Part shown: piece by piece, positions 1-64,000 of the stretch
Numbering within the stretch: position 1 is the stretch's first letter
Layout of the letters: every line of letters starts with the position of its first letter
DNA from: Thermoanaerobaculia bacterium
Lineage (GTDB): Bacteria; Acidobacteriota; Thermoanaerobaculia; Gp7-AA8
Reading direction: 5' to 3'
NCBI GenBank assembly: GCA_035999335.1
Contig: DASYGV010000094.1
Span: 21,652 to 85,651, forward strand
DNA length: 64,000 nt
Made by a program: the position numbers and the translations under genes
The notes under the pieces: model-generated
The model's input: only the letters and a program-made list of their open reading frames with translations
Database searches by the model: none
Told to the model about the DNA's origin: nothing

Positions 1-1363
1 CGGTCGCCGTGTCAGGACCCGCGCTCGTGATCGAGCCGGTGTAGGTGATGTTGTTCCCGGCCGCGACCGGGTCAGGGGAGTCCGTGGCCGTGACGCCGAG
101 GTTCGCGTCTGGAGTGACGTACGCCGTGTCTTCTGTCTCGACGTTGTTCGCGTTGTTCGGATCGGAGACGCCGCTACTGGCGCTGAAGACCGTCGACACC
201 GTCCCGTCGTTGATGCCGAGAACCTCCATGGCCGCGCGTGCGACGACGGTGAAGACCGATGACGCGCCGTTGGCGAAGCTCGGGTTCGTACAGGTGAATG
301 TCGGCGCGGCGTTGACGGACGGCAGCGTGCAGTTCCATCCCGCCGGAACCACTGCCGACTGAAAGCGCAGCGTTCCGCTGTTGAACGAATTCAGCGTCGC
401 GTTCGGAGCCGTGTCCGGTCCGTCGTTTTCGATCGTGACGGTGTACGTGATGTCGTTGTCGGGCGTGACTGGGTCGGGCGAGTCCGTCACCGCGATGGTC
501 ATGTCCGCGTCCGGAGTCGTGTAAAACGTGTCTTCCTGCTCCGTGTTGTTCAAGTCATTCGTGTCGTCCCCGGTGCCGTTCACGCCGAAGACGGTCGACA
601 CCGTGCCGTCGTTGATGCCGAGAACTTCGTCCTGCGCCTGCACGACCACCGTGAAGTTGACCGTGCTCGGAGCGAAGCTCGGATTCGAGCAGGTGAACGT
701 CGGCACGCCGTTGACCGCGGGTAGCGTGCAGTTCCATCCCGGCGGCGCGGTGGCCGACTGAAACCGCAGCGTCCCACTGTTGAACACGTTGAAGTTCACG
801 CTCGTCGCCGTGTCGGGCCCCCCGTTCGTCACCGGGATCGTGTAGGTGATGTTCCCGTCGGGGAAGACCGGATCGGGCGAGTCCGTAACGGTGAGCGACA
901 AGTCGATCTGCGGCGTGTCGTAATTCGTCGTCGCTGCCTTCGAATTGTTTGCGGCGTTCGCATCTGGTGTTGTGCCCGAGGTGGTGAAGGTCGTGCTGAA
1001 GCTGCCGTCAGGGAAGTTGATGAGAGACGGGACGACCTGCACCGTCATCGTGAACACCACCGTGCTCGGAGCCCACGATGGATTGATGCAGCTCACGGCC
1101 GCCCCGAAGGTGAAGCAACTAAACCCCGCGGGGGTGACGGTGTTCATGTAAGTGATCTCGCCGGGGAGGTTCACGTTGAACCCACCGTTTACGGCCGGAT
1201 CGGGGCCGTGATTCGTCATCGTGATCGTGTAGGTGAGCGTGGAACCGGGAGTGATCGGATCAGGCGCGTCGGCGACCGACACGACCTCCTGATCGGCGGA
1301 CTGTGCAAACGCGACTGCGGGGAGAAGAAGGCACACGAGCACTGCACGACGCAGAATCGTCAT
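1..1363 (-). CDS. DUF11-type repeat surface protein, N-terminal part (3' end runs off the left edge)
   Basis: Absent from the ORF track because it is open at the window edge. Reverse translation from the ATG at 1363..1361 gives MTILRRAVLVCLLLPAVAFAQSADQ (signal peptide). Repeated units follow with LTYTITMTNHGPDPA and ITYTIPVTNGG motifs typical of the DUF11 conserved repeat. Period is about 400 bp, with copies near 45, 445, 848 and 1240. Plus-strand ORFs 45-362, 528-761 and 945-1151 are antisense shadows. Confidence 0.75.
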   Translation of the reverse strand, partial: MTILRRAVLVCLLLPAVAFAQSADQEVVSVADAPDPITPGSTLTYTITMTNHGPDPAVNGGFNVNLPGEITYMNTVTPAGFSCFTFGAAVSCINPSWAPSTVVFTMTVQVVPSLINFPDGSFSTTFTTSGTTPDANAANNSKAATTNYDTPQIDLSLTVTDSPDPVFPDGNITYTIPVTNGGPDTATSVNFNVFNSGTLRFQSATAPPGWNCTLPAVNGVPTFTCSNPSFAPSTVNFTVVVQAQDEVLGINDGTVSTVFGVNGTGDDTNDLNNTEQEDTFYTTPDADMTIAVTDSPDPVTPDNDITYTVTIENDGPDTAPNATLNSFNSGTLRFQSAVVPAGWNCTLPSVNAAPTFTCTNPSFANGASSVFTVVARAAMEVLGINDGTVSTVFSASSGVSDPNNANNVETEDTAYVTPDANLGVTATDSPDPVAAGNNITYTGSITSAGPDTAT

Positions 1364-1448
1364 CACGGCAGAAAGCTCCTCTCTGACCTGATCGCGTGAA
1401 CTGTCAGCAAAGTCCCTCACGCACGGTTACAATCGGAGAGAACCTTAC

Positions 1449-1478
1449 TCAGCACCCAGCACTCAGCACCCAGCACTT
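1449..1478. repeat. Tandem CAGCAC(C/T) heptamer block, a single arm of the 30629-30710 hairpin family
   Basis: ctcagcacccagcactcagcacccagcact lies upstream of the sigma factor gene. The same heptamer units form both arms of the hairpin at 30629-30710. Confidence 0.6.
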
Positions 1479-1490
1479 CATCTCACTCCC

Positions 1491-2045
1491 ATGTCCGAGG
1501 TCACCCAACTTCTTCGAGAATGGAGCAGCGGGAGGCAGGAGGCCCGCGACGAGCTCCTCGGCCTGGTCTACGAGCCGTTGCGCGCGATCGCGGGACGCCA
1601 TCTCCGCCGCGAGCGCGAGGGGCATACGCTCCAGCCGACGGCACTGGTCAACGAGCTCTATCTGAAGCTCGTCGATCAGAGAAAAGTCGCGTGGGCCGAC
1701 CGCGCGCACTTCTTCGCCGTCGCCGCGCAGGTCATGCGGCGCATCCTCGTCGACCACGCGCGGCGGAAAAAGAGCGACAAGCGCGGCGGGGACATGATCG
1801 CGGTCACGATCGGCGCGGCGCTCGATCTCGCGGCCACGGAGAACATCGACGTCGTCGCGCTCGACGTCGCCCTGGAAAACCTGACTGCGATCTTTCCGCA
1901 GCAGGCCCGCATCGTGGAGCTCCGTTTCTACGCCGGTCTCACCATCGATGAGACCGCGGCCGTCCTCGGCATCTCTCCAGCGACGATCAGCCGCGAGTGG
2001 ACCATGGCACGGGCCTGGCTTCGGCGCGAGCTGGGTTCGCGATGA
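1491..2045 (+). CDS. ECF-type RNA polymerase sigma factor (kinase-associated ECF class)
   Basis: 184 aa. The N-terminus MSEVTQLLREWSSGRQEARDELLGLVYEPLRAIA and TLQPTALVNELYLKL match the ECF family that pairs with Ser/Thr kinases. The C-terminal region-4 helix-turn-helix is LTIDETAAVLGISPATISREW. The stop codon overlaps the kinase start (ATGA at 2042-2045). Confidence 0.9.
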   Translation: MSEVTQLLREWSSGRQEARDELLGLVYEPLRAIAGRHLRREREGHTLQPTALVNELYLKLVDQRKVAWADRAHFFAVAAQVMRRILVDHARRKKSDKRGGDMIAVTIGAALDLAATENIDVVALDVALENLTAIFPQQARIVELRFYAGLTIDETAAVLGISPATISREWTMARAWLRRELGSR

Positions 2046-4216
2046 CGACATTTTGGGACGAGGTCCGGGACCTCTTTCACGCGGCCTCCGAGACGCCGCC
2101 GGAACAACGCACGACGTTGCTCGCGAACGCCGACGCCGAAGTGCGTAAGGAAGTGGAGTCGCTCCTCGCGGCGCACGATCAGCCGGGCGAGTTTCTCGAT
2201 CGCTCCGTGTGGGACTTCATCGACGCGCACGAAGGAGCGCGGCTCGCGGGCTCGCTGATCGGACCGTATCGCATCGTGCGGCCGCTGGGGCACGGCGGGA
2301 TGGGCACGGTGTTCCTCGCGATCCGCGACGGCGGCGACTTCACGCAACGCGTGGCGATCAAGCTGGTGCGCGGGGGCGAGATGCTCGTGCAGCGCTTCCG
2401 GCAGGAGCGCCAGATCCTGGCCGGTCTCGATCATCCGAACATCGCCCGGCTCATCGACGGAGGCACGACCAGCAACGGTCTTCCGTACCTGGTGATGGAG
2501 TACGTCGACGGCACGCCGATCGACGAGTTCGCGCGCGGGCTGACCATCGCAGAGAAACTGCGGCTCTTCCTGCAGCTCTGCGACGCCGTGGAGTACGCGC
2601 ATCGCAGTCTGATCATTCATCGCGACATCAAGCCGGGGAACGTGCTCGTGACCGCGGACGGTACGCCGAAGCTGCTCGATTTCGGCATCGCCAAGCTGGC
2701 GTCGCCGGAGACGCGTCCGGACGCGACGGCCACGCGTCTGATGACGCCGGACTATGCGAGCCCGGAACAACTCCTCGGCCGCCACGTCACGACGGCGACG
2801 GACGTCTACTCCCTCGGTGTGCTGCTGTTCGAGCTGCTCACCGACGCGAAACCGTTCGTCGCGGACAAGCGCACTCCGGCCACCGAGGCTGCGCGCGCGA
2901 GCACGGTTGCGCGCTCGTTGCGTGGAGATCTCGACACGATCCTCGCGTGCGCGCTCGACCTCGATCCGCAGCGCCGCTACGGCTCGATCGAGCGTTTCGC
3001 GGACGACGTTCGCCGCCATCTCAGCGGGCATCCGGTGCTCGCGCGCCCGGCGACGTTCAGCTATCGCGCGTCGAAGTTCGTGCGGCGCAACAAGCTGATG
3101 GTCGCCGCCGGCGCGGCGATCGCGGTGGTGACGGCGATCGCGTTCGCGACGACGCTGCATCAGAAGCGGATCGCGGAGCGGCGCTTCGACGAAGTGCGCT
3201 CGCTCGCGCGTGCGGTGGTCTTCGAGCTGCACGATGCCATCGCGCCGCTGCCAGGATCGACGGCCGCGCGCGAATTGCTGGTGCGCCGCGCGCTGGTGTA
3301 TCTCGACAACCTCGCGGCCGAGGCTTCGGACAACGTGGAGCTGCGGACGGAGCTCGCGGGGGCGTATCTGAAGATCGGCGACGTGCAGGGCCTGCCGTAT
3401 CGCGCGAACCTCGGCGACACGGCGGGCGCGATGACGAGCTATCGCAAGGCGCTGAGGATCGCGGAGGGAACCGACTCTGCGGCACTGCTCGCTGACCTGC
3501 ACGATCGCATCGGTTTCGTCGAGCAGCGCGCGCTGCGTTGGGACGAAGCGCTGGCCGCGCACGTGCGTGCCCGCGAGATTCGCGAGACACTTCCGCCGAC
3601 TCCCGAGCTCGCGCGCACGTGGACCGCGATCGGCGACTGCCGATACATCGGCCACCGTTCGCCGACGGCGCAACAGGCGTACGAAGGCGCGCTCGGCGTG
3701 CTCGCGCGGCTTCCGAGCTCTCCCGACGCGTTGATCGAGACCGGGCGCGCGAATCAGCGCCTCGGCGGCTTCTTCAGCGGCGCGATGGTTCACGATCTCC
3801 CGCGCGCGATCCGCCATCACGACGCGGCATTGAAAGCGCTTGAGCAACGCTGCGCGCTCGATCCGTCCGACGCCGTCGCGCGCCGCAACTTTGCCGATCA
3901 GATGGTCATGAAGGCGACGGCGCAGAACAGGATGAAGGACGGCGCGGGCGCGCTCGCGTCGACGGAGCGTGCGCTCGAGCTGCTGCGCGAGCTGGCCGCG
4001 GCGGACCCGAAGAACGCGGAGGGCCAGAAGGATCTCGCGTTCGCCCACGGCGAGCAGGCGCAGGCGCTCGTCCACCTCGGACGCCTCGACGACGCGCGGC
4101 GCGCGTACCGGCGCGCGATCGAGATCCACGAACAGCGCCTCGCGATCGACCCTTCGAGCGAGGAAGACCGGCGCGATCTGAAGCGGCTTCAGGGGCAATT
4201 GGAGAAGATGAAATAG
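2042..4216 (+). CDS. Ser/Thr protein kinase with one TM helix and a C-terminal TPR-like domain
   Basis: Hanks kinase motifs are GHGGMGTVFLA, VAIK, HRDIKPGNVL, DFG and SPE. A TM segment is LMVAAGAAIAVVTAIAFATTL. The C-terminal half is helical and repeat-like. Start is set at the ATG at 2042 (MTTFWDEV), coupled to the sigma factor stop, not at the track start of 1997. Confidence 0.9.
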   Translation: MTTFWDEVRDLFHAASETPPEQRTTLLANADAEVRKEVESLLAAHDQPGEFLDRSVWDFIDAHEGARLAGSLIGPYRIVRPLGHGGMGTVFLAIRDGGDFTQRVAIKLVRGGEMLVQRFRQERQILAGLDHPNIARLIDGGTTSNGLPYLVMEYVDGTPIDEFARGLTIAEKLRLFLQLCDAVEYAHRSLIIHRDIKPGNVLVTADGTPKLLDFGIAKLASPETRPDATATRLMTPDYASPEQLLGRHVTTATDVYSLGVLLFELLTDAKPFVADKRTPATEAARASTVARSLRGDLDTILACALDLDPQRRYGSIERFADDVRRHLSGHPVLARPATFSYRASKFVRRNKLMVAAGAAIAVVTAIAFATTLHQKRIAERRFDEVRSLARAVVFELHDAIAPLPGSTAARELLVRRALVYLDNLAAEASDNVELRTELAGAYLKIGDVQGLPYRANLGDTAGAMTSYRKALRIAEGTDSAALLADLHDRIGFVEQRALRWDEALAAHVRAREIRETLPPTPELARTWTAIGDCRYIGHRSPTAQQAYEGALGVLARLPSSPDALIETGRANQRLGGFFSGAMVHDLPRAIRHHDAALKALEQRCALDPSDAVARRNFADQMVMKATAQNRMKDGAGALASTERALELLRELAAADPKNAEGQKDLAFAHGEQAQALVHLGRLDDARRAYRRAIEIHEQRLAIDPSSEEDRRDLKRLQGQLEKMK

Positions 4217-4290
4217 GACGAATAGGACCAATAGGACGAATAAGACAAGCACAGTCGTCCTATCGGTCCTATCGGCCTATTTTGTCCTAT
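4213..4290. repeat. Hairpin built from ATAGGAC-containing 9-nt units (inverted arms 4213-4247 and 4256-4290)
   Basis: ataggacgaataggaccaataggacgaataagaca pairs with tcgtcctatcggtcctatcggcctattttgtcctat. The kinase stop TAG (4214-4216) lies in the left arm. The TTG start proposed for the next gene lies in the right arm. Confidence 0.8.
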
Positions 4291-7062
4291 GATCCCTCAC
4301 TCGAAACCGTGCCCGTCCCCGATCGCTATCGCTCTTCGTTCTCCCCGTCCACGCTTCAGACGCTCGAGATGCACAGCGCGCGTTTCCGCGTCAGCGATCC
4401 GTTGTTCTTTCGCAACGCGTACACCGCGGACGTGACGGAGAACGAGCGGCGGACGTTTCGTCCGATCCTCATCGTCAGCCCCGGCGCGGACCGCTTCACG
4501 ATGATGCGCTGCGCCTGTCAGGCGTTCATGCGGCCGAACGATCTCTGCCGCCACATCGCGATGTTGATCGTGCAGATGAGCGGCGAGGACGGTGTGCTCC
4601 CCGCGGAGAGGTTCGAGCATAGCGTCTGGCGCGCGATCGGATTTGCATCCTTCAGCGAAGGGCGCGCGATCGAGGACCGGATCGCGATGGATCCGCGCGA
4701 GCAGCTCCTGCGCAAGTACTCGCTCACACCCGGCGAGCAGCAACTCCTCGAGCGCGGCGCCGGCTCCGCTCGCCTCCTGTTCGAGAGCTCGCCGTGGTAC
4801 CGGTGGAGCAAGGAGATGTTCGTGCGCGCAGCCGACGCGAAGCTCGAGTTTCGCGACGGCGGTTTCCAACTGCATACCGGGATACCGGTACCTGCCGCGG
4901 CGGTGGAGCACATCGTCGGATACGCGCCCGAGATCGTCACGGCCAGCGGCTTCGAGATTGCACCGCAGACACTGACGCCGTCGCTGCGCATCGAGATCAC
5001 GCGCGCACGGGCGCTGAGGTTCTCGCCCGTGCTTCTCGGCAGCGCCGGCGTCGTGCACGACCGCGCTCTTCTTCCTCGCTTCGGCAAGTACTTCCTCGTC
5101 GGAAACCGTCTCGCGTCGCCCGCGGCCGCGCAGCCGATGTTCGCGGAGCGCGCGGAGAGCGGACAGGCCGCGCTCTTCGAAGTGCGTGCGAGCGCTGGGC
5201 TGCCGTACGACCGCGAGAGCGTGATCGCCGAGAACGAGGTGTTCGCGTTCGTCGAGCGGCATCACGGCGAGCTCGCGAAGATGCCGGACTCGCTTGCACC
5301 CGAGCCGGTGCGGAACGCGAAACCGGTGCGGCTGGATGGGGAGGTGATCTTTGATTTCGCCCCGGCGGAGAGTCGTCCAGTCGTCGAGTCGACGAGTCGA
5401 CAAGCAGAAGAAACCTCGACGACTCGGCGACTTGACGACTCGACGACTCTGCTCGAGATCGAGATCACTTTCCTAGCGGGCGACGACTCCATCTCCGCAG
5501 CCGACATCGCACGTGCGCGGCGCGAGGGCATTCGCGCGCTCATCCGCGGCAACCTCTGGATCGACGTCACCGATCCGCAGTTCGCGTGGCTCGACGATGC
5601 GACCATCGGTCCGCGCGGACACGTGCTCGTCACGAAGCTCGAGCTGCTGCGCATCCGCGGCTCGCTGCGCGGGAAGGCGATCTTTCGCGGAGATCCTGCG
5701 TGCGAGAGCGTCTTCCGACTCTTCGACGCAATCCAGACCGACACCGACGCGCCCTCTCCCTCGGAACTCGGACTCGATCTGTACGCGTATCAGCAGACCG
5801 GCTATCAATGGTTGTGGCTCCTGCAGCAGAACGGCTTCGGCGGGCTGCTCTGCGACGACATGGGCCTCGGCAAGACGCATCAGGCCATCGCGCTCATCGC
5901 TGCTCTCACGCAGGCCGATCCCTCGCTCTCCGTCCTCGTCGTCTGTCCCACCTCGCTCATCCATCACTGGAAAGACAAGCTCGCGCGCTACATGCCGAAC
6001 GTGTCGGTCACTCTGACGACGTACGGCCTCGTGCGCTCGCGCATCGAGCAGTTCCGCGGCCGGCGCTTCGATCTCGTCGTCCTCGACGAGATGCAGACCA
6101 TCAAGAACGCCGACACCGCGACGCACCACGCGCTCCGCGCGATCGAGAAGCGCATCGCCATCGGACTCACCGGCACGCCGATCGAGAATCACGAGGGCGA
6201 GCTGAAAGTGCTCCTCGACTTCGTCGTGCCGGGCTACCTGCCAAAGCGTGTCGATGATCGTACGACGCTGCAGCGACTCGTGCGTCCCTTCGTCCTGCGC
6301 CGCACGAAAGCCCAGGTGTTGACGGAGCTGCCGCCGAAGATCGTCGACAAACGCTACTGCGAGCTCACCGGCGAGCAGCGCGCGCTCTACCGCCGCGTGA
6401 TCGAAGCGCGCGCGAAGCCGTTGCGCGCGCAGCTCCGCGCCGGCGGCGTCGTGTCGTACGTGCACATCTTCGCAGCGCTGAACTACCTCAAGCAGATCTG
6501 CAATCATCCTGCGTCCGCCGGCGGTGGGTTCGGCGCGAGCGATGTTCCCTCGGGCAAGTGGGAGTTGTTCACCGAGCTCCTCGAAGAGTGCATGAGCAGC
6601 GGCCTGAAGGTCGTCGTGTTTTCGCAGTACCTGTCGATGCTCGACCTCATCGAGAAGCACCTGGTCGTGAACGACGTCGGCTACGCGTCGATCCGCGGCG
6701 GAACGCGGGATCGCGGAGACGAGATCGCGCGGTTTCAGGACGACGAGGATTGCCGCGTCTTCACCGCGAGTCTCCGCGCGGGCGGACTCGGCATCGATCT
6801 CACCAGCGCGTCGGTGGTCATTCACTACGACCGCTGGTGGAACCAGGCCCGCGAGGATCAGGCCACCGACCGCGTGCATCGCCTCGGCCAGAACAAAGGC
6901 GTGCAGGTGATCAAGCTGATCTCACGCAACACGATCGAGGAGAAGATCGACGCGCTGATCGAGCGCAAGGCCGCACTGGCCATGGATCTCATTCGCCCCG
7001 ACGATCCGTCGCTCGTCAAACAGTTCACGCGAGACGAGCTCGATGAGCTCCTGGCTGATTAG
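4282..7062 (+). CDS. SNF2-family helicase with an N-terminal SWIM zinc finger
   Basis: SWIM motif is CACQAFMRPNDLCRH (CxCx12CxH). SNF2 N-domain motif is LCDDMGLGKTHQAIALI with DEMQTIKN. Helicase C motif is YDRWWNQAREDQATDRVHRLGQNKGVQV. The start is uncertain: the TTG at 4282 sits inside a hairpin arm, and a downstream Met is possible. Confidence 0.85.
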   Translation: MSYDPSLETVPVPDRYRSSFSPSTLQTLEMHSARFRVSDPLFFRNAYTADVTENERRTFRPILIVSPGADRFTMMRCACQAFMRPNDLCRHIAMLIVQMSGEDGVLPAERFEHSVWRAIGFASFSEGRAIEDRIAMDPREQLLRKYSLTPGEQQLLERGAGSARLLFESSPWYRWSKEMFVRAADAKLEFRDGGFQLHTGIPVPAAAVEHIVGYAPEIVTASGFEIAPQTLTPSLRIEITRARALRFSPVLLGSAGVVHDRALLPRFGKYFLVGNRLASPAAAQPMFAERAESGQAALFEVRASAGLPYDRESVIAENEVFAFVERHHGELAKMPDSLAPEPVRNAKPVRLDGEVIFDFAPAESRPVVESTSRQAEETSTTRRLDDSTTLLEIEITFLAGDDSISAADIARARREGIRALIRGNLWIDVTDPQFAWLDDATIGPRGHVLVTKLELLRIRGSLRGKAIFRGDPACESVFRLFDAIQTDTDAPSPSELGLDLYAYQQTGYQWLWLLQQNGFGGLLCDDMGLGKTHQAIALIAALTQADPSLSVLVVCPTSLIHHWKDKLARYMPNVSVTLTTYGLVRSRIEQFRGRRFDLVVLDEMQTIKNADTATHHALRAIEKRIAIGLTGTPIENHEGELKVLLDFVVPGYLPKRVDDRTTLQRLVRPFVLRRTKAQVLTELPPKIVDKRYCELTGEQRALYRRVIEARAKPLRAQLRAGGVVSYVHIFAALNYLKQICNHPASAGGGFGASDVPSGKWELFTELLEECMSSGLKVVVFSQYLSMLDLIEKHLVVNDVGYASIRGGTRDRGDEIARFQDDEDCRVFTASLRAGGLGIDLTSASVVIHYDRWWNQAREDQATDRVHRLGQNKGVQVIKLISRNTIEEKIDALIERKAALAMDLIRPDDPSLVKQFTRDELDELLAD

Positions 7063-7146
7063 GGCGCAGGGGCAGAGCGCAGGGCGCAGGAGAACCGGCC
7101 TTCGATGCTCTCGTCAGTGCTCCTGCGCCCTGCCCTCTGGGCCCTG
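7061..7146. repeat. Hairpin of GGGCGCAGG-type units immediately after the SNF2 stop
   Basis: Left arm agggcgcaggggcagagcgcagggcgcaggag (7061-7092) pairs with right arm ctcctgcgccctgccctctgggccct (7121-7146). It starts at the TAG stop. Confidence 0.75.
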
Positions 7147-7293
7147 ATTTGTGATCTCCGTCACGCTCTCTTTCCGTATGAGAGTCTTTAATGACTGCCT
7201 CTTTTCAGATCGACGTCCGGATCTCTCGTCCGGACACAAACAAATCGCAGGCGTAAGCGCGTGTGGGCGCGCAAAACACCCGGAGGTTCTCAT

Positions 7294-8859
7294 ATGCGGA
7301 CGGCGTATACGGCGGTAGCCGTGTTTCTTCTATTGGCATTCGGTGCCGCGGCAGGCACCATCACATCTCTCGATCCTGCATCCATCCCCCATCGTGGCGG
7401 CGAGTTCTTCCTGACGGTCTACGGCTCGGGCCTCGGCGACAAGATCACGTTCGACGGAGCGCCCGGCAGATTCGATCTCGAGATCAGCGCCAGCGACACC
7501 GGCTACGTGATCGTCTGGATTCCCCAGGAGATCGTGAACGATGCCGGGACCTACAACGTGACGGCCGGCGATTCGAACAAGGCGACCCTCACGGTCACGA
7601 AGCCGGGAAGTCCGAAGCTCTCGCTGCATCTGCCGGAGCTGCTCAATGCGCTGGCGAAGTCGCGTCTCGGCACGAAGATCGAGTACGAATTCAACACCAC
7701 CGGCGGCGAAGGAACGATCAACGTGGAGTGCGATCCGAAGTCGGGCTCGACGTTCCCGTACGGCAAGTCGAGCATCCGCTGCGTCGCGAGCGATCAAGCC
7801 GGCAATCGTGCCGATGGCGTCATCGACGTGAACGTGTGGGATGGCACCGCGCCGGTGCTCGAATACCCGAAGTCGTTCGAGGTCCAGGCCGAAAACGACG
7901 AAGGCGCGGTCGTGCAGTACACGACGCGAGCGGTCGATGACGTCGACGGCGAGCTGCGCGTCGTCTGTTCGAAGGAATCGGGGAAGGTTTTCCCTCCCGG
8001 CCGGACGACCGTGAATTGCGAAGCGGTCGACGAAGCGCTCAATCCCGCCTTCGGATCGTTCGACGTGTTCGTGCACCCGCGCGACATCGGCCGTCTCGAG
8101 CTGAAGGTCCCGGACAAAGTCGTGGAAGTCGCACAGAGCGAGGCGGGCGCCGAAGTCTTCTTCGAAGTTCTGGCGTACGGCAGCGCGGATCCCGATCCGG
8201 TGGTCACGTGCAAGCCGCCGTCGGGCTGGTTTTTCCCGATGAAGAAAACGAGGGTGTACTGCAGCGCGGAGGACGATTTCGGCCAGCGTGCGGAAGGAGC
8301 CTTCGACGTCGAAGTGATCGACAGACTCGGGCTGCGTATGCCTGACGTGACGGCCGAGGCCACGAGCTCGAACGGTACGGAAGTGTCGTGGGAGCCGGTG
8401 GCCGAGGATTGGTCGAATGCGATCACCTGCTCGCCGTCCTCCGGTTCGCTGTTCGACCTCGGCGCGACCTCCGTCGACTGCGAGTCGACGGACGCGAAGG
8501 GCCGCCGCGCGGGCGGCAAGTTCACCGTGAATGTGGTCGACACGATCGCTCCGCACATCGGCCGCGTTCGCGCGAACGCGGGTGCGGTGGACGCGCAGCG
8601 GAATGTCGTGCCGGTGGAGGTCGCGGTCGACGCGATCGACGTGGCCGACGCGATGCCGCGTTGCTCGATCGCGACGCTCATCGCCGACGGCGCCGCGTTC
8701 GATTGGCGCGTGAAGTCCGAGCTCGAAGTCGAGGTCGGCGCCGACACGAGCCGTCCGTTCCGCATCCAGGTGAGCTGCGTCGACGCATCCGGCAATCGCT
8801 CGACGGACAGCGTCGCGGTGTCGCTCCAGGGCACCGGCCGCCGCCGCGCGACTCGGTAA
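7294..8859 (+). CDS. Secreted protein with multiple HYR (hyalin repeat) Ig-like domains
   Basis: GGAGG at 7282-7286 lies 7 nt before the ATG at 7294. Signal peptide is MRTAYTAVAVFLLLAFGAAAG. A recurring pattern CxPxSGSxFPxGxTxVxCxAxDxxGN appears about four times. Confidence 0.75.
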   Translation: MRTAYTAVAVFLLLAFGAAAGTITSLDPASIPHRGGEFFLTVYGSGLGDKITFDGAPGRFDLEISASDTGYVIVWIPQEIVNDAGTYNVTAGDSNKATLTVTKPGSPKLSLHLPELLNALAKSRLGTKIEYEFNTTGGEGTINVECDPKSGSTFPYGKSSIRCVASDQAGNRADGVIDVNVWDGTAPVLEYPKSFEVQAENDEGAVVQYTTRAVDDVDGELRVVCSKESGKVFPPGRTTVNCEAVDEALNPAFGSFDVFVHPRDIGRLELKVPDKVVEVAQSEAGAEVFFEVLAYGSADPDPVVTCKPPSGWFFPMKKTRVYCSAEDDFGQRAEGAFDVEVIDRLGLRMPDVTAEATSSNGTEVSWEPVAEDWSNAITCSPSSGSLFDLGATSVDCESTDAKGRRAGGKFTVNVVDTIAPHIGRVRANAGAVDAQRNVVPVEVAVDAIDVADAMPRCSIATLIADGAAFDWRVKSELEVEVGADTSRPFRIQVSCVDASGNRSTDSVAVSLQGTGRRRATR

Positions 8860-8868
8860 TTCTCCATT

Positions 8869-8895
8869 GGGGGGCGGGCTTCCAGCCCGCCCCCT
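8869..8895 (+). terminator. GC-rich stem-loop after the HYR gene
   Basis: ggggggcgggc ttcca gcccgcccccT starts 10 nt after the TAA stop and is followed by a pyrimidine-rich tract. Confidence 0.6.
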
Positions 8896-9088
8896 GCCTT
8901 TGTCCTCTCTTCGTCGCTCTCCTCTCCTTCATTCTTCCCTGCATCGCCAGCGCGCGCATGACTCGCGGTTGCACCGGACGCGAACCGCTGCTTTACTGTC
9001 TCGCGCGAGCTCTGCTTCATCGCGTCGCGAGCAAGGCTAGTGAAACGGAGCAGAAAGGCTGAGACGGAAAGTGCAAAGAGCTAAAGAC

Positions 9089-9634
9089 ATGAAAGCAAAA
9101 CAACGTGACGAGCTCCTCAGAGTATTGAAGGGCCGTTTCGAGAAGAACATGAGCCGCCATAAAGGTCTTGAATGGGCGAAAGTACAAGCAAGGCTGGAAG
9201 CGAATCCTGAAAAGCTGTGGTCACTCAATGAAATGGAACGAACCGGCGGCGAACCGGATGTTGTTGGTCATGATAAGAAGACGGACGAATACATCTTCTA
9301 CGATTGTTCTGCGGAAAGTCCTGAAGGCCGCAGAAGTGTTTGTTACGACCGTGAAGGACTGGAGTCGAGGAAGGAAAATAGACCGGCGAATAGCGCTATT
9401 GACATGGCTGTCGCCATGGGGATTGAGCTTTTGACGGAAAAAGAGTATCGGGAGTTGCAGCAACTTGGAAAATTCGATGCGAAAACATCGAGCTGGGTGA
9501 AAACGCCTCCTGCTATTAGAGAGCTCGGCGGCGCCCTCTTTGCTGATTTCCGCTACGGCAATGTCTTCGTGTATCACAACGGTGCGCAGTCCTACTATGG
9601 CGCCAGGGGTTTCCGTGGCTCGCTGAGGGCCTGA
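9089..9634 (+). CDS. DUF4256 domain protein
   Basis: MKAKQRDELLRVLKGRFEKNMSRHKGLEWAKVQARLEANPEKLWSLNEMERTGGEPDVV matches my recollection of the DUF4256 family N-terminus. The gene and its flanks are visibly AT-richer than the rest of the window. The track start (GTG at 9071) is an alternative. Confidence 0.7.
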   Translation: MKAKQRDELLRVLKGRFEKNMSRHKGLEWAKVQARLEANPEKLWSLNEMERTGGEPDVVGHDKKTDEYIFYDCSAESPEGRRSVCYDREGLESRKENRPANSAIDMAVAMGIELLTEKEYRELQQLGKFDAKTSSWVKTPPAIRELGGALFADFRYGNVFVYHNGAQSYYGARGFRGSLRA

Positions 9635-9655
9635 AGCTGCGCCCTACGTCTTTCG

Positions 9656-12148
9656 ATGCCGGTTAGAATGGCCGCGAGAGAGATGCACAAGGACATCCAC
9701 ACCCCACCCCACTCCGTCCATCTTCGCGAAGGCATCGAGTCCTTCCTCCGCTACGCGAAAGGCCGCGTTTGGGCCGAGGCCACGGAGCGCGAGCGGCTGC
9801 ACGCGCTGGCGGCGGCCGTGCAGCGTCCCGCGCTCGACGCGATGCGCGAGAGCGAGCGCCGCTATCGCGAGCAGGACTCCAAACGCCTCTACTACCTGTC
9901 CATGGAGTTCCTCATGGGCCGCGCCCTCGGGAACAACCTCACGAACCTCGGCATCTACGACGACGCGAAGGCCGTGCTCTCCGACCTCGGCGACGATCTC
10001 GAAGAGCTACAGGCGCTGGAGCCCGACGCCGCGCTCGGCAACGGCGGCCTCGGACGTCTCGCTGCGTGCTTCCTCGACTCCCTCGCCACGCTCGACCTTC
10101 CCGGCTTCGGCTACGGCATCAACTACGAGTTCGGTCTGTTCCGCCAGACCTTCGTCAACGGATACCAGCTCGAGAAGCCCGACCACTGGCTCGACGCCGG
10201 CTCGCCGTGGCTCATCGAGCGTCCCGACGAAGCGGTGATCATCCCCGTCTTCGGCTCCATCACCCCCACCACGGAGGGCGGCACATACGTGCCGAAGTGG
10301 ATCGACTACAAGCTCATCGTCGGCGTGCCGCACGACATGCCGATCGTCGGCTATGGCGGACGCACCGTGAACGTGTTGCGGCTCTTCTCCGCGCGCGCGT
10401 CCGATCAATTCGACATCGGCATCTTCAATACCGGCGATTACATCCGCGCCGTACACGAGAAGATCACCGGCGAGTCGATCTCGAAAGTGCTCTATCCGTC
10501 CGACACCATCGCCGCGGGCAAAGAGCTCCGTCTCATGCAGGAGTACTTCCTCGTCGCGTGTTCGGTGAAGGACATCTTCCGCCGCTACCGCAAACAGCAC
10601 GAGGCGTACAGCGACCTCGCGTTGCACGTGGCCATCCAGATGAACGACACGCATCCCGCGCTGACGGTCGCGGAGCTGATGCGCATCTTCGTCGACGAAG
10701 AGCGGATGCCGTGGGAGGAAGCGTGGGCCATCACCGTCGCGACATGCAGCTACACAAACCACACGCTGCTCCCTGAGGCGTTGGAGAAGTGGTCGTTCGA
10801 GCTGATGCAGCGCATGCTGCCGCGGCACTTGCAGATCATTCAGGAGATCAATCGCCGCGTCGTCGCGGAAGTGGAGCATCGCTTCCCAGGCGAGATCTTC
10901 ATGCAGCACAACGTGGCCATCATCGCCGACGGCGAGGTGCGCATGTCGAACCTGGCGATGGCCGGCAGCCACTCCGTCAACGGCGTCGCCGAGCTGCACT
11001 CGAAGCTCGTGAAGACGTCGCTCGCGCCTGACTTCTACAAACTCCATCCGGAGCGCTTCAACAACAAGACCAACGGCGTGACGCCGCGTCGCTGGTTAAT
11101 GCACGCGAACCGTCCGCTCGCGTCGCTGATCACGAAGACGATCGGCGACGGATGGGTGCTCGATCTCGATCGTCTGCGCGAGCTCGAGCACTACGCCGAG
11201 GATGCTGCGCTGCTCGAGAAGCTCGATAGCGTGAAGCGACGCAACAAGTCAGCGCTCGCGAGGTTGTCGAAGGAGCTGACCGGCGTCACCGTCGATCCGC
11301 TGTCGATGTTCGACGTGCAAGTCAAGCGCATCCACGAGTACAAGCGGCAGCTCCTCAACGCGCTGCACGTGATCCAGCGCTACTGGGCGATCGTCGAGGA
11401 CGGCGAGATTCCGCAACAGGCGCGCACGGTGATCTTCGCGGGCAAGGCGGCGCCGGGCTACTGGATGGCGAAGCTGATCATCAAGCTGATTCACTCGATC
11501 GGCGAGGTCGTGAATGCCGACCCGCGCACGCGCGATCTGCTACGGGTGATCTTCCTGCCGGACTATCGCGTGTCGCTGGCCGAGGCGATCATGCCGGCCG
11601 CGGAGCTCTCGGAGCAGATCTCGACGGCGGGGAAAGAAGCGTCGGGCACGGGCAACATGAAGCTCGCGCTCAACGGCGCGCTGACGATCGGCACGCTCGA
11701 CGGCGCGAACATCGAGATCCGCGACGAAGTGGGGGAGGAGAACATCTTCATCTTCGGACTGAAGTCCGAGGAGGTCGGTGCGCTGCTCGCGAACGGCTAC
11801 GACCCGCAGCGGTACTTGTCCGAGCACCGCTGGATGGCGCGCGCGATCGACTCGATCGCCGCCGGGCACTTCTCTCGCGGCGACAAGGACATCTTCCGCC
11901 CGATCGTCGGCAAACTCCTGTCGACGCGGGACGAATACGTGCACCTTGCCGATCTGCCTGAATACGTCGCGCGTCAGGAGGAAGTCGATCGCGCGTACCG
12001 CGACCGCCATCGATGGAACCGAATGTCGCTGCTGAACATCGCGAGGATGGGCAAGTTCTCCTCGGACCGCACGATCCGTGAATACGCGCGCGACATCTGG
12101 CACATCCGCCCCGCGGTCATCGGCGCGTTCGCGCACCCGCTGGAATAG
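9656..12148 (+). CDS. glgP: Glycogen/alpha-glucan phosphorylase
   Basis: 830 aa. The PLP-lysine motif is EASGTGNMKLALNGALTIGTLDGANIE. Other GT35 phosphorylase blocks are LGNGGLGRLAACFLDS, TNHT and RIHEYKRQ. Confidence 0.95.
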   Translation: MPVRMAAREMHKDIHTPPHSVHLREGIESFLRYAKGRVWAEATERERLHALAAAVQRPALDAMRESERRYREQDSKRLYYLSMEFLMGRALGNNLTNLGIYDDAKAVLSDLGDDLEELQALEPDAALGNGGLGRLAACFLDSLATLDLPGFGYGINYEFGLFRQTFVNGYQLEKPDHWLDAGSPWLIERPDEAVIIPVFGSITPTTEGGTYVPKWIDYKLIVGVPHDMPIVGYGGRTVNVLRLFSARASDQFDIGIFNTGDYIRAVHEKITGESISKVLYPSDTIAAGKELRLMQEYFLVACSVKDIFRRYRKQHEAYSDLALHVAIQMNDTHPALTVAELMRIFVDEERMPWEEAWAITVATCSYTNHTLLPEALEKWSFELMQRMLPRHLQIIQEINRRVVAEVEHRFPGEIFMQHNVAIIADGEVRMSNLAMAGSHSVNGVAELHSKLVKTSLAPDFYKLHPERFNNKTNGVTPRRWLMHANRPLASLITKTIGDGWVLDLDRLRELEHYAEDAALLEKLDSVKRRNKSALARLSKELTGVTVDPLSMFDVQVKRIHEYKRQLLNALHVIQRYWAIVEDGEIPQQARTVIFAGKAAPGYWMAKLIIKLIHSIGEVVNADPRTRDLLRVIFLPDYRVSLAEAIMPAAELSEQISTAGKEASGTGNMKLALNGALTIGTLDGANIEIRDEVGEENIFIFGLKSEEVGALLANGYDPQRYLSEHRWMARAIDSIAAGHFSRGDKDIFRPIVGKLLSTRDEYVHLADLPEYVARQEEVDRAYRDRHRWNRMSLLNIARMGKFSSDRTIREYARDIWHIRPAVIGAFAHPLE

Positions 12149-12215
12149 GACTCATAGGACGTATGGGACCCATAGGACGAGGTCCTATGAGTCTTATAAG
12201 TCCTATTTGTCCTAT
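12144..12215. repeat. ATAGGAC-unit hairpin between the convergent glgP and TetR genes
   Basis: Arm aataggactcataggacgtatgggacccataggac (12144-12178) pairs with gtcctatgagtcttataagtcctatttgtcctat (12182-12215). The glgP TAG stop and the TetR TAG stop (cta at 12212-12214) each lie inside an arm. Confidence 0.85.
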
Positions 12216-12826
12216 GAAAGCCCGTTCACGACGGCCTCGAACGCCGCCAGCACGTTTTGGTCCGTGAACGGGTGCGTCGTTTCTCCGCTGCGCTCGCTCA
12301 TGATCCGGTCGCGGACCATTCCCTCCGCGCTGCCGAGCATCGCCGAACAGAGCACGCGCGCGTCGATGTCCTTGCGGATCGATCCGTCCTCGCGGCCGCG
12401 CTCGATCTGCGCGTTCACCACGGTCATGAACTGCGCGAATCCCTTCGACAGATGCACCTCGGGGATGTTGCCGCGCATGCGCCGTCCCTCGAAGAGGAAC
12501 AGGAACCCGATGTCGTGATCGCGGTTGAAGGCCCGGATCATCAGTGTCAGCAGGCGGAGGATGGCGTCGCGGCCGTGCTTCGCGTCGGCGATGTACTCCT
12601 CGACGATCGAGTTCAGCCCCGTCCACGACTCGTTGAAGATCGCCTCGAGCAGTCCCGCTTTGCCGCCGAAGTAGCGGATCAACTGCGACTCCGAACTCCC
12701 GGCCTCCCGCGCGATTGCCGAGGTGGACGTCTGCTCGTATCCATGTTTCGCGAAAAGCATCTTTCCTGCGTTGAGGAGACGCGTGCGCGAGGTTTGGGTG
12801 TTGTCTGCCGATTCCTGGACGCTCAC
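12212..12826 (-). CDS. TetR/AcrR family transcriptional regulator
   Basis: The N-terminal helix-turn-helix is RTRLLNAGKMLFAKHGYEQTSTSAIAREAGSSESQLIRYFGGKAGLLEAIF. 204 aa. Confidence 0.9.
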   Translation of the reverse strand: MSVQESADNTQTSRTRLLNAGKMLFAKHGYEQTSTSAIAREAGSSESQLIRYFGGKAGLLEAIFNESWTGLNSIVEEYIADAKHGRDAILRLLTLMIRAFNRDHDIGFLFLFEGRRMRGNIPEVHLSKGFAQFMTVVNAQIERGREDGSIRKDIDARVLCSAMLGSAEGMVRDRIMSERSGETTHPFTDQNVLAAFEAVVNGLS

Positions 12827-12948
12827 GGCGTGCAGCCTACTGCCACTCTCCGCCGAGGGTCAAGGTAGTATTACTACCAACGTTGGGCTACACTTTGCGC
12901 CTCTTTTTCCCATAGCATTTCCATCAAACTTTTCCGGGAGGGTTTTTC

Positions 12949-15900
12949 ATGCGCCTGCTCCTCCGCGTCCTGGCCGCACTCTGCCTGTGCGCGCCGCTCC
13001 TTGCCTCGGAATACGACGACTGCGATGCGAACTTCATCGCCGCCATCGGTTCGAGCGCGTACCAGTTCTCGCCCGCGCACGACGGCGAGCTCGGGACGGT
13101 TCGCCTCTTCAGCATCCTCTCGTACCAGCGCGCGGCGCACGAGCGACGCTTCGGCAGTGCGCTGTGGCAACTTCGCATCGATCGCGCCGACGACGGCACG
13201 CGCGTGCTCACGCTCGACGGCCGCTCATTCATCGGCGCCGAGGGGGTGGCGGTCGCGGAGCTGTACTGGGATGGGCGCGATGACGCCGGCCGGCCGGTGC
13301 CTCCGGGCAAATACAGATACACCTTCGTCGCGCGCTACTCACGAAACGCGATGACGTACGACGCCGCGTTCGACGGCGACGAGGCGCTCGCGTCGATGGA
13401 CGAGGTGATCGTCGACTACAACCTGCCCGCGAGGAAGTCGCGCGACCTTCGCTTCAGCACGAACGCAACGAGCTGCCAGATCCAGCAGCACGCGCCGATG
13501 GAATCGGGCTTCGCGTACAACTTCTATTACGGCTCCACGCACGCGCACTCGAACTGGTCGGACGGCGGACAGCCGACGTCGAACTGCAGCTCCGGCAATG
13601 CGTACGGTAGCGGGAACTTCACGCCCGCGGACGTCTTCGGCTACGCGCGCAACACCGCGCAGCTCGACTTCTGGGTCGTCAACGAGCACAACCACCTCAT
13701 CCAGGACGCGATCGCGACGAACAACCCTCCCGTCACCGAGGCGAAGGTGCGGCAGCGGTATCAGGACGGATTGAGCGCGGCGAACGCCGCCACCGTGAGC
13801 GGATCGTTCGTCGCGCTGTACGGAATGGAGTGGGGCGTTTCGTCCAACGACGATCAGGGCCACGTGACGCTGATCGAGACGCCGCAGCTCTTCGGCTGGG
13901 AAACGTGCACGGGCTGCAACGGCCCGTCCATCGAGTGCACGCCCGGCACGAGCTGCTACTTCGACGTCTTCACGCCGAAGCGCTTCGGATACCTTGCGAT
14001 GTACGCCGCCTCTGTGGCAAATCCCTCCAGCGCCGGCGCGCTGGGCATCTTCAATCACCCGGGATCCGGCAACTTCGACTCGTTTGCATTCAACGCAAAC
14101 GCGGACAACGCCATGCAGGGCATCGCCGTGCGCAGCGGTCTCGCGTTTGCCACCGCCGCGGATTGCGCGACGGCGAACGTCGGCGCGACCGACTACTCGC
14201 AGCGCTGGAAGGAAGCGCTCAACCTCGGCTTCCATCTCGCACCCGCGGCCGATCACGACTCGCACTGCAACAACTACGGCATGGCCCTGCCGACGCGCAC
14301 GGTCTACCTCGCGCCGACGTTGACGAAAGCGAACCTGCTGGCCGCGCATCGCGCGCGGCGCTTCTATGCGACCGAAGATCCGAACGCGCAGCTCGTGTTC
14401 CGAACCAGCGACAACGTGCACGTGATGGGCGAGGTCTTCAACGCCGCGGGTGGCGCGACGCTCGTTGCGAACCTCTATGATCCCGACGGCGAATCGATCT
14501 CGACGCTCGAGATCTGGCGCGGTCAGATCGGCGGCGGCGTCCCCGCATCGCCGTACGCGACGTATTCGAATCAATCCACGGCGACGATCATTGAGTCGCT
14601 CACATCCGGCACGTATTACTACTACGTCCACGCGGTACAGGCCGACGGTCACGATCTCTGGTCCGCGCCGATGTGGATCACCTACCAGAGCGGCGGCGAC
14701 ACGACGGCGCCAACGACGTCGATCACCGCGCCCGCAAATGGCGCGATCGTGAGCGGCACGACGAACGTCACAGCTACGGCCAGCGACAACGTCGGCGTCA
14801 CGCGCGTCGAGTTCTTCCTCGACGGCGCGCTGCAGTCGTCCGACACGACCTCGCCCTACGCGTGGAGTTGGAACACCACCGGCACGTCGAACGGCGCGCA
14901 TGCGCTGACGACGAAGGCGTACGACGCTGCAAACAACATCGGCACGTCGTCCGCGGTGAACGTGACGGTGAGCAACGGCGGCGGCGGCTCGTCCGCGGAC
15001 GTCGCGGGCTGGAAGATCACGCAGGCCAACTCGACGGCCGAGTACACGCTCCCCGCGGGCACCACCATCCCCGCCGACGGCTATCTCGTCGTCGCCCGCC
15101 AGGCCGACAAACCCGCGTTCCAGACCTTCTGGGGCGTGACCCTCGGCGCAAACGTGACGTTCCTCAACTCCGCCGGCGCGATGCCGGTGATCAACGGCAG
15201 CGAAAACTACTCGCTCCGCAATGCGCTGAACGTGCTCGTCGACGGCCCGAGCGCGTCGCAGCCCGCGGCTGCCGCGCGCAGCGTGCAGCGCGTCGACCCG
15301 TGCGGCGCGACTTGGAACACGGTCGTCGAGTCGTCCGCGAACGCGGGCAGCGGCGCGGGTACGGGTTGCGGCGGCGGCGTGAAGATCAACGAGCACTCCG
15401 ACGCCAGCGGCACCGGCAACTTCATCTACGAGTTCATCGAGCTGCACAACGACTCGGCGGGTGGCGGCGATACGACCGCGCCGACGGCGTCGATCACCGC
15501 GCCCGCGAACGGTGCGGTCGTGAGCGCGACCGTGAGCGTCACCGCGAGTGCGAGCGACAACGTCGGCGTGACGAAGGTCGAGTTCCTGCTCGACGGCGTG
15601 CTGCAGTCGACGGACACGACGTCGCCGTACGCATGGAGCTGGAACACAACCACGGCGACGAACGGATCGCACTCTCTGGTCGCGAAGGCGTACGACGCCG
15701 CGAACAACATCGGCACGTCGAGCACGGTGAACGTCACGGTGAGCAACGGCACGCCGATCAACATCGGCAACTACCGCATCGTGCAAGCCAACTCCGCACT
15801 CACGTACATCATCCCCGCCGGCACGACGATCCCGTCGAAGGGCTACGTGATCGTCGGACGCAACGCGACGAAGGCGCAGTTCGAATCCTTCTGGGGCGTG

Positions 15901-16236
15901 ACCCTCGGCGCAAACGTGATCTATCTCAACGGCGCCGACACGATGCCGCAGATCAATGGCAGCGAGACCTACGACCTCCGCGACGCGAGCAACGTTCGCG
16001 TCGACGGACTGACCGTGGCGATGTCCAGCGCCGGCGGCGAGTCGCTCAAGCGCCTCAACGGCTGCGGCAGTCCGAGCAGCGCCTCGAGTTGGAGCCGCAC
16101 CGCGTCCTCGACCGGCAACCCCGGCGCCGGCGGCCCCGCGCCATGCAACAAGGGCGTCTTCATCAACGAGTTCTCCGACGCCCTCGGCACCGGCAACTTC
16201 ATCTACGAATTCGTCGAGCTCTACAACGACAAGTAA
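12949..16236 (+). CDS. Large secreted protein: PHP-type metallohydrolase domain followed by two Ig-like plus lamin-tail-domain modules
   Basis: Signal peptide is MRLLLRVLAALCLCAPLLA. PHP-like His clusters are GSTHAHSNWSDGG, VVNEHNHL, FNHPG and ADHDSHC. Ig-like modules carry SDNVGVTRVEFFLDG...SPYAWSWNT. Lamin-tail signatures are INEHSDASGTGNFIYEFIELHN and INEFSDALGTGNFIYEFVELYN. Confidence 0.75.
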   Translation: MRLLLRVLAALCLCAPLLASEYDDCDANFIAAIGSSAYQFSPAHDGELGTVRLFSILSYQRAAHERRFGSALWQLRIDRADDGTRVLTLDGRSFIGAEGVAVAELYWDGRDDAGRPVPPGKYRYTFVARYSRNAMTYDAAFDGDEALASMDEVIVDYNLPARKSRDLRFSTNATSCQIQQHAPMESGFAYNFYYGSTHAHSNWSDGGQPTSNCSSGNAYGSGNFTPADVFGYARNTAQLDFWVVNEHNHLIQDAIATNNPPVTEAKVRQRYQDGLSAANAATVSGSFVALYGMEWGVSSNDDQGHVTLIETPQLFGWETCTGCNGPSIECTPGTSCYFDVFTPKRFGYLAMYAASVANPSSAGALGIFNHPGSGNFDSFAFNANADNAMQGIAVRSGLAFATAADCATANVGATDYSQRWKEALNLGFHLAPAADHDSHCNNYGMALPTRTVYLAPTLTKANLLAAHRARRFYATEDPNAQLVFRTSDNVHVMGEVFNAAGGATLVANLYDPDGESISTLEIWRGQIGGGVPASPYATYSNQSTATIIESLTSGTYYYYVHAVQADGHDLWSAPMWITYQSGGDTTAPTTSITAPANGAIVSGTTNVTATASDNVGVTRVEFFLDGALQSSDTTSPYAWSWNTTGTSNGAHALTTKAYDAANNIGTSSAVNVTVSNGGGGSSADVAGWKITQANSTAEYTLPAGTTIPADGYLVVARQADKPAFQTFWGVTLGANVTFLNSAGAMPVINGSENYSLRNALNVLVDGPSASQPAAAARSVQRVDPCGATWNTVVESSANAGSGAGTGCGGGVKINEHSDASGTGNFIYEFIELHNDSAGGGDTTAPTASITAPANGAVVSATVSVTASASDNVGVTKVEFLLDGVLQSTDTTSPYAWSWNTTTATNGSHSLVAKAYDAANNIGTSSTVNVTVSNGTPINIGNYRIVQANSALTYIIPAGTTIPSKGYVIVGRNATKAQFESFWGVTLGANVIYLNGADTMPQINGSETYDLRDASNVRVDGLTVAMSSAGGESLKRLNGCGSPSSASSWSRTASSTGNPGAGGPAPCNKGVFINEFSDALGTGNFIYEFVELYNDK
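14692..16233 (+). repeat. Tandem intragenic duplication (two modules of about 770 bp: 14692-15455 and 15462-16233)
   Basis: The protein blocks GGDTTAPTTSITAPANGAIVSG...FIYEFIELHND and GGDTTAPTASITAPANGAVVSA...FIYEFVELYNDK align end to end. Confidence 0.8.
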
Positions 16237-16250
16237 GCCCCGATCGAGTT

Positions 16251-16279
16251 CCCTCTCCCCCGCTCGGCGGGGGAGAGGG
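16251..16279 (+). terminator. Stem-loop after the 12949-16236 gene
   Basis: ccctctcccccg ctcg gcgggggagaggg begins 15 nt after the stop. Confidence 0.6.
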
Positions 16280-16373
16280 TTAGGGTGAGGGGCGCCGTTC
16301 GCGACACATCCGTTCACAACACGTTCTCCAACACGGCGTTGTCTCCCCGCCGATCGCGCCCCATCATCCATCC

Positions 16374-16919
16374 ATGCTCCCACGCCGCGACTTCCTCACC
16401 ACCGTCGCCGCCGCCGTTGCGGGCGCCGCACTCGCGCCGGCCACGCTCGCCGAATGCCGCGCCACCTCCGCGGCGACGCAAGGCCCGTTCCGGCGCGCGA
16501 ATGCGCCGTTCATCAACGACCTCCGTCGCGAAGGCGGCTCCCCGATCGTCGTCGCCGGCACGGTCCGCGACGCGCGCACCTGCAAGCCGGTCGCGGGCGC
16601 GCTCCTCGACGTCTGGCAGGCCGACCATCACGGCAAATACGACGTCGATTACCGCGGCGACGAGATCTTCGGCCGCGCACGCATCCGCGCCGGCAAGGAC
16701 GGCGCGTTCTCCTTCACCACGATCCGTCCCGCGCCCTACGGCCAGCGCCCCGCGCACATCCACTTCATCGTCTCCGCCGAAAGCCGTCGATCGCTCGTCA
16801 CGCAGCTCTACTTCGAAGGCGATCCCTACCTCGACAAAGACCCGCAGCAATCCGTCTTTCCCGATCTCATCACGCGCGTCCGTAACGGACGCTGTGCATT
16901 CGACGTCTACCTGACATAA
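16374..16919 (+). CDS. Intradiol ring-cleavage dioxygenase family protein with a Tat signal
   Basis: Twin-arginine leader is MLPRRDFLTTVAAAVAGAALA. Dioxygenase core motifs are GTVRDARTCKPVAGALLDVWQADHHGKYD and RPAHIHF. Confidence 0.8.
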   Translation: MLPRRDFLTTVAAAVAGAALAPATLAECRATSAATQGPFRRANAPFINDLRREGGSPIVVAGTVRDARTCKPVAGALLDVWQADHHGKYDVDYRGDEIFGRARIRAGKDGAFSFTTIRPAPYGQRPAHIHFIVSAESRRSLVTQLYFEGDPYLDKDPQQSVFPDLITRVRNGRCAFDVYLT

Positions 16920-16935
16920 CGTCAGGAGGCATCGA

Positions 16936-18027
16936 ATGCTCGAAGTGATCCTCGCCGTCGCGATCGACGTGTGGCCCGGCTTCGACCCGCAGAAGATCCC
17001 GATCGCCATCTACGACGGGAAGCGGACGACTCTTCATCACCATCCATCGCCGCCGCCGGAGCTCACCAGTGGCGTGTTCGAAGGCCGCCACCCGTCCGTC
17101 ACCGGCAACAGCAGCGTCACCCTCGGCGGCGTCGAGACCGCGACGGTCCTTGCACAGAACCCGACCCCCGGCCTCATCGCGCACGAGCAATTCCACGTGT
17201 ATCAGCGGACGAAGCATCCGAAGTGGATTGCCAACGAGGTCGAGCTCTTCACCTATCCGATCGACGATGCCGAGGCGCTGGCGTTGCTGCGGCGCGAGAC
17301 GGATGCGCTGCGTGCAGCTTTGGATGGCAACAAGTCCGCGGCGCAGCTCGCGCTGGAGCTGCGAAGGCAACGATTCGCGAAGATCGGCGCGAACGCCGCT
17401 GCGTACGAACGCGGTTCGGAGCTCAACGAAGGACTCGCGACGTACGTGCAACATCGCATCGACGGCGGGCCGGTCGTGCTCAACGATACGCCGGCCGAGG
17501 CCGTTCGGGATCGTGTTTATCAGTCCGGACTCGCGCTGGCGTTGCTGCTCGACCGTTACGATCCGAAATGGCGCGAGACGCTCGAGAACGGCGACCCGCG
17601 CTCGCTCGATGAGCTCCTCGCCGCGGCGATCCTTCCGAACGTCGACGTCGCCGCGGAGGTCCGCGAAGTCGGCGTGCGGCGCGAACAGCGTAAGCGCGAG
17701 TTTCTCGATCAACCGGGATGGACGGTCGTCATCACCGCGGGCGATCAGCCGTTCTTCCCTTCGCGCTTCGACCCGTTGAACGTGCACGTCGTCGGCAAAG
17801 GCGAAGTCCTCCACACGCGTTTCCTCCAACTGAACGGCATCGAGATCCTCGGACGTTCCGCACTCACCGAAGCCGCGGGCGAGCATCCGCTGTTCAGCGG
17901 CGTGCGCCGCGTCACCCTCACTGGCTTCAAGACGAAACCGGAAGTGAAAGACGATCGCCTCGTCGCGGACGGCGTGACCGCGGACCTACGTGGCGCGACA
18001 GTCGAGATCTATACTCGGGACGAGTGA
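16936..18027 (+). CDS. Putative gluzincin metallopeptidase (HExxH plus NEGxAxY)
   Basis: HEQFHVYQ is followed downstream by LNEGLATYVQ. There is no other recognisable family signature. Confidence 0.5.
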   Translation: MLEVILAVAIDVWPGFDPQKIPIAIYDGKRTTLHHHPSPPPELTSGVFEGRHPSVTGNSSVTLGGVETATVLAQNPTPGLIAHEQFHVYQRTKHPKWIANEVELFTYPIDDAEALALLRRETDALRAALDGNKSAAQLALELRRQRFAKIGANAAAYERGSELNEGLATYVQHRIDGGPVVLNDTPAEAVRDRVYQSGLALALLLDRYDPKWRETLENGDPRSLDELLAAAILPNVDVAAEVREVGVRREQRKREFLDQPGWTVVITAGDQPFFPSRFDPLNVHVVGKGEVLHTRFLQLNGIEILGRSALTEAAGEHPLFSGVRRVTLTGFKTKPEVKDDRLVADGVTADLRGATVEIYTRDE

Positions 18028-18797
18028 CCGACCTCCACACCACCACCGCTCCCGTGCTCGACGCCCACGGCACGGTCGTCCTCGTGCACGGCATCGGCGA
18101 GCACTCCGGCCGCTACGCGCACGTGATCGACGCGCTCAACCGCGCGCGGTGGTCCGTCGTCGCGTACGACCAGCGCGGCCACGGCCGATCTCCAGGTCCG
18201 CGCGGCGTGTTGCCGCGGGAAGACACGCTGCTCGAAGATCTCGCGCAGATCCTCGACGAGACGAAGGCGAAGCCCCTCGTCCTCCTCGGACACAGCATGG
18301 GCGGCCTCGTCGCCGCGCGCTTCGTCGCCGACGAGCGCCGCCCGGTCGATGCGCTCGTGCTCTCGTCGCCCGCGTTGAAGCTCAGGCTGAAGCTTGCGGA
18401 TCGCATCAAGCTGGCGCTCGGCACGGCCCTCGCGCCGGACGCCGCGCTCAGCAACGGCTTCAATGCGTCGAAGCTCTCCCACGATCCGGAAGTCGTGCGC
18501 GCGTACCGGAACGATCCCCTCGTTCACGACAAAGTCGGTCCACGACTCGCGAACTTCATCATCGACTCCGGCCGCATCGTCCGCAGGCGCGCCTCGCAAT
18601 GGCGCGTGCCGACCTTGTTGATGTGGGCCGGCCACGACCGCGTCGTTGACGCGGACGGCAGCCGCGAGTTCGCCGCTGCCGCGCCGCGCGACGTCGTCAC
18701 CACGCGCGAGTTCCCCAAGCTGTATCACGAGATCCTCAACGAGGGGGATGCGAGCGTTTTCGAGACGATGTTGAATTGGTTGCCGGTCGTACAATGA
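18024..18797 (+). CDS. Alpha/beta hydrolase (lysophospholipase / monoacylglycerol lipase-like)
   Basis: VVLVHGIGEHSGRYAHVIDAL, the nucleophile elbow GHSMGG, and a C-terminal YHEILNE. Start is taken as the GTG at 18024, overlapping the upstream TGA (GTGA). The track ORF from 17718 carries an Arg-rich spurious extension. Confidence 0.8.
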   Translation: MTDLHTTTAPVLDAHGTVVLVHGIGEHSGRYAHVIDALNRARWSVVAYDQRGHGRSPGPRGVLPREDTLLEDLAQILDETKAKPLVLLGHSMGGLVAARFVADERRPVDALVLSSPALKLRLKLADRIKLALGTALAPDAALSNGFNASKLSHDPEVVRAYRNDPLVHDKVGPRLANFIIDSGRIVRRRASQWRVPTLLMWAGHDRVVDADGSREFAAAAPRDVVTTREFPKLYHEILNEGDASVFETMLNWLPVVQ

Positions 18798-18813
18798 CCT
18801 CTGGTCCAAGATC

Positions 18814-19371
18814 GTGTTCCGCCGGCTCGTCCTCGCCGTGATTCTTCTTACGCCCGTCGCCGAAGCGCGCGAGCGCGCGGTCCTGATCTATCCGCGAGAG
18901 CGCGTGTGGTTCCGGCGGCTCTTCTACACCTCGCACCAGCGCGAGCTGCGCGCGCGCATCGCGGAAAAGTACGACACGACCATTCACGAACAGGTCGCGA
19001 ATGAAGACGCGTTGTTCGAAACCGACGTCGAAGGCGCGACCCTTCTCGTCCTTTCCGCGCACGGCGATCCCTTCTCGATGTACTTCGCGGATCGCAAAGA
19101 CCGCACGCTCGACTCGACCGATCGCGCGAGGCTCGAGCAATTCTTCGGCCGGCTCGATCCCTTTGCCACGATCGTCCTGCAGAGTTGCCACACCGGGCGC
19201 GGTTTCGCGCATCTCGTCAAAGAAGTCGCCGGTCCGCACCGACGCGTTATCGCCGCGCGCGGCGTGATTCCGAGGGACGGGTTGCGCGTCACCTCGGTGG
19301 CGCCTTTCGACGTCACGATCGACTGTGACGATGGCGAGCGTCGGTGGGATTGCACCGTGCGGTTGCGCTGA
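18814..19371 (+). CDS. Small secreted protein with a caspase/CHAT-like His-Cys dyad
   Basis: Signal-like N-terminus is MFRRLVLAVILLTPVAEA. LLVLSAHGDP and IVLQSCHTGRG resemble the clan CD peptidase dyad (SHG ... QxCxG). Confidence 0.4.
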   Translation: MFRRLVLAVILLTPVAEARERAVLIYPRERVWFRRLFYTSHQRELRARIAEKYDTTIHEQVANEDALFETDVEGATLLVLSAHGDPFSMYFADRKDRTLDSTDRARLEQFFGRLDPFATIVLQSCHTGRGFAHLVKEVAGPHRRVIAARGVIPRDGLRVTSVAPFDVTIDCDDGERRWDCTVRLR

Positions 19372-19397
19372 GCGGGTTTGAGATATCTTCGCGCCCG

Positions 19398-21731
19398 ATG
19401 CGATTCAAGAAGAGCCGCTTTGGGCCGCGCCTCGTCGAGGCCGCGCGCGCCGCGCGGCATTACCGCGACGTCCACGTCTTCATCGGCGGCACCGGCGCCG
19501 TCGGCGGGTCGTCCGCGCTGCAGATGGTCGAGATGCTCGAAGAGATGATGACCATCAACCCGCCTGCCTCTCCGGACGACGTCCCGGTCCTCATCGTCAC
19601 CGGCCGCAGCGACGACGAGGTGCACTCCTTCGAATCGCGGCTCAAGCGCGTCACGCGCACCCGGTGGGGCGCCGGCGCCGCACCGCGGCACTTCGAGCAC
19701 GGATTCCTCAGTCCCGGCGGCGTGTACGTCGCGGTCTCGAAGTTCGAGCTCAAGCCGATCCCAGGGCTGGAGATCGTCACCGACGCCGACATCCATCATC
19801 GCGCCGAGGCCGTCGACGAGTTCCTCCGCGTCGCCGGTCTCGATCGGACCATGAGCCATGACGCCATCGCCGAAGGACTCATGCGCTACGTGCGCGCGTC
19901 GCGTCCGATCACCTCCTTCCTCGAGGACCGTCTCGTGCGCCTGAGCGACTACGGACCGAAGCCGTTCCGCTCCGTCCTCCTCGGATTTCCCCTGCCGAGC
20001 ATCCTCGCGTACCAGACCGGTGGACTCGGAGTGGTCGCCGACACCCTTGGACTCGACGCGCGTTTCACCAGCGACGTGAAGAGCGCGTTCGAATCGACGT
20101 TCGCCGACGACCTCGCGGCCGTGAGCGAGAACTGGGGCGCGCGCGTGCTCGTCGCACACACCACCGGCGTCGGCGGCATGTACGACGAGACTCCTGACGG
20201 CGATACGACGCTGCGCCTCGGCTTCGCGCACGCCGCGCGCGACGAATTTCTCCGGACCAAACACAACGAGGCCGTGAACCTCACGCAGAACTACGCGCAG
20301 CGCGGCGTACTGATGCTCGTCACGGCCGCCGCGATCGGCATCGACGAGGTGCGCATGCGCGAGCGCATTCCGCTGCACGGCGGCATCGTGAAGGCGCTGC
20401 GCGACGCGCCGCACGAGCTCTTCCGCGGCTCGCGCGAGCGCAAGCAGTTCGTGCAGGTCTTCAAGCCGACGACGTTGAAGCTCGACGAAACGCGCGCGAA
20501 ACCTCTGCACTTCAAACGCGGAGAAGAGCTTCGCCCGTCGTGGGTCATCCGCAGCGGCGAGAACGGTTTCTTCAGCGTCGCCAACGCCGACGCGCTCTAT
20601 CGCGTGATGAAGGTGGCCTCGGTGAGCGAGCTCGGACACGTTCTCGCGACCGTCGGCCTCCTCGGCGACGACCCGAACCGGCCGTGGTTCGAGGACGGGA
20701 TCTGCTACTACACCGAGACCGACAACGCGCGGCCGGTGTTCGATTTTCTCTATCAGCCCGTACTGCTCGACGCGCAACTGAGCGGCATCGATCCGATGGC
20801 GCTGCAGGACCTCGGCTCGGCGAAGCATCAGGCCGAGCTGCACACGCTCGGATTGCTGATCCTCCTGCATCGTCTGCGGACGCTCGACGTCGAGGCGATC
20901 GAGGAGTATCCGGACGAGTCGTTCAATGCCAGGAAGTTCTTTCTCGAGAGCTCGCGCGCACTGACGTTCCGCGACGTCGACGGATGGGACGTCGACACGC
21001 TCGCACGCGATCTTCGCACGCTCGTCACCGCGGAGAAGCCCGGCCAGCTCCTGCCGCTCAAGCCGCTCATCGATCCCGGCCAGTTCGGCGCGCGCGACGA
21101 GGCGCATCTCGCGGTGATGAAGGTCGTGCTTGACGCGGTGTTCGCCGTGCCGTCGCTCGGATCGCCGATCGTCGTCGAAGACGATCACGGCACGCCGATC
21201 GTACGCAGCGGCTACTGGCTCGCCCCGCTCGGCGCCATCGTCACGCACGAAAATTCGCTGCAGCAGCTTTTCGAATCGGGCAATGAAGACTTCCAGATGG
21301 CGGTGAACGGGTTCATCGACCTGCGGCCAATCGCCATCGTGTCATCCGCGAAGTTGCCGTCGGAGCTCACGCCCGGCTCGGTCACGACGCATCGCGACGC
21401 CGCGTCGTTCGCCGCGCGGCTGGCGACGCTGGAGCCGTATTCGTTCTTTGCGACGTGCGGACTGATCGCCGTCGTCCACCGCTTGAGAGCTCTCGGCGCG
21501 ATGCTCGGTCAGGCGCGCACGGACCTCGGCACGATGCAGGACTGGATCTGGACGATGCGCCGCGACGCGCGCGGTCACACGTACGTGGTGCCCGGCGTCG
21601 TCGAAGCGTTGCGCATGATCGCGGAAGGGCAGGAGAAAACCACCGGCACGGAATGGCTCGACGGCATCTGGGGCTACGAGCGCCGGCTCCCCGCGCAACG
21701 CGCGGAAGAGATCGTCCGCACACGCACATGA
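19398..21731 (+). CDS. Large uncharacterised protein with an N-terminal Rossmann-type GxGxxG motif
   Basis: 777 aa from the ATG at 19398 (MRFKKSRF). VHVFIGGTGAVGGSSA is a dinucleotide-binding-like loop. The rest is unrecognised. The opposite-strand 754-aa ORF is Arg-rich shadow. Confidence 0.6.
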   Translation: MRFKKSRFGPRLVEAARAARHYRDVHVFIGGTGAVGGSSALQMVEMLEEMMTINPPASPDDVPVLIVTGRSDDEVHSFESRLKRVTRTRWGAGAAPRHFEHGFLSPGGVYVAVSKFELKPIPGLEIVTDADIHHRAEAVDEFLRVAGLDRTMSHDAIAEGLMRYVRASRPITSFLEDRLVRLSDYGPKPFRSVLLGFPLPSILAYQTGGLGVVADTLGLDARFTSDVKSAFESTFADDLAAVSENWGARVLVAHTTGVGGMYDETPDGDTTLRLGFAHAARDEFLRTKHNEAVNLTQNYAQRGVLMLVTAAAIGIDEVRMRERIPLHGGIVKALRDAPHELFRGSRERKQFVQVFKPTTLKLDETRAKPLHFKRGEELRPSWVIRSGENGFFSVANADALYRVMKVASVSELGHVLATVGLLGDDPNRPWFEDGICYYTETDNARPVFDFLYQPVLLDAQLSGIDPMALQDLGSAKHQAELHTLGLLILLHRLRTLDVEAIEEYPDESFNARKFFLESSRALTFRDVDGWDVDTLARDLRTLVTAEKPGQLLPLKPLIDPGQFGARDEAHLAVMKVVLDAVFAVPSLGSPIVVEDDHGTPIVRSGYWLAPLGAIVTHENSLQQLFESGNEDFQMAVNGFIDLRPIAIVSSAKLPSELTPGSVTTHRDAASFAARLATLEPYSFFATCGLIAVVHRLRALGAMLGQARTDLGTMQDWIWTMRRDARGHTYVVPGVVEALRMIAEGQEKTTGTEWLDGIWGYERRLPAQRAEEIVRTRT

Positions 21732-22246
21732 TCTCTTCACGTCGCTTGTCCTGGCTCGGATTCGCCGTAATTCTCTTGCACAACCTCGAGGAAGCCATCA
21801 CTGCGCCGGCGTGGATCGCAATGCATGCATCTGAACTGAAGGCTCGATTCGGCCTCGACCGAATCCCCGCTGCGGATGCCGGAGCTTTCTACACGAGCCT
21901 AACTGTGCTCACTATTGTGATCCTGTTCTGGATCGTCGCGGCCAGCCGCGCGGCGGAGCGGAGTTTCGGTATGTACAGTCTGAACTTTCTGTTCGCCGTG
22001 TTCTTCTGCAATGCGCTCGTCCCGCATGTCGCGGGTGCGGTGCTTCTCGGAAGCTATGTGCCGGGTGTGTGGACGGCGGTGTTGCTCGTCATCCCGTTCA
22101 CGGTCGTGTGGTCGATTCGTGCGTTTCGCGAAGGATGGATCAGTGCAAAAGGATTCATTATGGCAATTGCGGCCGCGGCCATTTTCTACGCTGTAGCTGC
22201 TATTCCGCTGCTCGGCTTGGGCGATGCAGCGCCGATGCGTCCGTGA
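21728..22246 (+). CDS. HXXEE domain membrane protein
   Basis: MISSRRLSWLGFAVILLHNLEEAIT contains the HxxEE motif, followed by 4-5 hydrophobic helices. The ATG at 21728 overlaps the upstream TGA (ATGA). Confidence 0.7.
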   Translation: MISSRRLSWLGFAVILLHNLEEAITAPAWIAMHASELKARFGLDRIPAADAGAFYTSLTVLTIVILFWIVAASRAAERSFGMYSLNFLFAVFFCNALVPHVAGAVLLGSYVPGVWTAVLLVIPFTVVWSIRAFREGWISAKGFIMAIAAAAIFYAVAAIPLLGLGDAAPMRP

Positions 22247-22309
22247 CACGCCATTGGTTGCATTTCGATCGCACGGCAGCGCAAACTGCGGCGTGGGTCG
22301 GAGACCGCG

Positions 22310-23191
22310 GTGATCAAACCCAGAATCATTACGTCATTACTGACCAAGGATCAGGAGTTTCAGGTCCTGCAGGCCGCGGATGCCGAGCGCGCTGTGGCGC
22401 GGGCAGGTTTTGATCTGGAGCTCATTTATGCGCGAAATAACGCCCCGCTGCAGGTGGAGCAACTCTATCGGTTCATTCATGCTCCGGCGGCGACGCGGCC
22501 GGTCGCCATCGTGGTCCAGGCGGTGTCCGGTGACGGACTGGCCCGCGTAGCGCACGACGCGGTCGCGGCCGGGATCGGATGGGTGTTGCTGAACCGGGAT
22601 CCCGACTACATCGACGCACTGAGAGCGACGCACGCGAAGCTGCCCATCTCCGTCGTTACGATCGACCAGCTGGCCGTCGGCCGGATCCAGGGCAAGCAAT
22701 TCCGATCGCTCCTGCCCAAAGGCGGCGACGTTTTGTATGTTCGAGGTCCATCCGACAGTTCCGCCGCCATCCAACGTCTCGATGGCATGCAGGAGACGAT
22801 TGCCGGGGCAAACATCACGGTCCAGACGGTCAGCGCGGAGTGGACCGAGGTCAGTGGCGAAAGGGCCGTGCAGTCGTGGCTGCGCCTTTCGAGCTCTCAG
22901 GCACAAAAGATCGACGTCGTCGGCGCACAAAACGACGCGATGGCCATCGGCGCTCGCAAAGCGATCGTCGCCAGCCGTCCCGAATGGGAGCGCATCCCGT
23001 TTACCGGCTGCGACGGCCTGGTCGAAGGAGGGCAGCGACTGGTCAACGAGCGGATGCTCGCGGCCACGATCGTTCTCCAGCCGGCAACCGGTCCGGCGAT
23101 CGATCTCGTCGCCGCTCACTTGCGTCACGCCAAACCGGCGCCTCGTCGAATCGTTTTGCCGGCGCGTTCCTATCCAACGGACGTCGGATGA
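22310..23191 (+). CDS. Periplasmic-binding-protein/LacI-fold sugar-binding domain protein
   Basis: 293 aa with the alternating beta-alpha pattern of this fold (VAIVVQAVSGD, WVLLNRD, YVRGPSDSSAAIQR, DVVGAQNDAMAIGA). No clear signal peptide or helix-turn-helix. Confidence 0.55.
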   Translation: MIKPRIITSLLTKDQEFQVLQAADAERAVARAGFDLELIYARNNAPLQVEQLYRFIHAPAATRPVAIVVQAVSGDGLARVAHDAVAAGIGWVLLNRDPDYIDALRATHAKLPISVVTIDQLAVGRIQGKQFRSLLPKGGDVLYVRGPSDSSAAIQRLDGMQETIAGANITVQTVSAEWTEVSGERAVQSWLRLSSSQAQKIDVVGAQNDAMAIGARKAIVASRPEWERIPFTGCDGLVEGGQRLVNERMLAATIVLQPATGPAIDLVAAHLRHAKPAPRRIVLPARSYPTDVG

Positions 23192-23919
23192 ACCGACTGC
23201 TCCTCGTTCTCGAGCTGAACGATCAGAACGGCATCACCGCTGCTGCGATTGTCGACGGGAAGTCGGGCGACGACCGATGCGCCGGCCGTCTCGACGGCAC
23301 GAGCGACAAGGCGTTCGTCGTACCTGTGCACCTGCGCAAATCGGCGTCGTCCGCGGCTCAGGCTCGCCAAGCGATGAAGGTTCCCTGATCCGTGAAGCCT
23401 CAGTTGCAACGCCATGACGCCATCGCCTCTCAATAGCTTCGTGAGCGATCGGATGAGCGCGTACCCGATGGAAGGCGGAATGTATTGAAAGACGAGAAGC
23501 GAACAGACGAAGTCGAAGGATGGGCCGGCCGATGCGGTGACATCGTCACACGACTGGAACGTGATGTTGTGTAGGCCTGCTCGTTCGGCGTTTTGTCGCG
23601 CGTGGGAAAGCATGGTCGGCGCGACGTCACAAGCCAACACGTGCCCGGCCCGCCTCGCCAAAGGCAACGTCAGACGTCCCGCTCCGCAGCCGAAGTCGAC
23701 GACGGAATCCAACCGCACGTCGCGCGAGAAGAGCGTAGCGATCGCAGCAAGCAGCGCCGCGATGTCGTCTTCCCCTGTCTTGAAGAATGCATCGTTGGCG
23801 ACAGCGTTGCTTTCGACTCCGGCCTCGCCGTGGTCCGCGAGAAGCGCGAAATACGGTTCGTGGCGTGCGACTTCCTCCCATTTCGCCGCGTAGTCGTCGT
23901 CCGGCTTCTTCATCCGCAT
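23170..23919 (-). CDS. Class I SAM-dependent methyltransferase
   Basis: Motif I is VVDFGCGAGRLTLPLA, followed by VLACDVAPTML. 249 aa. Confidence 0.8.
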   Translation of the reverse strand: MRMKKPDDDYAAKWEEVARHEPYFALLADHGEAGVESNAVANDAFFKTGEDDIAALLAAIATLFSRDVRLDSVVDFGCGAGRLTLPLARRAGHVLACDVAPTMLSHARQNAERAGLHNITFQSCDDVTASAGPSFDFVCSLLVFQYIPPSIGYALIRSLTKLLRGDGVMALQLRLHGSGNLHRLASLSRGRRRFAQVHRYDERLVARAVETAGASVVARLPVDNRSSGDAVLIVQLENEEQSVHPTSVG

Positions 23920-23930
23920 TCAGGATACGC

Positions 23931-24818
23931 GTGGTAAAAACTCCGTGCGTGTCCGATCGCACACGACTCCTCCTCCTCGCGCTGACCGTGCTGCTCGCTC
24001 CGCTCGCCTCGGCACGCATTCGCGTGGTGCGCCATCCGGCGGTGCCGTGCTCGTTTTCGCTCCTCCCCGCGTGGGGCGCGACGCCCGTGCCGGCGGCGGG
24101 GCTCACGCGTGGGATCGTGTTCGTCTACGGCCAGACCGCGGAGTGCGCGCAGTGGAACGGCTACTCATCGGTCGACTGGGTGACGGTCGAAGCGGCGCCG
24201 CTGGACGCGCAGCCGGCCGCGTACGTCACGGTCGAGCCGAACCTCGGCACGGAGTCACGAACGACAAAGGTGATCATCGCAGGCATTCGTCTCGTGCTGA
24301 CGCAGGAAGGCGCGCCGGCGATCGTGAACCCGAGTCTCGTCACGAACGGCGCGTTCCACACCGGCATCGCAAACTGGATCTGGTACGACGGACGCTTTCC
24401 GAACGGCCGCGGCACGGCGTCGTGGTCGGGACTCGACGCGAGCGGCAGTCCCGCCTCGGGATCGATCCTGCTGCGCGACGACGGTCCCGGACTCGCGTTT
24501 CAGCGGCTGCAGTGCATCCCGGTGAGCCGCAACACGCTCTACCGCTTCGGCGCGAAGGTGCGCACCGGCGCGGCGAGGGAGCGCGGCGAAGGAACGATCG
24601 CGATGTTCACCTACCCGTCGCCCGACTGCTCGGGCGACTTCACGAACGGCACGAACGGCCTCGTCTCGCCCGCCGAGCCGGGCGTGTGGCAGGAGTTCTC
24701 GTTCACGATGCGCACCGGCTCACGCACCGAGGCAGTGATCCTCGTCCTCGCCAGCGGCGCGCTGATGCCGCCGTTCGAGACGTGGTTCGATGACGTGTAC
24801 GTCGTCCTCGGGGAGTAG
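23931..24818 (+). CDS. Secreted protein with a C-terminal carbohydrate-binding-like jelly-roll
   Basis: The signal peptide RTRLLLLALTVLLAPLASA follows the GTG at 23931 (the GTG at 23949 is an alternative). The C-terminal half (VTNGAFHTGIANWIWYDG...ASGSILLRDD...WFDDVYV) resembles CBM4/9-type modules. Confidence 0.5.
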   Translation: MVKTPCVSDRTRLLLLALTVLLAPLASARIRVVRHPAVPCSFSLLPAWGATPVPAAGLTRGIVFVYGQTAECAQWNGYSSVDWVTVEAAPLDAQPAAYVTVEPNLGTESRTTKVIIAGIRLVLTQEGAPAIVNPSLVTNGAFHTGIANWIWYDGRFPNGRGTASWSGLDASGSPASGSILLRDDGPGLAFQRLQCIPVSRNTLYRFGAKVRTGAARERGEGTIAMFTYPSPDCSGDFTNGTNGLVSPAEPGVWQEFSFTMRTGSRTEAVILVLASGALMPPFETWFDDVYVVLGE

Positions 24819-24820
24819 TG

Positions 24821-24984
24821 TGTGGAGTGCGGCAGCATAGCGAAGCGATGCTGCCGCTTTCGATTGCGGCAGCGTCGAGCTGCCGCGGGTGGGGGCCGTC
24901 GCTCGACGCATCGGCAATCAAAAAGCGGCAGCTGACGCCGCGCGAGGGCTTCATTCGACGCGAGAGTGCCGCTGCCGCACTCCA
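24821..24984. repeat. Composite palindromic element with GTGGAGTGCGGCAGC / GCTGCCGCACTCCAC termini
   Basis: 164 bp that exactly fills the gap between convergent stop codons (24816-24818 and 24988-24990). Internal sub-hairpins are built from gctgccgc/gcggcagc. Confidence 0.8.
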
Positions 24985-24987
24985 CAT

Positions 24988-25836
24988 CTATGACGCCGGA
25001 TTCGGCGGTGCGAGTCGCGACAGCTCCGGCGCATGCAGACGCGGCCCCGCGTAGCCGCGGACTTCGCCGAAGCGCGAACCTTCCTCCCACTCCGTGCGCG
25101 CGGCGGCGATCTCCTCGGGGGTGCGCGCGACGAAGTTCCACCACATCAGCACCGTCTCCGGAAATGGGACGCCGCCGAGGAGGAGGAAGCGGGCGCCGCT
25201 TGCGCTCTGCACGTTGATGTCCGTGCGGCCGACGTCGAGGTAATAGAGCGTGTTGACGGCGAGTGGCTGTCCTTCGAGCGTTGCGTCGCCGTCGAGGAGA
25301 AACAGTCCGTGTTCGAACGTCGCGTCGAGCGGCATGTCGAGTTGGGAGTGCGCGTGCACGCGTACGTCGGCGCCGAGGCCGGGCTCGTAGAAGATCTCCG
25401 CGAAGCCGCCGCGATACTCGCGCCGCGGCACCTCCGGCACGTGCGTGAACGACGGAGCGCCGTGACGCTCCTCCTCGCGTTGCGCGATCCACAACTGCAC
25501 GCCATTGAGCCGACCGATGTTCGACGTAGGAGTTTCTTCGGCGTGCGCGATGCCGCTGCCTGAGCTCATGATGTTGACCGCGCCGGGCCGCGCGATCGCT
25601 TCGAATCCGAGGCTGTCGCGATGCAGCACCTCGCCTTCGAGCAGCCATGACACGGTCTGAATGCCGATGTGCGGATGCGGCGCGACGTCCATCGCCCGAT
25701 CGCTGGTGAACGACAACGGTCCGTAGCGGTCGAGAAAACACCACGCGCCGATGAGCCGATGTGCGCGCACCGGCAGCGCGCGCCAGATCTGGAGCGCGCC
25801 GACGTGGGTGGAGCGGGCGGGATAGGTTTCGATCAT
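24988..25836 (-). CDS. Pirin family protein
   Basis: HPHIGIQTVSWLLEGEVLHRDSLG is the pirin cupin motif. Start is taken at the ATG at 25836 (MIETYPARS), which abuts the upstream stop. The track start at 25860 is an alternative. Confidence 0.85.
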   Translation of the reverse strand: MIETYPARSTHVGALQIWRALPVRAHRLIGAWCFLDRYGPLSFTSDRAMDVAPHPHIGIQTVSWLLEGEVLHRDSLGFEAIARPGAVNIMSSGSGIAHAEETPTSNIGRLNGVQLWIAQREEERHGAPSFTHVPEVPRREYRGGFAEIFYEPGLGADVRVHAHSQLDMPLDATFEHGLFLLDGDATLEGQPLAVNTLYYLDVGRTDINVQSASGARFLLLGGVPFPETVLMWWNFVARTPEEIAAARTEWEEGSRFGEVRGYAGPRLHAPELSRLAPPNPAS

Positions 25837-27812
25837 CACTTCAGGTACGTCGAGAACCACTCCACATACCGCTTGTCCACATCGCTCTGATGCGTCGGGT
25901 CGTCAGGGGAGTGGCCGCTGAGCGGATAGGCGATGAACTTCGTCGTGACGCCGTTGTCCTTCAGCGCGCGGTACATCGCGAAGGACTGCGTGATCGGCAC
26001 GCGCGCGTCGCCGGTGTTCGAGAGGACCAGCGTCGGCGTGCGCACCTTCCCCGCGTACGTGATCGGCGATTGCTCGAGATAGAACTTCATGTTCTCGTCG
26101 CGGTAGGGCGAGCCCCACGAGTACGCGCGCTGCACGTTGAAGTCGCCGAGGTTGTATTGATCGAGCATGCTGTTCACGGCGGCGCCGGAGACCGCGGCGT
26201 CGAACGCGGTCGGGTAGTGCGCGATCAGCCAGGACGTCATGTAGCCGCCGTAGGACCAGCCGCCGACGGCCATCCGTTCCGAGTCGATGCTGAAGCGCTT
26301 CTTCACTTCCTCGACGCCGGCCATGACGTCGCGGCCGGGGCCTGCGCCCGCGTCCTTCGTGATGGCGACCGTGACGCGCTCGCCGAGGTTGTCGCTGCCG
26401 CGGTAGTTGGGCTGGAAGACGATCCAGTCCTGCGCGGCGAGGATCTGCGGGAGGAAAGAAAACGTTGTCGTCGACGCCGAGCGCGGTCCGCCGTGGATGT
26501 AGAGCACGAGCGGATATTTCTTCGCCGGGTCGTAGCGTGGCGGCGTGACCACGACCCCATCGAGAGCGAAGCCTTCATTGTCGAACTTGACCCGCTGCGA
26601 GCGTCCGAGCTCGATCTTCTCGAACGCGCCGTTGAAGTCCGTCAGGCGGCGCGGCTTCGCGTTCGCGTTCTCGAGGTAGTACAGCTCGCGCGGGCGGTTC
26701 GGCGTCGAGCCGGTGAAGGCGATCGCGCCGTTGCGGGCGATGTTCGCGTCGATGTTGTAGCCGGAGGTCGGCTCGACGTCGCCGAGGTCGAGCTTGCGCG
26801 GCGTGCCGGTGAGCGGCTGCAGCCAGAGCGAGGTCATGGTCTCGTCGTGCGCGCCCACGAGCAGTGACTTGCCGTCCGGCATCCAGAACGCGCGAAGGAG
26901 ATTGCGGTCGAGGTCCTTCGTCAGCTCCACGCCGCTGCCGCCATTCGAGCTGACCGTCCAGATACGGTTCTCGTTCTGCCGCACGCCGTCGTTCGCGTGC
27001 GTGTAAGCGACGAGCTTTCCGTCCGGGGAGAGGATTTGCTGCGTCTCCTGCAAGCTCGCTTGCGTAAGTCGGCGAATGTTTCCGCTGTCAACATCGATGA
27101 GCGCGATGCGCACCGTGTCGCCCTTGCCCGAGTGCGGGTTGTCCATGCGCGCGAAGGCGATGGACTTGCCGTCCGACGACCAGCTGATCGGCGACGGGAG
27201 CGCGCCGGGTGGACGCGCGATCGGCAGCGACCAGTCGCCCGAGGTCAGGCGCTTCGCTTCGCCGCCCGTCGACGGGACGAGCCACAGGTGGGAGGGGAGC
27301 ACCGTCGCGCTGATCAGAAAATCATCGTCGTCGATCTCGAACGCCTTGTTGTGCTTTTCGGCGTCGCTCTTTTTGGACAATTCGTCCGCGGTAACGTACG
27401 CGATGCGCGCGCCGTTGGGCTCCCACGCGAACTGCTGGACGCCGTTCGCGGCCTTGGTGATCCTCCGCGGATCGCCGCCGTTCATCGGCGCAACCCAGAC
27501 CTGGCGCTTGCCGTCGTGCATCGCCAGGAACGCGAGGCTCGTCCCGTCGGGCGACCAGCGCGGTTGCGCGACGCCGCGGCGATCGAAGGTGATCGTGCGA
27601 TGGGTCGCGGTTGCAACGTCGACCAGCGCGAGCTCGGTGTCGTAGCGGTTTTCCTCGAGATTCGCCCGGGAAACGACGACGGCGATCCGTTTGCCGTCCG
27701 GCGCGATCTGCGGATCGCTGACGCTGACGATGCGCGCGCGGTCGGCGAACTGGAGGAGCTCCGCGGCCGCAGGGAGGGCGAGCAGCAGAAGGAGGACGGC
27801 GAGGCGTTTCAT
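25836..27812 (-). CDS. S9 family serine peptidase (beta-propeller plus prolyl oligopeptidase-type catalytic domain)
   Basis: Signal peptide is MKRLAVLLLLLALPAAA. Propeller repeats are SPDGKRIA, SPDGTSLAF and WSSDGKSIAF. The nucleophile motif is GGWSYGGYMT. Late Asp and His residues are present (GDARVP, SGHS). Confidence 0.9.
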   Translation of the reverse strand: MKRLAVLLLLLALPAAAELLQFADRARIVSVSDPQIAPDGKRIAVVVSRANLEENRYDTELALVDVATATHRTITFDRRGVAQPRWSPDGTSLAFLAMHDGKRQVWVAPMNGGDPRRITKAANGVQQFAWEPNGARIAYVTADELSKKSDAEKHNKAFEIDDDDFLISATVLPSHLWLVPSTGGEAKRLTSGDWSLPIARPPGALPSPISWSSDGKSIAFARMDNPHSGKGDTVRIALIDVDSGNIRRLTQASLQETQQILSPDGKLVAYTHANDGVRQNENRIWTVSSNGGSGVELTKDLDRNLLRAFWMPDGKSLLVGAHDETMTSLWLQPLTGTPRKLDLGDVEPTSGYNIDANIARNGAIAFTGSTPNRPRELYYLENANAKPRRLTDFNGAFEKIELGRSQRVKFDNEGFALDGVVVTPPRYDPAKKYPLVLYIHGGPRSASTTTFSFLPQILAAQDWIVFQPNYRGSDNLGERVTVAITKDAGAGPGRDVMAGVEEVKKRFSIDSERMAVGGWSYGGYMTSWLIAHYPTAFDAAVSGAAVNSMLDQYNLGDFNVQRAYSWGSPYRDENMKFYLEQSPITYAGKVRTPTLVLSNTGDARVPITQSFAMYRALKDNGVTTKFIAYPLSGHSPDDPTHQSDVDKRYVEWFSTYLK

Positions 27813-27868
27813 GAGAGGGAAGTATATGAAGTGTGTGAGGTGGTTCGCGAAATGCACAAGGAACGGTC

Positions 27869-29119
27869 ATGCGCATCCCGGTGGCGCTGCTTCTGGTCCT
27901 TCTCGCGAGTGCCGCGTACGGCGACGTCTTCCGCATCCTCGACGATCCGCGCGACGCCGCGCAGGCGCGCGTCGACGTCATTCAACAGGCCGAGCGCGAG
28001 ATTCACGCGCTGTATTTTCTGGCCCGCAACGACCGCATCACCTTCGCCGCGCTGGCGCTTCTTCGCGACGCGCGGCGCCGCGGCGTCCCGAGCGTACAAC
28101 TCGTCGTCGACGCGAACTACCACCGCATCCCGAAGGCCGTCCTCGCGCACCTGCGCGACGAGGGCGTCGAAGTGCGCGTCTATCACCCGTTCACGCTGCG
28201 CCATCCGAGCTGGCTGTTCCACCGCATGCACGAGAAGGTCGTCGTCGTCGACGGCGAGCGGTACATCACCGGCGGACGCAATCTCGCCGAGGCGTATTTC
28301 GGGATGGCGAAGAAGAACTACGTCGACCGCGACGTCTACGTCGAAGGCGCGTCCGCCGAGCATGCCGACCGTCACTTCGAGAACGTCTGGTCGAGCGCAC
28401 ACGTCGCCGCATTGAAAGTGAGCGTCTCGAAGGAAGAGAAGCAGTTCGCCGCACGGGTGCTCGACGAAGCGTTGTGCGGCGACTTCGTGACGTTGAACAC
28501 AGGGCGTGACTGGTCCGAGGGGTTGAAAGACGTGGACGCCGTCAACTTCTGGCACGACCCCGTCGACGACGGCACCCGCGTGGCCGTCCGTCTCGGCGAC
28601 GCGATCCGGAACGCGAAGACGTCCATCGTCATCGAGTCGCCGTACCTCATCCCGTCGAAGAACCTCCTCGCGCTGCTCGAGAAGAAGTTGAAGGAGGGTG
28701 TGTACGTGCAGATCGTAACGAACTCGCTGCGGTCGACGGACGGCTTGCTGCCGCAGGCGGCGTATCTCAAGTTCCGGAGACGCCTCGCGCGCGCGGGCAT
28801 CGACGTCCGCGAGTACAAGGGGCCGGACCCGTTGCACGCGAAGAGCGCCGTCATCGACGGCCGCATCGTCCTGGTCGGCTCGTACAACCTTTCCAATCGC
28901 TCCGAGAACCTCAACACCGAGGTGATGTGCATGGCCGAGGACGAGGAGCTCGCGCAGGAGCTCCTCGCGTCGATCGATCTCCACCTGCAGAACGCGTGGA
29001 AGATCCGCGGCAACGGCCAGCCGCCGCGGAGGGAGCGGTATCCGAACGTGTCGCGCGCGAAGGTGCTGCGCGCATGGGCGTGGCGGCTGCTCCTGCCGAT
29101 CGTAGAGAAACAGTTGTGA
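27869..29119 (+). CDS. Phospholipase D family protein (two HKD motifs), secreted
   Basis: The two HKD motifs are HEKVVVVDG and HAKSAVIDGRIVLVGSYNLSNRS. N-terminal signal is MRIPVALLLVLLASAAYG. Confidence 0.85.
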   Translation: MRIPVALLLVLLASAAYGDVFRILDDPRDAAQARVDVIQQAEREIHALYFLARNDRITFAALALLRDARRRGVPSVQLVVDANYHRIPKAVLAHLRDEGVEVRVYHPFTLRHPSWLFHRMHEKVVVVDGERYITGGRNLAEAYFGMAKKNYVDRDVYVEGASAEHADRHFENVWSSAHVAALKVSVSKEEKQFAARVLDEALCGDFVTLNTGRDWSEGLKDVDAVNFWHDPVDDGTRVAVRLGDAIRNAKTSIVIESPYLIPSKNLLALLEKKLKEGVYVQIVTNSLRSTDGLLPQAAYLKFRRRLARAGIDVREYKGPDPLHAKSAVIDGRIVLVGSYNLSNRSENLNTEVMCMAEDEELAQELLASIDLHLQNAWKIRGNGQPPRRERYPNVSRAKVLRAWAWRLLLPIVEKQL

Positions 29120-29160
29120 TCTAGGTGCCGGACGACTGCGCCGTCCGGCACCACGTTCGA

Positions 29161-30558
29161 TCAGAATCCTGTCCCGGTCGTACAGCTGGGCATCCTGGTT
29201 CTTCCGATGCCGACGACGTTGTCTCCTCCAATTGATTTCTGAACGAGAAGCGCTGATCCCGGCGGGTTCGTGTGCGCGTACTTCCAGTGCCACTCGATGA
29301 TCGGCGACACGCGCACGCCCGCGTATTCGAGCTGCTCCACGAACTGATACCTGCCTCGCGCGGTCTCGCCGTCCTGCAGGATCCCGTTCGTGAATCCCGC
29401 TCGTACGAACCCGCCCCCCACGGTGTGCGACGGCGTGTCGACGGCCCAGACCGTGCCGAACTTCCCCGGGATGAGATCTTCGTCGTTGTCGTTGCCGTCG
29501 TCGTTGACCATCTTGCCGCAATTCGCTGCGTCGACGGCGCCGACGAATTTGCCCGTGCTGTCGAAGACGAGATCGCGGATCTCACGCTTGCGGGCCCAGT
29601 TGAACGACTCCCGCTTTCCACCGACCGGATCGATCTTCGGGCTGAAGTCGCGCTGGTAGATTCCCTCGGGTTTGATCTTCCCTTTGAAGACGATGCCGCC
29701 GAACGCGAGAAGATTGTCGAGGTGCCGGTGGCCGGCGCGGTCGATGTCGGCCTGATCGGCGCGCAAGCGGTTGTCCACCTTTCCGTCGGGGTTCCCTTCG
29801 ATCGTGCCGTTGGGCTTCTGTTTGATGGCGTCCTGATAGAACAGCAACATGCTTTCGCGGCGCAGACCCAGGCTGGTGAGGCGCCGTCCGGAGTTCGCCT
29901 TGACCTCTTTCTGGTCGAGGACCGCGCCGATTGCGTTGTTGATGAACGTCTCGACCTCGACGGTGAAGACGGTGATGTCGTAACGTCCCGCCTCCGCCTC
30001 CTGATTGCCGACCTTCGTCGCGACGATGGAGACGTCCTTCGGCGCCGCGCTCACATTGCCGCCGTGGATCGTGATCTTGTTTCCGTTCCTGACCGTGGTC
30101 TTCGTCTTCGTGCGCATCGCATCGAAGAACGCCGTACCGCCGCCCGGCTTCGTGACGATCTCGAGCTCCGCCGTCTCCTGCAGCGGATTGACCAGCACGA
30201 TCAGCTCTTTCGTTCCACCCGGCACGTTCTTGTTCGGGTCCGGATTCGACGTGATTCGCGCGGCGACGACGGAGTCAAAGCTGCGACTCCGGCTGTCGAA
30301 GGCGACGTAGGGACCGAGAGGCGGCGGGTTCGGCGGATCGAAGCCGCCGCCGATGATGATCGGCCCGGGCACGGTGCATGTGCCGAGGAACGTCTCGACC
30401 AGCACGCCCTGACTGACGTCGTAACGCAGGCAGCTATTGCTCGCGTCACAGATTCCGCCCTGCAGGAAACAGTTGGTCGAACTGAGAGACTGTGCGCCGG
30501 CAGACAAGGAAAAGACTAACAGCGAAAGTACGATGGTGATTTTTATGGTGGACTTCAT
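29161..30558 (-). CDS. Secreted hypothetical protein (orphan)
   Basis: This is the real C-terminal part of the 1394-aa track ORF. The ATG at 30558 gives MKSTIKITIVLSLLVFSLSAGAQS. Composition is balanced, unlike the Arg-rich upstream extension, which is antisense to fadE. The 5' end is visibly lower in GC. Confidence 0.65.
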   Translation of the reverse strand: MKSTIKITIVLSLLVFSLSAGAQSLSSTNCFLQGGICDASNSCLRYDVSQGVLVETFLGTCTVPGPIIIGGGFDPPNPPPLGPYVAFDSRSRSFDSVVAARITSNPDPNKNVPGGTKELIVLVNPLQETAELEIVTKPGGGTAFFDAMRTKTKTTVRNGNKITIHGGNVSAAPKDVSIVATKVGNQEAEAGRYDITVFTVEVETFINNAIGAVLDQKEVKANSGRRLTSLGLRRESMLLFYQDAIKQKPNGTIEGNPDGKVDNRLRADQADIDRAGHRHLDNLLAFGGIVFKGKIKPEGIYQRDFSPKIDPVGGKRESFNWARKREIRDLVFDSTGKFVGAVDAANCGKMVNDDGNDNDEDLIPGKFGTVWAVDTPSHTVGGGFVRAGFTNGILQDGETARGRYQFVEQLEYAGVRVSPIIEWHWKYAHTNPPGSALLVQKSIGGDNVVGIGRTRMPSCTTGTGF

Positions 30559-30628
30559 GATTGCTCCCTTCGCCGGAACTACGGAGGGGAGGTCATGGCG
30601 GGTTGTCGGAAAACATAGTGGGAGAGAT

Positions 30629-30710
30629 AGTGCTGAGTGCTGGGTGCTGAGTGCTGAGTCGCCCACCCTGCGTGACTCCACACAGCACTCAGCACCCAGC
30701 ACCCAGCACT
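30629..30710. repeat. Hairpin of GTGCTG(A/G) / CAGCAC(C/T) heptamers
   Basis: Left arm agtgctgagtgctgggtgctgagtgctgag (30629-30658) pairs with right arm cagcactcagcacccagcacccagcact (30683-30710). It lies in the divergent region between the 29161-30558 gene and fadE. Confidence 0.8.
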
Positions 30711-30780
30711 GTGGAAACAACGTCGCGCCTGATGAATAGCCGTTCATAATGCGGTGTTTCCACCCGGTAGGAGGCGCATC

Positions 30781-33273
30781 TTGCAGTTCTTCAACTCCAT
30801 TCACGGTCTCTACCTCCAGAGCTACACGGCGCTCTGGATCCTCGGCGCGGTCGTCGCGATCCTCACCCTCGGTTTCGTCGGCGCACCGCTGATTCTGTGG
30901 GCGTTGCTCGGCGCGATACTGCTGATCGGCTTCGGCGCGCCGATCTGGCTCCTCGCGGCGTACGCCGTCGTGATGGCGATCTTTCTCATCACACCCATCC
31001 GTCGCGCGCTCGTGTCGAGCATCGTCATGAAGATCCTCGGACCGATCATGCCGACGATCTCGGAGACCGAGCGGACGGCCATCGAGTCGGGCTCGGTGTG
31101 GGCGGAGGCGGAGCTCTTCTCCGGCAAGCCGGATTTCGCGAAGCTGATGAGCGAGCCGTATCCGACGCTCACCGCCGAGGAGCAGGCGTTCGTGGACGGA
31201 CCGGTGAACGAGCTTTGTTCGGTCATCGACGACTGGGAAGTGTGGGAGTCGCGCGAGCTGTCGCAGGAGACCTGGGACATCATCAAGCGCGAACGCTTCC
31301 TCGGCATGATCATCCCGAAGGAGTACGGCGGTCTCGGATTCTCCGCGCTGGCGCACAGCGAAGTGATCATGAAGCTGGCCACGCGCTCGATCCCCGCGTG
31401 CATCACGGTCATGGTGCCGAACTCCCTCGGCCCCGCGGAGCTGCTGATGCACTACGGGACGGACGAGCAGAAGAAGCGCCTGCTGCCGCGGCTCGCGTCG
31501 GGTGAAGACATCCCCGCGTTCGCGCTGACGGAGCCGGGCGCGGGTTCGGACGCGGGGGCCATTGCGTCCAATGGCACGCTCTTCAAGGGCGACGACGAAC
31601 AGCTCTACATCCGACTCAATTGGAACAAGCGCTACATCACCCTCGCGGCGATCGCGACGCTCCTCGGCGTCGCATTCAAGTTGCGCGATCCGGAGAACCT
31701 CCTCGGCAAGGGCGAAGACCTCGGCATCACCTGCGCGCTGGTCCCGACGAATCTTCCGGGCGTCGTCATCGGACGCCGCCACGATCCGCTCGGCACGCCG
31801 TTCTACAACTGCCCGACGCAGGGACACGACGTCGTCGTTCCGGTCGACGCGGTCGTCGGCGGCGTGGAAGGATGTGGCAAGGGCTGGCGGATGCTGACCG
31901 AATCGCTCGCGGCGGGACGCGGCATCTCGCTTCCCGCGCAGTCGACGGGCGGCGGGAAGCTTGCCACGCGCGTGATCAGCGCGTACGCGTCGGTGCGCAA
32001 GCAGTTCGGTCTGCCGATCGGCAAGTTCGAAGGGATCGAGGAGCCGGTGGCGCGCATCGCGGGCTTCAACTATCTCCTCGAGGCGATGCGCCGCTACACG
32101 CTCGGCGCGATCGATCAGGGCATCAAGCCCGCGGTCGTGACGGCGATCGCGAAGTACAACGCCACCGAGATCGGCCGGCGGGTGATCAACGATGCGATGG
32201 ACGTCGCCGGCGGCTCGGGCATCTCGCGCGGACCGCGCAACTTGCTCTCGCATTACCACATCGCCATGCCGATCGGCATCACCGTCGAAGGAGCGAACAT
32301 CCTCACGCGCACGCTGATCATCTTCGGACAGGGCGCGCTGCGTGCGCACCCGTTCGCGCTCGCGGAAATCGAAGCGATCGGTGCCCGCGACCTGAAGGCG
32401 TTCGACCGCGCGTTCTGGGGTCACATCGGCCACATCGTCCGCAACCTCTCGCGTGCGGTGGTGCTGTCGCTCACGCGCGGCGCGCTCGCGGGCAGTCCGG
32501 TTGGCGGTGCCACGGCGCGGTACTACCGCAAGCTGGGCTGGGCGTCGGCGACGTTCGCGATCCTGGCCGACGTCGCCATGGGCGCGCTCGGCGGATCGCT
32601 GAAGCTGAAGGAAAAGCTCACGGGCCGCTTTGCGGATGCGCTGTCGTGGATGTACATCGGTACCGCGGTACTCCGCCGCTACGAGGCCGAAGGGCGCCCC
32701 GGCGAAGACCTGCCGTTCGTGCACTTCACGATGAATCACGCGCTGTACGAGATCCAGAAGTCGTTCGAGGGCATTCTCGGCAACCTGCCGGTGCCGGGTC
32801 TGACGTGGCTGTTCGCCGGACCGCTGCGCATCTGGTCGGACCTGAACGCGCTCGCCGGCGAGGCGAACGACAAGCACACGCACAAGATCGCGTCGCTGAT
32901 CCTCACCGACAGCGCGCAGCGTCTGCGCCACACCGACGGCATTTACATGCCCGACAATGAAGTCGAGCAGCTCGGCCTCCTCGAGGAGGCATTCCGCGTG
33001 GTGAAGCGCGCGGAAGGCATCGACAAGAAAGTGCGCGCCGCGGTGAAGGCGAAAACGCTGGAGAAGGCGAAGGGCCGCGCGCTGTACGACGCGGCGCTGG
33101 CGAAGAATGTGATCACCGCCGAGGAGCATGCGGTGCTGCTGCGCTCCGAGGAACTTCGCGCGGCTGCGATCCAGGTGGATGACTTCTCGCAGGAGGAGTA
33201 CCTGAACCACAGCGCGCGCGGGATCGTCGGCGTGGAGAACGTCGACGACGGGGACGAGGCGAGCGTGGCGTAA
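30781..33273 (+). CDS. fadE: Long-form acyl-CoA dehydrogenase (FadE type, membrane-anchored N-terminus)
   Basis: Collinear with E. coli FadE as I recall it: FSGKPDFAKLMSEPYPTLTAEEQAFVDGPVNE, NSLGPAELLMHYGTDEQKKRLLPRLA, FALTEPGAGSDAGA, WNKRYITLAAIATLLG, ITVEGANILTRTLIIFGQGA. AGGAGG lies 6 nt upstream of the TTG at 30781. The track start (GTG at 30754) is an alternative. Confidence 0.93.
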   Translation: MQFFNSIHGLYLQSYTALWILGAVVAILTLGFVGAPLILWALLGAILLIGFGAPIWLLAAYAVVMAIFLITPIRRALVSSIVMKILGPIMPTISETERTAIESGSVWAEAELFSGKPDFAKLMSEPYPTLTAEEQAFVDGPVNELCSVIDDWEVWESRELSQETWDIIKRERFLGMIIPKEYGGLGFSALAHSEVIMKLATRSIPACITVMVPNSLGPAELLMHYGTDEQKKRLLPRLASGEDIPAFALTEPGAGSDAGAIASNGTLFKGDDEQLYIRLNWNKRYITLAAIATLLGVAFKLRDPENLLGKGEDLGITCALVPTNLPGVVIGRRHDPLGTPFYNCPTQGHDVVVPVDAVVGGVEGCGKGWRMLTESLAAGRGISLPAQSTGGGKLATRVISAYASVRKQFGLPIGKFEGIEEPVARIAGFNYLLEAMRRYTLGAIDQGIKPAVVTAIAKYNATEIGRRVINDAMDVAGGSGISRGPRNLLSHYHIAMPIGITVEGANILTRTLIIFGQGALRAHPFALAEIEAIGARDLKAFDRAFWGHIGHIVRNLSRAVVLSLTRGALAGSPVGGATARYYRKLGWASATFAILADVAMGALGGSLKLKEKLTGRFADALSWMYIGTAVLRRYEAEGRPGEDLPFVHFTMNHALYEIQKSFEGILGNLPVPGLTWLFAGPLRIWSDLNALAGEANDKHTHKIASLILTDSAQRLRHTDGIYMPDNEVEQLGLLEEAFRVVKRAEGIDKKVRAAVKAKTLEKAKGRALYDAALAKNVITAEEHAVLLRSEELRAAAIQVDDFSQEEYLNHSARGIVGVENVDDGDEASVA

Positions 33274-33322
33274 ACGCAGAAAGATGGTAGGGGAAAGCCG
33301 CTCCGCGGCCTCTCCTCTATGA

Positions 33323-35503
33323 ATGGCTTCCAGTCCGGAGCTCACGCTCGAGCACCTGCGTCCGTATGTGTCGGTCCTCTTCTACGACCTGCGCACGGCC
33401 GTGCACTCGGCCGATGAGTTTTTCCTGATCGTCGAAGCAAATCTTGCCCCGTCCATCGGAGAGGCGCATGAGAAGGGCGGTCGACTCGGGAAGATCGTTC
33501 CGATCCGGAGGAAGAAAGCGGGGCGCTGGGAGATGGTCGGCTGCTGGTATCCGGTGGAGACTCTGCCCAGTTGGGTCGAACGCGTCGATGATCCCACTCT
33601 CACCTTCTATGACGTTCGGCATCACTTAGTCCTCTTCGGGATCGGCCATGACCGCCGTCGCGACGAACCCTATTCCGCGATCGTCTGCACCGATGCGCCG
33701 GTGAAGAAGAAGCTGATCGCGTTGATGGACGAGCTGGGAGTACGCCGGCTTCCGGAGGAGGAGCTCGTTCCGAGTTTTCTGCGCGGAGAAGCGCATCGCG
33801 CGTGGCTTCACGGCGTACACCATCCGGTGCCGACCAAAGCGAGCTCCAAGGTGCTCATCGGACCCGATCTGCGCGAGGCGATCGATCCGATCGACGATCA
33901 GACGTTTCGTCTCAGCGCCGCGCTTTCCGACACGCGGTCGGCGAAGATCACCGCGGACTTCAGACACGACCTTCCTCCGGACTCACCTCTGCGCGACCTG
34001 TCGTCGGTCGATGCCATCGGCCGCCCGCCCATCGGTAAACGCAACGAGTCGGTCGGCGTCTCGCTCAGCCGCGGCACGCTGTGGACCGGCATGAGCAAGG
34101 ACTTCAGCCATTTCCTCTACGAGCTCGACGAGCTTTGCGCGCAGGTGGCCGAGTTTCGCGATGCACGCAGTACTACGGCGGACAGCGGCTATCAGCAGCG
34201 CGGCTACAACATGCTGGCCCGCCCGGAAGAGGGCCTGAATCTCGATGCCCTCGGCGAAGCCGTGGATTTCTCGATGGAGCTGCCGCAGCCGAGCGAGGAA
34301 GAACAGCAGGACGAGACCAACGAGCGCGTGCGTGTGCTGTACGCGTGGCGCGAGCGCGGCGAGTTTCTCGTCAACGGCGCGGAAAACGAGCGGCTCTTCC
34401 TCGACGCGCTGTACGACGGGAAAAAGATCGCGAGAATCCGCCTGCAACCGATCCTCGGTGATCGCGGAAAAGCGAAGCTCGAGGTCAACGTCGACAAGTG
34501 GGAAGTCGAGTTGACGGCGCCCGAGCGCGACATCCTCGAGCACGTTTTGCAAGGTTCCGCTGAGCGGACCAAGGTCTGGTACAGCAAGGGCTACACGGTG
34601 CAGGGCGAAGAAGTCTTCCGCCTCGAGTTCCGCGATCTCCCTTTCACGTCGTGGAAGTGGATGCCCTTCCGTTTGGACCGCAAAGAAAACCCCATTAGGT
34701 ACGAGATCAAGCGCGAGAAACCGGGCAAATCCGGATTGTGGGACTTCGACTGGAAGGGATGCTCTCTGTTCGAGTTCGTGCTCAACAACATCGAGCCGCT
34801 GTTCCGCCCGGGCAAACACGAGTGGTTCCTGATCTGCGACGACGGCTCGGGCGAGGTCGCGGACTTCGTCTATCTCGACCCGGAGATCAAGCGGCTGCGG
34901 TTGATCCACGTCAAGGCCGCGGGCAGCGAGGAGGTTGAGAGGACCGATCGGGACACCGGCGAAGTCACGCTGAACGTGCGCCGGATCGCGCCGGCGAAGT
35001 ACGAGGTCGTCCTCGGGCAGGCCACGAAGAATCTCCGCTTTCTCGAGCCGCGGCTGCTTGCGGAACGCCTCGATACCGGCGGCTCGAGCAACATGGAGAA
35101 GCTGACGTGGATCTCCGGTAAACGCGTCGAGAATCGCGAACGTGCGATCAAGGCTCTGCGCGGCATGGGTGCGTATCTCGATCGCGGACTGATCGTCCTG
35201 CAACCGCATATGAGCCGCTCTGTCTGGACGAAAGCGGAAGAGGATCTGTGGGCGGACAAACTCGGCGACGCCGACCGCATCCAGTTGCTGCGCCTGAGGA
35301 TGCTGCTCGCCGCTACGGGCGATGCCTGTCGCCGTTTCGGCGCGATTTTCGAAGCGTGGGGCGTCAACGACGGGAAGGACGACGACGCGGCGTTCCCGCG
35401 GAGCGACCTCCGGGCGCCCCCAGCAGCATCCGGGCGCTCTCGGGCACGGTCTCCATCTCGACGCGGAAAGTCGCGGCGTTCCACCGTTGCAGGTAAGGGC
35501 TGA
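33323..35503 (+). CDS. Uncharacterised 726-aa protein with a C-terminal PD-(D/E)xK-like nuclease signature
   Basis: FLICDDGSGEVADFVYLDPEIKRLRLIHVKA resembles the D...E(V)xD...(I)HVK arrangement of restriction-endonuclease-fold domains. The N-terminal two thirds are unrecognised. The last roughly 45 aa are Arg-rich and overlap the convergent helicase. Confidence 0.6.
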   Translation: MASSPELTLEHLRPYVSVLFYDLRTAVHSADEFFLIVEANLAPSIGEAHEKGGRLGKIVPIRRKKAGRWEMVGCWYPVETLPSWVERVDDPTLTFYDVRHHLVLFGIGHDRRRDEPYSAIVCTDAPVKKKLIALMDELGVRRLPEEELVPSFLRGEAHRAWLHGVHHPVPTKASSKVLIGPDLREAIDPIDDQTFRLSAALSDTRSAKITADFRHDLPPDSPLRDLSSVDAIGRPPIGKRNESVGVSLSRGTLWTGMSKDFSHFLYELDELCAQVAEFRDARSTTADSGYQQRGYNMLARPEEGLNLDALGEAVDFSMELPQPSEEEQQDETNERVRVLYAWRERGEFLVNGAENERLFLDALYDGKKIARIRLQPILGDRGKAKLEVNVDKWEVELTAPERDILEHVLQGSAERTKVWYSKGYTVQGEEVFRLEFRDLPFTSWKWMPFRLDRKENPIRYEIKREKPGKSGLWDFDWKGCSLFEFVLNNIEPLFRPGKHEWFLICDDGSGEVADFVYLDPEIKRLRLIHVKAAGSEEVERTDRDTGEVTLNVRRIAPAKYEVVLGQATKNLRFLEPRLLAERLDTGGSSNMEKLTWISGKRVENRERAIKALRGMGAYLDRGLIVLQPHMSRSVWTKAEEDLWADKLGDADRIQLLRLRMLLAATGDACRRFGAIFEAWGVNDGKDDDAAFPRSDLRAPPAASGRSRARSPSRRGKSRRSTVAGKG

Positions 35504-37694
35504 GCAGGCGATCGTGCTTGTCGATCAGCACGGACGACGCACTGCGCATCGCCTCGTCCGGTGCGGGTGGAATCTTCGTGCCGTCGGCGAGGTCGCGAAG
35601 CAGTCTCTCAATTTCAGGCATCGCCATCCGCTCGACGAAGATCGCGATCGAAGCCGTCGTTACGCTTGCGCCCCAGTGCCGGAGCGCAAGGAGCAGTGAG
35701 AGCTGTCCGCGATAAGCGAGCCACGGCAGCAGCAACACGCCGGTGCCGTACGGAATGATCGACCTCGTTCGCAGGCCGAGGGTGTCGTATTCGGCGATGC
35801 CTTCGGCGTAGAGCTTCTGGGCCTCCTCGTCGAGTTTCACTTTGCGCGGCTTTTTGATCGTGCCGTCGTACAGCTTCTTCATCCGCGACACGACGGCCTG
35901 CGATGGCGGAATCGGACTTCCGCTGAACAGCGGCGCCTGTCCCGTCGCCGAAGGTGCCACGCGAATGACCTTCATCGCGCGCGAGATGCTGGTGATCGTC
36001 CACGTACGCCGGGCGTAGATGATCCGGTCCCCGACCGCGTACAAATGCGCGGTCGGGACGGTGCCGAGCATTTCCCCTTCGCCGGTCTGCACGCGATAGT
36101 CGTCGCCGCTTTGGAAAGCCGCGTAGAAGCGATGATCGTCCATCATCCGGCGCGCGGTGACGGTGAGGCGGTAATCCGCGTCGGTGCGCTCGAGCAAATC
36201 GGCCTGTAGGAGCCGCGCGAACAGCAGGATGAGATGTCCGTCCTTGTCGGCTGCTTTGCGCAGCGCGTAGAACGGCCCGTTCTCGATCAGCGTTTCCTGC
36301 ACTTCCTTCATCGTCACCGATCCGTTCTGCTGTGCGGCGAGCGACAGGATCTGCTGGATCAGCGTCGACAGATGTGCGGCGCGGCGATCGGGCGGCTCGT
36401 ATGCTTTCTCCTGCACGAGCGAGATCTGCGCGAGCGCCTGGAACGTCGGCAGGTGAAGCTCGGTCAGCGGCGAGCTTCGCGCGCGCGGCCGTGCGTCGCG
36501 GACGTACATGATCAGCCGGCCGATCTGTCCGTGCCTTCGCCCCGATCGCCCGAGGCGCTGATGCAGTGCGGAGACGGAGCTCCCGGGATCGATCTGTCCG
36601 ACCTGCGTGATCATCCCGATGTCGATTCCGAGCTCTAAGGTCGGCGTGCAAACGATCACCGCGCGTTTGTCTTTATCGCGGATCGCCTCTTCCGCCCGGT
36701 GGCGTTCCTCCGGCGCGAGCGAGCCGTGATGCGGATAGAACTCGACGTCGCCGTTTCCTTCCGCCGCGAGCTCGCAGAGACGATGTGCGAACCGTTCCGC
36801 CTCTTTTCGCGAGTTCACGAAGATCAAGCCCTTCGCCTTTTCACCGCGCTTGCCGGTCGCGTACAGATTCCGGAAGTCGGCATAGACCTGCCGGGCGATG
36901 GCCTCGCCGCGCGCGTCGGCCTTCATGTCCGTTGGATCACCCGGATCGGCATAGCCACGCAGCGAATACTCGAGTTTGTGTTTCCATTCATCGTCGAGCA
37001 GGAAGCGCACCGACGCCGCGGCGTTCGGACGGAGATGTTCGCGCACTTCTTTCTCCGTCTGTTGATTGAACGTGGCCGAGAGCGCGAGTCGCGGCACTTT
37101 GCGGTCCGCGATCATGTCGACTCGATTGAGCTGCGCGAGGAGTTGCACGCCGCGCGGGTTGTTGAAGAAAGCATGGAACTCGTCGATGACGATGCAGCGC
37201 AACGCGCCGAAGAACGTCTGCAGCAGGCCGGAGCGGTTGATGAACATGCTCTCGAGCGACTCGGGTGTGATGACGAGAACGCCTCCCGGAGTCGACTCGA
37301 ATCTTCGCTTCCCGGCGGTGTTCGCACGCCCATGCCACGGCGTAACGGCATACCGTTCGGTGTCGATCAATCCGTCGCTGAGGCGGTTCGCCTGTTGATC
37401 GATCAGAGCGACCAGCGGGCAGATGTACAGCACCTCGGCGCCGCCTGCGGGCTCTTTCGCCTCGTCCAGCACCGTCGACACCGGCATGAACACGGCCTCG
37501 GTTTTTCCGGAAGCGGTTGGCGCGGAGATCACGAAATCGAGCCCGCTCGGCTCACGCAGTTCATCCAAGAGGACCGGGATGACCTTGCGCTGAATTGGGC
37601 GCAGGTCCGTCCACCGTTTCTTCCCGACCCACTTCTGAACTCGATCCGATAGCGCGCCGAATGCTTTGCCCCGAACCTTTTGCTTGGTAGCCAT
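35364..37694 (-). CDS. Lhr-like DExH-box superfamily 2 helicase
   Basis: Motif I is ISAPTASGKTEA, motif II is VIDEFH, and motif III is LSATF. Also present are HHGSL, TPTLELGIDIG and QRLGRSGRR. Start is set at the ATG at 37694 (MATKQKVRG). The track start at 37760 adds 22 Arg/Gly-rich residues. Confidence 0.85.
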   Translation of the reverse strand: MATKQKVRGKAFGALSDRVQKWVGKKRWTDLRPIQRKVIPVLLDELREPSGLDFVISAPTASGKTEAVFMPVSTVLDEAKEPAGGAEVLYICPLVALIDQQANRLSDGLIDTERYAVTPWHGRANTAGKRRFESTPGGVLVITPESLESMFINRSGLLQTFFGALRCIVIDEFHAFFNNPRGVQLLAQLNRVDMIADRKVPRLALSATFNQQTEKEVREHLRPNAAASVRFLLDDEWKHKLEYSLRGYADPGDPTDMKADARGEAIARQVYADFRNLYATGKRGEKAKGLIFVNSRKEAERFAHRLCELAAEGNGDVEFYPHHGSLAPEERHRAEEAIRDKDKRAVIVCTPTLELGIDIGMITQVGQIDPGSSVSALHQRLGRSGRRHGQIGRLIMYVRDARPRARSSPLTELHLPTFQALAQISLVQEKAYEPPDRRAAHLSTLIQQILSLAAQQNGSVTMKEVQETLIENGPFYALRKAADKDGHLILLFARLLQADLLERTDADYRLTVTARRMMDDHRFYAAFQSGDDYRVQTGEGEMLGTVPTAHLYAVGDRIIYARRTWTITSISRAMKVIRVAPSATGQAPLFSGSPIPPSQAVVSRMKKLYDGTIKKPRKVKLDEEAQKLYAEGIAEYDTLGLRTRSIIPYGTGVLLLPWLAYRGQLSLLLALRHWGASVTTASIAIFVERMAMPEIERLLRDLADGTKIPPAPDEAMRSASSVLIDKHDRLLSPYLQRWNAATFRVEMETVPESARMLLGAPGGRSAGTPRRRPSRR

Positions 37695-37822
37695 GGGGCC
37701 CTCGAAAGAGGAGAGGCCACCGCAAGGCAATTCCCTACCCCTGCGACACCCCTGTAGCATCCCACAGTCGGCGGGCGATCGCCTTGTTGAAACGCATTCG
37801 CGCGGGCGGCATCTGAGCTGTC

Positions 37823-38269
37823 ATGCGCAGGATGATCTTGCTCTCGCTTCTCCTCATGACGTTCACCGCCGTCGCTGACGAGCCGGTGAACGAGACCCTG
37901 TTCGGCACGGCGGTGAAGGGCTACGACGTCGTCGCGTACTTCACGGACGGCAAGCCGGTCGAAGGCTCGAGCGACCACGAGGTCGAATGGCACGGCGCGA
38001 CATGGCGCTTCGCGTCGGCGCGGAACAAGGAATTGTTCGCGAAGGACCCGCCGAAGTACGCGCCTCAATACGGCGGCTTCTGCGCGTTCGGCGTGAGCCG
38101 CGGGTACGCGGTGGGGATCGATCCCGCGGCGTGGAAGATCGTCGATGGGAAGCTTTACCTGAACTACAACCGCGACGTGCAGGCCGAGTGGGTGAAGGAC
38201 ATCCCCGGATTCATCGCCAAAGCGGACGCGAATTGGCCGAAAATCGTCGCGGAGAAAAAGAAGCAATGA
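37823..38269 (+). CDS. YHS domain protein, secreted
   Basis: The signal peptide MRRMILLSLLLMTFTAVA is followed by AVKGYDVVAYFTDGKPVEGS...WHGATWRFASARNKELF...YGGFCAFGV. Confidence 0.75.
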   Translation: MRRMILLSLLLMTFTAVADEPVNETLFGTAVKGYDVVAYFTDGKPVEGSSDHEVEWHGATWRFASARNKELFAKDPPKYAPQYGGFCAFGVSRGYAVGIDPAAWKIVDGKLYLNYNRDVQAEWVKDIPGFIAKADANWPKIVAEKKKQ

Positions 38270-38694
38270 CGACATCGTCGGTAGTGCTGCACTCGCGCGG
38301 TTCGTTTCGTACGGAAGTGGAGGCGGGGCCGCATCGCTTCGTGCTCGACGAGCCGGCCGACGTCGGCGGCGGGGGCGAAGGTCCGACGCCGTACGACATG
38401 CTCGCCTCGGCCCTCGGCGGCTGCACGGCGATGACGCTGAACTTCTACGCGAAGCGCGAGAAGATTCCGCTCGAAGGCGTGGACGTCACGGTCACGCACG
38501 ATCGCCAGCACGCGAAGGACTGCGCGGACTGCAGCACGCAGCAGGGATACATCCACCGGTTCCGCGTCGAGCTGCGGCTTCTCGGCGAGCTGACGCAGGA
38601 GCAGCGCGAGAAGCTGCTGACGATCGCGGCAAGGTGTCCGGTGGCGAAGACGCTGGAGTCGGAGATCAAGGTGGACAAGGTGCTGGTCGCGTAA
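38266..38694 (+). CDS. OsmC/Ohr family protein
   Basis: GEGPTPYDMLASALGGCTAMTL and the C-terminal ARCPVAKTL are OsmC hallmarks. The ATG at 38266 overlaps the upstream TGA. Confidence 0.85.
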   Translation: MTTSSVVLHSRGSFRTEVEAGPHRFVLDEPADVGGGGEGPTPYDMLASALGGCTAMTLNFYAKREKIPLEGVDVTVTHDRQHAKDCADCSTQQGYIHRFRVELRLLGELTQEQREKLLTIAARCPVAKTLESEIKVDKVLVA

Positions 38695-38721
38695 CACGCT
38701 TCGCGTTGTACGATCGCGTCC

Positions 38722-39939
38722 GTGGATCTCTTCATCGATCCGGCGATCGCGCTCGGGCTCGGGCTGCTGGTCGGGCTGCAGCGGGAGAGCAGGAACATTC
38801 GCGCGGCGGGGCTGCGCACGTTTGCGCTGGTCACGCTCGCCGGCGCGCTTGCGGCGCAGTTCGGGGTATGGATCGTGGCGGTCGGCTTTCTCGGCGTCAC
38901 GGCCCTGGCCGTCGTGAGTCACTACACGACGACCCTCCACGACGGCGACGGGGGCATGACCACCGAGGTTGCGTTGCTGGCGATGTATCTCGTCGGCGTG
39001 TGCGTCGTGCTCGGCGATCGCAGGCTCGCGGTCGTCCTCGGCGGAACGATCGCGGTGCTGCTGCAGGCGAAGGCGCCGTTCCGCAACGTGCTGCAGCGGC
39101 TGGGCGAAGACGACATTCACGCGATCATCAAATTCGCGCTGCTGTCGCTCGTGATCCTTCCCGTTCTTCCGAACGAAGCCTTCGGTCCGTGGGGTGTCTT
39201 CAACCTCTTCGAGATCTGGCTGCTGGTGGTGCTGATCGTCGGCATCAACCTGGCCGGCTACATCGCCTACCGATTCATCGGCGCGCGCAGCGGCGCACTC
39301 CTCGGCGGTCTCCTCGGCGGCGTGATCTCGAGCACCGCCACCGCTGTCGGCTATTCGCGCCGTACGAAAGAGGATTCCGACGCCGCGCCGCTCGCGTCGG
39401 TGGTGATCATGATCGCGACCGCGGTCGTCGGGATCCGCGTGCTGATCGAAGTTGCGGTCGTCGCGCCGCGCATCTTCGCGCAGGTCGTGATTCCGATCGG
39501 CATCGTGCTGGCCGCCGCGGTCCTGCTGTCGATCGCGGTGTGGTGGCGCGTCGCGCGTCGGCCGGCGGACATGCCGGAGCAGAAGAACCCGACGATGCTT
39601 CGCGCGGCGCTGCTGTTCGCCGCCGTGTATGCGCTGGTGTTGCTGGCCGCGGAGTGGGTGACGCGCTCGCTCGGCAGCGGCGCGCTCTACTACGTGGCCG
39701 TCGTCGCGGGCTTGACGGACGTCGATGCGATCACGCTGTCCACCGCGAAGATGGCAGGGGCGAAACAGCTACCGGTGGACGACGCGTGGCGCGTGATCCT
39801 GATCGCGTTCGTATCGAATCTCGCGTTCAAGGCGGCGATCGTCGCAGCGCTCGGATCGCGAGCTCTGTTGTGGCGGATTCTGCTGTTGTTCGCGCTCCTC
39901 GGAGCTGTGGCGGGAGCGGTCATTCTCTTGTATCCGTAG
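38722..39939 (+). CDS. MgtC/SapB-family membrane protein with a DUF4010-type C-terminal domain
   Basis: GLGLLVGLQRE near the N-terminus and about 10 TM helices. 405 aa. Confidence 0.7.
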   Translation: MDLFIDPAIALGLGLLVGLQRESRNIRAAGLRTFALVTLAGALAAQFGVWIVAVGFLGVTALAVVSHYTTTLHDGDGGMTTEVALLAMYLVGVCVVLGDRRLAVVLGGTIAVLLQAKAPFRNVLQRLGEDDIHAIIKFALLSLVILPVLPNEAFGPWGVFNLFEIWLLVVLIVGINLAGYIAYRFIGARSGALLGGLLGGVISSTATAVGYSRRTKEDSDAAPLASVVIMIATAVVGIRVLIEVAVVAPRIFAQVVIPIGIVLAAAVLLSIAVWWRVARRPADMPEQKNPTMLRAALLFAAVYALVLLAAEWVTRSLGSGALYYVAVVAGLTDVDAITLSTAKMAGAKQLPVDDAWRVILIAFVSNLAFKAAIVAALGSRALLWRILLLFALLGAVAGAVILLYP

Positions 39940-39941
39940 TA

Positions 39942-40014
39942 TGGAGTGCGGAGGCAGCGCCTCCGCTTTCCTATTCACGCGATTGGAAGCGGCGGCCTTG
40001 CCGCCGCACTCCAC
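39942..40014. repeat. Palindromic element TGGAGTGCGGAGGC...GCCGCCGCACTCCA
   Basis: 73 bp filling the gap between the convergent stops of the MgtC-like gene (39937-39939) and the last eCIS gene (40017-40019). Confidence 0.8.
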
Positions 40015-40016
40015 AC

Positions 40017-41381
40017 CTAAACCTTCTTCGCCAGCGGATCGAACTTCCAGCGCAGGTCCGTGAACGTGCCTCCGCCGCCCGTGGCGGTGGTGCCCCACAT
40101 CGCGAGCGGTGCGTAATGCTCGTCCACTCCGTGCGGCGCGAGTGCGTGCGGGTTTTCGACGGGGCCGGGCCAGATCACATCGCCGGTCGCGGTGCGCGTG
40201 GGGATCAGCCAATAGTCGCCCGTGCGGTAGCCGCCTTTCGGCGTGTCGACGTGCGAGAACTGCACTTCCACTCCGTCCGACAGCTCGATCCACTGGTTCT
40301 CCTTCACCGGCTCCGGTGGTGCAGCCCAGCGGCGGAGGATGGGATTCAGTTTCGGATCGTCGCCGGCGTTGTCCGCGGGCTGCGCATTCAGCGTCACGGT
40401 CATGCGATGGCGGTCGACCTCGATCACCTGCAGCAGCGGATGCACTTTGCGGCGAAGCGTGATCTCGTCATCGACGACCTCCACCCAGTCGTTCTTCCGG
40501 ATCGCCGTTCGGTCGTCGCGGCCGAGGGACTCGAGCTTCACGGTCGTGCCGTCGATCGGCGCGCGGACGGCATAGACGATGGCCGCGTTGTCCTGCGACC
40601 ACTTGAACGTCGCCGGCTTGTCCGTGGCCGGATCGGCGAAGTCGTGAATCTCGACGCGATACAAACGGTTCTCCGCGCCGCGATACCGAGCCTCGGGCGA
40701 GATCGTGCACGGCTCGAGCTTCTGGTTGATGATCGCTCGCGCCTTCATCCGCGCGCTGCTGCGGAGAAGCAGATTCAGCGCGAGGTAGTTCGCGTCGTAC
40801 GGCTCGATCTTCAGATCCTTCGCGAGGTCGATCACCGGCTTCGAGGGCATATACCGGATCTGCCACGTCACGACCGCGCGGCTCGCGGTGTCGGGTCCGA
40901 GGAGCGCGACCTCGCGGATCGAATCGTCTTCCGCGGACGAGATGTGCCGTTCCCACACCGCGAGGTAGAGCAATCGCTCGACGCGGTTGGGATTATCGTC
41001 CTTCGCCGGCCAGTACGAGTCGGCGTGCGCGGTGATACGGATGCCGTCGCCGAGCTTCTTCTGCAGCTCGGGATCGCCGATGACGTCCCAGAAATCCATC
41101 GGCGGCATGTTCACGCAGCGGATGCCGTCGACGTAGTAATGACCCCACGCGACGCGGAACGGGGACTTCGTCGGATCGTCTTTCTCGGGAACGATCTTGA
41201 ACCCGTTGCCCACGCCGCCGTGCGCGCCGATGACGTCGGCGCCGAGGCCGCGAAGAAACCGCAACGTCGACTCGGTCTGCTCGTTCCAGTCGGAGTCGAG
41301 CTGCACGCGTCCCATCTGCTGGAGCACGCGCGAGACGCGGTCGCGGTAGTGGGTGGGGTTCAGTGAGAAATCGCCGTGCAT
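40017..41381 (-). CDS. eCIS-linked conserved hypothetical, last gene of the operon (possibly the DUF6519 family)
   Basis: AGGAG lies 7 nt upstream of the ATG at 41381. The N-terminus MHGDFSLNPTHYRDRVSRVLQQMGRVQLDSDWNEQ is a motif I recall from genes at the distal end of phage-tail-like clusters. The family name is from memory and unverified. The track ORF start at 41894 is a spurious extension. Confidence 0.6.
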   Translation of the reverse strand: MHGDFSLNPTHYRDRVSRVLQQMGRVQLDSDWNEQTESTLRFLRGLGADVIGAHGGVGNGFKIVPEKDDPTKSPFRVAWGHYYVDGIRCVNMPPMDFWDVIGDPELQKKLGDGIRITAHADSYWPAKDDNPNRVERLLYLAVWERHISSAEDDSIREVALLGPDTASRAVVTWQIRYMPSKPVIDLAKDLKIEPYDANYLALNLLLRSSARMKARAIINQKLEPCTISPEARYRGAENRLYRVEIHDFADPATDKPATFKWSQDNAAIVYAVRAPIDGTTVKLESLGRDDRTAIRKNDWVEVVDDEITLRRKVHPLLQVIEVDRHRMTVTLNAQPADNAGDDPKLNPILRRWAAPPEPVKENQWIELSDGVEVQFSHVDTPKGGYRTGDYWLIPTRTATGDVIWPGPVENPHALAPHGVDEHYAPLAMWGTTATGGGGTFTDLRWKFDPLAKKV

Positions 41382-41391
41382 GATCGGTCTC

Positions 41392-43473
41392 CTAATCCGC
41401 GTAAATGATTCCGGTGTCCATTCCGGCAGGGGTGGCGTGCTCGAGCCGCAGGCGCAGGTTGGCGATGCGCTGCGGCAGGAAGAGGTCGTGGAACGCGCCC
41501 ATCTCCGATTCGTCGTCCGCGCCGCGGGTGATCTCCTCCGCGCAGTCGAACGCGAGCTCCGCGTAGTCGGGCTTCCCGAAGCGCACGCTCGTGAACGTCG
41601 GTTCCACGCGCCGCACCTCGGCGGCGACGACCATCGGCGGCTTGCCTTTGGTCTTCTCGAGAATGAGATCGGGCTGACAGTGATAGCGCTTCGGCGTGCG
41701 CGATTTTCGCGGCACCCAGCAGAAGCGGATGCAGCCGATCTGGCGCCGCACGACGCGCACGATCCCGGTGAAGATCGAGTTCTCGCCGAGCTCGATCGCG
41801 TGTGTCTCGATGCGGCCGAAGACCGTGCAGCGGACGATGCGCAGCGTGGCCCACGCGTACGACGCGCCGGGACCGACGACGGCCTCGCGATCATCTGAAG
41901 TCGCGTCGACGATCGAGTCGCTGATCGAGATGCGCAGCGGCTCCGACTCCGTGGTCTCGTCCATCACCGCGATCGTGCCGAGGATCGTGCGCTCGATGGT
42001 CACGCGTCCCTTGAGATTGCGCAGGTCGAGACTCGACTCGTCCGGTGCGGCAGGGCTGCAGTCGGGACGCACCGTCCAACCCGGCACGAGCGTCGAACGG
42101 CGGATGACCAGCCGCGCGTTCACCGGCTTCTCGCCTTTCCCCTCGACGCGCAGCGGACGTCCGACGACGAGGATGCCGTCGAGGGTGAAGCGCGATTTTT
42201 CGTTCAGCGTGACGCTCAGCGCCTCGCCGCGCGACGGGTGATAGTCGAGCACGTGGATCACGGGACGGCAGCGGTTCGCGGCGCGCAGTTGCAGCGTGTG
42301 CTGTTCCGCGATCTCGACGTCGAAGGACTCGGTGTAGAAGCCGCTGTCTACGATCTCGATGACCGCGTGCCGCGGTTTCTCTTCTTCCCAGAGCGCAATC
42401 GCCTCGGCGATCGTCGTCATCTTCTCGGCGGTTCCGACGCGATAAATCTTCGCGTCGCGCGGCTGCGTGATCACGCGCTGCGATTCGTGCGCGCCGACGT
42501 CGTCGCTGAAGCCGTAGCGATACGACACCCACATCGCGTCGGGCTCTTTCGAGACGGCGATGCGTCCGAGCTTCGGATCGACCGCGACCTTGCCGTCGGG
42601 CGGCCGGTATTCCCAGTCGGTCAGATCGGCGACGATGATGTTCTCGACCGGCACCGGATTCACCGGATCGTCGATCCAGATGACGAAGCTCTTCGCTGTG
42701 CCGTCTTCGTCGATGCCGTAGTAATCGCTGGTGCGTTTCTCCAGCGCGCGGCGGCGGATTGCGGTCGGCACGTGGATCTCGCTCGCGATCGTCGCGAGAT
42801 CGGGCTCGCGCCGCGCCTCGGTGAAGATCGGCGCGTCGTTGCCGAGGGCGCTGAAGGTGTAGAAGAAGTAGCCGCCGCCGCGTTGTACGAAATACGCGGG
42901 CGCGTGCGTGACCGTGAACGAGCGCAAACGCCACAGCCACGCCGCCGCGGTCGGGATGTTGTGCCAGCCGTCGGGATTCGGCGGGTTGATGCCGCGGACG
43001 TCGACGGTGTGCGCGAGGGTATCGAACGCGCCGTTGAGGAGATCGAGCGACTCTTCGTTGCGAAGATCGATGAAGCGTCCGCGCTCGTTGAGATGATTGA
43101 TCGATTGCGTGCGTCCGAGGAGCCTGTAGTACTCGACCGCGCGGGCGGGGAAGCCGCCGACGTCGTTCGCGAGCTCTTCGAGCTGCGCGAGCGTGCCGCG
43201 ACGGCGAAGGTCGCGCAGGTAATTCGCGACCGCGCGCCGCGGCGTCTTGCTCGCGAACACGACTTCATATCCGACCAGGTCGCCGATGTACGGCACGACC
43301 CAGTCCTCGCAGGTCTCGATGAACCAGTTCTCGTAGAGCTGAGCGATGTCTTCCTCGACGAGGTTCACCTGTTCGGAGATCGCGCGCAGGAGATCGCGCA
43401 GCGCGTGACGGTGTTCCTCATCGCGCTGGCGGTAGACGACCGGGAGGAGGTCGAACAGGCGGTCGATGTTCAT
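41392..43473 (-). CDS. Baseplate wedge protein, P2 gpI-like N-terminus (Afp12/Pvc12 equivalent) with a long C-terminal extension
   Basis: MNIDRLFDLLPVVYRQRDEEHRHALRDLLRAISEQVNLVEEDIAQLYENWFIETCEDWVVPYIGDLVGY matches the phage tail protein I / tail-domain pattern. Start is at the ATG at 43473. The track start at 43617 reads through a repeat element. Confidence 0.75.
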   Translation of the reverse strand: MNIDRLFDLLPVVYRQRDEEHRHALRDLLRAISEQVNLVEEDIAQLYENWFIETCEDWVVPYIGDLVGYEVVFASKTPRRAVANYLRDLRRRGTLAQLEELANDVGGFPARAVEYYRLLGRTQSINHLNERGRFIDLRNEESLDLLNGAFDTLAHTVDVRGINPPNPDGWHNIPTAAAWLWRLRSFTVTHAPAYFVQRGGGYFFYTFSALGNDAPIFTEARREPDLATIASEIHVPTAIRRRALEKRTSDYYGIDEDGTAKSFVIWIDDPVNPVPVENIIVADLTDWEYRPPDGKVAVDPKLGRIAVSKEPDAMWVSYRYGFSDDVGAHESQRVITQPRDAKIYRVGTAEKMTTIAEAIALWEEEKPRHAVIEIVDSGFYTESFDVEIAEQHTLQLRAANRCRPVIHVLDYHPSRGEALSVTLNEKSRFTLDGILVVGRPLRVEGKGEKPVNARLVIRRSTLVPGWTVRPDCSPAAPDESSLDLRNLKGRVTIERTILGTIAVMDETTESEPLRISISDSIVDATSDDREAVVGPGASYAWATLRIVRCTVFGRIETHAIELGENSIFTGIVRVVRRQIGCIRFCWVPRKSRTPKRYHCQPDLILEKTKGKPPMVVAAEVRRVEPTFTSVRFGKPDYAELAFDCAEEITRGADDESEMGAFHDLFLPQRIANLRLRLEHATPAGMDTGIIYAD

Positions 43474-43494
43474 GGGAGGTCTCCGTGAGCACGC

Positions 43495-43600
43495 GGAGCG
43501 CCGGCTTCCAGCCGGCCGGTCCGCCGGCATCCTGCCGGCCTTTTCGGTGCATCGTGCCGCCTGGAAGGCGGCGGAGCGGCCGGCTGGAAGCCGGCGCTCC
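43495..43600. repeat. Palindromic element GGAGCGCCGGCTTCCAGCCGGCC...GGCCGGCTGGAAGCCGGCGCTCC
   Basis: 106 bp intergenic between two baseplate genes. Long terminal inverted repeats flank an inner hairpin (ccggcatcctgccgg). Confidence 0.8.
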
Positions 43601-43617
43601 GATAGGAGGCGCTCCAA

Positions 43618-46600
43618 TCACTCTTCATCTTCGATCTCCGTGAGGATGAACAGGTCCGCGAGCTCCGGCGGGATGTACGCGATCTGTGTGAGCTTCGGGA
43701 CGATCGCGTTCACGCCTTCGATGTCCGGTGTACCGAAGCCGCCCTTCTCGCCGGTGAGGTCGATGACTTCGTCCTGCGCGATCGAGCCGAAGAGATCGAG
43801 GTCGACATACGTCACGCCCTCGACTCCCTGGATCGCGGCCACGGCCTCGGCCGGGAAGACGACTTGTCCGAAGTCGCGGCGGTCGTACGAGAAAATGTCG
43901 AGCAGCTTCGCGCGGACCTTCGGTCCGACCGACGTCCAGAGATAGTCGGGATGCACGCGCACTTTCGCGCTGCCGGCGATGACGAGCTTTTCGCGCGGTT
44001 GCACGACGAACGGCTGGTACGGATCGCCGAACCGGCGCAGGGCCTCGACGAGGTTGCGATAGAGATCGGAGTTGACGTCGATCTCGATGTCGCCCGTGCC
44101 GCCGACGGTGACGTGGACGATCTGGCGGCGACCGTCGGTGATCTCGACGGCGACGGCCTTGCTGATTCCGCCGAACGTGCGCGCGAAGTCGGCGTAGTCG
44201 CGCACGGAGACGATGCGTCCCATTGCCTGCAATGAGACCGGGATGCTGCGGCGCGCGTCGTCGCGCGACTCCGGATCCGCGCCGCCGCTCGCGGCGAGCG
44301 GGTTGATCACGTCTTTCACACCGAGCGGGCGCGAGATCGCAGTGGCGATCCGATTCGCGCGGACGTTGCCGGGCTTGCCGATGCCGCTGCGATAAAGCGC
44401 GCGCACGTTGTCGGGACCGGTCGGCAGACGCGAGCCTTCGCGGCCATTGCCGAAGGTCACCGAGACCTTGCCGTCGTCGGCCGTCTTCGTGATGAACACG
44501 CGATCCTGGGCGCCGGTGCCGAAGAACGTGTCCGTCTCGTGCCAGAGGATGTCGTTCACGCGCACGGCCAGCGTCGACTGCACGCCTTCGACCGTCGGCG
44601 CGCTGACGAACGTGAGCGGCGTCTGGTGGAGCGTGAACGTCTGCAGCGCCTTCGCGCCGTCGCCGGCGCCGAGGATCTCCGCGCGCGTGTCGCCGTGCGT
44701 TGCTTTGACGACGTTTGCGTAGACCTTCGCGGTCGAGCGTTTGTACCGGTACTTCATCCCCTCGGGCGCGAGCACGAGCGTGCTGTATGCGCTGCCGCCG
44801 GCGCCGGAATCGGGATGCAGCTCGATCGTCGCGACCATCGCCAGCTCGCTCGAGATCACGCCGGCCGTGCCGGGGATGTCGACGCGCTCGCCGCTGACGA
44901 TCACCCATCGTCCCGGCTCGAGACCTTCGACGACGGCGTCGAGGTCGATGCGCGTCGGACCTTCGTTGCCGTTCCCGTTTGCCGTCGGCTCACCGATCGG
45001 ACGATCGACGGGCTGCTGCGCGAGCGGGAGCTCCTCGCTCTCGAGCAGCACTGTGGTGGGCCGGATGATCGCGAGGTTGCCGACGTTGTTTCCGGCAGGA
45101 AAGTTCGCCCAGTCTCGATCGAACGACAGTCGCGTCGTCTTGCCGCTCATGACGTACGCCGTGCGCGTGCCCGTTTCGACGTCGCGGACCTTGCACACCA
45201 GCGTCGGGGCGACGCTCGTGCTGGGCGCATTCTGTCGCCGCTGCACCAGCGCGTAGCTTCCGCCGCGGACGGCGTCGGCCGGCGAATCGAGATACATCGT
45301 CGAGTTCTCTTCGCTGACGTCGAGGATGGTGGGCATGCCCTCCGGCATCGGCTCTTCGAAGAGCGTCGTCGGCGCGTTGTAGCCGAAGACCGAGGAGCGG
45401 CGGCGGAGGACGTGCATGCTCTGGAACTGCGCGAAGGGGACCGTGCCCGCCGTCGACGCTGCAAGCGCGGCGTGGAACATTCCGGAGACCTGCGGGATGA
45501 ACGAGCCGACGAGCCGCGGCAGGAAATCGGAGCTTGGCTGCAGAGACGTCTGGAGCGAACGGCTGTACTGCCATTTGCTCTTCGGCGCGAGCGCGGACGG
45601 AGCCGCGAGGTTCTTCACGATCGCGCTGACCTTCCACGGCTGCGTCGACGGCGTGATGACGACGTCCGTGTCGTCCGCGGTGATCGCGTCGCGCACGGGT
45701 CCGACATCGTCGATCCACGGCAGCAGTTGGAAGAGCGTGTTGCGCCCGCCGCCGAGGAGGATGTGGTCGACGATCCACTGCAGCACGGTCTCCCGCGGCG
45801 GAGGTGGGATGACGATCGCTTCTTCGGATCCCTTCGTTTTCTTTCTGGTTTTCTTCTCGAGCGGCGCGGGAGCCGGCATTTCCTCGCTGAGCGCCGCGAC
45901 CGCCGCCGCGTACACGTTCAGGTAGTACGGCCGCACCGGATCGAGTGCGACGCTTGTGCGGTCATTTTCGGTGTCGATGGTCGTTTTCATCGCGCGACGC
46001 ATCGCGTGAACGGGCGCGCCGGCGCGTGTGAAGACGAAGAGCAGCGGATCGCCGGCGTTGAGACGCGTGGTCGTTCCCTTGATCCAGACGTTCTCGAGGG
46101 TGAGGACGTTGTCGATCGTGATCGCCTGCGGTTTGCCAAGGCGCGGCTTGAGCGCGTTCCACACGCCGCGCGCTTCGAAGTCCTCGGAGGTCTCGAAGAC
46201 CTGCGGCTTCTCGTCCGCGCCGGGAGTGCTCTGCGCTTTCGAGCCCGCGGGGATGATTGTCTTCGTCGTCGCATCGACCGTGTAGGCGAGGTAGACGCTC
46301 GACGAGACGCCGGGCTTCAGTTTGTATCCGACGAGGCGTCCGAGCTCGAGGATCGAGCGGCGCTCGGTGGCGGTGCGGAGGAAGCCTTCGTTTGCGATGC
46401 GCTCCTGGTAGAAGGTGAGCACGTCGCCGACGGTGGCCCAGGCGTCGAGGAACGCGATCGCGGGATCGTCGGTCTCGCGCGTAGTCAGCGCGGGGATGGT
46501 GCTGAGGCGTCCGATCATGTCCTCGAGGAATGATCCGTGAGTGCCGATGCGATAACGCAGCGCGGAAAGGCCGGGACGGTTCTGCACCGGAATGTGCGGA

Positions 46601-46638
46601 CCGGCGCCGGAAAGACACGCGCAGCAGCCGCAGTTCAT
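43618..46638 (-). CDS. Baseplate J-like protein, paralog 2 (putative baseplate assembly protein)
   Basis: GGAGG lies 8 nt upstream of the ATG at 46638. The N-terminus is MNCGCCACLSGAGPHIPVQNRPGLSALRYRIGTHGSF. Next comes DDPAIAFLDAWATVGDVLTFYQERIANEGFLRTATERRS, the gpJ-type N-domain. The C-terminal J-like block is VSVRDYADFARTFGGISKA. Confidence 0.8.
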   Translation of the reverse strand: MNCGCCACLSGAGPHIPVQNRPGLSALRYRIGTHGSFLEDMIGRLSTIPALTTRETDDPAIAFLDAWATVGDVLTFYQERIANEGFLRTATERRSILELGRLVGYKLKPGVSSSVYLAYTVDATTKTIIPAGSKAQSTPGADEKPQVFETSEDFEARGVWNALKPRLGKPQAITIDNVLTLENVWIKGTTTRLNAGDPLLFVFTRAGAPVHAMRRAMKTTIDTENDRTSVALDPVRPYYLNVYAAAVAALSEEMPAPAPLEKKTRKKTKGSEEAIVIPPPPRETVLQWIVDHILLGGGRNTLFQLLPWIDDVGPVRDAITADDTDVVITPSTQPWKVSAIVKNLAAPSALAPKSKWQYSRSLQTSLQPSSDFLPRLVGSFIPQVSGMFHAALAASTAGTVPFAQFQSMHVLRRRSSVFGYNAPTTLFEEPMPEGMPTILDVSEENSTMYLDSPADAVRGGSYALVQRRQNAPSTSVAPTLVCKVRDVETGTRTAYVMSGKTTRLSFDRDWANFPAGNNVGNLAIIRPTTVLLESEELPLAQQPVDRPIGEPTANGNGNEGPTRIDLDAVVEGLEPGRWVIVSGERVDIPGTAGVISSELAMVATIELHPDSGAGGSAYSTLVLAPEGMKYRYKRSTAKVYANVVKATHGDTRAEILGAGDGAKALQTFTLHQTPLTFVSAPTVEGVQSTLAVRVNDILWHETDTFFGTGAQDRVFITKTADDGKVSVTFGNGREGSRLPTGPDNVRALYRSGIGKPGNVRANRIATAISRPLGVKDVINPLAASGGADPESRDDARRSIPVSLQAMGRIVSVRDYADFARTFGGISKAVAVEITDGRRQIVHVTVGGTGDIEIDVNSDLYRNLVEALRRFGDPYQPFVVQPREKLVIAGSAKVRVHPDYLWTSVGPKVRAKLLDIFSYDRRDFGQVVFPAEAVAAIQGVEGVTYVDLDLFGSIAQDEVIDLTGEKGGFGTPDIEGVNAIVPKLTQIAYIPPELADLFILTEIEDEE

Positions 46639-46652
46639 CGTTTGCCTCCGTT

Positions 46653-46759
46653 GTGGAGTGCGGCGGCAAGGCCGCCGCTTTCGAATACCGTCCGGTAGTC
46701 GGCGACAGTTGCGGTCTTGCCGCGGTCTTTGAAAGCGGCGGTCTTGCCGGCGCACTCCA
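46653..46759. repeat. Palindromic element GTGGAGTGCGGCGGCAAGGCCGCCGC...GCCGGCGCACTCCA
   Basis: 107 bp intergenic between the two J-like baseplate genes. It belongs to the same terminal-motif family as 24821-24984 and 39942-40014. Confidence 0.8.
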
Positions 46760-46762
46760 TAG

Positions 46763-49399
46763 TCAGCGTCCACCTCGCACGTTTCGGAACGACAAAATCC
46801 CGTTTTCTGGCGATACCGGATCGTTGTCGAGCCGGGCGATCTCGTTGGGTTGTAGCGCCGGATCCCCGCCCCCCATCCGCTCGAGCCGCACGACGTGCAC
46901 CTCGGCCACGCCGTCGACGGCCATGACCGCGGCGATGATGCGGCTGACGTAGACGGACTCGCCGAAGAGGAGCTTGTCGGGATGGAAGAACTTTTTCAGC
47001 GCGTCCTTGACCGCGGCGAGGACGTGCGCGCGGAGGTACTTCGGTTTCACGCAGAGATCGAGCTCGAGCCGGATCGGAACGGATCGCGCGGGACCGACGC
47101 GCAGGTCGTGACCCATGCGCCGATAGCGCTCGAGATTGTTCGCGACCTCGTCGCGGAGAACGTCGCTCAGTTCGGGCGTGGCGAACGGATCGACGTGCAC
47201 GCCGGCCTCGTACCAGCTTCCGCTCCACACCAGCGACGCGGCCGCGCCCTGCACACGCGGGTTGCGCATGGGGTAGCGAAGATACTGCGCGAGCGTCGCG
47301 TAATCCTCGCCGGTGATGGCGCGCTGAAGGTCTTTGCGGAACGCCATCGGCGCGAGCATCTTCACCTCCGACACCGGCTCGGGATCGACGGCGCCGGTGG
47401 ACGGCAGCGGATTGCGCACTTTCGCGATGAGGTCGTTTTTCCCCGCGCGGAAGATGATGTGCACGATCGATTCGGCGCCGACGAGTCCCATGCGACCGTT
47501 GCCGTAGCGGTACGTCGCTTCGAACTTCATCCCGACGTCGACAGTGCGGCCGGCGTCGCCGTCGCCGAAGCGAAGATGTGCCGCGCCGTCGTCGTCGATC
47601 TCCGCGACGAAGTGCGGATCGTCGCCGTAGCTGTCGAGGAGATCGGGCTGAGGCAGCCAGGTGATGTGCGGATCGCCTCCGTGGATCGGCGGCGCCTCGC
47701 TCTCGAGCGTTGCCGCCGGCAACGCGGACCGCGGATGCTGTTTGAGCAAGACTGTCGCGGGCGCGTCCTTCATAAAGGGATGGTTCAACGGCTGCGCGAA
47801 TGTGAGCGGCGCGGTCTTCAGCCGCGGACGATAGCGTCCCGCAAGGAATGCGATCTCGGAGAGATCGTCTTCTCCTTCGCACACTTCGTTCACCGGCTGC
47901 TCGGGAACGGGATCGAGCTCTTCGCCGAAGATCGTGAGGCCGTGATCGACGAGGAGGATGTTCCCGCGCGCGACGGCGAGCGGCTCGACGTAATCGCATT
48001 GCGGCGCGGTGCCGATCGCGGAGACGCAGAGCATGAACGGCATCGCGTCCTCGCGCGACCACTCGACCTCGACGACCGGCTGCTCGGGGTCCGGTAGCCG
48101 GTCGATCGATCTCGTGATCTTCGTGATGCGCACGACGTGACGATGCGTGCGGTCGGCGTCGGGTGAAGGTAAGGGTTGATCGAGCGTCGCGGTACCCGCG
48201 CAGGCGAGCTCCTCGAAGAGGAGGAAATCGCCGACGGCGAGGTCGTCGAGCACGCGCGGGCGGTCGGGCGGGGGTGGGGGCGGGGGGCAGTTCTCGTCGT
48301 CTAGGAGTGCGGTGGCGATAGCCGCCGCTCTGGTAGGGTGGGTGGGCGGCGCTGCGGACGTACCAGAGCGGCGACTCGCCGTCGCCGCACTCCTAGATTC
48401 CACCTCCACCGGGTCCTCTTCGATGAACGCATCCACGAGCGTCGCGCGCGTCGCTCCCTTCGGGATGCAGCACTCCTGATTGCCCCAGGTGTAGATGCGG
48501 ATCTCGTTGTGCGCGAGGCGGATCTTCATCGACTTGCGCGCGTCCAGCGGCTCGAACGCGAGCCATCCCGAGGCCTTCTCCACCTCGTGCATCTCGAGCA
48601 CGGTTTCGGTCACGATTTCCGAGTAGCGGGTCACGAAGAAGATCTCGTCCAGCGGCAAGTCGCCGTTGGCCGCGGCCTGGAGGAAGAGGAACGCGCGAGC
48701 GTTGCAGCCGTCGTGCATCGGGTAGTCGACGAGCCGCGCGTGACGACGCACGGAAATGCGCTGGCGCGCGGTGTCGAGATACGCCTCGGTCGCGACCGCG
48801 TCCTGGTAGTAGCTGAGGTAATCGCCGACGTACGCGAGCAGCTCGACGATCGCGATGCCGACGTCGGGCACGTGGCGTTCGCGCCAGTCCGGCATCAGCA
48901 GCGCGAGACGGTCGAGGATGAGCTGCCGGAACGTCGCGTAGTCTTTCGCGAGGTAACTGATCGCGGGCCGTGCATAGTCCGGCGGCGGACAGGCGTCGTC
49001 CTGCTTGCAGTCGATCTCCGCGGGGCAGTCGATCTTGAACGAAAAGTCGAGGCACCGGTAGCGCGGATCGAGCGACGGCACGTCGACGAAGCAGAGCGTG
49101 TACGTCGAGAAGTCGCCCTCGCGATCGAGCTCGATGCCGAGGCAGTCCTGTTCGTAGGTGTCGTCGGTGTCGTGGGGATCGATGTCGATCGCCTTGATGT
49201 CCGTGATGCGACGGCCGCCGCGGATCTCGATGTGCCGCAGCGCGGCATCCTCGTCCTTCTGCAGAAACTCCGGAGGGATCCCGGTGAGGAAGTGGACGCA
49301 GAGATGCTTGCCGGTCACGTCGACGTAGTCGACGCCGTTCTTGCCGCGATCGCGAATGAGCTGGCGGCGCGACTCGTCGCGGCAGGTGAGATCGCTCAT
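46763..49399 (-). CDS. Baseplate J-like protein, paralog 1 (Afp11/Pvc11 equivalent), carrying an in-frame repeat insertion
   Basis: ISYLAKDYATFRQLILDRLALLMPDWRERHVPDVGIAIVELLAYVGDYLSYYQDAVATEAYLDTA is the gpJ N-domain. The C-terminal block is ITGEDYATLAQYL...VYVSRIIAAVMAVDGV. The ATG at 49399 overlaps the gp25-like stop. Confidence 0.8.
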   Translation of the reverse strand: MSDLTCRDESRRQLIRDRGKNGVDYVDVTGKHLCVHFLTGIPPEFLQKDEDAALRHIEIRGGRRITDIKAIDIDPHDTDDTYEQDCLGIELDREGDFSTYTLCFVDVPSLDPRYRCLDFSFKIDCPAEIDCKQDDACPPPDYARPAISYLAKDYATFRQLILDRLALLMPDWRERHVPDVGIAIVELLAYVGDYLSYYQDAVATEAYLDTARQRISVRRHARLVDYPMHDGCNARAFLFLQAAANGDLPLDEIFFVTRYSEIVTETVLEMHEVEKASGWLAFEPLDARKSMKIRLAHNEIRIYTWGNQECCIPKGATRATLVDAFIEEDPVEVESRSAATASRRSGTSAAPPTHPTRAAAIATALLDDENCPPPPPPPDRPRVLDDLAVGDFLLFEELACAGTATLDQPLPSPDADRTHRHVVRITKITRSIDRLPDPEQPVVEVEWSREDAMPFMLCVSAIGTAPQCDYVEPLAVARGNILLVDHGLTIFGEELDPVPEQPVNEVCEGEDDLSEIAFLAGRYRPRLKTAPLTFAQPLNHPFMKDAPATVLLKQHPRSALPAATLESEAPPIHGGDPHITWLPQPDLLDSYGDDPHFVAEIDDDGAAHLRFGDGDAGRTVDVGMKFEATYRYGNGRMGLVGAESIVHIIFRAGKNDLIAKVRNPLPSTGAVDPEPVSEVKMLAPMAFRKDLQRAITGEDYATLAQYLRYPMRNPRVQGAAASLVWSGSWYEAGVHVDPFATPELSDVLRDEVANNLERYRRMGHDLRVGPARSVPIRLELDLCVKPKYLRAHVLAAVKDALKKFFHPDKLLFGESVYVSRIIAAVMAVDGVAEVHVVRLERMGGGDPALQPNEIARLDNDPVSPENGILSFRNVRGGR
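48301..48396. repeat. 96-bp palindromic element CTAGGAGTGCGG...CCGCACTCCTAG inside the baseplate J coding sequence
   Basis: About 85% identical to the intergenic copy at 51772-51868. The 96 bp equal 32 codons and read as SRSAATASRRSGTSAAPPTHPTRAAAIATALL on the minus strand with no stop. Confidence 0.85.
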
Positions 49400-49755
49400 G
49401 CGACCCTCCTCTCGAACGTGTCGGTGCGCACTTCCCCGGTGCGCTTGAGCGCGTATTTGATCGTGATGCGCAGGGTCGAGTCTTCCGACGTCACATCGAG
49501 TGCGAGCAGATCGAGGACGTCGCCGAGGTATTGCTGGATTGCCGCGCGCATCGTGAATTGCAGCGCGGCCGCGAGCTCCGGACTGTTCGGCGCGAAGATG
49601 AGCTGCATCAGGCCGCTGCCGAATTCGGGACGGTTCACGCGCTCGCCCGCGTTCGTGAAGAGGAGCTGCTCGAGCATGTCCCTCACGTGCGCGGCGTCAT
49701 TGCATTCGGCCGTGCGTCCGCGGGTGTCGATGTGGAATGGGAAGTCGATGTTCAT
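49396..49755 (-). CDS. GPW/gp25-family baseplate wedge protein (Afp9 equivalent)
   Basis: 119 aa. FPFHIDTRGRTA...VRDMLEQLLFTNAGERVNRPEFGSGL fits the gp25 lysozyme-fold family pattern. Confidence 0.8.
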   Translation of the reverse strand: MNIDFPFHIDTRGRTAECNDAAHVRDMLEQLLFTNAGERVNRPEFGSGLMQLIFAPNSPELAAALQFTMRAAIQQYLGDVLDLLALDVTSEDSTLRITIKYALKRTGEVRTDTFERRVA

Positions 49756-49776
49756 CGCATCCTCATTGGATATTGA

Positions 49777-50094
49777 TCACTGACCGAGCGCGCGGGTTTG
49801 GCCGGGGATGATGATCAAAGGCACGCCGTTCGGAACCGTGATCGCCTGGCTGTCGGCGAGGATCAACGGCTGCCCGTTCGACAGCACGCGCGTCGAGCCG
49901 GTCATGAACTGCGCGGTGACGCACGGCTGCGGCGACGCGGTCGCGAACGGACATCCGGCGATCACGTACGGCGACGTCATGAGCACGGTCGGCTGGCCCA
50001 TCGCCGTCACGCGCGGGTTGGGCACGGTCGGCATGGCGCGTCCCATGTGCACGCATTGCACGGTGTCGACGGCAGTCACGAGCGGTCCGGGCAT
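49777..50094 (-). CDS. PAAR-like / DUF4280-like spike tip protein (Afp10 equivalent)
   Basis: 105 aa in the position between the spike and gp25 genes. The pattern VQCVHMG...GQP...AGCPF...PC...GSTRVLSNGQPL...GQ resembles DUF4280. Confidence 0.6.
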   Translation of the reverse strand: MPGPLVTAVDTVQCVHMGRAMPTVPNPRVTAMGQPTVLMTSPYVIAGCPFATASPQPCVTAQFMTGSTRVLSNGQPLILADSQAITVPNGVPLIIIPGQTRALGQ

Positions 50095-50107
50095 GGGTCT
50101 CCTTTGA

Positions 50108-50632
50108 TCACACGATCGTCAGTGCGCCGTTGTTGATGGTGACGGTGGGGCCGATCATCGTGATCGATCCCCCCTTGCCGTTGTCGATGTAGATGCCGGT
50201 GTCGTTGACGGTGATGGACGCGCCGGTGAGCGACTTGAGGATGATTCCGCCGGTCGGTCCGGGGAGGTCGCTGATGATCACGCGGTTCTGCAGCGTGGTC
50301 TGCATGACGATGCTGGGGCTGACGGGATTGTTCGTGATCGAAGCCTTGGTCGCGTCGGTCGGCAGTTCGGCCTCGATGCCCCAGAAGCAGCCGCTCCAGA
50401 TCGGCTTGTCGGGATCGCCGCCTTCGAACTCGACCCAGACGCCGGATCCGATCTGAGGCACGAACGAGGTACCCATCAGTTTTCCGGCGAGCGGGTAACA
50501 GGGCATGCACCAGCTCGTGGGCAGCAGCGAAGAGACCGCGGGGACGGACGCGAGGATGCGGCCGATGCCCATCGGGTCGAGGTTGTTCAGCACCGTGCCG
50601 CGGTGCTTGCCAAAGAACTTGTGCACGCTCAT
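50108..50632 (-). CDS. gpV/gp5-type baseplate spike protein (OB-fold plus beta-helix needle)
   Basis: FGKHRGTVLNNLDPMGIGRILASVP...GSGVWVEFEGGDPDKPIWSGCFW is the classic Phage_base_V motif. The C-terminal region has repetitive beta-strands. Confidence 0.85.
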   Translation of the reverse strand: MSVHKFFGKHRGTVLNNLDPMGIGRILASVPAVSSLLPTSWCMPCYPLAGKLMGTSFVPQIGSGVWVEFEGGDPDKPIWSGCFWGIEAELPTDATKASITNNPVSPSIVMQTTLQNRVIISDLPGPTGGIILKSLTGASITVNDTGIYIDNGKGGSITMIGPTVTINNGALTIV

Positions 50633-51759
50633 ACCGGGACCCTCGGTGTAATCGACACGAGACCGTTGCGGACGAGCGAGAAGTTCTGTTTGTACTCGCC
50701 CCGCTTGATGGTGTGGGTGACGCTCTTGACGAAGTAGAGACCGTCGAACGCCGGGCCTGCGCCGCGTACGCCGACGAGCTTGCGCGCCTTGAGCACGCGA
50801 CCGTATCGCGCGACGTCGAGCGTGCCGCTCGCGGACGCGGCGTCGGCGCTCTGCGACGCGCGCGCGAGCGCCGCGAGGATCGCCTGCGCGGGATTGCGGC
50901 GCGCGGAGTCGCGGTCGATCTCGATGTTCTTCGGGATCGGCGGCACGAGTCCGAGGGGAGGTGAGAGCGGGTTGACGTTCGGGATCGGGATGGGGATGCC
51001 GACCTTCAGCTCCTTCGGAAAGATCATCACGATCGGCAGCGTCGCGTCCTCGGCGTCGAAGTTGAAGCTCATCGACTCGACGTTCGTCTCCGCGTCCATG
51101 TTCGTGTTCAGCGCCGGCTGCGGCACGCCGATGCGGATCGACGGCCCCCAGTACGCGACGCTCTGCAGCGGCAACGGACCGGGATCGACGTAGAACTCGT
51201 AGCCGGAGAGCTCGGCGAGGTATTTGATGTAGTCGAGGTCCGTTCCTTGCTGCCGCGGGATCTCCTCGGTGGGGATGGGAACGTCGGGGATGATCGCGGG
51301 AAGGACGATCGGCGTGACGCCGAAGATCATGTACTTCGCGAGCATCGCCATCACGCGCACGTTCGCGGGCATGGCCGGGTAGGGAAGACCGTCGAGCGGG
51401 AGATAGCTCATCAGCTTCGAAAGGTCTTCGCCGGTAACGGTGAGCGTCGACTGGCTGCCGCCGTCCCCGCCGCCGACTTGCTGATGCGTGATGACGCCGT
51501 CCATCAGCACGTCCGGCATTCCGTTGATGATCACGAGGATGACGACGCGCATGATCGGCAACTGCGATCCGCCGCCGAGGAGGAAGAGCGTATGCAGCGG
51601 AGATTTCGTGGAGAGCGTGAACGAGAGTTGAAACACGCTCGCGCCCTGCGTGTTGCTGGTGACGCTGACCGAGGTGAGAGCCTCCAGTACCGCGCGCGGC
51701 ACGGGAACCGGCACCCCAGGGCCGATCATGAGCTGGAGGTAGAAGGGAGGATTAGGCAT
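50629..51759 (-). CDS. gpD-like (late control D / VgrG N-terminal-like) baseplate hub protein
   Basis: 376 aa. The C-terminal GLYFVKSVTHTIKRGEYKQNFSLVRNG matches the gpD family ending. It sits directly upstream of, and overlaps, the gpV-like gene. Confidence 0.7.
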   Translation of the reverse strand: MPNPPFYLQLMIGPGVPVPVPRAVLEALTSVSVTSNTQGASVFQLSFTLSTKSPLHTLFLLGGGSQLPIMRVVILVIINGMPDVLMDGVITHQQVGGGDGGSQSTLTVTGEDLSKLMSYLPLDGLPYPAMPANVRVMAMLAKYMIFGVTPIVLPAIIPDVPIPTEEIPRQQGTDLDYIKYLAELSGYEFYVDPGPLPLQSVAYWGPSIRIGVPQPALNTNMDAETNVESMSFNFDAEDATLPIVMIFPKELKVGIPIPIPNVNPLSPPLGLVPPIPKNIEIDRDSARRNPAQAILAALARASQSADAASASGTLDVARYGRVLKARKLVGVRGAGPAFDGLYFVKSVTHTIKRGEYKQNFSLVRNGLVSITPRVPV

Positions 51760-51771
51760 GGGGTGCCCCTT

Positions 51772-51868
51772 CTAGGAGTGCGGCGGCGTCGAGCCACCGC
51801 TCTGGTAGGGTGGGTGGTCGGCGCTCCGGACGTACCAGAGCGGTGGCTCGACGCCACCGCACTCCTAG
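51772..51868. repeat. 97-bp palindromic element CTAGGAGTGCGG...CCGCACTCCTAG (intergenic copy)
   Basis: Lies between the LysM-like gene stop and the gpD-like gene start. It shares the central ctggtagggtgggtgg..cggcgc..cggacgtaccag core with 48301-48396. Confidence 0.85.
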
Positions 51869-51869
51869 A

Positions 51870-52208
51870 CTAAACATTCACTCCCTCCGGTAACGCGATC
51901 GCGAGCCTTCGCCCGATCGTCTCCGTCAATTCGTCCGGTCGCATCGCGCGGTTCGCGTCGGCGATGCGCCAGAAGAGCTCCGGATCGCCGAGGTAGCGAG
52001 CGGCGATGTGGTCGAGGCGCTCGCCCTGCATGACCATGTGCTCGCCGATGATCGACAGGCGCTCCGGCAGCGGCACGAATCGGCGGCGCACGTAAGCGTG
52101 GGTCTCGCCGTCGATCTCGATCTTCGCGATCTCGAGTCCGGCGTAGCGGCTGGTCGGACCGAACGGCGACAGCGGAATGACGAATTGCAGCGCGAGCACG
52201 TCGCTCAT
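51870..52208 (-). CDS. LysM-like / tail protein X-like small protein
   Basis: HMVMQGERLDHIAARYLGDPELFWRIADANRAMRPDELTETIGRRLAIALP fits the LysM/gpX pattern. 112 aa. It overlaps the upstream gene by 4 nt. Confidence 0.65.
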   Translation of the reverse strand: MSDVLALQFVIPLSPFGPTSRYAGLEIAKIEIDGETHAYVRRRFVPLPERLSIIGEHMVMQGERLDHIAARYLGDPELFWRIADANRAMRPDELTETIGRRLAIALPEGVNV

Positions 52209-52855
52209 GGGATCGCTCCTACTCCGATGTCTTTCAGCGCGCCGGACGGCGGGATCTTCGCGAAGGTCTCCTTGACGCGCTGATAGGCGAGATAGATCGA
52301 GCTGCCGCGGTGATCGAAGCCGAGGTCGGTGACGCTCAGTACGCGCATGCCGAGGCTCACTTTTGCGCGGATGGGATTGAGCTTCGTGTCGAACGCCTCC
52401 TCGGTGATCGAGAAGTCGGTGATGCGCACCGGCACGATGCGCGACGCGCTCCAGACGAACAGCACGAGCGGCTGTTCCATCGGCAGGATCTCGAGCACGC
52501 CGCTCGCGGCGAGCGCGTGATTCGAGAGGAGTTGCGTCGTCGTCGGATAGAGGATCATCTCCAACGCGGAGAGCTCGGGGAAGATGCCGGACTGCAGCAC
52601 CGTCGCCCCGGGCTTCGCGACTTCGAGTTGATCGGTCGCGTCGATCTCCGCGTCGATCTTCAGCGTCTCGACCGCGGGTCCCTTGAGGCGCAGCACTTCC
52701 GAGCGATCGCCGGATTCGCCTCCGGTGGCCTGCACCGCCAGCGTGCGCGCGAGCGAGTCGGGTGTGTACTGCATGACGATCACGCGCGCGATGTTCGACG
52801 TGAGCGGATCGAGCAGCACGAGGCCGGCCTTGAGCGTGGAAGGAGTAATGGTCAT
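52205..52855 (-). CDS. CIS tube-fold protein (tube initiator, Afp7/Pvc7 N-domain-like)
   Basis: LKAGLVLLDP...VIVMQYTPDSLARTL and LVLFVWSASRIVPVRITDFSITEEAFDTKLNPIRAKVSLGMRVL fit the contractile-injection tube-protein pattern (xFxFNPxxL ... PVxIxSLxIxExxF). Confidence 0.65.
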   Translation of the reverse strand: MTITPSTLKAGLVLLDPLTSNIARVIVMQYTPDSLARTLAVQATGGESGDRSEVLRLKGPAVETLKIDAEIDATDQLEVAKPGATVLQSGIFPELSALEMILYPTTTQLLSNHALAASGVLEILPMEQPLVLFVWSASRIVPVRITDFSITEEAFDTKLNPIRAKVSLGMRVLSVTDLGFDHRGSSIYLAYQRVKETFAKIPPSGALKDIGVGAIP

Positions 52856-52862
52856 CGGCGCC

Positions 52863-54302
52863 TCACTTGATCTCCTCGCAGAGCGTCACTGGCATGTCGA
52901 ACTTCTTCAGCGTCTCCGGTTGGATCTTCTGGGGCCCGGCGCAGTCGGTCCGCTTCGAGGAGAAGAGCTGGGCCTCCTTGGTGTACTTCGCCCGGGCGGC
53001 CGTGTACTCGCTCCATCGCGCCAGGAAATCCTTGTCGAGGGTGCCGGTCTGTCCGTCGAACTGCGGAACGGGATGCGTGCGCACGTACTCGATCAGATCG
53101 AGTCCGTGTTGACCCTCATGGAAGCGCGTGGAGGTCGTGCCGGCGAACTTGTCCTCGGGTGTGGTGCCGCGGCCGTAGCCGGCCGGATCGCTCGGCCCCC
53201 CGCCCGGACCGTAGACGGTCTTGATGAAGACCGTCGTGCGGGGTGGCGTAACGGTGAAGCTCTGGACGATGTTGGTGTTCGTATCGATCGTGTGCTCGAG
53301 CTGCGAGTCGACGAACTTGATGCCGGTGTACGCGTGATTGCGGTAGTTCTCGTCCTTCGAATACTCATCGGGGTCGACGCGAACGTCCGTGCCGCCGATC
53401 TGGAACGCGGCCGAGCCGCTCGGCTCGACCGTTGCCGTGACCGGAATGGGCGTCGTGATGCCCTGCAGCTGCACGATGCGTTGGATCTGCTTCTGCACTT
53501 TCGGATCGACGGCGCTCCGGACGTAGTCCTGCAGTTCGTCCGGTGAAAGCGATCGCAGACGCTCCATGAGCGCGGCGCTGCTGAAGTCGGCGTCGGTGAG
53601 CGTGAGGGCCTCGACTTCACGGCGGTTCGCGCCGCTGAAGTTGTCCCAAAGCCGATCGCGCCCGATCGCGGCAACGATGTCCATCCGCTCGGGCGACCTT
53701 CGCAACAGCGTGTTGATCGAGCGCTCGTCGAGGAACGTCGTCCAGCCGTGCAGCATGTCCTCGATGAGCCAGACCTTCGTGTCCTTGTCGAAAGGCGTGT
53801 CGAACTCTTTCTCGCGCGAGACGCACGCGCGGGCCATGTTGTCGCTGAAGAGACTCTTCTGCGGTCCCTTTCTCTCCTTCATGCCGTCGACGTATTTCTT
53901 CAGGTCCTCGAAGGGAAAGGCCTCCAGTCCGAAGAGGCGTGGAACGAACAGGACGACGTCGAGGAACGTGCTCCACGCGGAGAGTTGGATCTGCGGCCGC
54001 TGCTCGACGACGTGTTGCAGTTCGTGATCGAGCAGCGCCATGCCGTGCGCCGTGGACGGCGCGTACATCCCGCGCCCGAACGCGATGTCGCTGCCGAACG
54101 TCCACGCGCGCGCGTCGAAGGATTCCGCCGAGCGTGCTGCGTGCTCATCGTCGTGCACGCGCACGCGGCTGAAGTCGTGCTGGAAGCGGGACTCGAATCG
54201 CGCGCGCACCGGTGCATCGAGCGGCTTGCCGGGCGAGCGGAGCACGTCACTGGCGCTCCACGGTGCCGCGGAAGGCCGTTGCCGTTGCGCGAACGCGCTC
54301 AT
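52863..54302 (-). CDS. DUF4157 (HExxH) protein with a C-terminal domain carrying a second HExxH; putative eCIS cargo
   Basis: Start is the ATG at 54302, overlapping the upstream TGA. GKPLDAPVRARFESRFQHDFSRVRVHDDEHAARSAESFDARAWTFGSDIAFGRGMYAPSTAHGMALLDHELQHVVEQ is a canonical DUF4157. The C-terminal domain has FHEGQHGLD. The track ORF start at 55007 is a spurious Arg-rich extension. Confidence 0.8.
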   Translation of the reverse strand: MSAFAQRQRPSAAPWSASDVLRSPGKPLDAPVRARFESRFQHDFSRVRVHDDEHAARSAESFDARAWTFGSDIAFGRGMYAPSTAHGMALLDHELQHVVEQRPQIQLSAWSTFLDVVLFVPRLFGLEAFPFEDLKKYVDGMKERKGPQKSLFSDNMARACVSREKEFDTPFDKDTKVWLIEDMLHGWTTFLDERSINTLLRRSPERMDIVAAIGRDRLWDNFSGANRREVEALTLTDADFSSAALMERLRSLSPDELQDYVRSAVDPKVQKQIQRIVQLQGITTPIPVTATVEPSGSAAFQIGGTDVRVDPDEYSKDENYRNHAYTGIKFVDSQLEHTIDTNTNIVQSFTVTPPRTTVFIKTVYGPGGGPSDPAGYGRGTTPEDKFAGTTSTRFHEGQHGLDLIEYVRTHPVPQFDGQTGTLDKDFLARWSEYTAARAKYTKEAQLFSSKRTDCAGPQKIQPETLKKFDMPVTLCEEIK

Positions 54303-54886
54303 GCGTGGCCTCCTGCGAACCGCACGATCAGAATCGCGAGCGCGCTCAGCGCGCAGATCCACTGCGCCTCGGAGACGCCGAGCCAGCGCCGGCGCTCGTC
54401 GTCGCGGAAGTATTCGAGCGTGAACCGCGCGATTGCGTACGCGATGACGTAGAACGCGAAACCGTAGATCGCCGTTAAGGCGGCGATGACGAACAGCGTC
54501 GCCGATTCGACGTATTGCACGCGCACGCGTCCGACGCGTCCGTGACAACAACCCGCGCTCGCGCAACCGATGCGCCCGATCGCCTGCGCGATCGCGAGCG
54601 CGAGCGCGAGCAGATCGAGCGCGGAGGGAAGCATCACCATCGTCGCTGCGACGGTCGCGAGCTGATAGTGCAGGAACGAGAACGACTCGACGCCGAACAG
54701 CACCTTGGTCATCGCCGCGAGGAACAGCGCGACGCACACGGCGAACGCGGCGACCGCGATCCACAACAGCGGCGTGAGTCCCGCGCGCGTGGCGAAGAGC
54801 GTCGTGACCGCGATGCCCGTCACGCTGCCGCCGAGGACGCAGGTGCGGTAGGAGAGCAAGCTCACGCGGGACATGGCGGCGGCCAC
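54299..54886 (-). CDS. Short Lgt-family (prolipoprotein diacylglyceryl transferase-like) membrane protein
   Basis: Five to six TM helices. AIGRIGCASAGCCHGR and LEYFRDDERR resemble the Lgt GR(I/L)GCxxxGCCxG and EFFR motifs. At 195 aa it is shorter than canonical Lgt. The start is ambiguous (54886 or 54874). Confidence 0.6.
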   Translation of the reverse strand: MAAAMSRVSLLSYRTCVLGGSVTGIAVTTLFATRAGLTPLLWIAVAAFAVCVALFLAAMTKVLFGVESFSFLHYQLATVAATMVMLPSALDLLALALAIAQAIGRIGCASAGCCHGRVGRVRVQYVESATLFVIAALTAIYGFAFYVIAYAIARFTLEYFRDDERRRWLGVSEAQWICALSALAILIVRFAGGHA

Positions 54887-57654
54887 TCCTTCTTCTTCTC
54901 TTCGTCCTCGATTTCGCTGTCTTTTTCTTTTTCTTTGTCTTCCTCTGGAGGCTGTGGCACTTTTTCGCCGCGCAGGACCTTCGTTGCCTCGGTGGAGTTG
55001 TTTTCAAACTCCATTTCGGAGTTCCACCCGTGGTACTTCAACGGACCTAGTTCCTTGCAAAGTGCTCCGAGCTTTCCCTGAAAGTGGACGCGCGCGAGCA
55101 AGTCCTCGCCGACGATGATGGCGAGCTCCTGGACCGCGTCGTAAGCCTGCGCGTAGCTGCCGCCGAGGTAGGGCGGCTTCTCTTTTCCCCAATCGCGGCG
55201 CATCACCACGCGGCGCGTGAAGTACTCGGTCAAGCCCTCCTTCGCGAAGTGCTTGAGGTTGTCCGTGTTGGGATGGGCGAGTGCATGCACCATCTCGTGC
55301 AGCATCGTCTCCGGCGAATCGCGCCGCGTCTGGACCGTGATCCTGTTCGTGTCGCGGTCATGGAAACCCTGCACGGTTTCCTCGAACGCGGTGCAGTACT
55401 CGTATCTTTTCTGCAGGGGCACTGATTCGGGTTGGCGGCTCATGCAGTCTTCGTAGACTTCCTTCATCGGATGCGCGGTCTCGACGATCTCTGTTTCTTT
55501 CGCGGGCGCGGCCCGCTCGTCCGTGAAGTACTTCCCGTACACATCGTGAATCCATTGATATGCGGAGCTCCGGCCGCCTTTTCCGCGAAGCTTCTCCGTA
55601 CTCTTTTCGGTCTTTACGTTCGAAGACAGAGTCGTTTCGGGCAAGTCTTCGCCGAACTGCACGACCTCGAACTTTTCGGCCATCGGCTTGCTGCTGTTCT
55701 CGAATTCGGCGTTGAGCTTCTCGAGGTCCGGCCTTTGCGGCGGCTTTTCTTTTTCGGTCGACAGGAACTCGACCGGATAGGCGAGCGGGTATCGGCGCAT
55801 GTAGAACCGCCAGAGCGCCTCTTTTTGGGACGTGAATTTGTCGAGCAGGTCCGCGTGCGGAATGGCGCCTTTCGGGCCGAGGATCAATTCGAGGTCGGGG
55901 CTCTCGGAACGCTCGAGCAGACCGAGGATCTGCACCTGATCATTGTCCTCGGGACCGTTGTCGAGCATCTGCCGGATGAGGATGGTCTTGCGGCGAACGG
56001 TGAGGTAGTAATCGGACTGGCCTTCGCCCCATGCTTCCGAAACGTCGCGCGCGCGCTTCGCGGCCGTGTCCGTCTGCAGCGTTCCCTTGGCCGTGTCGAC
56101 GCCTTGCAGATATTCCTGCATTTCCTCAGGAGTGGAGCTGCAGCTCTGCAAACGCAGGCTCGATTTGAGCCTCGGCATCGCGTTCGCGCGAACGTCGCGC
56201 GCCCAGTGCCGAAGCCTTGGCCAGAGTCCGAGGACCGCATGCACCGCTGCGTCGTCGGCATCGTGCTCGAGTGCCGTCGTCGCCGCGTCACTCTTGGTCA
56301 GGACCTCCGGGGCGCCTTCCTGCTGTGCGACGTGCGCGAGCTCGTGCGCGAGGAGCGCGTCACCGACGAGCGTGCCCGGCGCGTATTCGCCGTTCGCGAA
56401 TGCGATGTCGTTGCCGATCGTGAACGCGCGCGAGCGGATGCGCGCGGCCTCGGACGCCGCGTCCGCGCCGGTGTGGATGCGCACGCCGGAGAAGTCGCGC
56501 CCGAACGCCTGGCCCATGCGCGAGGCGACGCCGGCGTCGAGCGGGCGTCCGGCGCCCGCGTCGAGTGCTACGTTCGTAGCAGGCGCGGGTGCGCCGTCGC
56601 GCGATTTGCGGAAGAGACTTCCGATCGCGCCCTTGATCATGCCTCCGACGCTGATGCGGATCTTGCCGCCGGCGAGGAGCTCCATCAGGTCCGGCGGCAC
56701 GCCGGCGACGCTGCCGGTCCTGGCCCAGATGCGGATCGATTCCGCGAGGCGCTCGGTGATGCGCGGGATGTACGCGCGCGCGTGCCGCACCTGCGCGTCG
56801 GGCTCGATCCAGCGGCGGATGGAGACCTCGAGTTGCCGCGTGCTCATCGAACGGATGCGCGGGCGCCATTGCTCGAGGAGCGGGCAACCGTCCGTGGATC
56901 GTCCGAGGTTGCCGATCTCCTCGCGCGAGGTCTCGCAGATCGCCGCGTCGAGCAACGCCACGAATTCCGAGCGCCGCATCTGGCCCGCGGCGGGCGAAGC
57001 GGAGTCTTCGACGATCAGGCGATGCGCCTCTTCCTCGCCGGTCGCGGGCTCTTCGTCTTCGCGCTTGCGCCGCACGAGACGCTCGGCGACCGGCGCGATC
57101 GCAGGCGGCGGCGCGAACGCGGGACCCTGCGCGACCACCAGGTCGGCGATGCGATCCGCGGCGCGTTCGTGAGCGTCGTCCGCGGGACCGACGCCGCTCG
57201 GCAGCGCGGTCCCGCTGCGCTGTTGCATGACGTGCGCGAGCTCGTGCGCGAGGAGGCGCCGGCCGCTGGTCGTGTGCGGCGCAAAACGGCCGGCGCCGAA
57301 GACGATGTGTGTGCCGGACGTGTACGCTGCGGCGTTGATCTCTTTCGCCGATTCCGCGGCGTGCGTGTCGGTGTGGACGCGAACGTCCGCGAGGCTGCGG
57401 CCGAAGCGGCTCTCCATCGACGCGCGCGTCTCGGCGTCGAGCGGATGTCCCGCGGATCCGAGGATGTTGCCGACGCTGCGCGGAACCTCGGTGTCCGTTT
57501 CGCCGAGGGCGTGGCGCTGGACTTTCTTTTTCTTCTTCTCGTCCGCGCACGGGCCGCACGATCCGCCGCATCCGCACTTGCGCTGCACGACGATCGGCGC
57601 GCGGCGTTTCACGTCGGAGTCTGGGGTGCGGAGGGCGTGCTGTTTCTCTTGCAT
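54862..57654 (-). CDS. Double-DUF4157 protein with a C-terminal gluzincin-like domain; putative eCIS toxin cargo
   Basis: The N-terminus is QHALRTPDSD...[15 protein letters not shown]. The first DUF4157 is GHPLDAETRASMESRFGRSLADVRVHTD...[12 protein letters not shown]. The second is GRPLDAGVASRMGQAFGRDFSGVRIHTG...[12 protein letters not shown]. The C-terminal domain has MLHEMVHALAH followed by KEGLTEYF, then a Lys/Glu-rich tail. Confidence 0.8.
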   Translation of the reverse strand: MQEKQHALRTPDSDVKRRAPIVVQRKCGCGGSCGPCADEKKKKKVQRHALGETDTEVPRSVGNILGSAGHPLDAETRASMESRFGRSLADVRVHTDTHAAESAKEINAAAYTSGTHIVFGAGRFAPHTTSGRRLLAHELAHVMQQRSGTALPSGVGPADDAHERAADRIADLVVAQGPAFAPPPAIAPVAERLVRRKREDEEPATGEEEAHRLIVEDSASPAAGQMRRSEFVALLDAAICETSREEIGNLGRSTDGCPLLEQWRPRIRSMSTRQLEVSIRRWIEPDAQVRHARAYIPRITERLAESIRIWARTGSVAGVPPDLMELLAGGKIRISVGGMIKGAIGSLFRKSRDGAPAPATNVALDAGAGRPLDAGVASRMGQAFGRDFSGVRIHTGADAASEAARIRSRAFTIGNDIAFANGEYAPGTLVGDALLAHELAHVAQQEGAPEVLTKSDAATTALEHDADDAAVHAVLGLWPRLRHWARDVRANAMPRLKSSLRLQSCSSTPEEMQEYLQGVDTAKGTLQTDTAAKRARDVSEAWGEGQSDYYLTVRRKTILIRQMLDNGPEDNDQVQILGLLERSESPDLELILGPKGAIPHADLLDKFTSQKEALWRFYMRRYPLAYPVEFLSTEKEKPPQRPDLEKLNAEFENSSKPMAEKFEVVQFGEDLPETTLSSNVKTEKSTEKLRGKGGRSSAYQWIHDVYGKYFTDERAAPAKETEIVETAHPMKEVYEDCMSRQPESVPLQKRYEYCTAFEETVQGFHDRDTNRITVQTRRDSPETMLHEMVHALAHPNTDNLKHFAKEGLTEYFTRRVVMRRDWGKEKPPYLGGSYAQAYDAVQELAIIVGEDLLARVHFQGKLGALCKELGPLKYHGWNSEMEFENNSTEATKVLRGEKVPQPPEEDKEKEKDSEIEDEEKKKEWPPPCPA

Positions 57655-57663
57655 CGTTCGCCC

Positions 57664-59295
57664 TCAGGAAGCGGGGATGAGCAGCCGTTTGCCGATCGGC
57701 AGCAACGTGTCGGGAGGAAGTCCGGGATTGGCGCGGCGGAGCGACGACAGCGGGATCTCCCACATCTTCGCGATCTCCCACAGCGTCTCGTCCTTGATGA
57801 CCTCGTGGTAGAAGACGTTGCGGATGATGACGAAGGAGTCCGGCTCCTCGTCGACGCTGTGGTGGCGCTCTCCTTCCCCGCGGAAGATTTGATCGAGGAT
57901 GTTCGCCTCGGCGATGCCGCAGCGGCGTGCGATCGACTTGAGCGTCTCGCCTTTCTTGATGTCGTAGTACGAGCTGAAAGCCGAATCGATCATGCCGGGC
58001 GCATCGATCGGCTCGACGCCAGCCTCGCCTTTGCGGATGCCGAGGCTGTTGCGCTTCGTCGAATGCTCGCGGCGGATGCGATTCTCGACGTCGACGGCCG
58101 ACTCCTTCCCCTTCGGCGTCTGCGTGTGACGGCTCGCGAAGAACGTATCGAACGCGTGCTCGGTCATCACGTGGCCGCAGAGCTCGTGCGCGAAGATCAG
58201 CCACGGCGGATCGCGAAGGATCTGCGAGCGTCCGCTGCCGGAGAGCGGACTCGTGGCCGCGGCCCCTTCGATCTTGTCGTGCTCGCGTCCGGAGACGCCG
58301 ATGTGCGTTTCGGTTCGTGCGCCGCGCGGCCCGAGGGTCATGCCTTGGCCGCGGTCTTCGGTGCCGGACACGTTGATCGTCTCGGTCTTCCCGGCCTCCT
58401 CTCCCGGCGCTGTGAACGAATCGCCGGTGTGAAGGTGGACATCGGGCGCGCCGTCCGCGGTGATGTCGCAGAGGCATTTGCAGGAGACCGGTTTGCCGCT
58501 GCGGCGGAACGAAGTGCGCTTCATCTCGTCGCGGCAGAAGGCCTCGCGGTTCGGCGACGAGAGGACGCCGCTCGCGGAGTCGATCTTCCAGCCGCCGCCG
58601 GGGCACAACGTGTCGATCCAGGTCTGCGCGAGCTGCGCGTTCGTGAGAACAGGCAGCGCGGGATCGCGGCCGGCCGGCTGGTTGGGCGCGTCCTTTCCCG
58701 CGTCTGCGACGGTCATCTTGCGCTGCACGCGGCCGGCGTCTCCGCCCTGCTGCCCGACGTGTGCGAGCTCGTGCGCGAGAAGACGCCGTCCCGCTTCCGT
58801 GTGCGGCGCGTATTCGCCGTGATTGAAGACGATGTGCGAGCCGACGGTGTACGCGCGCGCAGTTACCGCACGGGCCGACTCCGCGGCTTCGGCATCGTCG
58901 TGCACGCGAATGGCGGCGAGTGACCGGGGGGCCGGCGCCTCGCCGGCCGTACCGCCGGCCCCCGGCCTGCGAGGCGCCGGCGCGACGGCCGCCGAGGCGG
59001 CGGCACCCCAGTTGTCCGCTTCCTGCTCGAATGCATCGCCAACCTCGCCGACGGCGAGCTTTTGCGGTCCAACCGACGGGACGCGCGTGAAGTCGTGCGC
59101 GAACCGCGGCTCGAAGAACGCACGCGTGTCGGAGTCGAGCGGACGTCCCGGCGTCGCGAGCACCCGCCGCACGGGCGCTGTCGCTTCGCCGCGGCAGGAG
59201 CGACACGCTCCGCCGCAACCGCACTTGCGTTGCACGGTCAGACCGGTGCTTCGGTCGGAGTCAGAAGTGCGGCGGGCGTGCTGATGCTCGTTCAT
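57664..59295 (-). CDS. DUF4157 / HExxGH-domain / double-LysM protein, tandem paralog A
   Basis: The N-terminus is QHARRTSDSD...[15 protein letters not shown]. Next comes [23 protein letters not shown], then [16 protein letters not shown]...[12 protein letters not shown]. The middle domain has FAHELCGHV and VENRIRREH. Two C-terminal LysM-like repeats are YDIKKGETLKSIARRCGI and HEVIKDETLWEIAKMWEI. Confidence 0.8.
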   Translation of the reverse strand: MNEHQHARRTSDSDRSTGLTVQRKCGCGGACRSCRGEATAPVRRVLATPGRPLDSDTRAFFEPRFAHDFTRVPSVGPQKLAVGEVGDAFEQEADNWGAAASAAVAPAPRRPGAGGTAGEAPAPRSLAAIRVHDDAEAAESARAVTARAYTVGSHIVFNHGEYAPHTEAGRRLLAHELAHVGQQGGDAGRVQRKMTVADAGKDAPNQPAGRDPALPVLTNAQLAQTWIDTLCPGGGWKIDSASGVLSSPNREAFCRDEMKRTSFRRSGKPVSCKCLCDITADGAPDVHLHTGDSFTAPGEEAGKTETINVSGTEDRGQGMTLGPRGARTETHIGVSGREHDKIEGAAATSPLSGSGRSQILRDPPWLIFAHELCGHVMTEHAFDTFFASRHTQTPKGKESAVDVENRIRREHSTKRNSLGIRKGEAGVEPIDAPGMIDSAFSSYYDIKKGETLKSIARRCGIAEANILDQIFRGEGERHHSVDEEPDSFVIIRNVFYHEVIKDETLWEIAKMWEIPLSSLRRANPGLPPDTLLPIGKRLLIPAS

Positions 59296-59304
59296 CGTTC
59301 GTCC

Positions 59305-60885
59305 TCAGGAAGCGGGGATGATCAGCCGCGCGCCGTTGGGCGCCGCGCCTGTCGCGGGAAGTGTCGGGTTCGCACGGCGGAGTGACGCGAGCGGGATCCC
59401 CCACGTTTTGGCGATGTCCTCGACCGTCTCGCCGCTCAGGACGTCGTGGTAGAAGACGCCCCGGATGAAGAGAACTTCGTTTTTCGGAATCGCGGCATCA
59501 GCGTTCTTGAAGCGGTCGCCTTCCCCGCGAAAGATGTCCCACGTGATGCGGAACGTCGCAATGCCGAAGCGCGCGGCCACGGTGCGCAGCGTGTCGCCGG
59601 CCAGCGGCGTGACGTACGAGCCGCGGATGACGATGCTGGCCGACGGGTCGTTCGGGTCTTCGACGCGCGCATCTCCCTGACGGATGCCGAGGTTGTTCGC
59701 CACCGTCGAATGCTCGCGGCGAATCCGGTTCTCGACGTCGACGGCCGACACCGTTCCGCTCGGGGTCTGCACGTGTGATCCCCTGCCGAATGCGCTGTTC
59801 GCGCGAGGCCCGACGACGTGGCCGCAGACCTCGTGCGCGAAGATGATCCACGGCGGGTCCTGCAGCAGTTGTCCTCGGCCGCTCCCACCAGCGGGTGCCG
59901 TCGCGCCCGCGCCGCGCACACCCCACCCCGCGCGCCCGGAGATGCCGACGTGCGTTTCCGTGCGCTTCCCCTCGGGATCGAGCGTCGCGCCCTGACCCTC
60001 CTTCGTCACATCGTGCTTCTCGGTATTCGTCCTGTCCTTGTCCGGCGCCTCGAAGACGTCTCCGGTGTGCAGCCAGACCGACGGCGAGCCGGGTGCGGTG
60101 ATGTCGCAGAGACACTTGCACGACACCGGATGCTTGCTGCCCGCGTAGCCGGGCGTCGCCGGAGCGGTCCCGTCGGTCGTCGGGCCGCCTCCGCAGAACG
60201 CGGCCCGGTTCGCAATCGAGAGAACACCCAAGCCCGGGTCCACGGTCCATCCGTGCGATCCGCAGAGCGAGTCGATCCAGCTCTGTACGAGCTGCGCGTT
60301 CGTGAGCTTCGGTTGACTCTGGGAGAACGTCGCCGGGTCGAAGACGCCTAGCGATCGTTGCAGCGTTCCAACATTCTGTTGACCGACGTGCGCGAGCTCG
60401 TGCGCGAGAAGACGACGTCCCGCTTCCGTGTGCGGCGCGTATTCGCCCTGATTGAAGACGATGTGCGAGCCGACGGTGTACGCGCGTGCGGTCACCGCGC
60501 GCGCCGACTCCGCGGCTTCCGCATCGTCGTGCACGCGAATGGCGGCGAGCGACCGGGGGGCCGGCGCCTCGCCGGCCGTACCGCCGGCCCCCGGCCGGCG
60601 AGGCGCCGGCGCGACGGCCGCCGAGGCGGCGGCACCCCAGCGGTCCGCTTCCTGCTCGAACGCGTTGCCTGCCTCACCGACGGCGAGTTTCTGCGGCGCC
60701 TGCGTCGCGGCGACGCGCGTGAAGTCGTGGCCGAAGCGCGGCTCGAAGAACGCGCGCGACGCGGAATCGAGCGGACGTCCCGGCGTTGCGAGCACACGCC
60801 TCACGGATGGCGGCGCATCGTTGCCGCAGGAATGACACTTGCCGCCGCAGCCGCATTTGCGCTGAAGCGTGGCCGCGGCCATCAT
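59305..60885 (-). CDS. DUF4157 / HExxGH-domain / double-LysM protein, tandem paralog B
   Basis: Same architecture as paralog A: [68 protein letters not shown] and two LysM-like repeats. The ATG at 60885 overlaps the upstream TGA. Confidence 0.8.
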
Positions 60886-61139
60886 TTCGCGCCTCCCACG
60901 CCGCCGTACACCGAGCCCGCGATCGACGTGCCGAGTTGTTGGACGTCGTTCGCCAAGGAGATCCGCGGCGCGCGCACGCTCGGCACGGCGATGCCTCGAG
61001 CGAGCGCTGGCGAGATGCCGCCGCTTGCGATTAGCCTTGCGAGCTCCGCCTCGATCGCCGCCTGCAATCGCGGACGATCGGCGGCGCGCACGTTGACGCC
61101 GTCGAGCACGAGGCGGTCGATGTGCAGGCGGACGCTCAT
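60882..61139 (-). CDS. 85-aa conserved-looking hypothetical coupled between the ATPase and the cargo genes
   Basis: [37 protein letters not shown]. It has ATGA overlaps at both ends (61136-61139 and 60882-60885), which argues that it is translated. Confidence 0.55.
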
Positions 61140-63274
61140 AAGACAGCCATCCAGCGGAAGTCGGCCTCGTTGATCGGCTTCTGCAGCTTGCGCATCTCCG
61201 TCCGCGCGGCCTCGAGCACGATCGGCATGGTCACGTTCGTGCCGCGGTCGGCGGCGAGGAACGCCGCGTTGAGGACGATGTTGTGCACACTCCCGCCGGT
61301 GAGGTTCAGCTTCGCGAGGCGATCGAGATCGAGCTCGTCCGTCGGAGTTTCAGGCGGGAACGCGCGACGCCAGATCGCCCGCCGCTCTTCGGGGCCGGGG
61401 AAGGGAAACTGCACGATGAAGCGCAGGCGGCGCATGAACGCGGGGTCGAGCGCGTCCTTCAGGTTCGTCGCGAGGATCGCCAGACCGCGATACGACTCCA
61501 GCCGTTGCAGGAGGAAGTTGATCTCGATGTTCGCGAAGCGGTCCTGGCTGTGCTGGACCTGCGTGCGCTTGCCGAACAGCGCGTCGGCCTCGTCGAAGAA
61601 GAGGATGCCGTTCGAGTCGTCGGCGGCGGTGAAGAGCTGCTGCAGGTTCTTCTCCGTCTCGCCGACCCACTTGCTCACGACCGACGAGAGATCGATGCGA
61701 TGCAGCGCGAGCCCGAGCTCGTTCGCGATGACCTCGGCCGCCATGGTTTTGCCCGTGCCGCTCTCACCCGAGAACAGAGCGCTGATACCGAAGCCGCGGT
61801 TCATCTTCGCGCGGAAGCCCCACTCGTCGTACACGCGGCTGCGTCCCGCGACGTGCGCGGCGATCTGCTGCAGCAACTCTTTTTCGACCGCGGGGAGGAC
61901 GAGATCGTCCCAACGCGCTTTCGCGTCGATGCGTTGCGCGAGCGAGTCGATGTGCAGGCGCGTCTGCAGTCCGGCGAACGACCAGAGGCGATCGCTGAGC
62001 GGTCCCTCGGCCTCGTCGTCCTGCGCCTGCGCGACGATGCGGCGGATCGCGGCGACGCTGAGATTGAACTGACCGGCGAGACGCGACGCGTCGCCGTCGT
62101 GATCTTCGCCGAGGAGTGTGGTCCAGACTTCGCGCTGCTCGGCGGGCGTCGGCTTGTCGACGTCGAACGTGTGCGAGCCCTGCGGCACCGGCCATGTCTC
62201 CTTCGCGTCGACGAACAACACGCCGCCGCCGCGAGCGAGGAAGCGCTTGAGCGGCGTCGCATGCGCCTCGGCGTTGCGATCGACTTCGCGTGCGTCGAGG
62301 TAGAGCGCGATCGGGAGCAGCAGCGTCTCGCGCTGCCAGAGTCGCGAGAGCGTTTCGAGCTCTCCCGGTTGCACGGGGAGCATGTCGGCGGAGAGGCGAT
62401 AGAGCGTGAGGCCGAGTCGATGCGACGCGGCGCGCGCGACGAGCTGCTTGCTCTCCGCGTCGCGTCCGAGGAGCTGGAGCGGACGGAGGCGGGGCTGATC
62501 GTGTTGCAGCGCGCGGAGGACCAAATCGACGACCGCGGCCTGCGACGCCGGCAGCTCGTCGTCGTGCACCGGCTCGGAAAGCGGCATCACGAACGACGCG
62601 ATGCGGTCGTCGAGATGGCTGAGACCTTTGATGTAGTTGACGACGCGCTCGTCCGCGCGCATTGCACTCGTCGTCAGCGGCTGCGTGCCGGCGGGGCCGA
62701 TGTCGATGAAGCGCCAGTAGCGCAGAGGGCGATCGGGCGAGATCGCGTCCCAGCTCGCGCCTTCGAAGATGGCCATCGCTAGCGCGTACGTCGGGAACGG
62801 ACGGGACTGATCGTCCTGTGCGCGCGCACACAGCGCTGCGATGCGCGTGTCGAGCTCCATCGCCACGCAGAGAAGCAGCACGTCGCGCTCGAAGTTCGTG
62901 AGGCCCGTGCGATGAGCGAGCAGCATCATCGCCGGCGGCGGCTCGCCCGTCTCCGCATCGCGCATTTTCTTTTCGGCCTCGCGGACCTGCTCCGCGGTGA
63001 CGCCGGGAGCGGGTGGAAGCGCGGGACGCGTCGGCCCGGGCTGCGGTGGGGTGGGAGTCGTGCCCGGTGACGTGCGCCGCCACGTCCACCATGACGCGCT
63101 CTCCTCGTTCGTCGTCGTTTCCGTGCGCGGCGTCGCGCGCTGCTCGGCGACGACGAACGGTTGCGTCGACATAGACGGCACGTGTCGTGTGAGCAGGAGC
63201 CGCAGCCACTCGACGGCCGCGGCGAGATATGCGTCATTGCTCTGATGCCACGTCGAGAGATCTCGGGCGTTCAT
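61136..63274 (-). CDS. eCIS-type AAA+ ATPase (Afp15/Pvc15 equivalent)
   Basis: The C-terminal AAA module has Walker A GESGTGKT and Walker [12 protein letters not shown]. It also has SRH-like [20 protein letters not shown]. Start is the ATG at 63274 (MNARDLSTW), overlapping the upstream TGA. The track start at 63676 adds 134 Arg-rich residues. Confidence 0.9.
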
Positions 63275-64000
63275 GGCTGCACCTCGACGCTCTGGTCCGG
63301 ATCGAACTCGAGCTTGTCGCCGGTCTTGACGATGGGAATCGAGTCGACGCCGTCGACACGCAGGCGCACGCGATGGAGACCGGCGACGTCGGGCGCGTCG
63401 AACTTGACCACGGTCGGATCGTCGTTGGTGGCGGGAACGGCGAGCGGCGTCTTCACCGGCTTCGGCGCGCTGCCGTAGATCACGACGATCTGCTGGTCCT
63501 CGCGGATCTGCGGGATCGCCTCGATCGTGACTTCGAAGTCGCCGCCCGGGGCGACGACCTGCGTCGGGCTTACGGCGATGGACGGCGCGAGCGGGAACGA
63601 GACGGAGTTCGTCGCCCAAGCTACGTTGTTCGGCAGCGTGCCGGAGAGCGCGACCGTGTAGATTCCCGCGGGCCATGCCGCGGCGACGCCCGAGCCGCCG
63701 AGCGCTTCCGGGAGCGTGAAAGTCACGCGTCCCGCGTCGACGTGCGTCACCGGGAGATCGACTGCCGCGGTCATGAGCGGATGTCTGACGCGCGCGACGA
63801 GGCCGGACATGTCGAGCCGCTGGCCGTGCAGCTCGACGTCTTCGCCGAGACGTGCGGCGGCGAAGCCGGTGGCGGGCTTGGCGAAGTCGAGCACGGGAAG
63901 CGCGCCGGCGAGCGTGGTGACGCCGGAGTCGTCGGGGCCGCGCTTGAGCACCGGCAGCACGTTGCGCGAGGCGGCCTGGCTTTCGATGAGGAGCACTGTG
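63271..64000 (-). CDS. Hypothetical protein, C-terminal part (5' end beyond the window), beta-sandwich/Ig-like by composition
   Basis: The frame stays open to the window edge, and the track start at 63996 is just the first GTG. Segments such as RVTFTLPEALGG...GIYTVALSG and GGDFEVTIEA...GLHRVRLRVDGVDS look like Ig-like strands. It is translationally coupled to the ATPase. Confidence 0.5.
   Translation of the reverse strand, partial: TVLLIESQAASRNVLPVLKRGPDDSGVTTLAGALPVLDFAKPATGFAAARLGEDVELHGQRLDMSGLVARVRHPLMTAAVDLPVTHVDAGRVTFTLPEALGGSGVAAAWPAGIYTVALSGTLPNNVAWATNSVSFPLAPSIAVSPTQVVAPGGDFEVTIEAIPQIREDQQIVVIYGSAPKPVKTPLAVPATNDDPTVVKFDAPDVAGLHRVRLRVDGVDSIPIVKTGDKLEFDPDQSVEVQP

Follow-up and report, generated by a model that had tools for sequence, protein, structure and literature searches.

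A minimal Lgt-like membrane protein encoded in contractile injection system operons and its possible role in cargo lipidation

Lgt, the phosphatidylglycerol:prolipoprotein diacylglyceryl transferase that gives bacterial lipoproteins their lipid anchor (PDB 5AZB/5AZC for the E. coli enzyme), is viewed as a housekeeping enzyme that faces outward and serves one purpose, and the presence of a gene for an Lgt-like protein among the cargo genes of a contractile injection system (CIS) operon raises the question of what such a protein would do there. The gene in question lies in the window (the whole stretch of 64,000 nucleotides analysed here, from a Thermoanaerobaculia bacterium), and a preliminary description of this DNA had offered three roles for its product, namely an immunity factor against a cargo, a lipid-modifying enzyme acting on the cargo, and a membrane anchor.

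Position of the gene and its CIS context

The gene occupies positions 54299..54886 on the (-) strand and encodes a minimal, eCIS-linked protein with seven transmembrane (TM) helices, as judged from the ORF list, the Pfam LGT profile, an AF2 model and a Foldseek search. The preliminary description gave an ORF of 195 amino acids, which is indeed present on this strand with a GTG start at 54886. The gene is, however, likely to start at the ATG at 54874, which gives 191 amino acids; an AAGGAG sequence lies 11 nt upstream of this ATG, and the 191-residue form is identical to a protein-database entry (P0001). The overlap with the upstream cargo gene and the ATGA coupling to the downstream one were both seen as described: the stop codon of a gene for a 930-residue cargo, at 54862-54864, lies within the Lgt-like gene (an overlap of 13 nt from the ATG or 25 nt from the GTG), and the Lgt-like stop codon at 54299-54301 overlaps the ATG at 54300-54302 of a gene for a 479-residue DUF4157 protein. 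The 930-residue cargo gene is translationally coupled to the Lgt-like gene.

All the surrounding eCIS genes are on the (-) strand. Farthest upstream (60891..63999; tblastn with the annotated gene set of locus L004) are the genes for an 85-residue protein, an AAA+ ATPase (61151-63274) and a Pvc16-type terminator, the last of which is cut by the window end. They are followed by a cargo island, in which the ORF list and Pfam revealed two DUF4157-LysM paralogues of 543 and 526 residues (57664..60885), then the 930-residue cargo (54862..57654), the Lgt-like gene, and the 479-residue DUF4157 cargo (52863..54302), which has neither the middle domain nor the junction Cys of its larger neighbour. Downstream (46763..52855; ORF list and tblastn with the same gene set) lie the genes from the second tube (52205-52855) through a LysM protein (51870-52208), a 376-residue protein, a Phage_base_V spike (50108-50632), a PAAR-like protein (49777-50094) and gp25 (49396-49755) to baseplate J (46763-49399). 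The 930-residue cargo consists of a Cys-knuckle leader, a DUF4157 domain, a carrier middle domain, a second DUF4157 domain, the junction Cys and a gluzincin-like toxin domain, and Pfam eCIS_core matched it twice. In its leader, DUF4157 and variable C-terminal domain, and in its place between the ATPase and baseplate genes, this cargo resembles Cgo1 and Cgo2 of AlgoCIS, where DUF4157 cargo is loaded through a disordered N-terminal sequence (PMC8894135; bioRxiv 10.64898/2026.05.27.728243). In this comparison, which was made with the published descriptions, neither AlgoCIS paper mentions an Lgt-like gene.

To place the gene in a wider context, we surveyed 25 contexts of the family, comprising the window, 17 further type-1 loci, four distant Acidobacteriota copies, and contigs from Actinomycetota, Chloroflexi and unassigned MAGs. 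All 25 were CIS operons, from at least three named phyla, so that the concern that homologues might never be linked to DUF4157 or eCIS genes does not hold. In the window and the 24 other contexts the Lgt-like gene fills a slot between the ATPase and cargo genes and the second tube gene, and the CIS gene order was identical in L001-L004 and L019-L022. In one of these loci (L044), of which 21 kb were available, the gene is present but no cargo with DUF4157, the junction or the middle domain was seen. Pattern-based scans recovered only four loci in genome contigs and six in metagenome contigs. The Supplementary Data of Geller et al. 2021 list LGT twice in eCIS operons, without enrichment, consistent with the earlier remark that Lgt-family enzymes are not known as standard eCIS components. 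In literature searches on Lgt or diacylglyceryl transferase in connection with contractile injection systems we met no description of the family, and a CIS-dedicated family of Lgt-like proteins is thus undescribed in the papers searched.

Lgt fold, conserved residues and predicted orientation

The preliminary description called the protein a polytopic member of the Lgt family, and both profile and fold searches agreed with it. The Pfam LGT profile (PF01790) gave a match of 44.4 bits (gathering score, 24.9; E = 1.7e-11), which extends over residues 83-188 of the protein but only over positions 105-237 of the 240 in the profile; judged by sequence, this match is far beyond chance, and the earlier reservation that there might be no significant LGT profile match can be dropped. 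The AF2 model (pLDDT 88.7) has seven helices, and a Foldseek search against the PDB returned 5azb (E. coli Lgt) at the top, with a probability of 1.00 and a TM-score (query) of 0.68, and nothing else meaningful. A model of a long-form relative (pLDDT 90.8) again matched 5azb. Sequence searches of the PDB, with the single sequence or with a family profile, gave no matches, and only the fold search reached 5azb. The window protein is a true member of the Lgt superfamily with the 7-TM Lgt fold.

Alignment with E. coli Lgt paired Y9 with EcY26, H69 with EcH103, R101 with EcR143, G112 with EcG154, Q120/E123 with Q/E202, Y146 with EcY235, R150 with EcR239, E154 with EcE243 and R157 with EcR246. The two motifs pointed out earlier, GRIGCASAGCCHGR and EYFRDDERR, are both in the protein. 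The former (residues 100-113; 54536..54577, (-) strand) is the Lgt signature motif by alignment with canonical Lgts and 5azb, to which it corresponds in position, and it is invariant across the CIS-linked family. The invariant H69, which corresponds to the His of the HGGL motif, is within FLHYQ (54662..54676, (-) strand), and the series Y146-x3-R150-x3-E154-x2-R157 is followed by the Arg-rich loop RDDERRR (54386..54439, (-) strand). Y9, H69, R101, G112, Y146, R150, E154 and R157 are all invariant in type 1, and the aligned residues remain invariant or nearly so down to approximately 30% identity, except that the equivalent of Y26 is Phe in type 2. The essentiality and roles of these residues have been described for E. 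coli Lgt, in which the conserved His and side-cleft residues bind the peptide substrate (PMC4728403). Since the fold and residues are the same, the chemistry is likely to be the same, i.e. transfer of diacylglycerol from phosphatidylglycerol to a thiol. Note that EcN146 and EcE151 are both replaced by Cys in the signature of the window protein (GRIGCASAGCCHG), and that E151A/Q inactivates the E. coli enzyme (PMC4728403). The GCxxxGCCHG (CxxxxCC) motif is also found in full-length Lgts, and the genome's own housekeeping Lgt likewise has Cys at the N146 position.

[quoted passage not shown] The maximum likelihood tree separated CIS-linked types 1 and 2 together from the canonical Lgts (support 91/93), with type 1 also well supported (98/99). 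The family is large (400 cluster representatives at E <= 1e-30; type 2 counts at least 250 proteins), and most members, again unlike E. coli Lgt, carry an eighth TM helix followed by an alpha/beta C-terminal domain of about 90 residues, together with an Arg-rich N-terminal extension. These long relatives score 61-65 bits against Pfam LGT. Pfam contained nothing for their C-terminal domain (or for the cargo middle domain), for which the fold search of the long form yielded merely generic alpha/beta matches. The short form of the window is nested within the long forms in the tree, indicating that TM8 and the C-terminal domain were lost secondarily, as they also were in two other sub-lineages; the loss in the window form could represent decay. 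One family member (P0101) starts with a cargo-like Cys-knuckle leader.

The distribution of charged residues points to an unusual topology. The number of Lys and Arg residues on the catalytic side and on the other side is 8.7 and 2.2 in type 1 and 18.5 and 1.8 family-wide, against 7.5 and 12.7 in canonical Lgts. This bias is the reverse of that in canonical Lgt, and the K/R-rich cytoplasmic loops of E. coli Lgt are lost, which predicts that the protein has the opposite orientation with its active site facing the cytoplasm. On this prediction, the N-terminus, the signature loop (residues 108-118) and the RDDERRR loop (157-168) would all lie in the cytoplasm. The inverted orientation appears to hold by the positive-inside rule, the only basis of this prediction; the Arg-rich stretch behind the extra TM8 and the Arg-rich N-terminal extension of type 2 are both consistent with it.

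Second copies of Lgt are known in some bacteria, and the Pfam match would also be expected of an ordinary second Lgt in the normal orientation, placed in the operon by chance or serving an exported eCIS accessory protein. However, the canonical lgt (189 bits) sits on another contig of the same genome, and the window protein falls far below the cut-offs of all NCBIfam lgt equivalogs (51.7 bits against 334 for the best; 22.6 against 118.9 for TIGR00544), showing that the window gene is a paralogue distinct from the housekeeping Lgt. The deleted head domain and arms, the reversed charge bias and the CIS slot in 25 of 25 contexts argue in the same direction. A signal-peptide or lipobox substrate is also missing from its surroundings, as no ORF in the 64-kb window has a signal peptide with a lipobox. 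We therefore regard an ordinary second Lgt as barely credible.

The long forms bear on another reading, that of a membrane adaptor or dock: the Lgt-like protein would bring the particle, the ATPase or the cargo of the CIS to the cytoplasmic membrane through protein contacts, with lipid chemistry irrelevant or lost. The precedent is CisA, the bitopic membrane adaptor of the Streptomyces coelicolor CIS, which is likewise a membrane protein of a CIS cluster situated outside the particle, has cytoplasmic parts that may contact CIS components, and is needed for firing (PMC12237407). The Arg-rich extension and C-terminal alpha/beta domain of most members, both predicted to be cytoplasmic, would suit such a dock, as would the leader of P0101 and the presence of the gene in L044 with no DUF4157 cargo in the slot; to this extent the membrane anchor of the preliminary description retains some force. 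On the other hand, the window protein and the two sub-lineages lost the extra domains yet kept an intact 7-TM core, most catalytic residues are invariant at approximately 30% identity, a degree of conservation not called for in a pure scaffold, and CisA is non-enzymatic and shows no kinship in sequence or fold to the polytopic Lgt-like protein. We consider a purely adaptor role rather unlikely.

The cargo carrier and the candidate acceptor

A BLAST comparison of the 930-residue cargo with its orthologues showed that the N-terminal portion of approximately 520 residues is conserved, whereas the C-terminal toxin domain is variable. The conserved portion includes the carrier middle domain (residues 206-365; 56560..57039, (-) strand; tblastn and alignment), which has a Gly-rich amphipathic segment (nt 56605-56670) and whose ..STDGCP.. 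(nt 56875-56901) contains the invariant Cys257. Of the loci examined by tblastn, all 17 with the Lgt-like gene have the middle domain; L040, which has no Lgt-like gene, does not. Of 401 Acidobacteriota genomes, 40 have DUF4157; four of these carry the Lgt-like gene, and it is these four alone that have the middle domain. The junction motif MPRLKSSLRLQSC with Cys505 (56140..56178, (-) strand) lies where the carrier gives way to the variable toxin domain. The junction Cys (L-x-L-Q-R/S-C) was counted in 32 of 51 DUF4157 cargos from loci with the Lgt-like gene and in none of the 30 from Lgt-less loci, all 30 of which also lack the middle domain. With R/S at -1 and Q/S at -2, the motif is not a canonical lipobox. 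On this distribution, Cys505 is the best candidate for the acceptor, and the invariant GCP Cys257 is a second candidate. This co-occurrence of the Lgt-like gene with the carrier could also come from shared descent of one CIS lineage and not from functional coupling.

Two other sites had been proposed as acceptors, and the sequences concerned are present as described: the upstream cargo ends in ...WPPPCPA, and three leaders contain QRKCGCGG. The N-terminal CGCGG knuckle was rejected because it is not specific, being present in loci without the Lgt-like gene (L040; P0058/P0059) and missing from an Lgt-linked cargo of L020. The C-terminal Cys was also rejected. All type-A cargos end in Cys-x(1-2)-stop behind a Lys-rich tail, but the same ending occurs in an Lgt-less Kapaibacterium locus and is absent from type-B cargos linked to the Lgt-like gene, indicating that it is a property of the toxin domain and not of the partnership. 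The lipid-modifying enzyme acting on cargo is the best supported of the three roles first offered, with the junction Cys, which co-occurs with the gene, taking the place of the leader and C-terminal sites.

The toxin domain itself bears on the proposal that the Lgt-like protein is an immunity or protection factor against a membrane- or envelope-directed toxin encoded just upstream. Direct coupling behind a toxin-like gene would fit such a factor, since polytopic membrane proteins are common immunity factors, and the arrangement in L002, where two Lgt-like genes each follow a different cargo, would fit as well. However, the Lgt-like gene is kept at 50-70% identity while the toxin domain upstream switches among the unrelated types A, B, C and D, and in L001, L037 and L043 a single Lgt-like gene accompanies several carrier-type cargos (three at most), whose toxin domains differ. 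The gene thus tracks the carrier module and not the toxin domain, which argues against immunity. Moreover, the type-A toxin also occurs in the Kapaibacterium locus, which has no Lgt-like gene, and conservation in the Lgt-like protein is concentrated on the catalytic residues. A search of the other 400 sampled Acidobacteriota genomes did not turn up the type-A domain, so that the phylum offers no control for it. Taken together, an immunity role seems very improbable.

Proposed role and significance

The family accompanies one class of cargo and is almost always translationally coupled to it, suggesting an undescribed lipid modification of that cargo. We propose that the Lgt-like protein is a member of the Lgt family that serves the CIS, is inverted in the membrane, lipidates a Cys of the cargo and so tethers or primes the cargo at the cytoplasmic membrane, a proposal to which we give about an even chance. 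The protein would insert upside-down, with its catalytic cavity opening to the cytoplasmic leaflet, where the cargo, which has no signal peptide, would be located. We infer the activity together with its lipid donor and acceptor: most likely, diacylglycerol would be transferred from phosphatidylglycerol to the cargo Cys, and the lipidated cargo would then be tethered to the membrane, or primed.

This scheme has a parallel in lipoprotein maturation by Lgt and LspA, in that a conserved leader, which closes with a short invariant-Cys motif, precedes a disordered linker and then the functional domain, with a putative dedicated peptidase adjoining the site. The carrier would correspond to the leader and LQRC to the lipobox, and the neighbouring DUF4157 domain, with its HExxH motif, may be the processing peptidase. 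Lgt-like lipidation of a non-lipobox Cys in an unusual topology has been proposed for the invariant Cys of MYXO-CTERM (PMC11980579). The putative cargo substrate differs in being cytoplasmic, with neither a signal peptide nor a TM helix, and its L-Q-R/S-C motif does not qualify as a lipobox. In a more detailed version, the inverted Lgt-like protein would add diacylglycerol to the junction Cys on the inner side of the membrane and the DUF4157 metallopeptidase domain would cleave off the carrier, leaving a toxin with an N-terminal lipid-modified Cys to be loaded, fired or targeted to membranes; we put this forward tentatively and think it doubtful in full. Note that a lipidated protein within the tube lumen is mechanistically awkward.

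The lipid chemistry might also have no protein acceptor. The Lgt-like protein would then be a release, lysis or lipid-remodelling enzyme of the inner leaflet. By using up phosphatidylglycerol, or with water or a small molecule as the acceptor of diacylglycerol, it would weaken the membrane and so assist the release or firing of particles. Particles of eCIS are thought to leave by lysis (PMC8213781), the phosphatidylglycerol-binding residues are conserved, and L044 has no visible carrier cargo, all of which would be compatible with such an enzyme. It would, however, explain neither the tight coupling to the junction-Cys cargos nor the conservation of the His and the side-cleft residues that bind peptide, and we consider it improbable.

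If the more detailed version is true, it would represent the first case in bacteria of protein S-diacylglycerylation on the cytoplasmic side, and DUF4157 would gain a function. With a flipped Lgt family dedicated to CIS, many CIS loci in soil Acidobacteriota, Chloroflexota and Actinomycetota would gain a hitherto unrecognised accessory component, and a cargo-modifying enzyme with a defined junction motif would be useful in engineering CIS particles for delivery. [quoted passage not shown] A large, flipped sister family of Lgt dedicated to CIS would extend protein lipidation to the bacterial cytoplasm.

The Lgt-like gene and its product

The Lgt-like gene is a real open reading frame on the reverse strand (54299..54886 (-), 195 aa with a GTG start). 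The ATG at 54874 is the more likely start; it gives 191 aa, the length of the database form of the protein (P0001), and AAGGAG lies 11 nt 5' of it. The tight packing reported in the preliminary description agrees with the coordinates: the reading frame overlaps the stop codon (54862-54864) of the 930-aa double-DUF4157 gene, and its own stop shares ATGA (54299-54302) with the start codon of the 479-aa DUF4157 gene. Both Lgt-like motifs quoted there are present in the protein.

The proposed membership of the Lgt family was borne out by both profile and structure. The C-terminal half of the Pfam LGT profile (PF01790) matched above the curated threshold (44.4 versus 24.9 bits, E = 1.7e-11), and the protein was far under the cut-offs of all NCBIfam lgt equivalog models. 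An AlphaFold model from the alignment of 36 close relatives (55-88% identity to the window protein) has seven transmembrane (TM) helices (pLDDT 88.7, pTM 0.84), and E. coli Lgt (5azb) was the one meaningful match to it in PDB, with a probability of 1.00 and a query TM-score of 0.68; sequence-only searches of PDB gave no match for the window protein. The canonical housekeeping Lgt of the same genome, a 270-aa protein (PF01790, 189 bits; 5azb by phmmer, 1e-20), is encoded on another contig (C153, L006 1450-2262 (-)).

We aligned the Lgt-like family with full-length Lgts, including this canonical one, and found a compact but entire Lgt body. Residues Y9, H69, R101, G112, Y146, R150, E154 and R157 of the window protein correspond to Y26, H103, R143, G154, Y235, R239, E243 and R246 of E. 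coli Lgt, and Q120/E123 to the PTQLYE motif; these E. coli positions are essential or highly conserved (Mao et al., PMC4728403). Unlike E. coli Lgt, the window protein has no periplasmic arms or head domain, and the positions of EcN146 and EcE151 (E. coli numbering) are Cys. The GCxxxGCCHG motif is also present in full-length Lgts. At the EcN146 and EcY26 positions the housekeeping Lgt has Cys and Phe, respectively, and it has GDDYG where E. coli Lgt has GELWG, so that several residues essential in E. coli vary naturally in Acidobacteriota. Most catalytic residues are invariant across the CIS-linked family to about 30% identity, suggesting that transferase activity may be retained.

The genome also gave a third PF01790 match, a weak one (34 bits; contig C184, L008 1360-2019 (-)), in a 219-aa reading frame with no CIS context; it is aligned to just the last ~80 positions of the profile (ARFVEEHYRGEPQ). 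One relative, P0009 (186 aa, 67% identity to the window protein), has an Arg-rich, out-of-frame-like middle after GCCS before the family sequence resumes; a frameshift or faulty assembly is the probable cause.

Distribution and phylogeny of the CIS-linked family

The linkage to eCIS genes holds in other genomes, where the Lgt-like gene has a fixed slot. In every recovered locus of the close relatives (type 1; L001-L005, L009-L022, L041), the order is terminator, AAA+ ATPase, small protein, DUF4157 cargo genes, Lgt-like gene and sometimes another cargo, followed by second tube, LysM protein, 376-aa protein, spike, PAAR, gp25 and baseplate J. The window is arranged likewise. An overlap of 1 to 32 nt between the Lgt-like gene and the end of a large cargo gene is seen in most of these loci.

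Of 401 Acidobacteriota genomes scanned, only four, from four different families, matched the compact profile over its full length at more than 120 bits, and the copies of the other three likewise lie among DUF4157 cargo genes in CIS loci. All other matches reached at most 88 bits and almost always began at about position 65-90 of the profile, leaving its N-terminal part uncovered, which is what canonical Lgts should give. When 1.84 billion cluster representatives were searched exhaustively with a profile, 400 proteins came out at E <= 1e-30. The best 150 of these have 315-450 aa; in most, the alignment runs the full length of the profile, through a C-terminal domain that the window protein does not have. 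A word-based profile search with the more distant type-2 forms added at least 250 proteins, some named as from Actinomycetota, Chloroflexi and Thermoanaerobaculia metagenome-assembled genomes, and in all three type-2 loci picked by phylum (Actinomycetota, Chloroflexi and unassigned) and by the length of their contigs the gene occupies the same slot. The family is dedicated to CIS operons in every locus examined. The CIS literature that we searched does not mention it. Geller et al., surveying eCIS operons, recorded Pfam LGT in them just twice and saw no enrichment (odds ratio 0.35); any enrichment of the CIS-linked subfamily is probably hidden by housekeeping Lgt, which is ubiquitous.

In the maximum-likelihood tree, the CIS-linked forms make up one clade apart from canonical Lgts (support 91/93), and the short form of the window is nested within long forms, so that TM8 and the C-terminal alpha/beta domain were lost secondarily, at least three times. 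The window holds a secondarily minimised seven-TM form. The extra domains of the long forms would suit a CisA-like membrane dock, but they were repeatedly lost, and we regard this role as unlikely.

Some type-2 proteins (L037 8858-10819, P0232, P0278, P0291) have a CxxCxxCC domain, putatively zinc- or iron-chelating (PF03692), fused to their N-terminus, a fusion that recurs in several clusters. Another, P0101 (449 aa, from a 41-kb metagenomic contig), starts with MCDCGQHVIGGEQCEACREK, which resembles the Cys-knuckle leader of DUF4157 cargos joined directly to the predicted cytoplasmic N-terminus.

Predicted orientation in the membrane

E. coli Lgt has a strongly positive cytoplasmic face, with its catalytic residues in the periplasmic half (PMC4728403). 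Using helices from the model, we counted Lys and Arg on the catalytic side (N-terminus and loops 2, 4 and 6; for the family-wide set also the post-TM8 stretch) and on the other side (loops 1, 3 and 5 plus the C-tail or loop 7). The counts were 7.5 and 12.7 in canonical Lgts, 8.7 and 2.2 in 37 close family members, and 18.5 and 1.8 in 22 members of both subtypes. The K/R-rich cytoplasmic loops of canonical Lgt are erased in the family, and the positive residues left are active-site arginines. By the positive-inside rule, the family is strongly predicted to insert with its Lgt active site towards the cytoplasm. In the relatives, an Arg-rich N-terminal extension and the R-rich post-TM8 stretch are both on the catalytic side, and the alpha/beta domain comes after the latter; these placements are consistent with a reversed orientation. 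An ordinary second Lgt facing outward, as the canonical enzyme does, is highly improbable.

Cargo architecture and candidate acceptor cysteines

The N-terminal ~520 aa is conserved among the upstream cargos (leader, DUF4157, ~160-aa middle domain, second DUF4157 and junction helix), and the C-terminal domains that follow are unrelated: type A (gluzincin-like, HEMVH...EGLTE), type B (HEYAH...YAWFA), the Cys-rich type C, a 3D-domain type, and others in Chloroflexi and Actinomycetota. The middle domain was present in all 17 Lgt-like loci tested and absent from a Kapaibacterium CIS locus without the gene; among the 401 genomes, 40 of which have DUF4157, it was found at E < 1e-10 in exactly the four with the Lgt-like gene. 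It holds a second invariant Cys (Cys257, within (S/T)-T-x-G-C-P). The gene is coupled to the carrier-type cargo, independent of toxin type. The preliminary description had also considered immunity, but the toxin domain varies while the Lgt-like gene stays, and one gene accompanies up to three carrier-type cargos, the reverse of what toxin-specific immunity predicts; we consider this role very unlikely.

The tightest correlate of the gene is a Cys at the junction after the last DUF4157 (ALE-DAD...LW...(M)P-L-(K/R)-S-(G/S)-L-x-(L/I)-(Q/S)-(R/S)-C), directly followed by a linker rich in Pro, Ser, Ala and Lys and then by the variable toxin domain; in the window it is Cys505 (nt 56140-56142 (-)) in MPRLKSSLRLQSC. 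It occurred in 30/30 middle-domain cargos and in 32 of all 51 DUF4157 cargos from 20 Lgt-like loci, and in none of 30 DUF4157 cargos from 17 loci without the gene, co-occurrence figures that are confounded by the common descent of one CIS lineage. In the latter cargos, the module often closes with a similar hydrophobic-Q-R motif, the next residue not being Cys.

DUF4157 modules in general close with hydrophobic-Q-R (LQRS, VQRK, LQRQ and others; L045-L060, L040, window 57664-60885), about 20-70 residues past HExxH and often after an E-x-EADR-A helix; it also precedes the N-terminal Cys knuckle and may mark a boundary or a processing site common to cargos of this class. The ~480-530-aa DUF4157 cargos directly downstream of the Lgt-like gene (window 52863-54302 (-); L002 10015-12564; L004 10894-12405; L011 10864-12453; L041 ~9115-10620) have a hydrophobic, TM-like stretch (for example, FWGAVAAIAGGVVALAYGLY) directly after the DUF4157 module (..PRLQG). 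Close to their C-terminus is a conserved (T/A)-(I/L)-C, and they may themselves be membrane-inserted.

Two acceptor sites put forward earlier are real but are not specific partners of the gene. The CGCGG leader occurs in loci without it and is missing from one Lgt-linked cargo; the penultimate Cys is in all type-A toxin domains, including one from a locus without the gene, and not in type-B Lgt-linked cargos. The window contains no reading frame with a signal peptide and lipobox. All type-A domains end in a Lys/Glu-rich tail and Cys-x(1-2)-stop (CPA, CT, CK, CQ, CE, CS; window 54865-54897 (-); L002, L004, L011-L013, L017, L019, L021, L022, L040), a pattern that recalls polybasic-plus-Cys membrane-targeting tails; the ending is also found in the Kapaibacterium/Bacteroidota homologue, from a locus without the gene, the tail being otherwise variable.

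Of the earlier proposals, a lipid-modifying enzyme acting on the cargo is still favoured, without those two sites. A cytoplasm-facing Lgt-like enzyme would transfer lipid to a cargo cysteine, the presumed acceptor. Among the candidates we favour the junction Cys. In these cargos a conserved leader leads through L-x-x-C and a disordered linker to the functional domain, as in a lipoprotein precursor, and DUF4157, predicted to be an HExxH peptidase domain, is ~60 residues upstream of this Cys. A full lipoprotein-like maturation scheme for the carrier-type cargo is offered only tentatively. The main counter-observation is L044, which has the Lgt-like gene although the 21 kb visible contain no cargo with DUF4157, the junction or the middle domain. 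A role in lipid remodelling or release seems improbable.

In L044 itself, P0285 (10001-11491, 496 aa) has a long Ala/Pro/Gly-rich N-terminal extension with GHDFG and GGGQPLE, which resemble remnants of a DUF4157 domain start; the slot holds no separate DUF4157 cargo.

Beyond family membership and genomic association, function is what we infer. The present analysis contributes the correlate of the carrier module and junction Cys, with negative controls (0/30 cargos in loci without the gene), the rejection of leader and C-terminal Cys as specific partners, and the recognition of a secondarily minimised form in the window. Taken whole, the best explanation, to which we give an about even chance, is a CIS-dedicated Lgt-like enzyme that would act from the cytoplasmic side on a cargo Cys.

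Follow-up and report, generated by a model that had tools for sequence, protein, structure and literature searches.

Background

The PVC-metallopeptidase or DUF4157 family (PF13699) marks the loci of extracellular contractile injection systems (eCIS), which are phage-tail-like machines (Zhang et al. 2012; Geller et al. 2021), and its Pfam description covers a core of about 80 residues only. The closest described systems are those whose cargo carries this domain or a comparable N-terminal leader. In AlgoCIS, the region N-terminal to DUF4157 in Cgo1 and Cgo2 is needed for loading whereas DUF4157 itself is dispensable, and loading further requires the ATPase Alg15. AlgoCIS cargo proteins comprise an N-terminal region, then DUF4157 and then a variable C-terminal domain; the operon includes an AAA+ ATPase, and the N-terminal regions are alike among the cargo paralogues of a given system. 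By the published description, this region is disordered, is not conserved between systems and has no reported Cys motif. The payloads of PVC and Afp have polar N-terminal leaders of 20-70 aa, which group by system and are thought to be unstructured, and a Pvc15-type ATPase helps in loading them into the tube; no DUF4157 domain is present in them, and no conserved cysteines have been reported. In Streptomyces, the tube initiator has a small DUF4157 protein as a binding partner, and a DUF4157 protein physically associates with the spike and tube-initiator complex; the tape-measure-related effectors and the adaptor Sle2 of these systems have an N-terminal DUF4157 domain and are encoded beside the tube-initiator and baseplate genes. 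The characterized PVC, Afp and AlgoCIS signals are thus all described as disordered and as lacking sequence conservation, an observation that speaks against reading a conserved, folded element as a loading signal.

Here we report on a window of 64,000 nt from the Thermoanaerobaculia bacterium contig DASYGV010000094.1, in which three adjacent minus-strand genes, P1, P2 and P3, code for DUF4157 proteins that share a four-cysteine element close to their N-termini.

An eCIS cargo array with four DUF4157 proteins

All four DUF4157 proteins of the array, P1-P4 (Table 1), match PF13699 (eCIS_core, formerly DUF4157) far over threshold, display the HExxHxxQ signature and the accompanying Glu helix, and combine an N-terminal core with variable C-terminal toxin-like domains; they are clear members of the family. 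In P1, a polar leader (residues 1-23) is followed by the four-Cys element, a KKKKK-VQRH stretch, the core (66-146) and the Glu helix HERAADRIA at about residue 163, with AlphaFold2 pLDDT values above 95 for the core and helix 161-175; a second core (367-446) has no such element ahead of it, and a third HExxH (HEMVH) lies at residue 786. The core of P2 comes in two pieces (46-72 and 125-183), with the Glu helix (EQEADNWG, residue 90) located in the insert between them. P4 starts about 20 residues ahead of its core, near the position of the second LQR of its paralogues, and its translation bears out the statement of the earlier note that this fourth protein is devoid of the motif.

Table 1. Features of the cargo array and its surroundings, in window coordinates
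Feature	Position	Strand	Length (aa)	Description
P1	54862..57654	-	930	PF13699, 197 bits, two stretches
P2	57664..59295	-	543	Leader 1-21, knuckle, split DUF4157 core, two C-terminal LysM domains
P3	59305..60885	-	526	Short leader, knuckle, split core (32-59, 112-171), C-terminal LysM domain
P4	52863..54302	-	479	DUF4157 core 21-102; no knuckle
P1 knuckle	57547..57585	-		Residues 24-36; exact pattern match and translation
P2 knuckle	59194..59232	-		Residues 22-34; exact pattern match and translation
P3 knuckle	60826..60864	-		Residues 8-20, 7 residues ahead; exact pattern match and translation
Pvc15-like AAA+ ATPase	61136..63250	-		PF22977, 72.6 bits; PF00004, 100.5 bits; start codon inferred
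p85	60882..61139	-	85	Between ATPase and first cargo gene; 4-nt overlap with each
Lgt-family membrane ORF	54299..54886	-	195	PF01790 (LGT), 44.4 bits (cut-off 24.9)
tube216	52205..52855	-	216	Opens baseplate and spike module directly after cargo array
up241	63271..63996	-	241	Conserved ORF upstream of ATPase

The placement of P1-P3 in an eCIS operon, directly downstream of the Pvc15-like AAA+ ATPase and the p85 gene, agrees with the cargo-type setting that had been proposed for them. The ATPase joins an N-terminal winged-helix domain to one AAA domain, and about 35 loci have a homologue at the corresponding place in the operon; the ATPase gene and those for p85, P3, P2 and P1 are translationally coupled, the ATG of P3 overlapping the p85 stop codon. 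The order ATPase, p85, DUF4157 genes, tube216 and baseplate genes likewise recurs in about 35 loci and differs from that of AlgoCIS in placing the cargo between the ATPase and the baseplate genes. We recovered no match for p85 in Pfam, NCBIfam or the PDB, and no link between it and the four-Cys element could be established; an HMM of its homologues found it in 24 loci, with the best ORF generally flanked by the ATPase gene and the first DUF4157 gene. Neither tube216, whose synteny is kept in 26 loci and which by position only is a candidate tube initiator, nor up241, whose HMM matches ORFs at the same position in 26 loci, returned a family match. A shallow check of P1-P3 detected no tape-measure, coiled-coil or transmembrane region, which sets them apart from the Streptomyces effectors.

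A conserved four-cysteine module ahead of the DUF4157 core

The translated N-termini of P1-P3 reproduce exactly the related four-Cys leaders quoted in the earlier note, each with a 13-residue motif. A degenerate DNA pattern back-translated from this motif has three matches in the window, all on the minus strand, whereas 100 dinucleotide-preserving shuffles gave 0.00 on average. Given that cysteine accounts for merely 0.6% of the residues outside the motif in homologues, the four-Cys arrangement cannot be due to chance. The same note had described the segment preceding the motif as polar and disordered-looking: this holds for P1 and P2 (GRAVY -0.86 and -0.89, net charge +5, no aromatics, low-confidence AlphaFold2 models with pLDDT 59-65). 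In P3 only seven residues precede the motif; unlike the PVC and Afp payloads, it has hardly any leader besides the knuckle.

The shared leader might be nothing but the functionless trace of a recent duplication of three genes, and P2 and P3 are indeed recent paralogues, with cores 89% and C-terminal parts 59% identical. We assign this account a negligible likelihood: the knuckle of P1 is 70% identical to those of P2 and P3 despite core identities of only 43-48% and an unrelated C-terminal part, and the codons of the three copies differ synonymously (CAG/CAA, AAG/AAA, GGA/GGT/GGC, TGC/TGT) while the amino acids are unchanged, which indicates that the identity of the knuckle is kept by selection at the protein level and not by recent gene conversion. 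Conservation of the motif in about 10 phyla and more than 100 metagenome contigs already rules out duplication as the sole explanation, and likewise led us to reject the notion that the knuckle is peculiar to this locus.

By sequence comparison, the motif of P1-P3 is the short-loop form of a widespread N-terminal mini-domain of DUF4157 cargo, which lies outside the Pfam model and has the consensus [LV]QRK-CxC-(2-14 aa)-CxxC-basic helix-LQR. In order, it comprises about 25 polar residues, [LV]QRK, the CxC pair, a Gly/Pro-rich loop of 2-14 residues, the CxxC pair starting a short basic helix (KKKR), LQR[RK] and about 15 further residues, after which the mini-gluzincin core begins. The knuckle is the best-conserved segment, with a median identity of 0.80 within and 0.60 between loci, as against 0.63 and 0.57 for the DUF4157 core; the C-terminal parts, at 0.24 in both comparisons, are unrelated toxin-like domains. 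Paralogues of one locus carry the same variant of the knuckle (five copies in L026, six in L034 and four in L004). Its start peaks at residues 26-34, and, in the 150 best representative proteins out of 73,110 DUF4157-family representatives, it precedes 71 of the 150 first cores (47%) and only 18 of 195 later ones (9%; p=6e-16). These counts support the view that the knuckle is a feature of the N-terminus rather than of the peptidase core.

Metal-site signature and predicted fold

The four cysteines, which the earlier note thought might bind a metal, show a metal-site signature. In the 70 aa before the core, 38 proteins have no cysteine, 17 have one, 36 have two, two have three and 54 have four; the cysteines of the module hence come as twos or fours, almost never as threes, and in the degenerate knuckles of L010, L040 and L056 three or four of them are gone together. 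In the long-loop homologue P0019, residues 21-50 are modelled by AlphaFold2 with pLDDT values of 82, 88 and 73, and a helix (39-51) is predicted to begin just ahead of the CxxC pair; the short-loop form in P1 reaches a pLDDT of only 62-65. The two Cys pairs, the loop of variable length between them, the all-or-none behavior of the cysteines and the modelled helix start recall the small Cys4 zinc knuckles of the treble-clef and zinc-ribbon type, although the first pair is CxC here and not the usual CxxC, and metal binding is putative. From this pattern and the models we infer that the four cysteines bind Zn2+. Searches of Pfam, PDB sequences and folds returned no known zinc finger, the closest fold match, a weak one, being the minigluzincin zymogen 4jiu.

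Phyletic distribution and linkage to injection systems

In a sampling of DUF4157 proteins blind to the leader, about 45% contain the full four-Cys motif. It is present in 54 of the 120 closest homologues and, in frame upstream of the core, in approximately 36 of 80 genome loci picked by the DUF4157 core alone. When the N-termini of eCIS-linked and other DUF4157 proteins were compared, as the earlier note had proposed, the knuckle was found in 34 of 47 loci with eCIS genes in flanks of at most 10 kb and in 10 of 33 without them (p=2.6e-4, with related loci counted as independent), and so it is not equally common elsewhere. Conversely, 109 of 124 motif-selected instances lie within a DUF4157 protein, mostly at 40-56 aa or 85-98 aa ahead of the core; being almost never found outside such proteins, the knuckle is, in nature, no independent and portable leader.

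The distribution is nevertheless uneven. None of the cargo genes of L003, L040 and L061, loci that share the ATPase/p85 operon type of the present one, has the knuckle; their products and P4 are among the roughly half of DUF4157 proteins that do without it, and it cannot be a universal requirement for loading. Bacteroidota loci in the sample have a two-Cys form (KCxxCEEEE), the Kitasatospora protein P0035, an actinobacterial match, has a three-Cys form, and the Streptomyces locus L075 has none. Orphan knuckle genes lie among housekeeping genes in L021 and L043. We found no description of the four-Cys motif in the searchable literature on DUF4157 proteins and eCIS cargo, in keeping with the earlier suggestion that a Cys knuckle at this position is undescribed.

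Functional considerations

The motif is a genuine and conserved feature, fixed near the N-terminus, whose cysteines are kept or lost together, which is predicted to fold and which is linked to eCIS operons. We tentatively favor, at a probability of about 0.45, the proposal that it forms a small zinc knuckle in that N-terminal part of DUF4157 eCIS cargo which serves for loading or anchoring; both this role and the partner are inferred. The four cysteines would coordinate a single Zn2+ to give a treble-clef-like knuckle, constituting one small, structured and positively charged element within an otherwise disordered loading region, and this element may assist the recognition and retention of every cargo paralogue of a locus during loading into the tube lumen. 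Such a signal might be read by the Pvc15-like AAA+ ATPase whose gene lies immediately upstream, by p85 or another small adaptor, or by the tube initiator together with the lumen. In having a conserved knuckle with a predicted fold, this locus would differ from AlgoCIS.

Two observations would also be compatible with action in cis with the peptidase: the knuckle nearly always accompanies DUF4157, and in 13 of 90 proteins it separates the Glu helix from the core. It could be a pro-segment or latency element, for instance with cysteines capping the catalytic zinc in the manner of a cysteine switch, or a structural zinc module, and autoprocessing at the flanking LQR[KR] could free first the leader and then the toxin. 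Indeed, [LVIM]QR shows a 25-45 fold enrichment about 50 and 30 residues ahead of the core and again at positions 0 to +9 behind it, and recurs after HExxH (VQRK at residue 190 of P2, LQRS at residue 175 of P3); the nearest fold match, a weak one, is a zymogen, and DUF4157 has been predicted to be an autoproteolytic releasing peptidase (Zhang et al. 2012). We nonetheless regard such a role as unlikely: internal cores seldom have a knuckle ahead of them, half of the family works without one, the joint loss of all four cysteines points to a self-contained site rather than a single switch cysteine, and the low confidence of the P1 model over the knuckle lends no support to its packing on the core. 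Moreover, no proteolytic activity has been reported for DUF4157, and the toxicity of Cgo1 is independent of its HExxH motifs.

Zinc knuckles that bind nucleic acids have basic flanks, and those of the present element (RK before, KKK[RK] after) resemble them, so that it might instead act after delivery or outside the producer, by binding nucleic acids or membranes in the target; the paired cysteines would equally fit two disulfides that stabilize or tether the N-terminus, and orphan genes far from eCIS loci retain the knuckle. A constant distance from the N-terminus, together with occurrence in paralogues whose effector domains are unrelated, suits trafficking more than an effector role. No domain related to a target co-varies with the knuckle, and the cargo is produced and loaded in a reducing cytoplasm; together, these points render such possibilities improbable. 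Lgt enzymes modify cysteine thiols, and the Lgt-family ORF, situated within the cargo array between P1 and P4, translationally coupled to the latter and with homologues inside the DUF4157 arrays of L005, L023 and L045, raises the prospect of diacylglyceryl lipidation of the N-terminal cysteines, anchoring the cargo to a membrane. This is very hard to reconcile with the presence of an Lgt-like gene in only 4 of 81 loci, the lack of a lipobox or of any hydrophobic signal peptide ahead of the cysteines (GRAVY -0.3 to -0.9), a match to the LGT profile over its C-terminal two thirds only, and the two-Cys variant in the cargo genes beside the L045 copy.

Conclusions

The knuckle offers a concrete handle for testing how eCIS cargo is recognized and loaded.

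Genomic setting of the DUF4157 cargo genes

From 52.8 to 63.3 kb, the minus strand of the window is occupied by a tightly packed gene chain, with overlaps of 4-25 nt or gaps of 7-9 nt between neighbors (see the table). At its center is an array coding for four DUF4157 cargo proteins (P1-P4), three of which (P1-P3) bear an N-terminal Cys4 motif, hereafter the knuckle. Further downstream in the window lie genes for a phage-type spike (PF04717), Baseplate_J-like proteins, a TIGR02243 baseplate assembly protein and a DUF6519 protein; together with the Pvc15-like ATPase, these establish the setting as that of an extracellular contractile injection system (eCIS). No sheath or tube gene was seen in the window; these must be placed beyond its end.

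Features of the eCIS cargo region (window coordinates)
Feature	Position	Strand	Remarks
Window-type gene order	49777-63996	-	extent of the shared order
AAA+ ATPase	61136-63250	-	Pvc15-like; N-terminal winged-helix PF22977 and one AAA domain PF00004
p85	60882-61139	-	85-aa ORF between the ATPase and P3
P3	59305-60885	-	DUF4157, knuckle
P3 knuckle	60826-60864		match to degenerate DNA pattern
P3 split core	60373-60792		core interrupted by insert
P2	57664-59295	-	DUF4157, knuckle
P2 knuckle	59194-59232		match to degenerate DNA pattern
P2 split core	58747-59160		core interrupted by insert
P1	54862-57654	-	DUF4157, knuckle
P1 knuckle	57547-57585		match to degenerate DNA pattern
P1 C-terminal domain	54862-55300	-	unannotated; third HExxH (HEMVH)
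Lgt-family membrane ORF	54299-54886	-	195 aa; PF01790
P4	52863-54302	-	DUF4157 without knuckle
tube216	52205-52855	-	216 aa; first gene of the baseplate and spike module

We searched HMMs made from the window's own eCIS proteins against 80 genome loci with flanks of up to 10 kb. These loci had been kept from a scan in which a profile limited to the DUF4157 core was run on one genome of each species, so as to avoid the bias of a motif-based search. In about 35 of them we recovered the order up241 (a 241-aa ORF) - ATPase - p85 - DUF4157 array - tube216 - LysM-like - hub - spike - PAAR-like - gp25-like - baseplate, the array comprising one to six genes. The window locus is an ordinary eCIS of the type with cargo genes between the ATPase and baseplate genes. 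DUF4157 genes follow the baseplate and DUF6519 genes in another 7 to 12 loci, and an eCIS marker was absent within 10 kb in 33 loci, many of which are on short contigs. The loci with the window-type order fall within L003-L072 and include that of a Methanomicrobiaceae archaeon (L040).

The cargo array fills the slot of the tape-measure gene in phage tail clusters, and we identified no candidate for that gene in the window. Likewise, p85 takes the position of the tail-assembly chaperone in such clusters; by HMM its homologues are present in 24 loci of several phyla, generally in the order ATPase, p85, first DUF4157 gene. Searches of Pfam, NCBIfam and the PDB gave no match for p85, and neither p85 nor tube216 nor the N-terminal profile retrieved anything significant when searched against PDB sequences. 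A further observation is the membrane ORF of the Lgt (prolipoprotein diacylglyceryl transferase) family inside the array, the stop codon of which overlaps the start codon of P4. Lgt-like ORFs are also found in three unrelated loci (L005:10461-11624; L023:14117-15538; L045:13388-14710); together with that of the window, they match PF01790 with 44-79 bits (cut-off 24.9) over the C-terminal two thirds of the profile. A literature search for Lgt proteins tied to contractile injection systems returned nothing relevant.

Domain architecture of the cargo proteins

P1-P4 are ordinary members of the DUF4157 family: PF13699 (eCIS_core, formerly DUF4157, also known as the PVC-metallopeptidase) scores 197 bits in P1, which has two cores, and 86, 96 and 97 bits in P2, P3 and P4, respectively (cut-off 22). 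LysM domains close the C-termini of P2 and P3. The HExxHxxQ signature reads HELAH in P1-P3 and HELQH in P4, and a Glu-helix motif is seen as ERAADRIA in P1, EQEADNWG in P2 and EQEADRWG in P3; it was not found in P4. In the AlphaFold2 model of P1 the DUF4157 core and the helix that follows it (HERAADRIA) are predicted with pLDDT above 95, the helix itself at 95-96, which suggests that the Glu helix is a structured part of the domain. A Foldseek search of the PDB with this core and helix gave a sole, weak match, to a minigluzincin zymogen. Both the model and the fold match agree with the published HExxHxxQ-E signature. Across 90 genes, the Glu helix lies after the core in 22, between the knuckle and the core in 30, and before the knuckle in 13. 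P2 and P3 have a core split after about 27 residues by an insert of about 52 aa, which holds the Glu-helix motif and an Ala/Pro-rich stretch identical in both. Thus, with the Glu helix before, after or inside the core, the DUF4157 domain occurs in several permuted orders.

The C-terminal parts have a median identity of 0.24, both within and between loci, as against about 0.6 for the core, a pattern of a constant N-terminal region joined to variable toxin-type C-termini. In P1, the C-terminal domain holds a third HExxH (HEMVH, residue 786) and may be an effector protease; the P1 tail is highly charged and Lys/Glu-rich, and the stretch encoding it runs into the beginning of the Lgt-like ORF. At L041, a single 422-aa cargo gene codes for a globular C-terminal part with an HExxH.

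The cysteine knuckle and its predicted fold

Translation reproduced the N-termini of P1, P2 and P3 quoted in the earlier note, and bore out its statement that P4 is devoid of the cysteine motif. A degenerate DNA pattern for the knuckle matched three times in the window and not once in 100 shuffles. The synonymous codons used for the conserved Q, K, G and C differ among the three knuckles; therefore, their identity has been kept at the protein level and does not reflect recent gene conversion. The shuffles, the synonymous differences and the conservation across phyla described below rule out chance or pure paralogy. The same note had described the segment preceding the cysteines as polar and seemingly disordered. 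P1 and P2 fit such a leader, for which 20-70 aa would be expected in an eCIS loading signal (GRAVY about -0.9; pLDDT 49-65 over residues 1-58); in P3, the knuckle is preceded by only 7 residues. These leaders do not constitute Sec or lipoprotein signals, as they have no hydrophobic stretch, a GRAVY of -0.3 to -0.9 and charged residues throughout. We reject a RiPP-like cysteine-rich core peptide, since the cysteines stand at the N-terminus of 500-900-aa proteins, with the Lgt-like ORF as the one modifying enzyme considered.

The window knuckles are the short-loop form of a module with the consensus (A/P/S)(G)(G)(L)-L-Q-R-K-C-A-C-G-G ... (E)-C-x-x-C-K-K-K-R-L-x-L-Q-R-(R/K). Its commonest form among homologues has a long loop, CACGGTPGPTGECEEC; another long-loop form is LQRKCACGGTPGPTGECEECRKKRLQRK. 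By median identity, the knuckle is the best-conserved segment of these proteins (0.80 within a locus and 0.60 between loci), followed by the DUF4157 core (0.63 and 0.57) and the 25 residues upstream of the knuckle (0.36 and 0.28). A single knuckle variant is common to the paralogues of a locus, extending to as many as six consecutive genes.

The number of cysteines in the 70 residues before the core is distributed unevenly, with none in 38 genes, one in 17, two in 36, three in 2, four in 54 and five in 4; about 30 genes with three cysteines would be expected if the cysteines were independent. Moreover, in the degenerate knuckle copies of L010, L040 and L056 most of the cysteines have been lost together. 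Judged from the sequences, such joint occurrence and loss is the signature of one cooperative site, putatively a metal centre or paired disulfides; we infer the former, with zinc as the ligated metal. AlphaFold2 predicts the long-loop knuckle of the homologue P0019 with pLDDT 82-88, with a helix (39-51) that begins just before the CxxC pair, and the modeled arrangement is like that of a treble-clef finger. The short-loop knuckle of P1 is predicted with pLDDT 62-65.

We also observed a recurrent [LVIM]QR[KR] mark at the module boundaries, namely before the knuckle, after the knuckle and just after the core, with an enrichment of 25-45 fold over background. It is present at residues 23, 45 and 194 of P1, 21, 42 and 190 of P2, and 7, 28 and 175 of P3, and also in genes of L001-L080. 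This mark may represent a site of processing or docking, or else a recombination hotspot between modules.

Phyletic distribution and association with DUF4157 and eCIS genes

With residues 1-174 of P1 as the query, 54 of the 120 listed homologues displayed the module [LV]QRK-CxC-(2-14 aa)-CxxC upstream of the core, and 8 had the window-type spacer of four residues between the second and third cysteines. In the core-selected genome loci, the full four-Cys motif was found in frame upstream of the core in the matched genes of about 36 of the 80; these belong to Acidobacteriota, Chloroflexota, Cyanobacteria, Planctomycetota, Verrucomicrobiota, Proteobacteria, Deinococcota, Actinomycetota, Gemmatimonadota, Nitrospirota and others. 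Many of the remaining loci carry a two-Cys form, KCxxCEEEE, with an acidic run, which is typical of Bacteroidota and is also seen in some cyanobacteria and a Nitrososphaera archaeon. A three-Cys form, RRCGxxxCxxC, is present in some close homologues, including a protein from the actinomycetotan Kitasatospora. Variant cysteine motifs are found at L031, L037, L039, L045, L074 and other loci, and in the homologous proteins P0013, P0035 and P0042.

In the reverse direction, we searched a metagenome collection with the DNA pattern [LVIM]QRKC[AG]CGG. Among the matches listed, 106 of the 124 that could be evaluated lead into an in-frame DUF4157 core, and three more sit downstream of a core in one protein, that of L191. 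Hence, the knuckle is nearly always tied to a DUF4157 protein rather than a leader that stands by itself. The L191 protein (metagenome contig, minus strand; residues ~280-410) has a knuckle variant before the core and three tandem copies of QRKCACGGTCSKCSG after it. One of only two motif matches in a viral contig collection is a DUF4157 protein of L082 (IMGVR_UViG_3300020131_000108), probably an injection-system locus filed as viral.

The knuckle is also associated with injection-system genes: at least one four-Cys gene was present in 34 of 47 eCIS-linked loci versus 10 of 33 others, so that it is not, as the earlier note had allowed, equally common away from an eCIS neighborhood. The corresponding Fisher test (p=2.6e-4) counts related loci as independent and therefore overstates the evidence. 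Single orphan knuckle genes occur among housekeeping genes at L021 and L043, and knuckle-bearing arrays at L025, L026 and L034 (contig OY970060.1) are flanked by unrelated genes. L003, L040 and L061 are of the ATPase/p85 operon type, yet have no cargo gene with a knuckle; given these cargo proteins and the window's own P4, the knuckle is no universal requirement for loading. A strict coupling of the knuckle with p85 is likewise rejected, because p85 is present in the same three knuckle-less loci and was undetected in the knuckle-bearing L018, L033, L038, L069 and L072. We observed no consistent trend in the position of knuckle-less paralogues within the arrays.

A role tied to the N-terminus or to the peptidase core

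The core profile recovered 73,110 proteins from a representative library of 1.84 billion. Among the best 150 of these, the knuckle is found before the first core in 71 (47%) versus before 18 of 195 later cores (9%; p=6e-16), and its start shows a sharp peak at residues 26-34. P1 follows the same pattern, its second core being without a knuckle. The first-core bias and the sharp positional peak together point to a role tied to the N-terminus, such as trafficking, loading or anchoring. At the level of sequence, this bias argues against the knuckle being a part needed by every peptidase core.

These observations bear on the main rival explanation, under which the knuckle serves the peptidase in cis, either as a pro-segment or as a processing cassette bounded by the LQR sites. 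The placement of the LQR marks on either side of the knuckle is what such a cassette would have, and the knuckle is rarely found apart from DUF4157; with later cores mostly lacking it, we consider this explanation unlikely. A specific version of it, a cysteine switch docked on the active site, is retained solely as a rival: the AlphaFold2 model of P1, which like all such models is metal-free, displays no confident packing of the knuckle on the core, and here too the rarity of knuckles before later cores speaks against it.

We favor the alternative of a small Cys4 zinc knuckle that bears a basic helix and is situated about 25 residues from the N-terminus, inside the loading region of the DUF4157 cargo. 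It would serve as the common structured feature of the cargo paralogues of a locus, recognized or held during loading into the tube; candidates for its reader are the Pvc15-like ATPase, adaptors such as p85, and the tube initiator and lumen. We assign this reading as a whole a probability of about 0.45. A stronger form, in which the ATPase, p85 or the tube initiator would read the LQRK-Cys4 knuckle as a recognition determinant that is both zinc-dependent and sequence-specific, appears doubtful to us. If it were true, the largest class of eCIS cargo would possess, across many phyla, a defined and portable tag for loading, and the prevailing picture of eCIS loading sequences as solely disordered and non-conserved would be overturned.

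Relationship to known systems and implications

In the literature, DUF4157 is regarded as a core marker of eCIS loci and as the part that stays constant at the N-terminus of polymorphic eCIS toxins. The tube lumen of AlgoCIS is filled by two DUF4157 proteins, Cgo1 (ALPR1_12695) and Cgo2 (ALPR1_12690); their loading requires the AAA+ ATPase of the operon and the region N-terminal to DUF4157, deletion of which abolishes it, DUF4157 itself being dispensable. As a reporter, sfGFP was not loaded in AlgoCIS. In Streptomyces, binding of a DUF4157 protein to the tube initiator has been reported, and tape-measure-related DUF4157 effectors are similar in position to the window's cargo array. In about 35 loci, the array lies between ATPase/p85 and tube216. 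Two of the published works consulted state that eCIS loading regions have no conserved sequence, and we found no description of the knuckle in the literature searched, namely studies of DUF4157 and eCIS, the 2012 description of the PVC metallopeptidase, studies of the Pvc15 signal peptide, and a 2026 preprint on AlgoCIS engineering. Hence, the cargo class and the type of N-terminal loading region were already known, and what is new relative to the literature searched is the presence therein of a conserved, structured and probably metal-binding element.

Limited understanding of how contractile injection systems select and load cargo hampers their re-engineering as protein-delivery tools. The knuckle is a compact, conserved element with a predicted fold and a fixed distance from the N-terminus, and is present in about half of the best 150 of some 70,000 representative clusters. 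If it aids recognition or retention, the four cysteines and the LQRK mark would offer a precise mutational target and the module a candidate minimal tag, and orphan DUF4157 genes could be assigned to their systems. If it instead controls the DUF4157 peptidase, it would provide the first hint of what that domain does.
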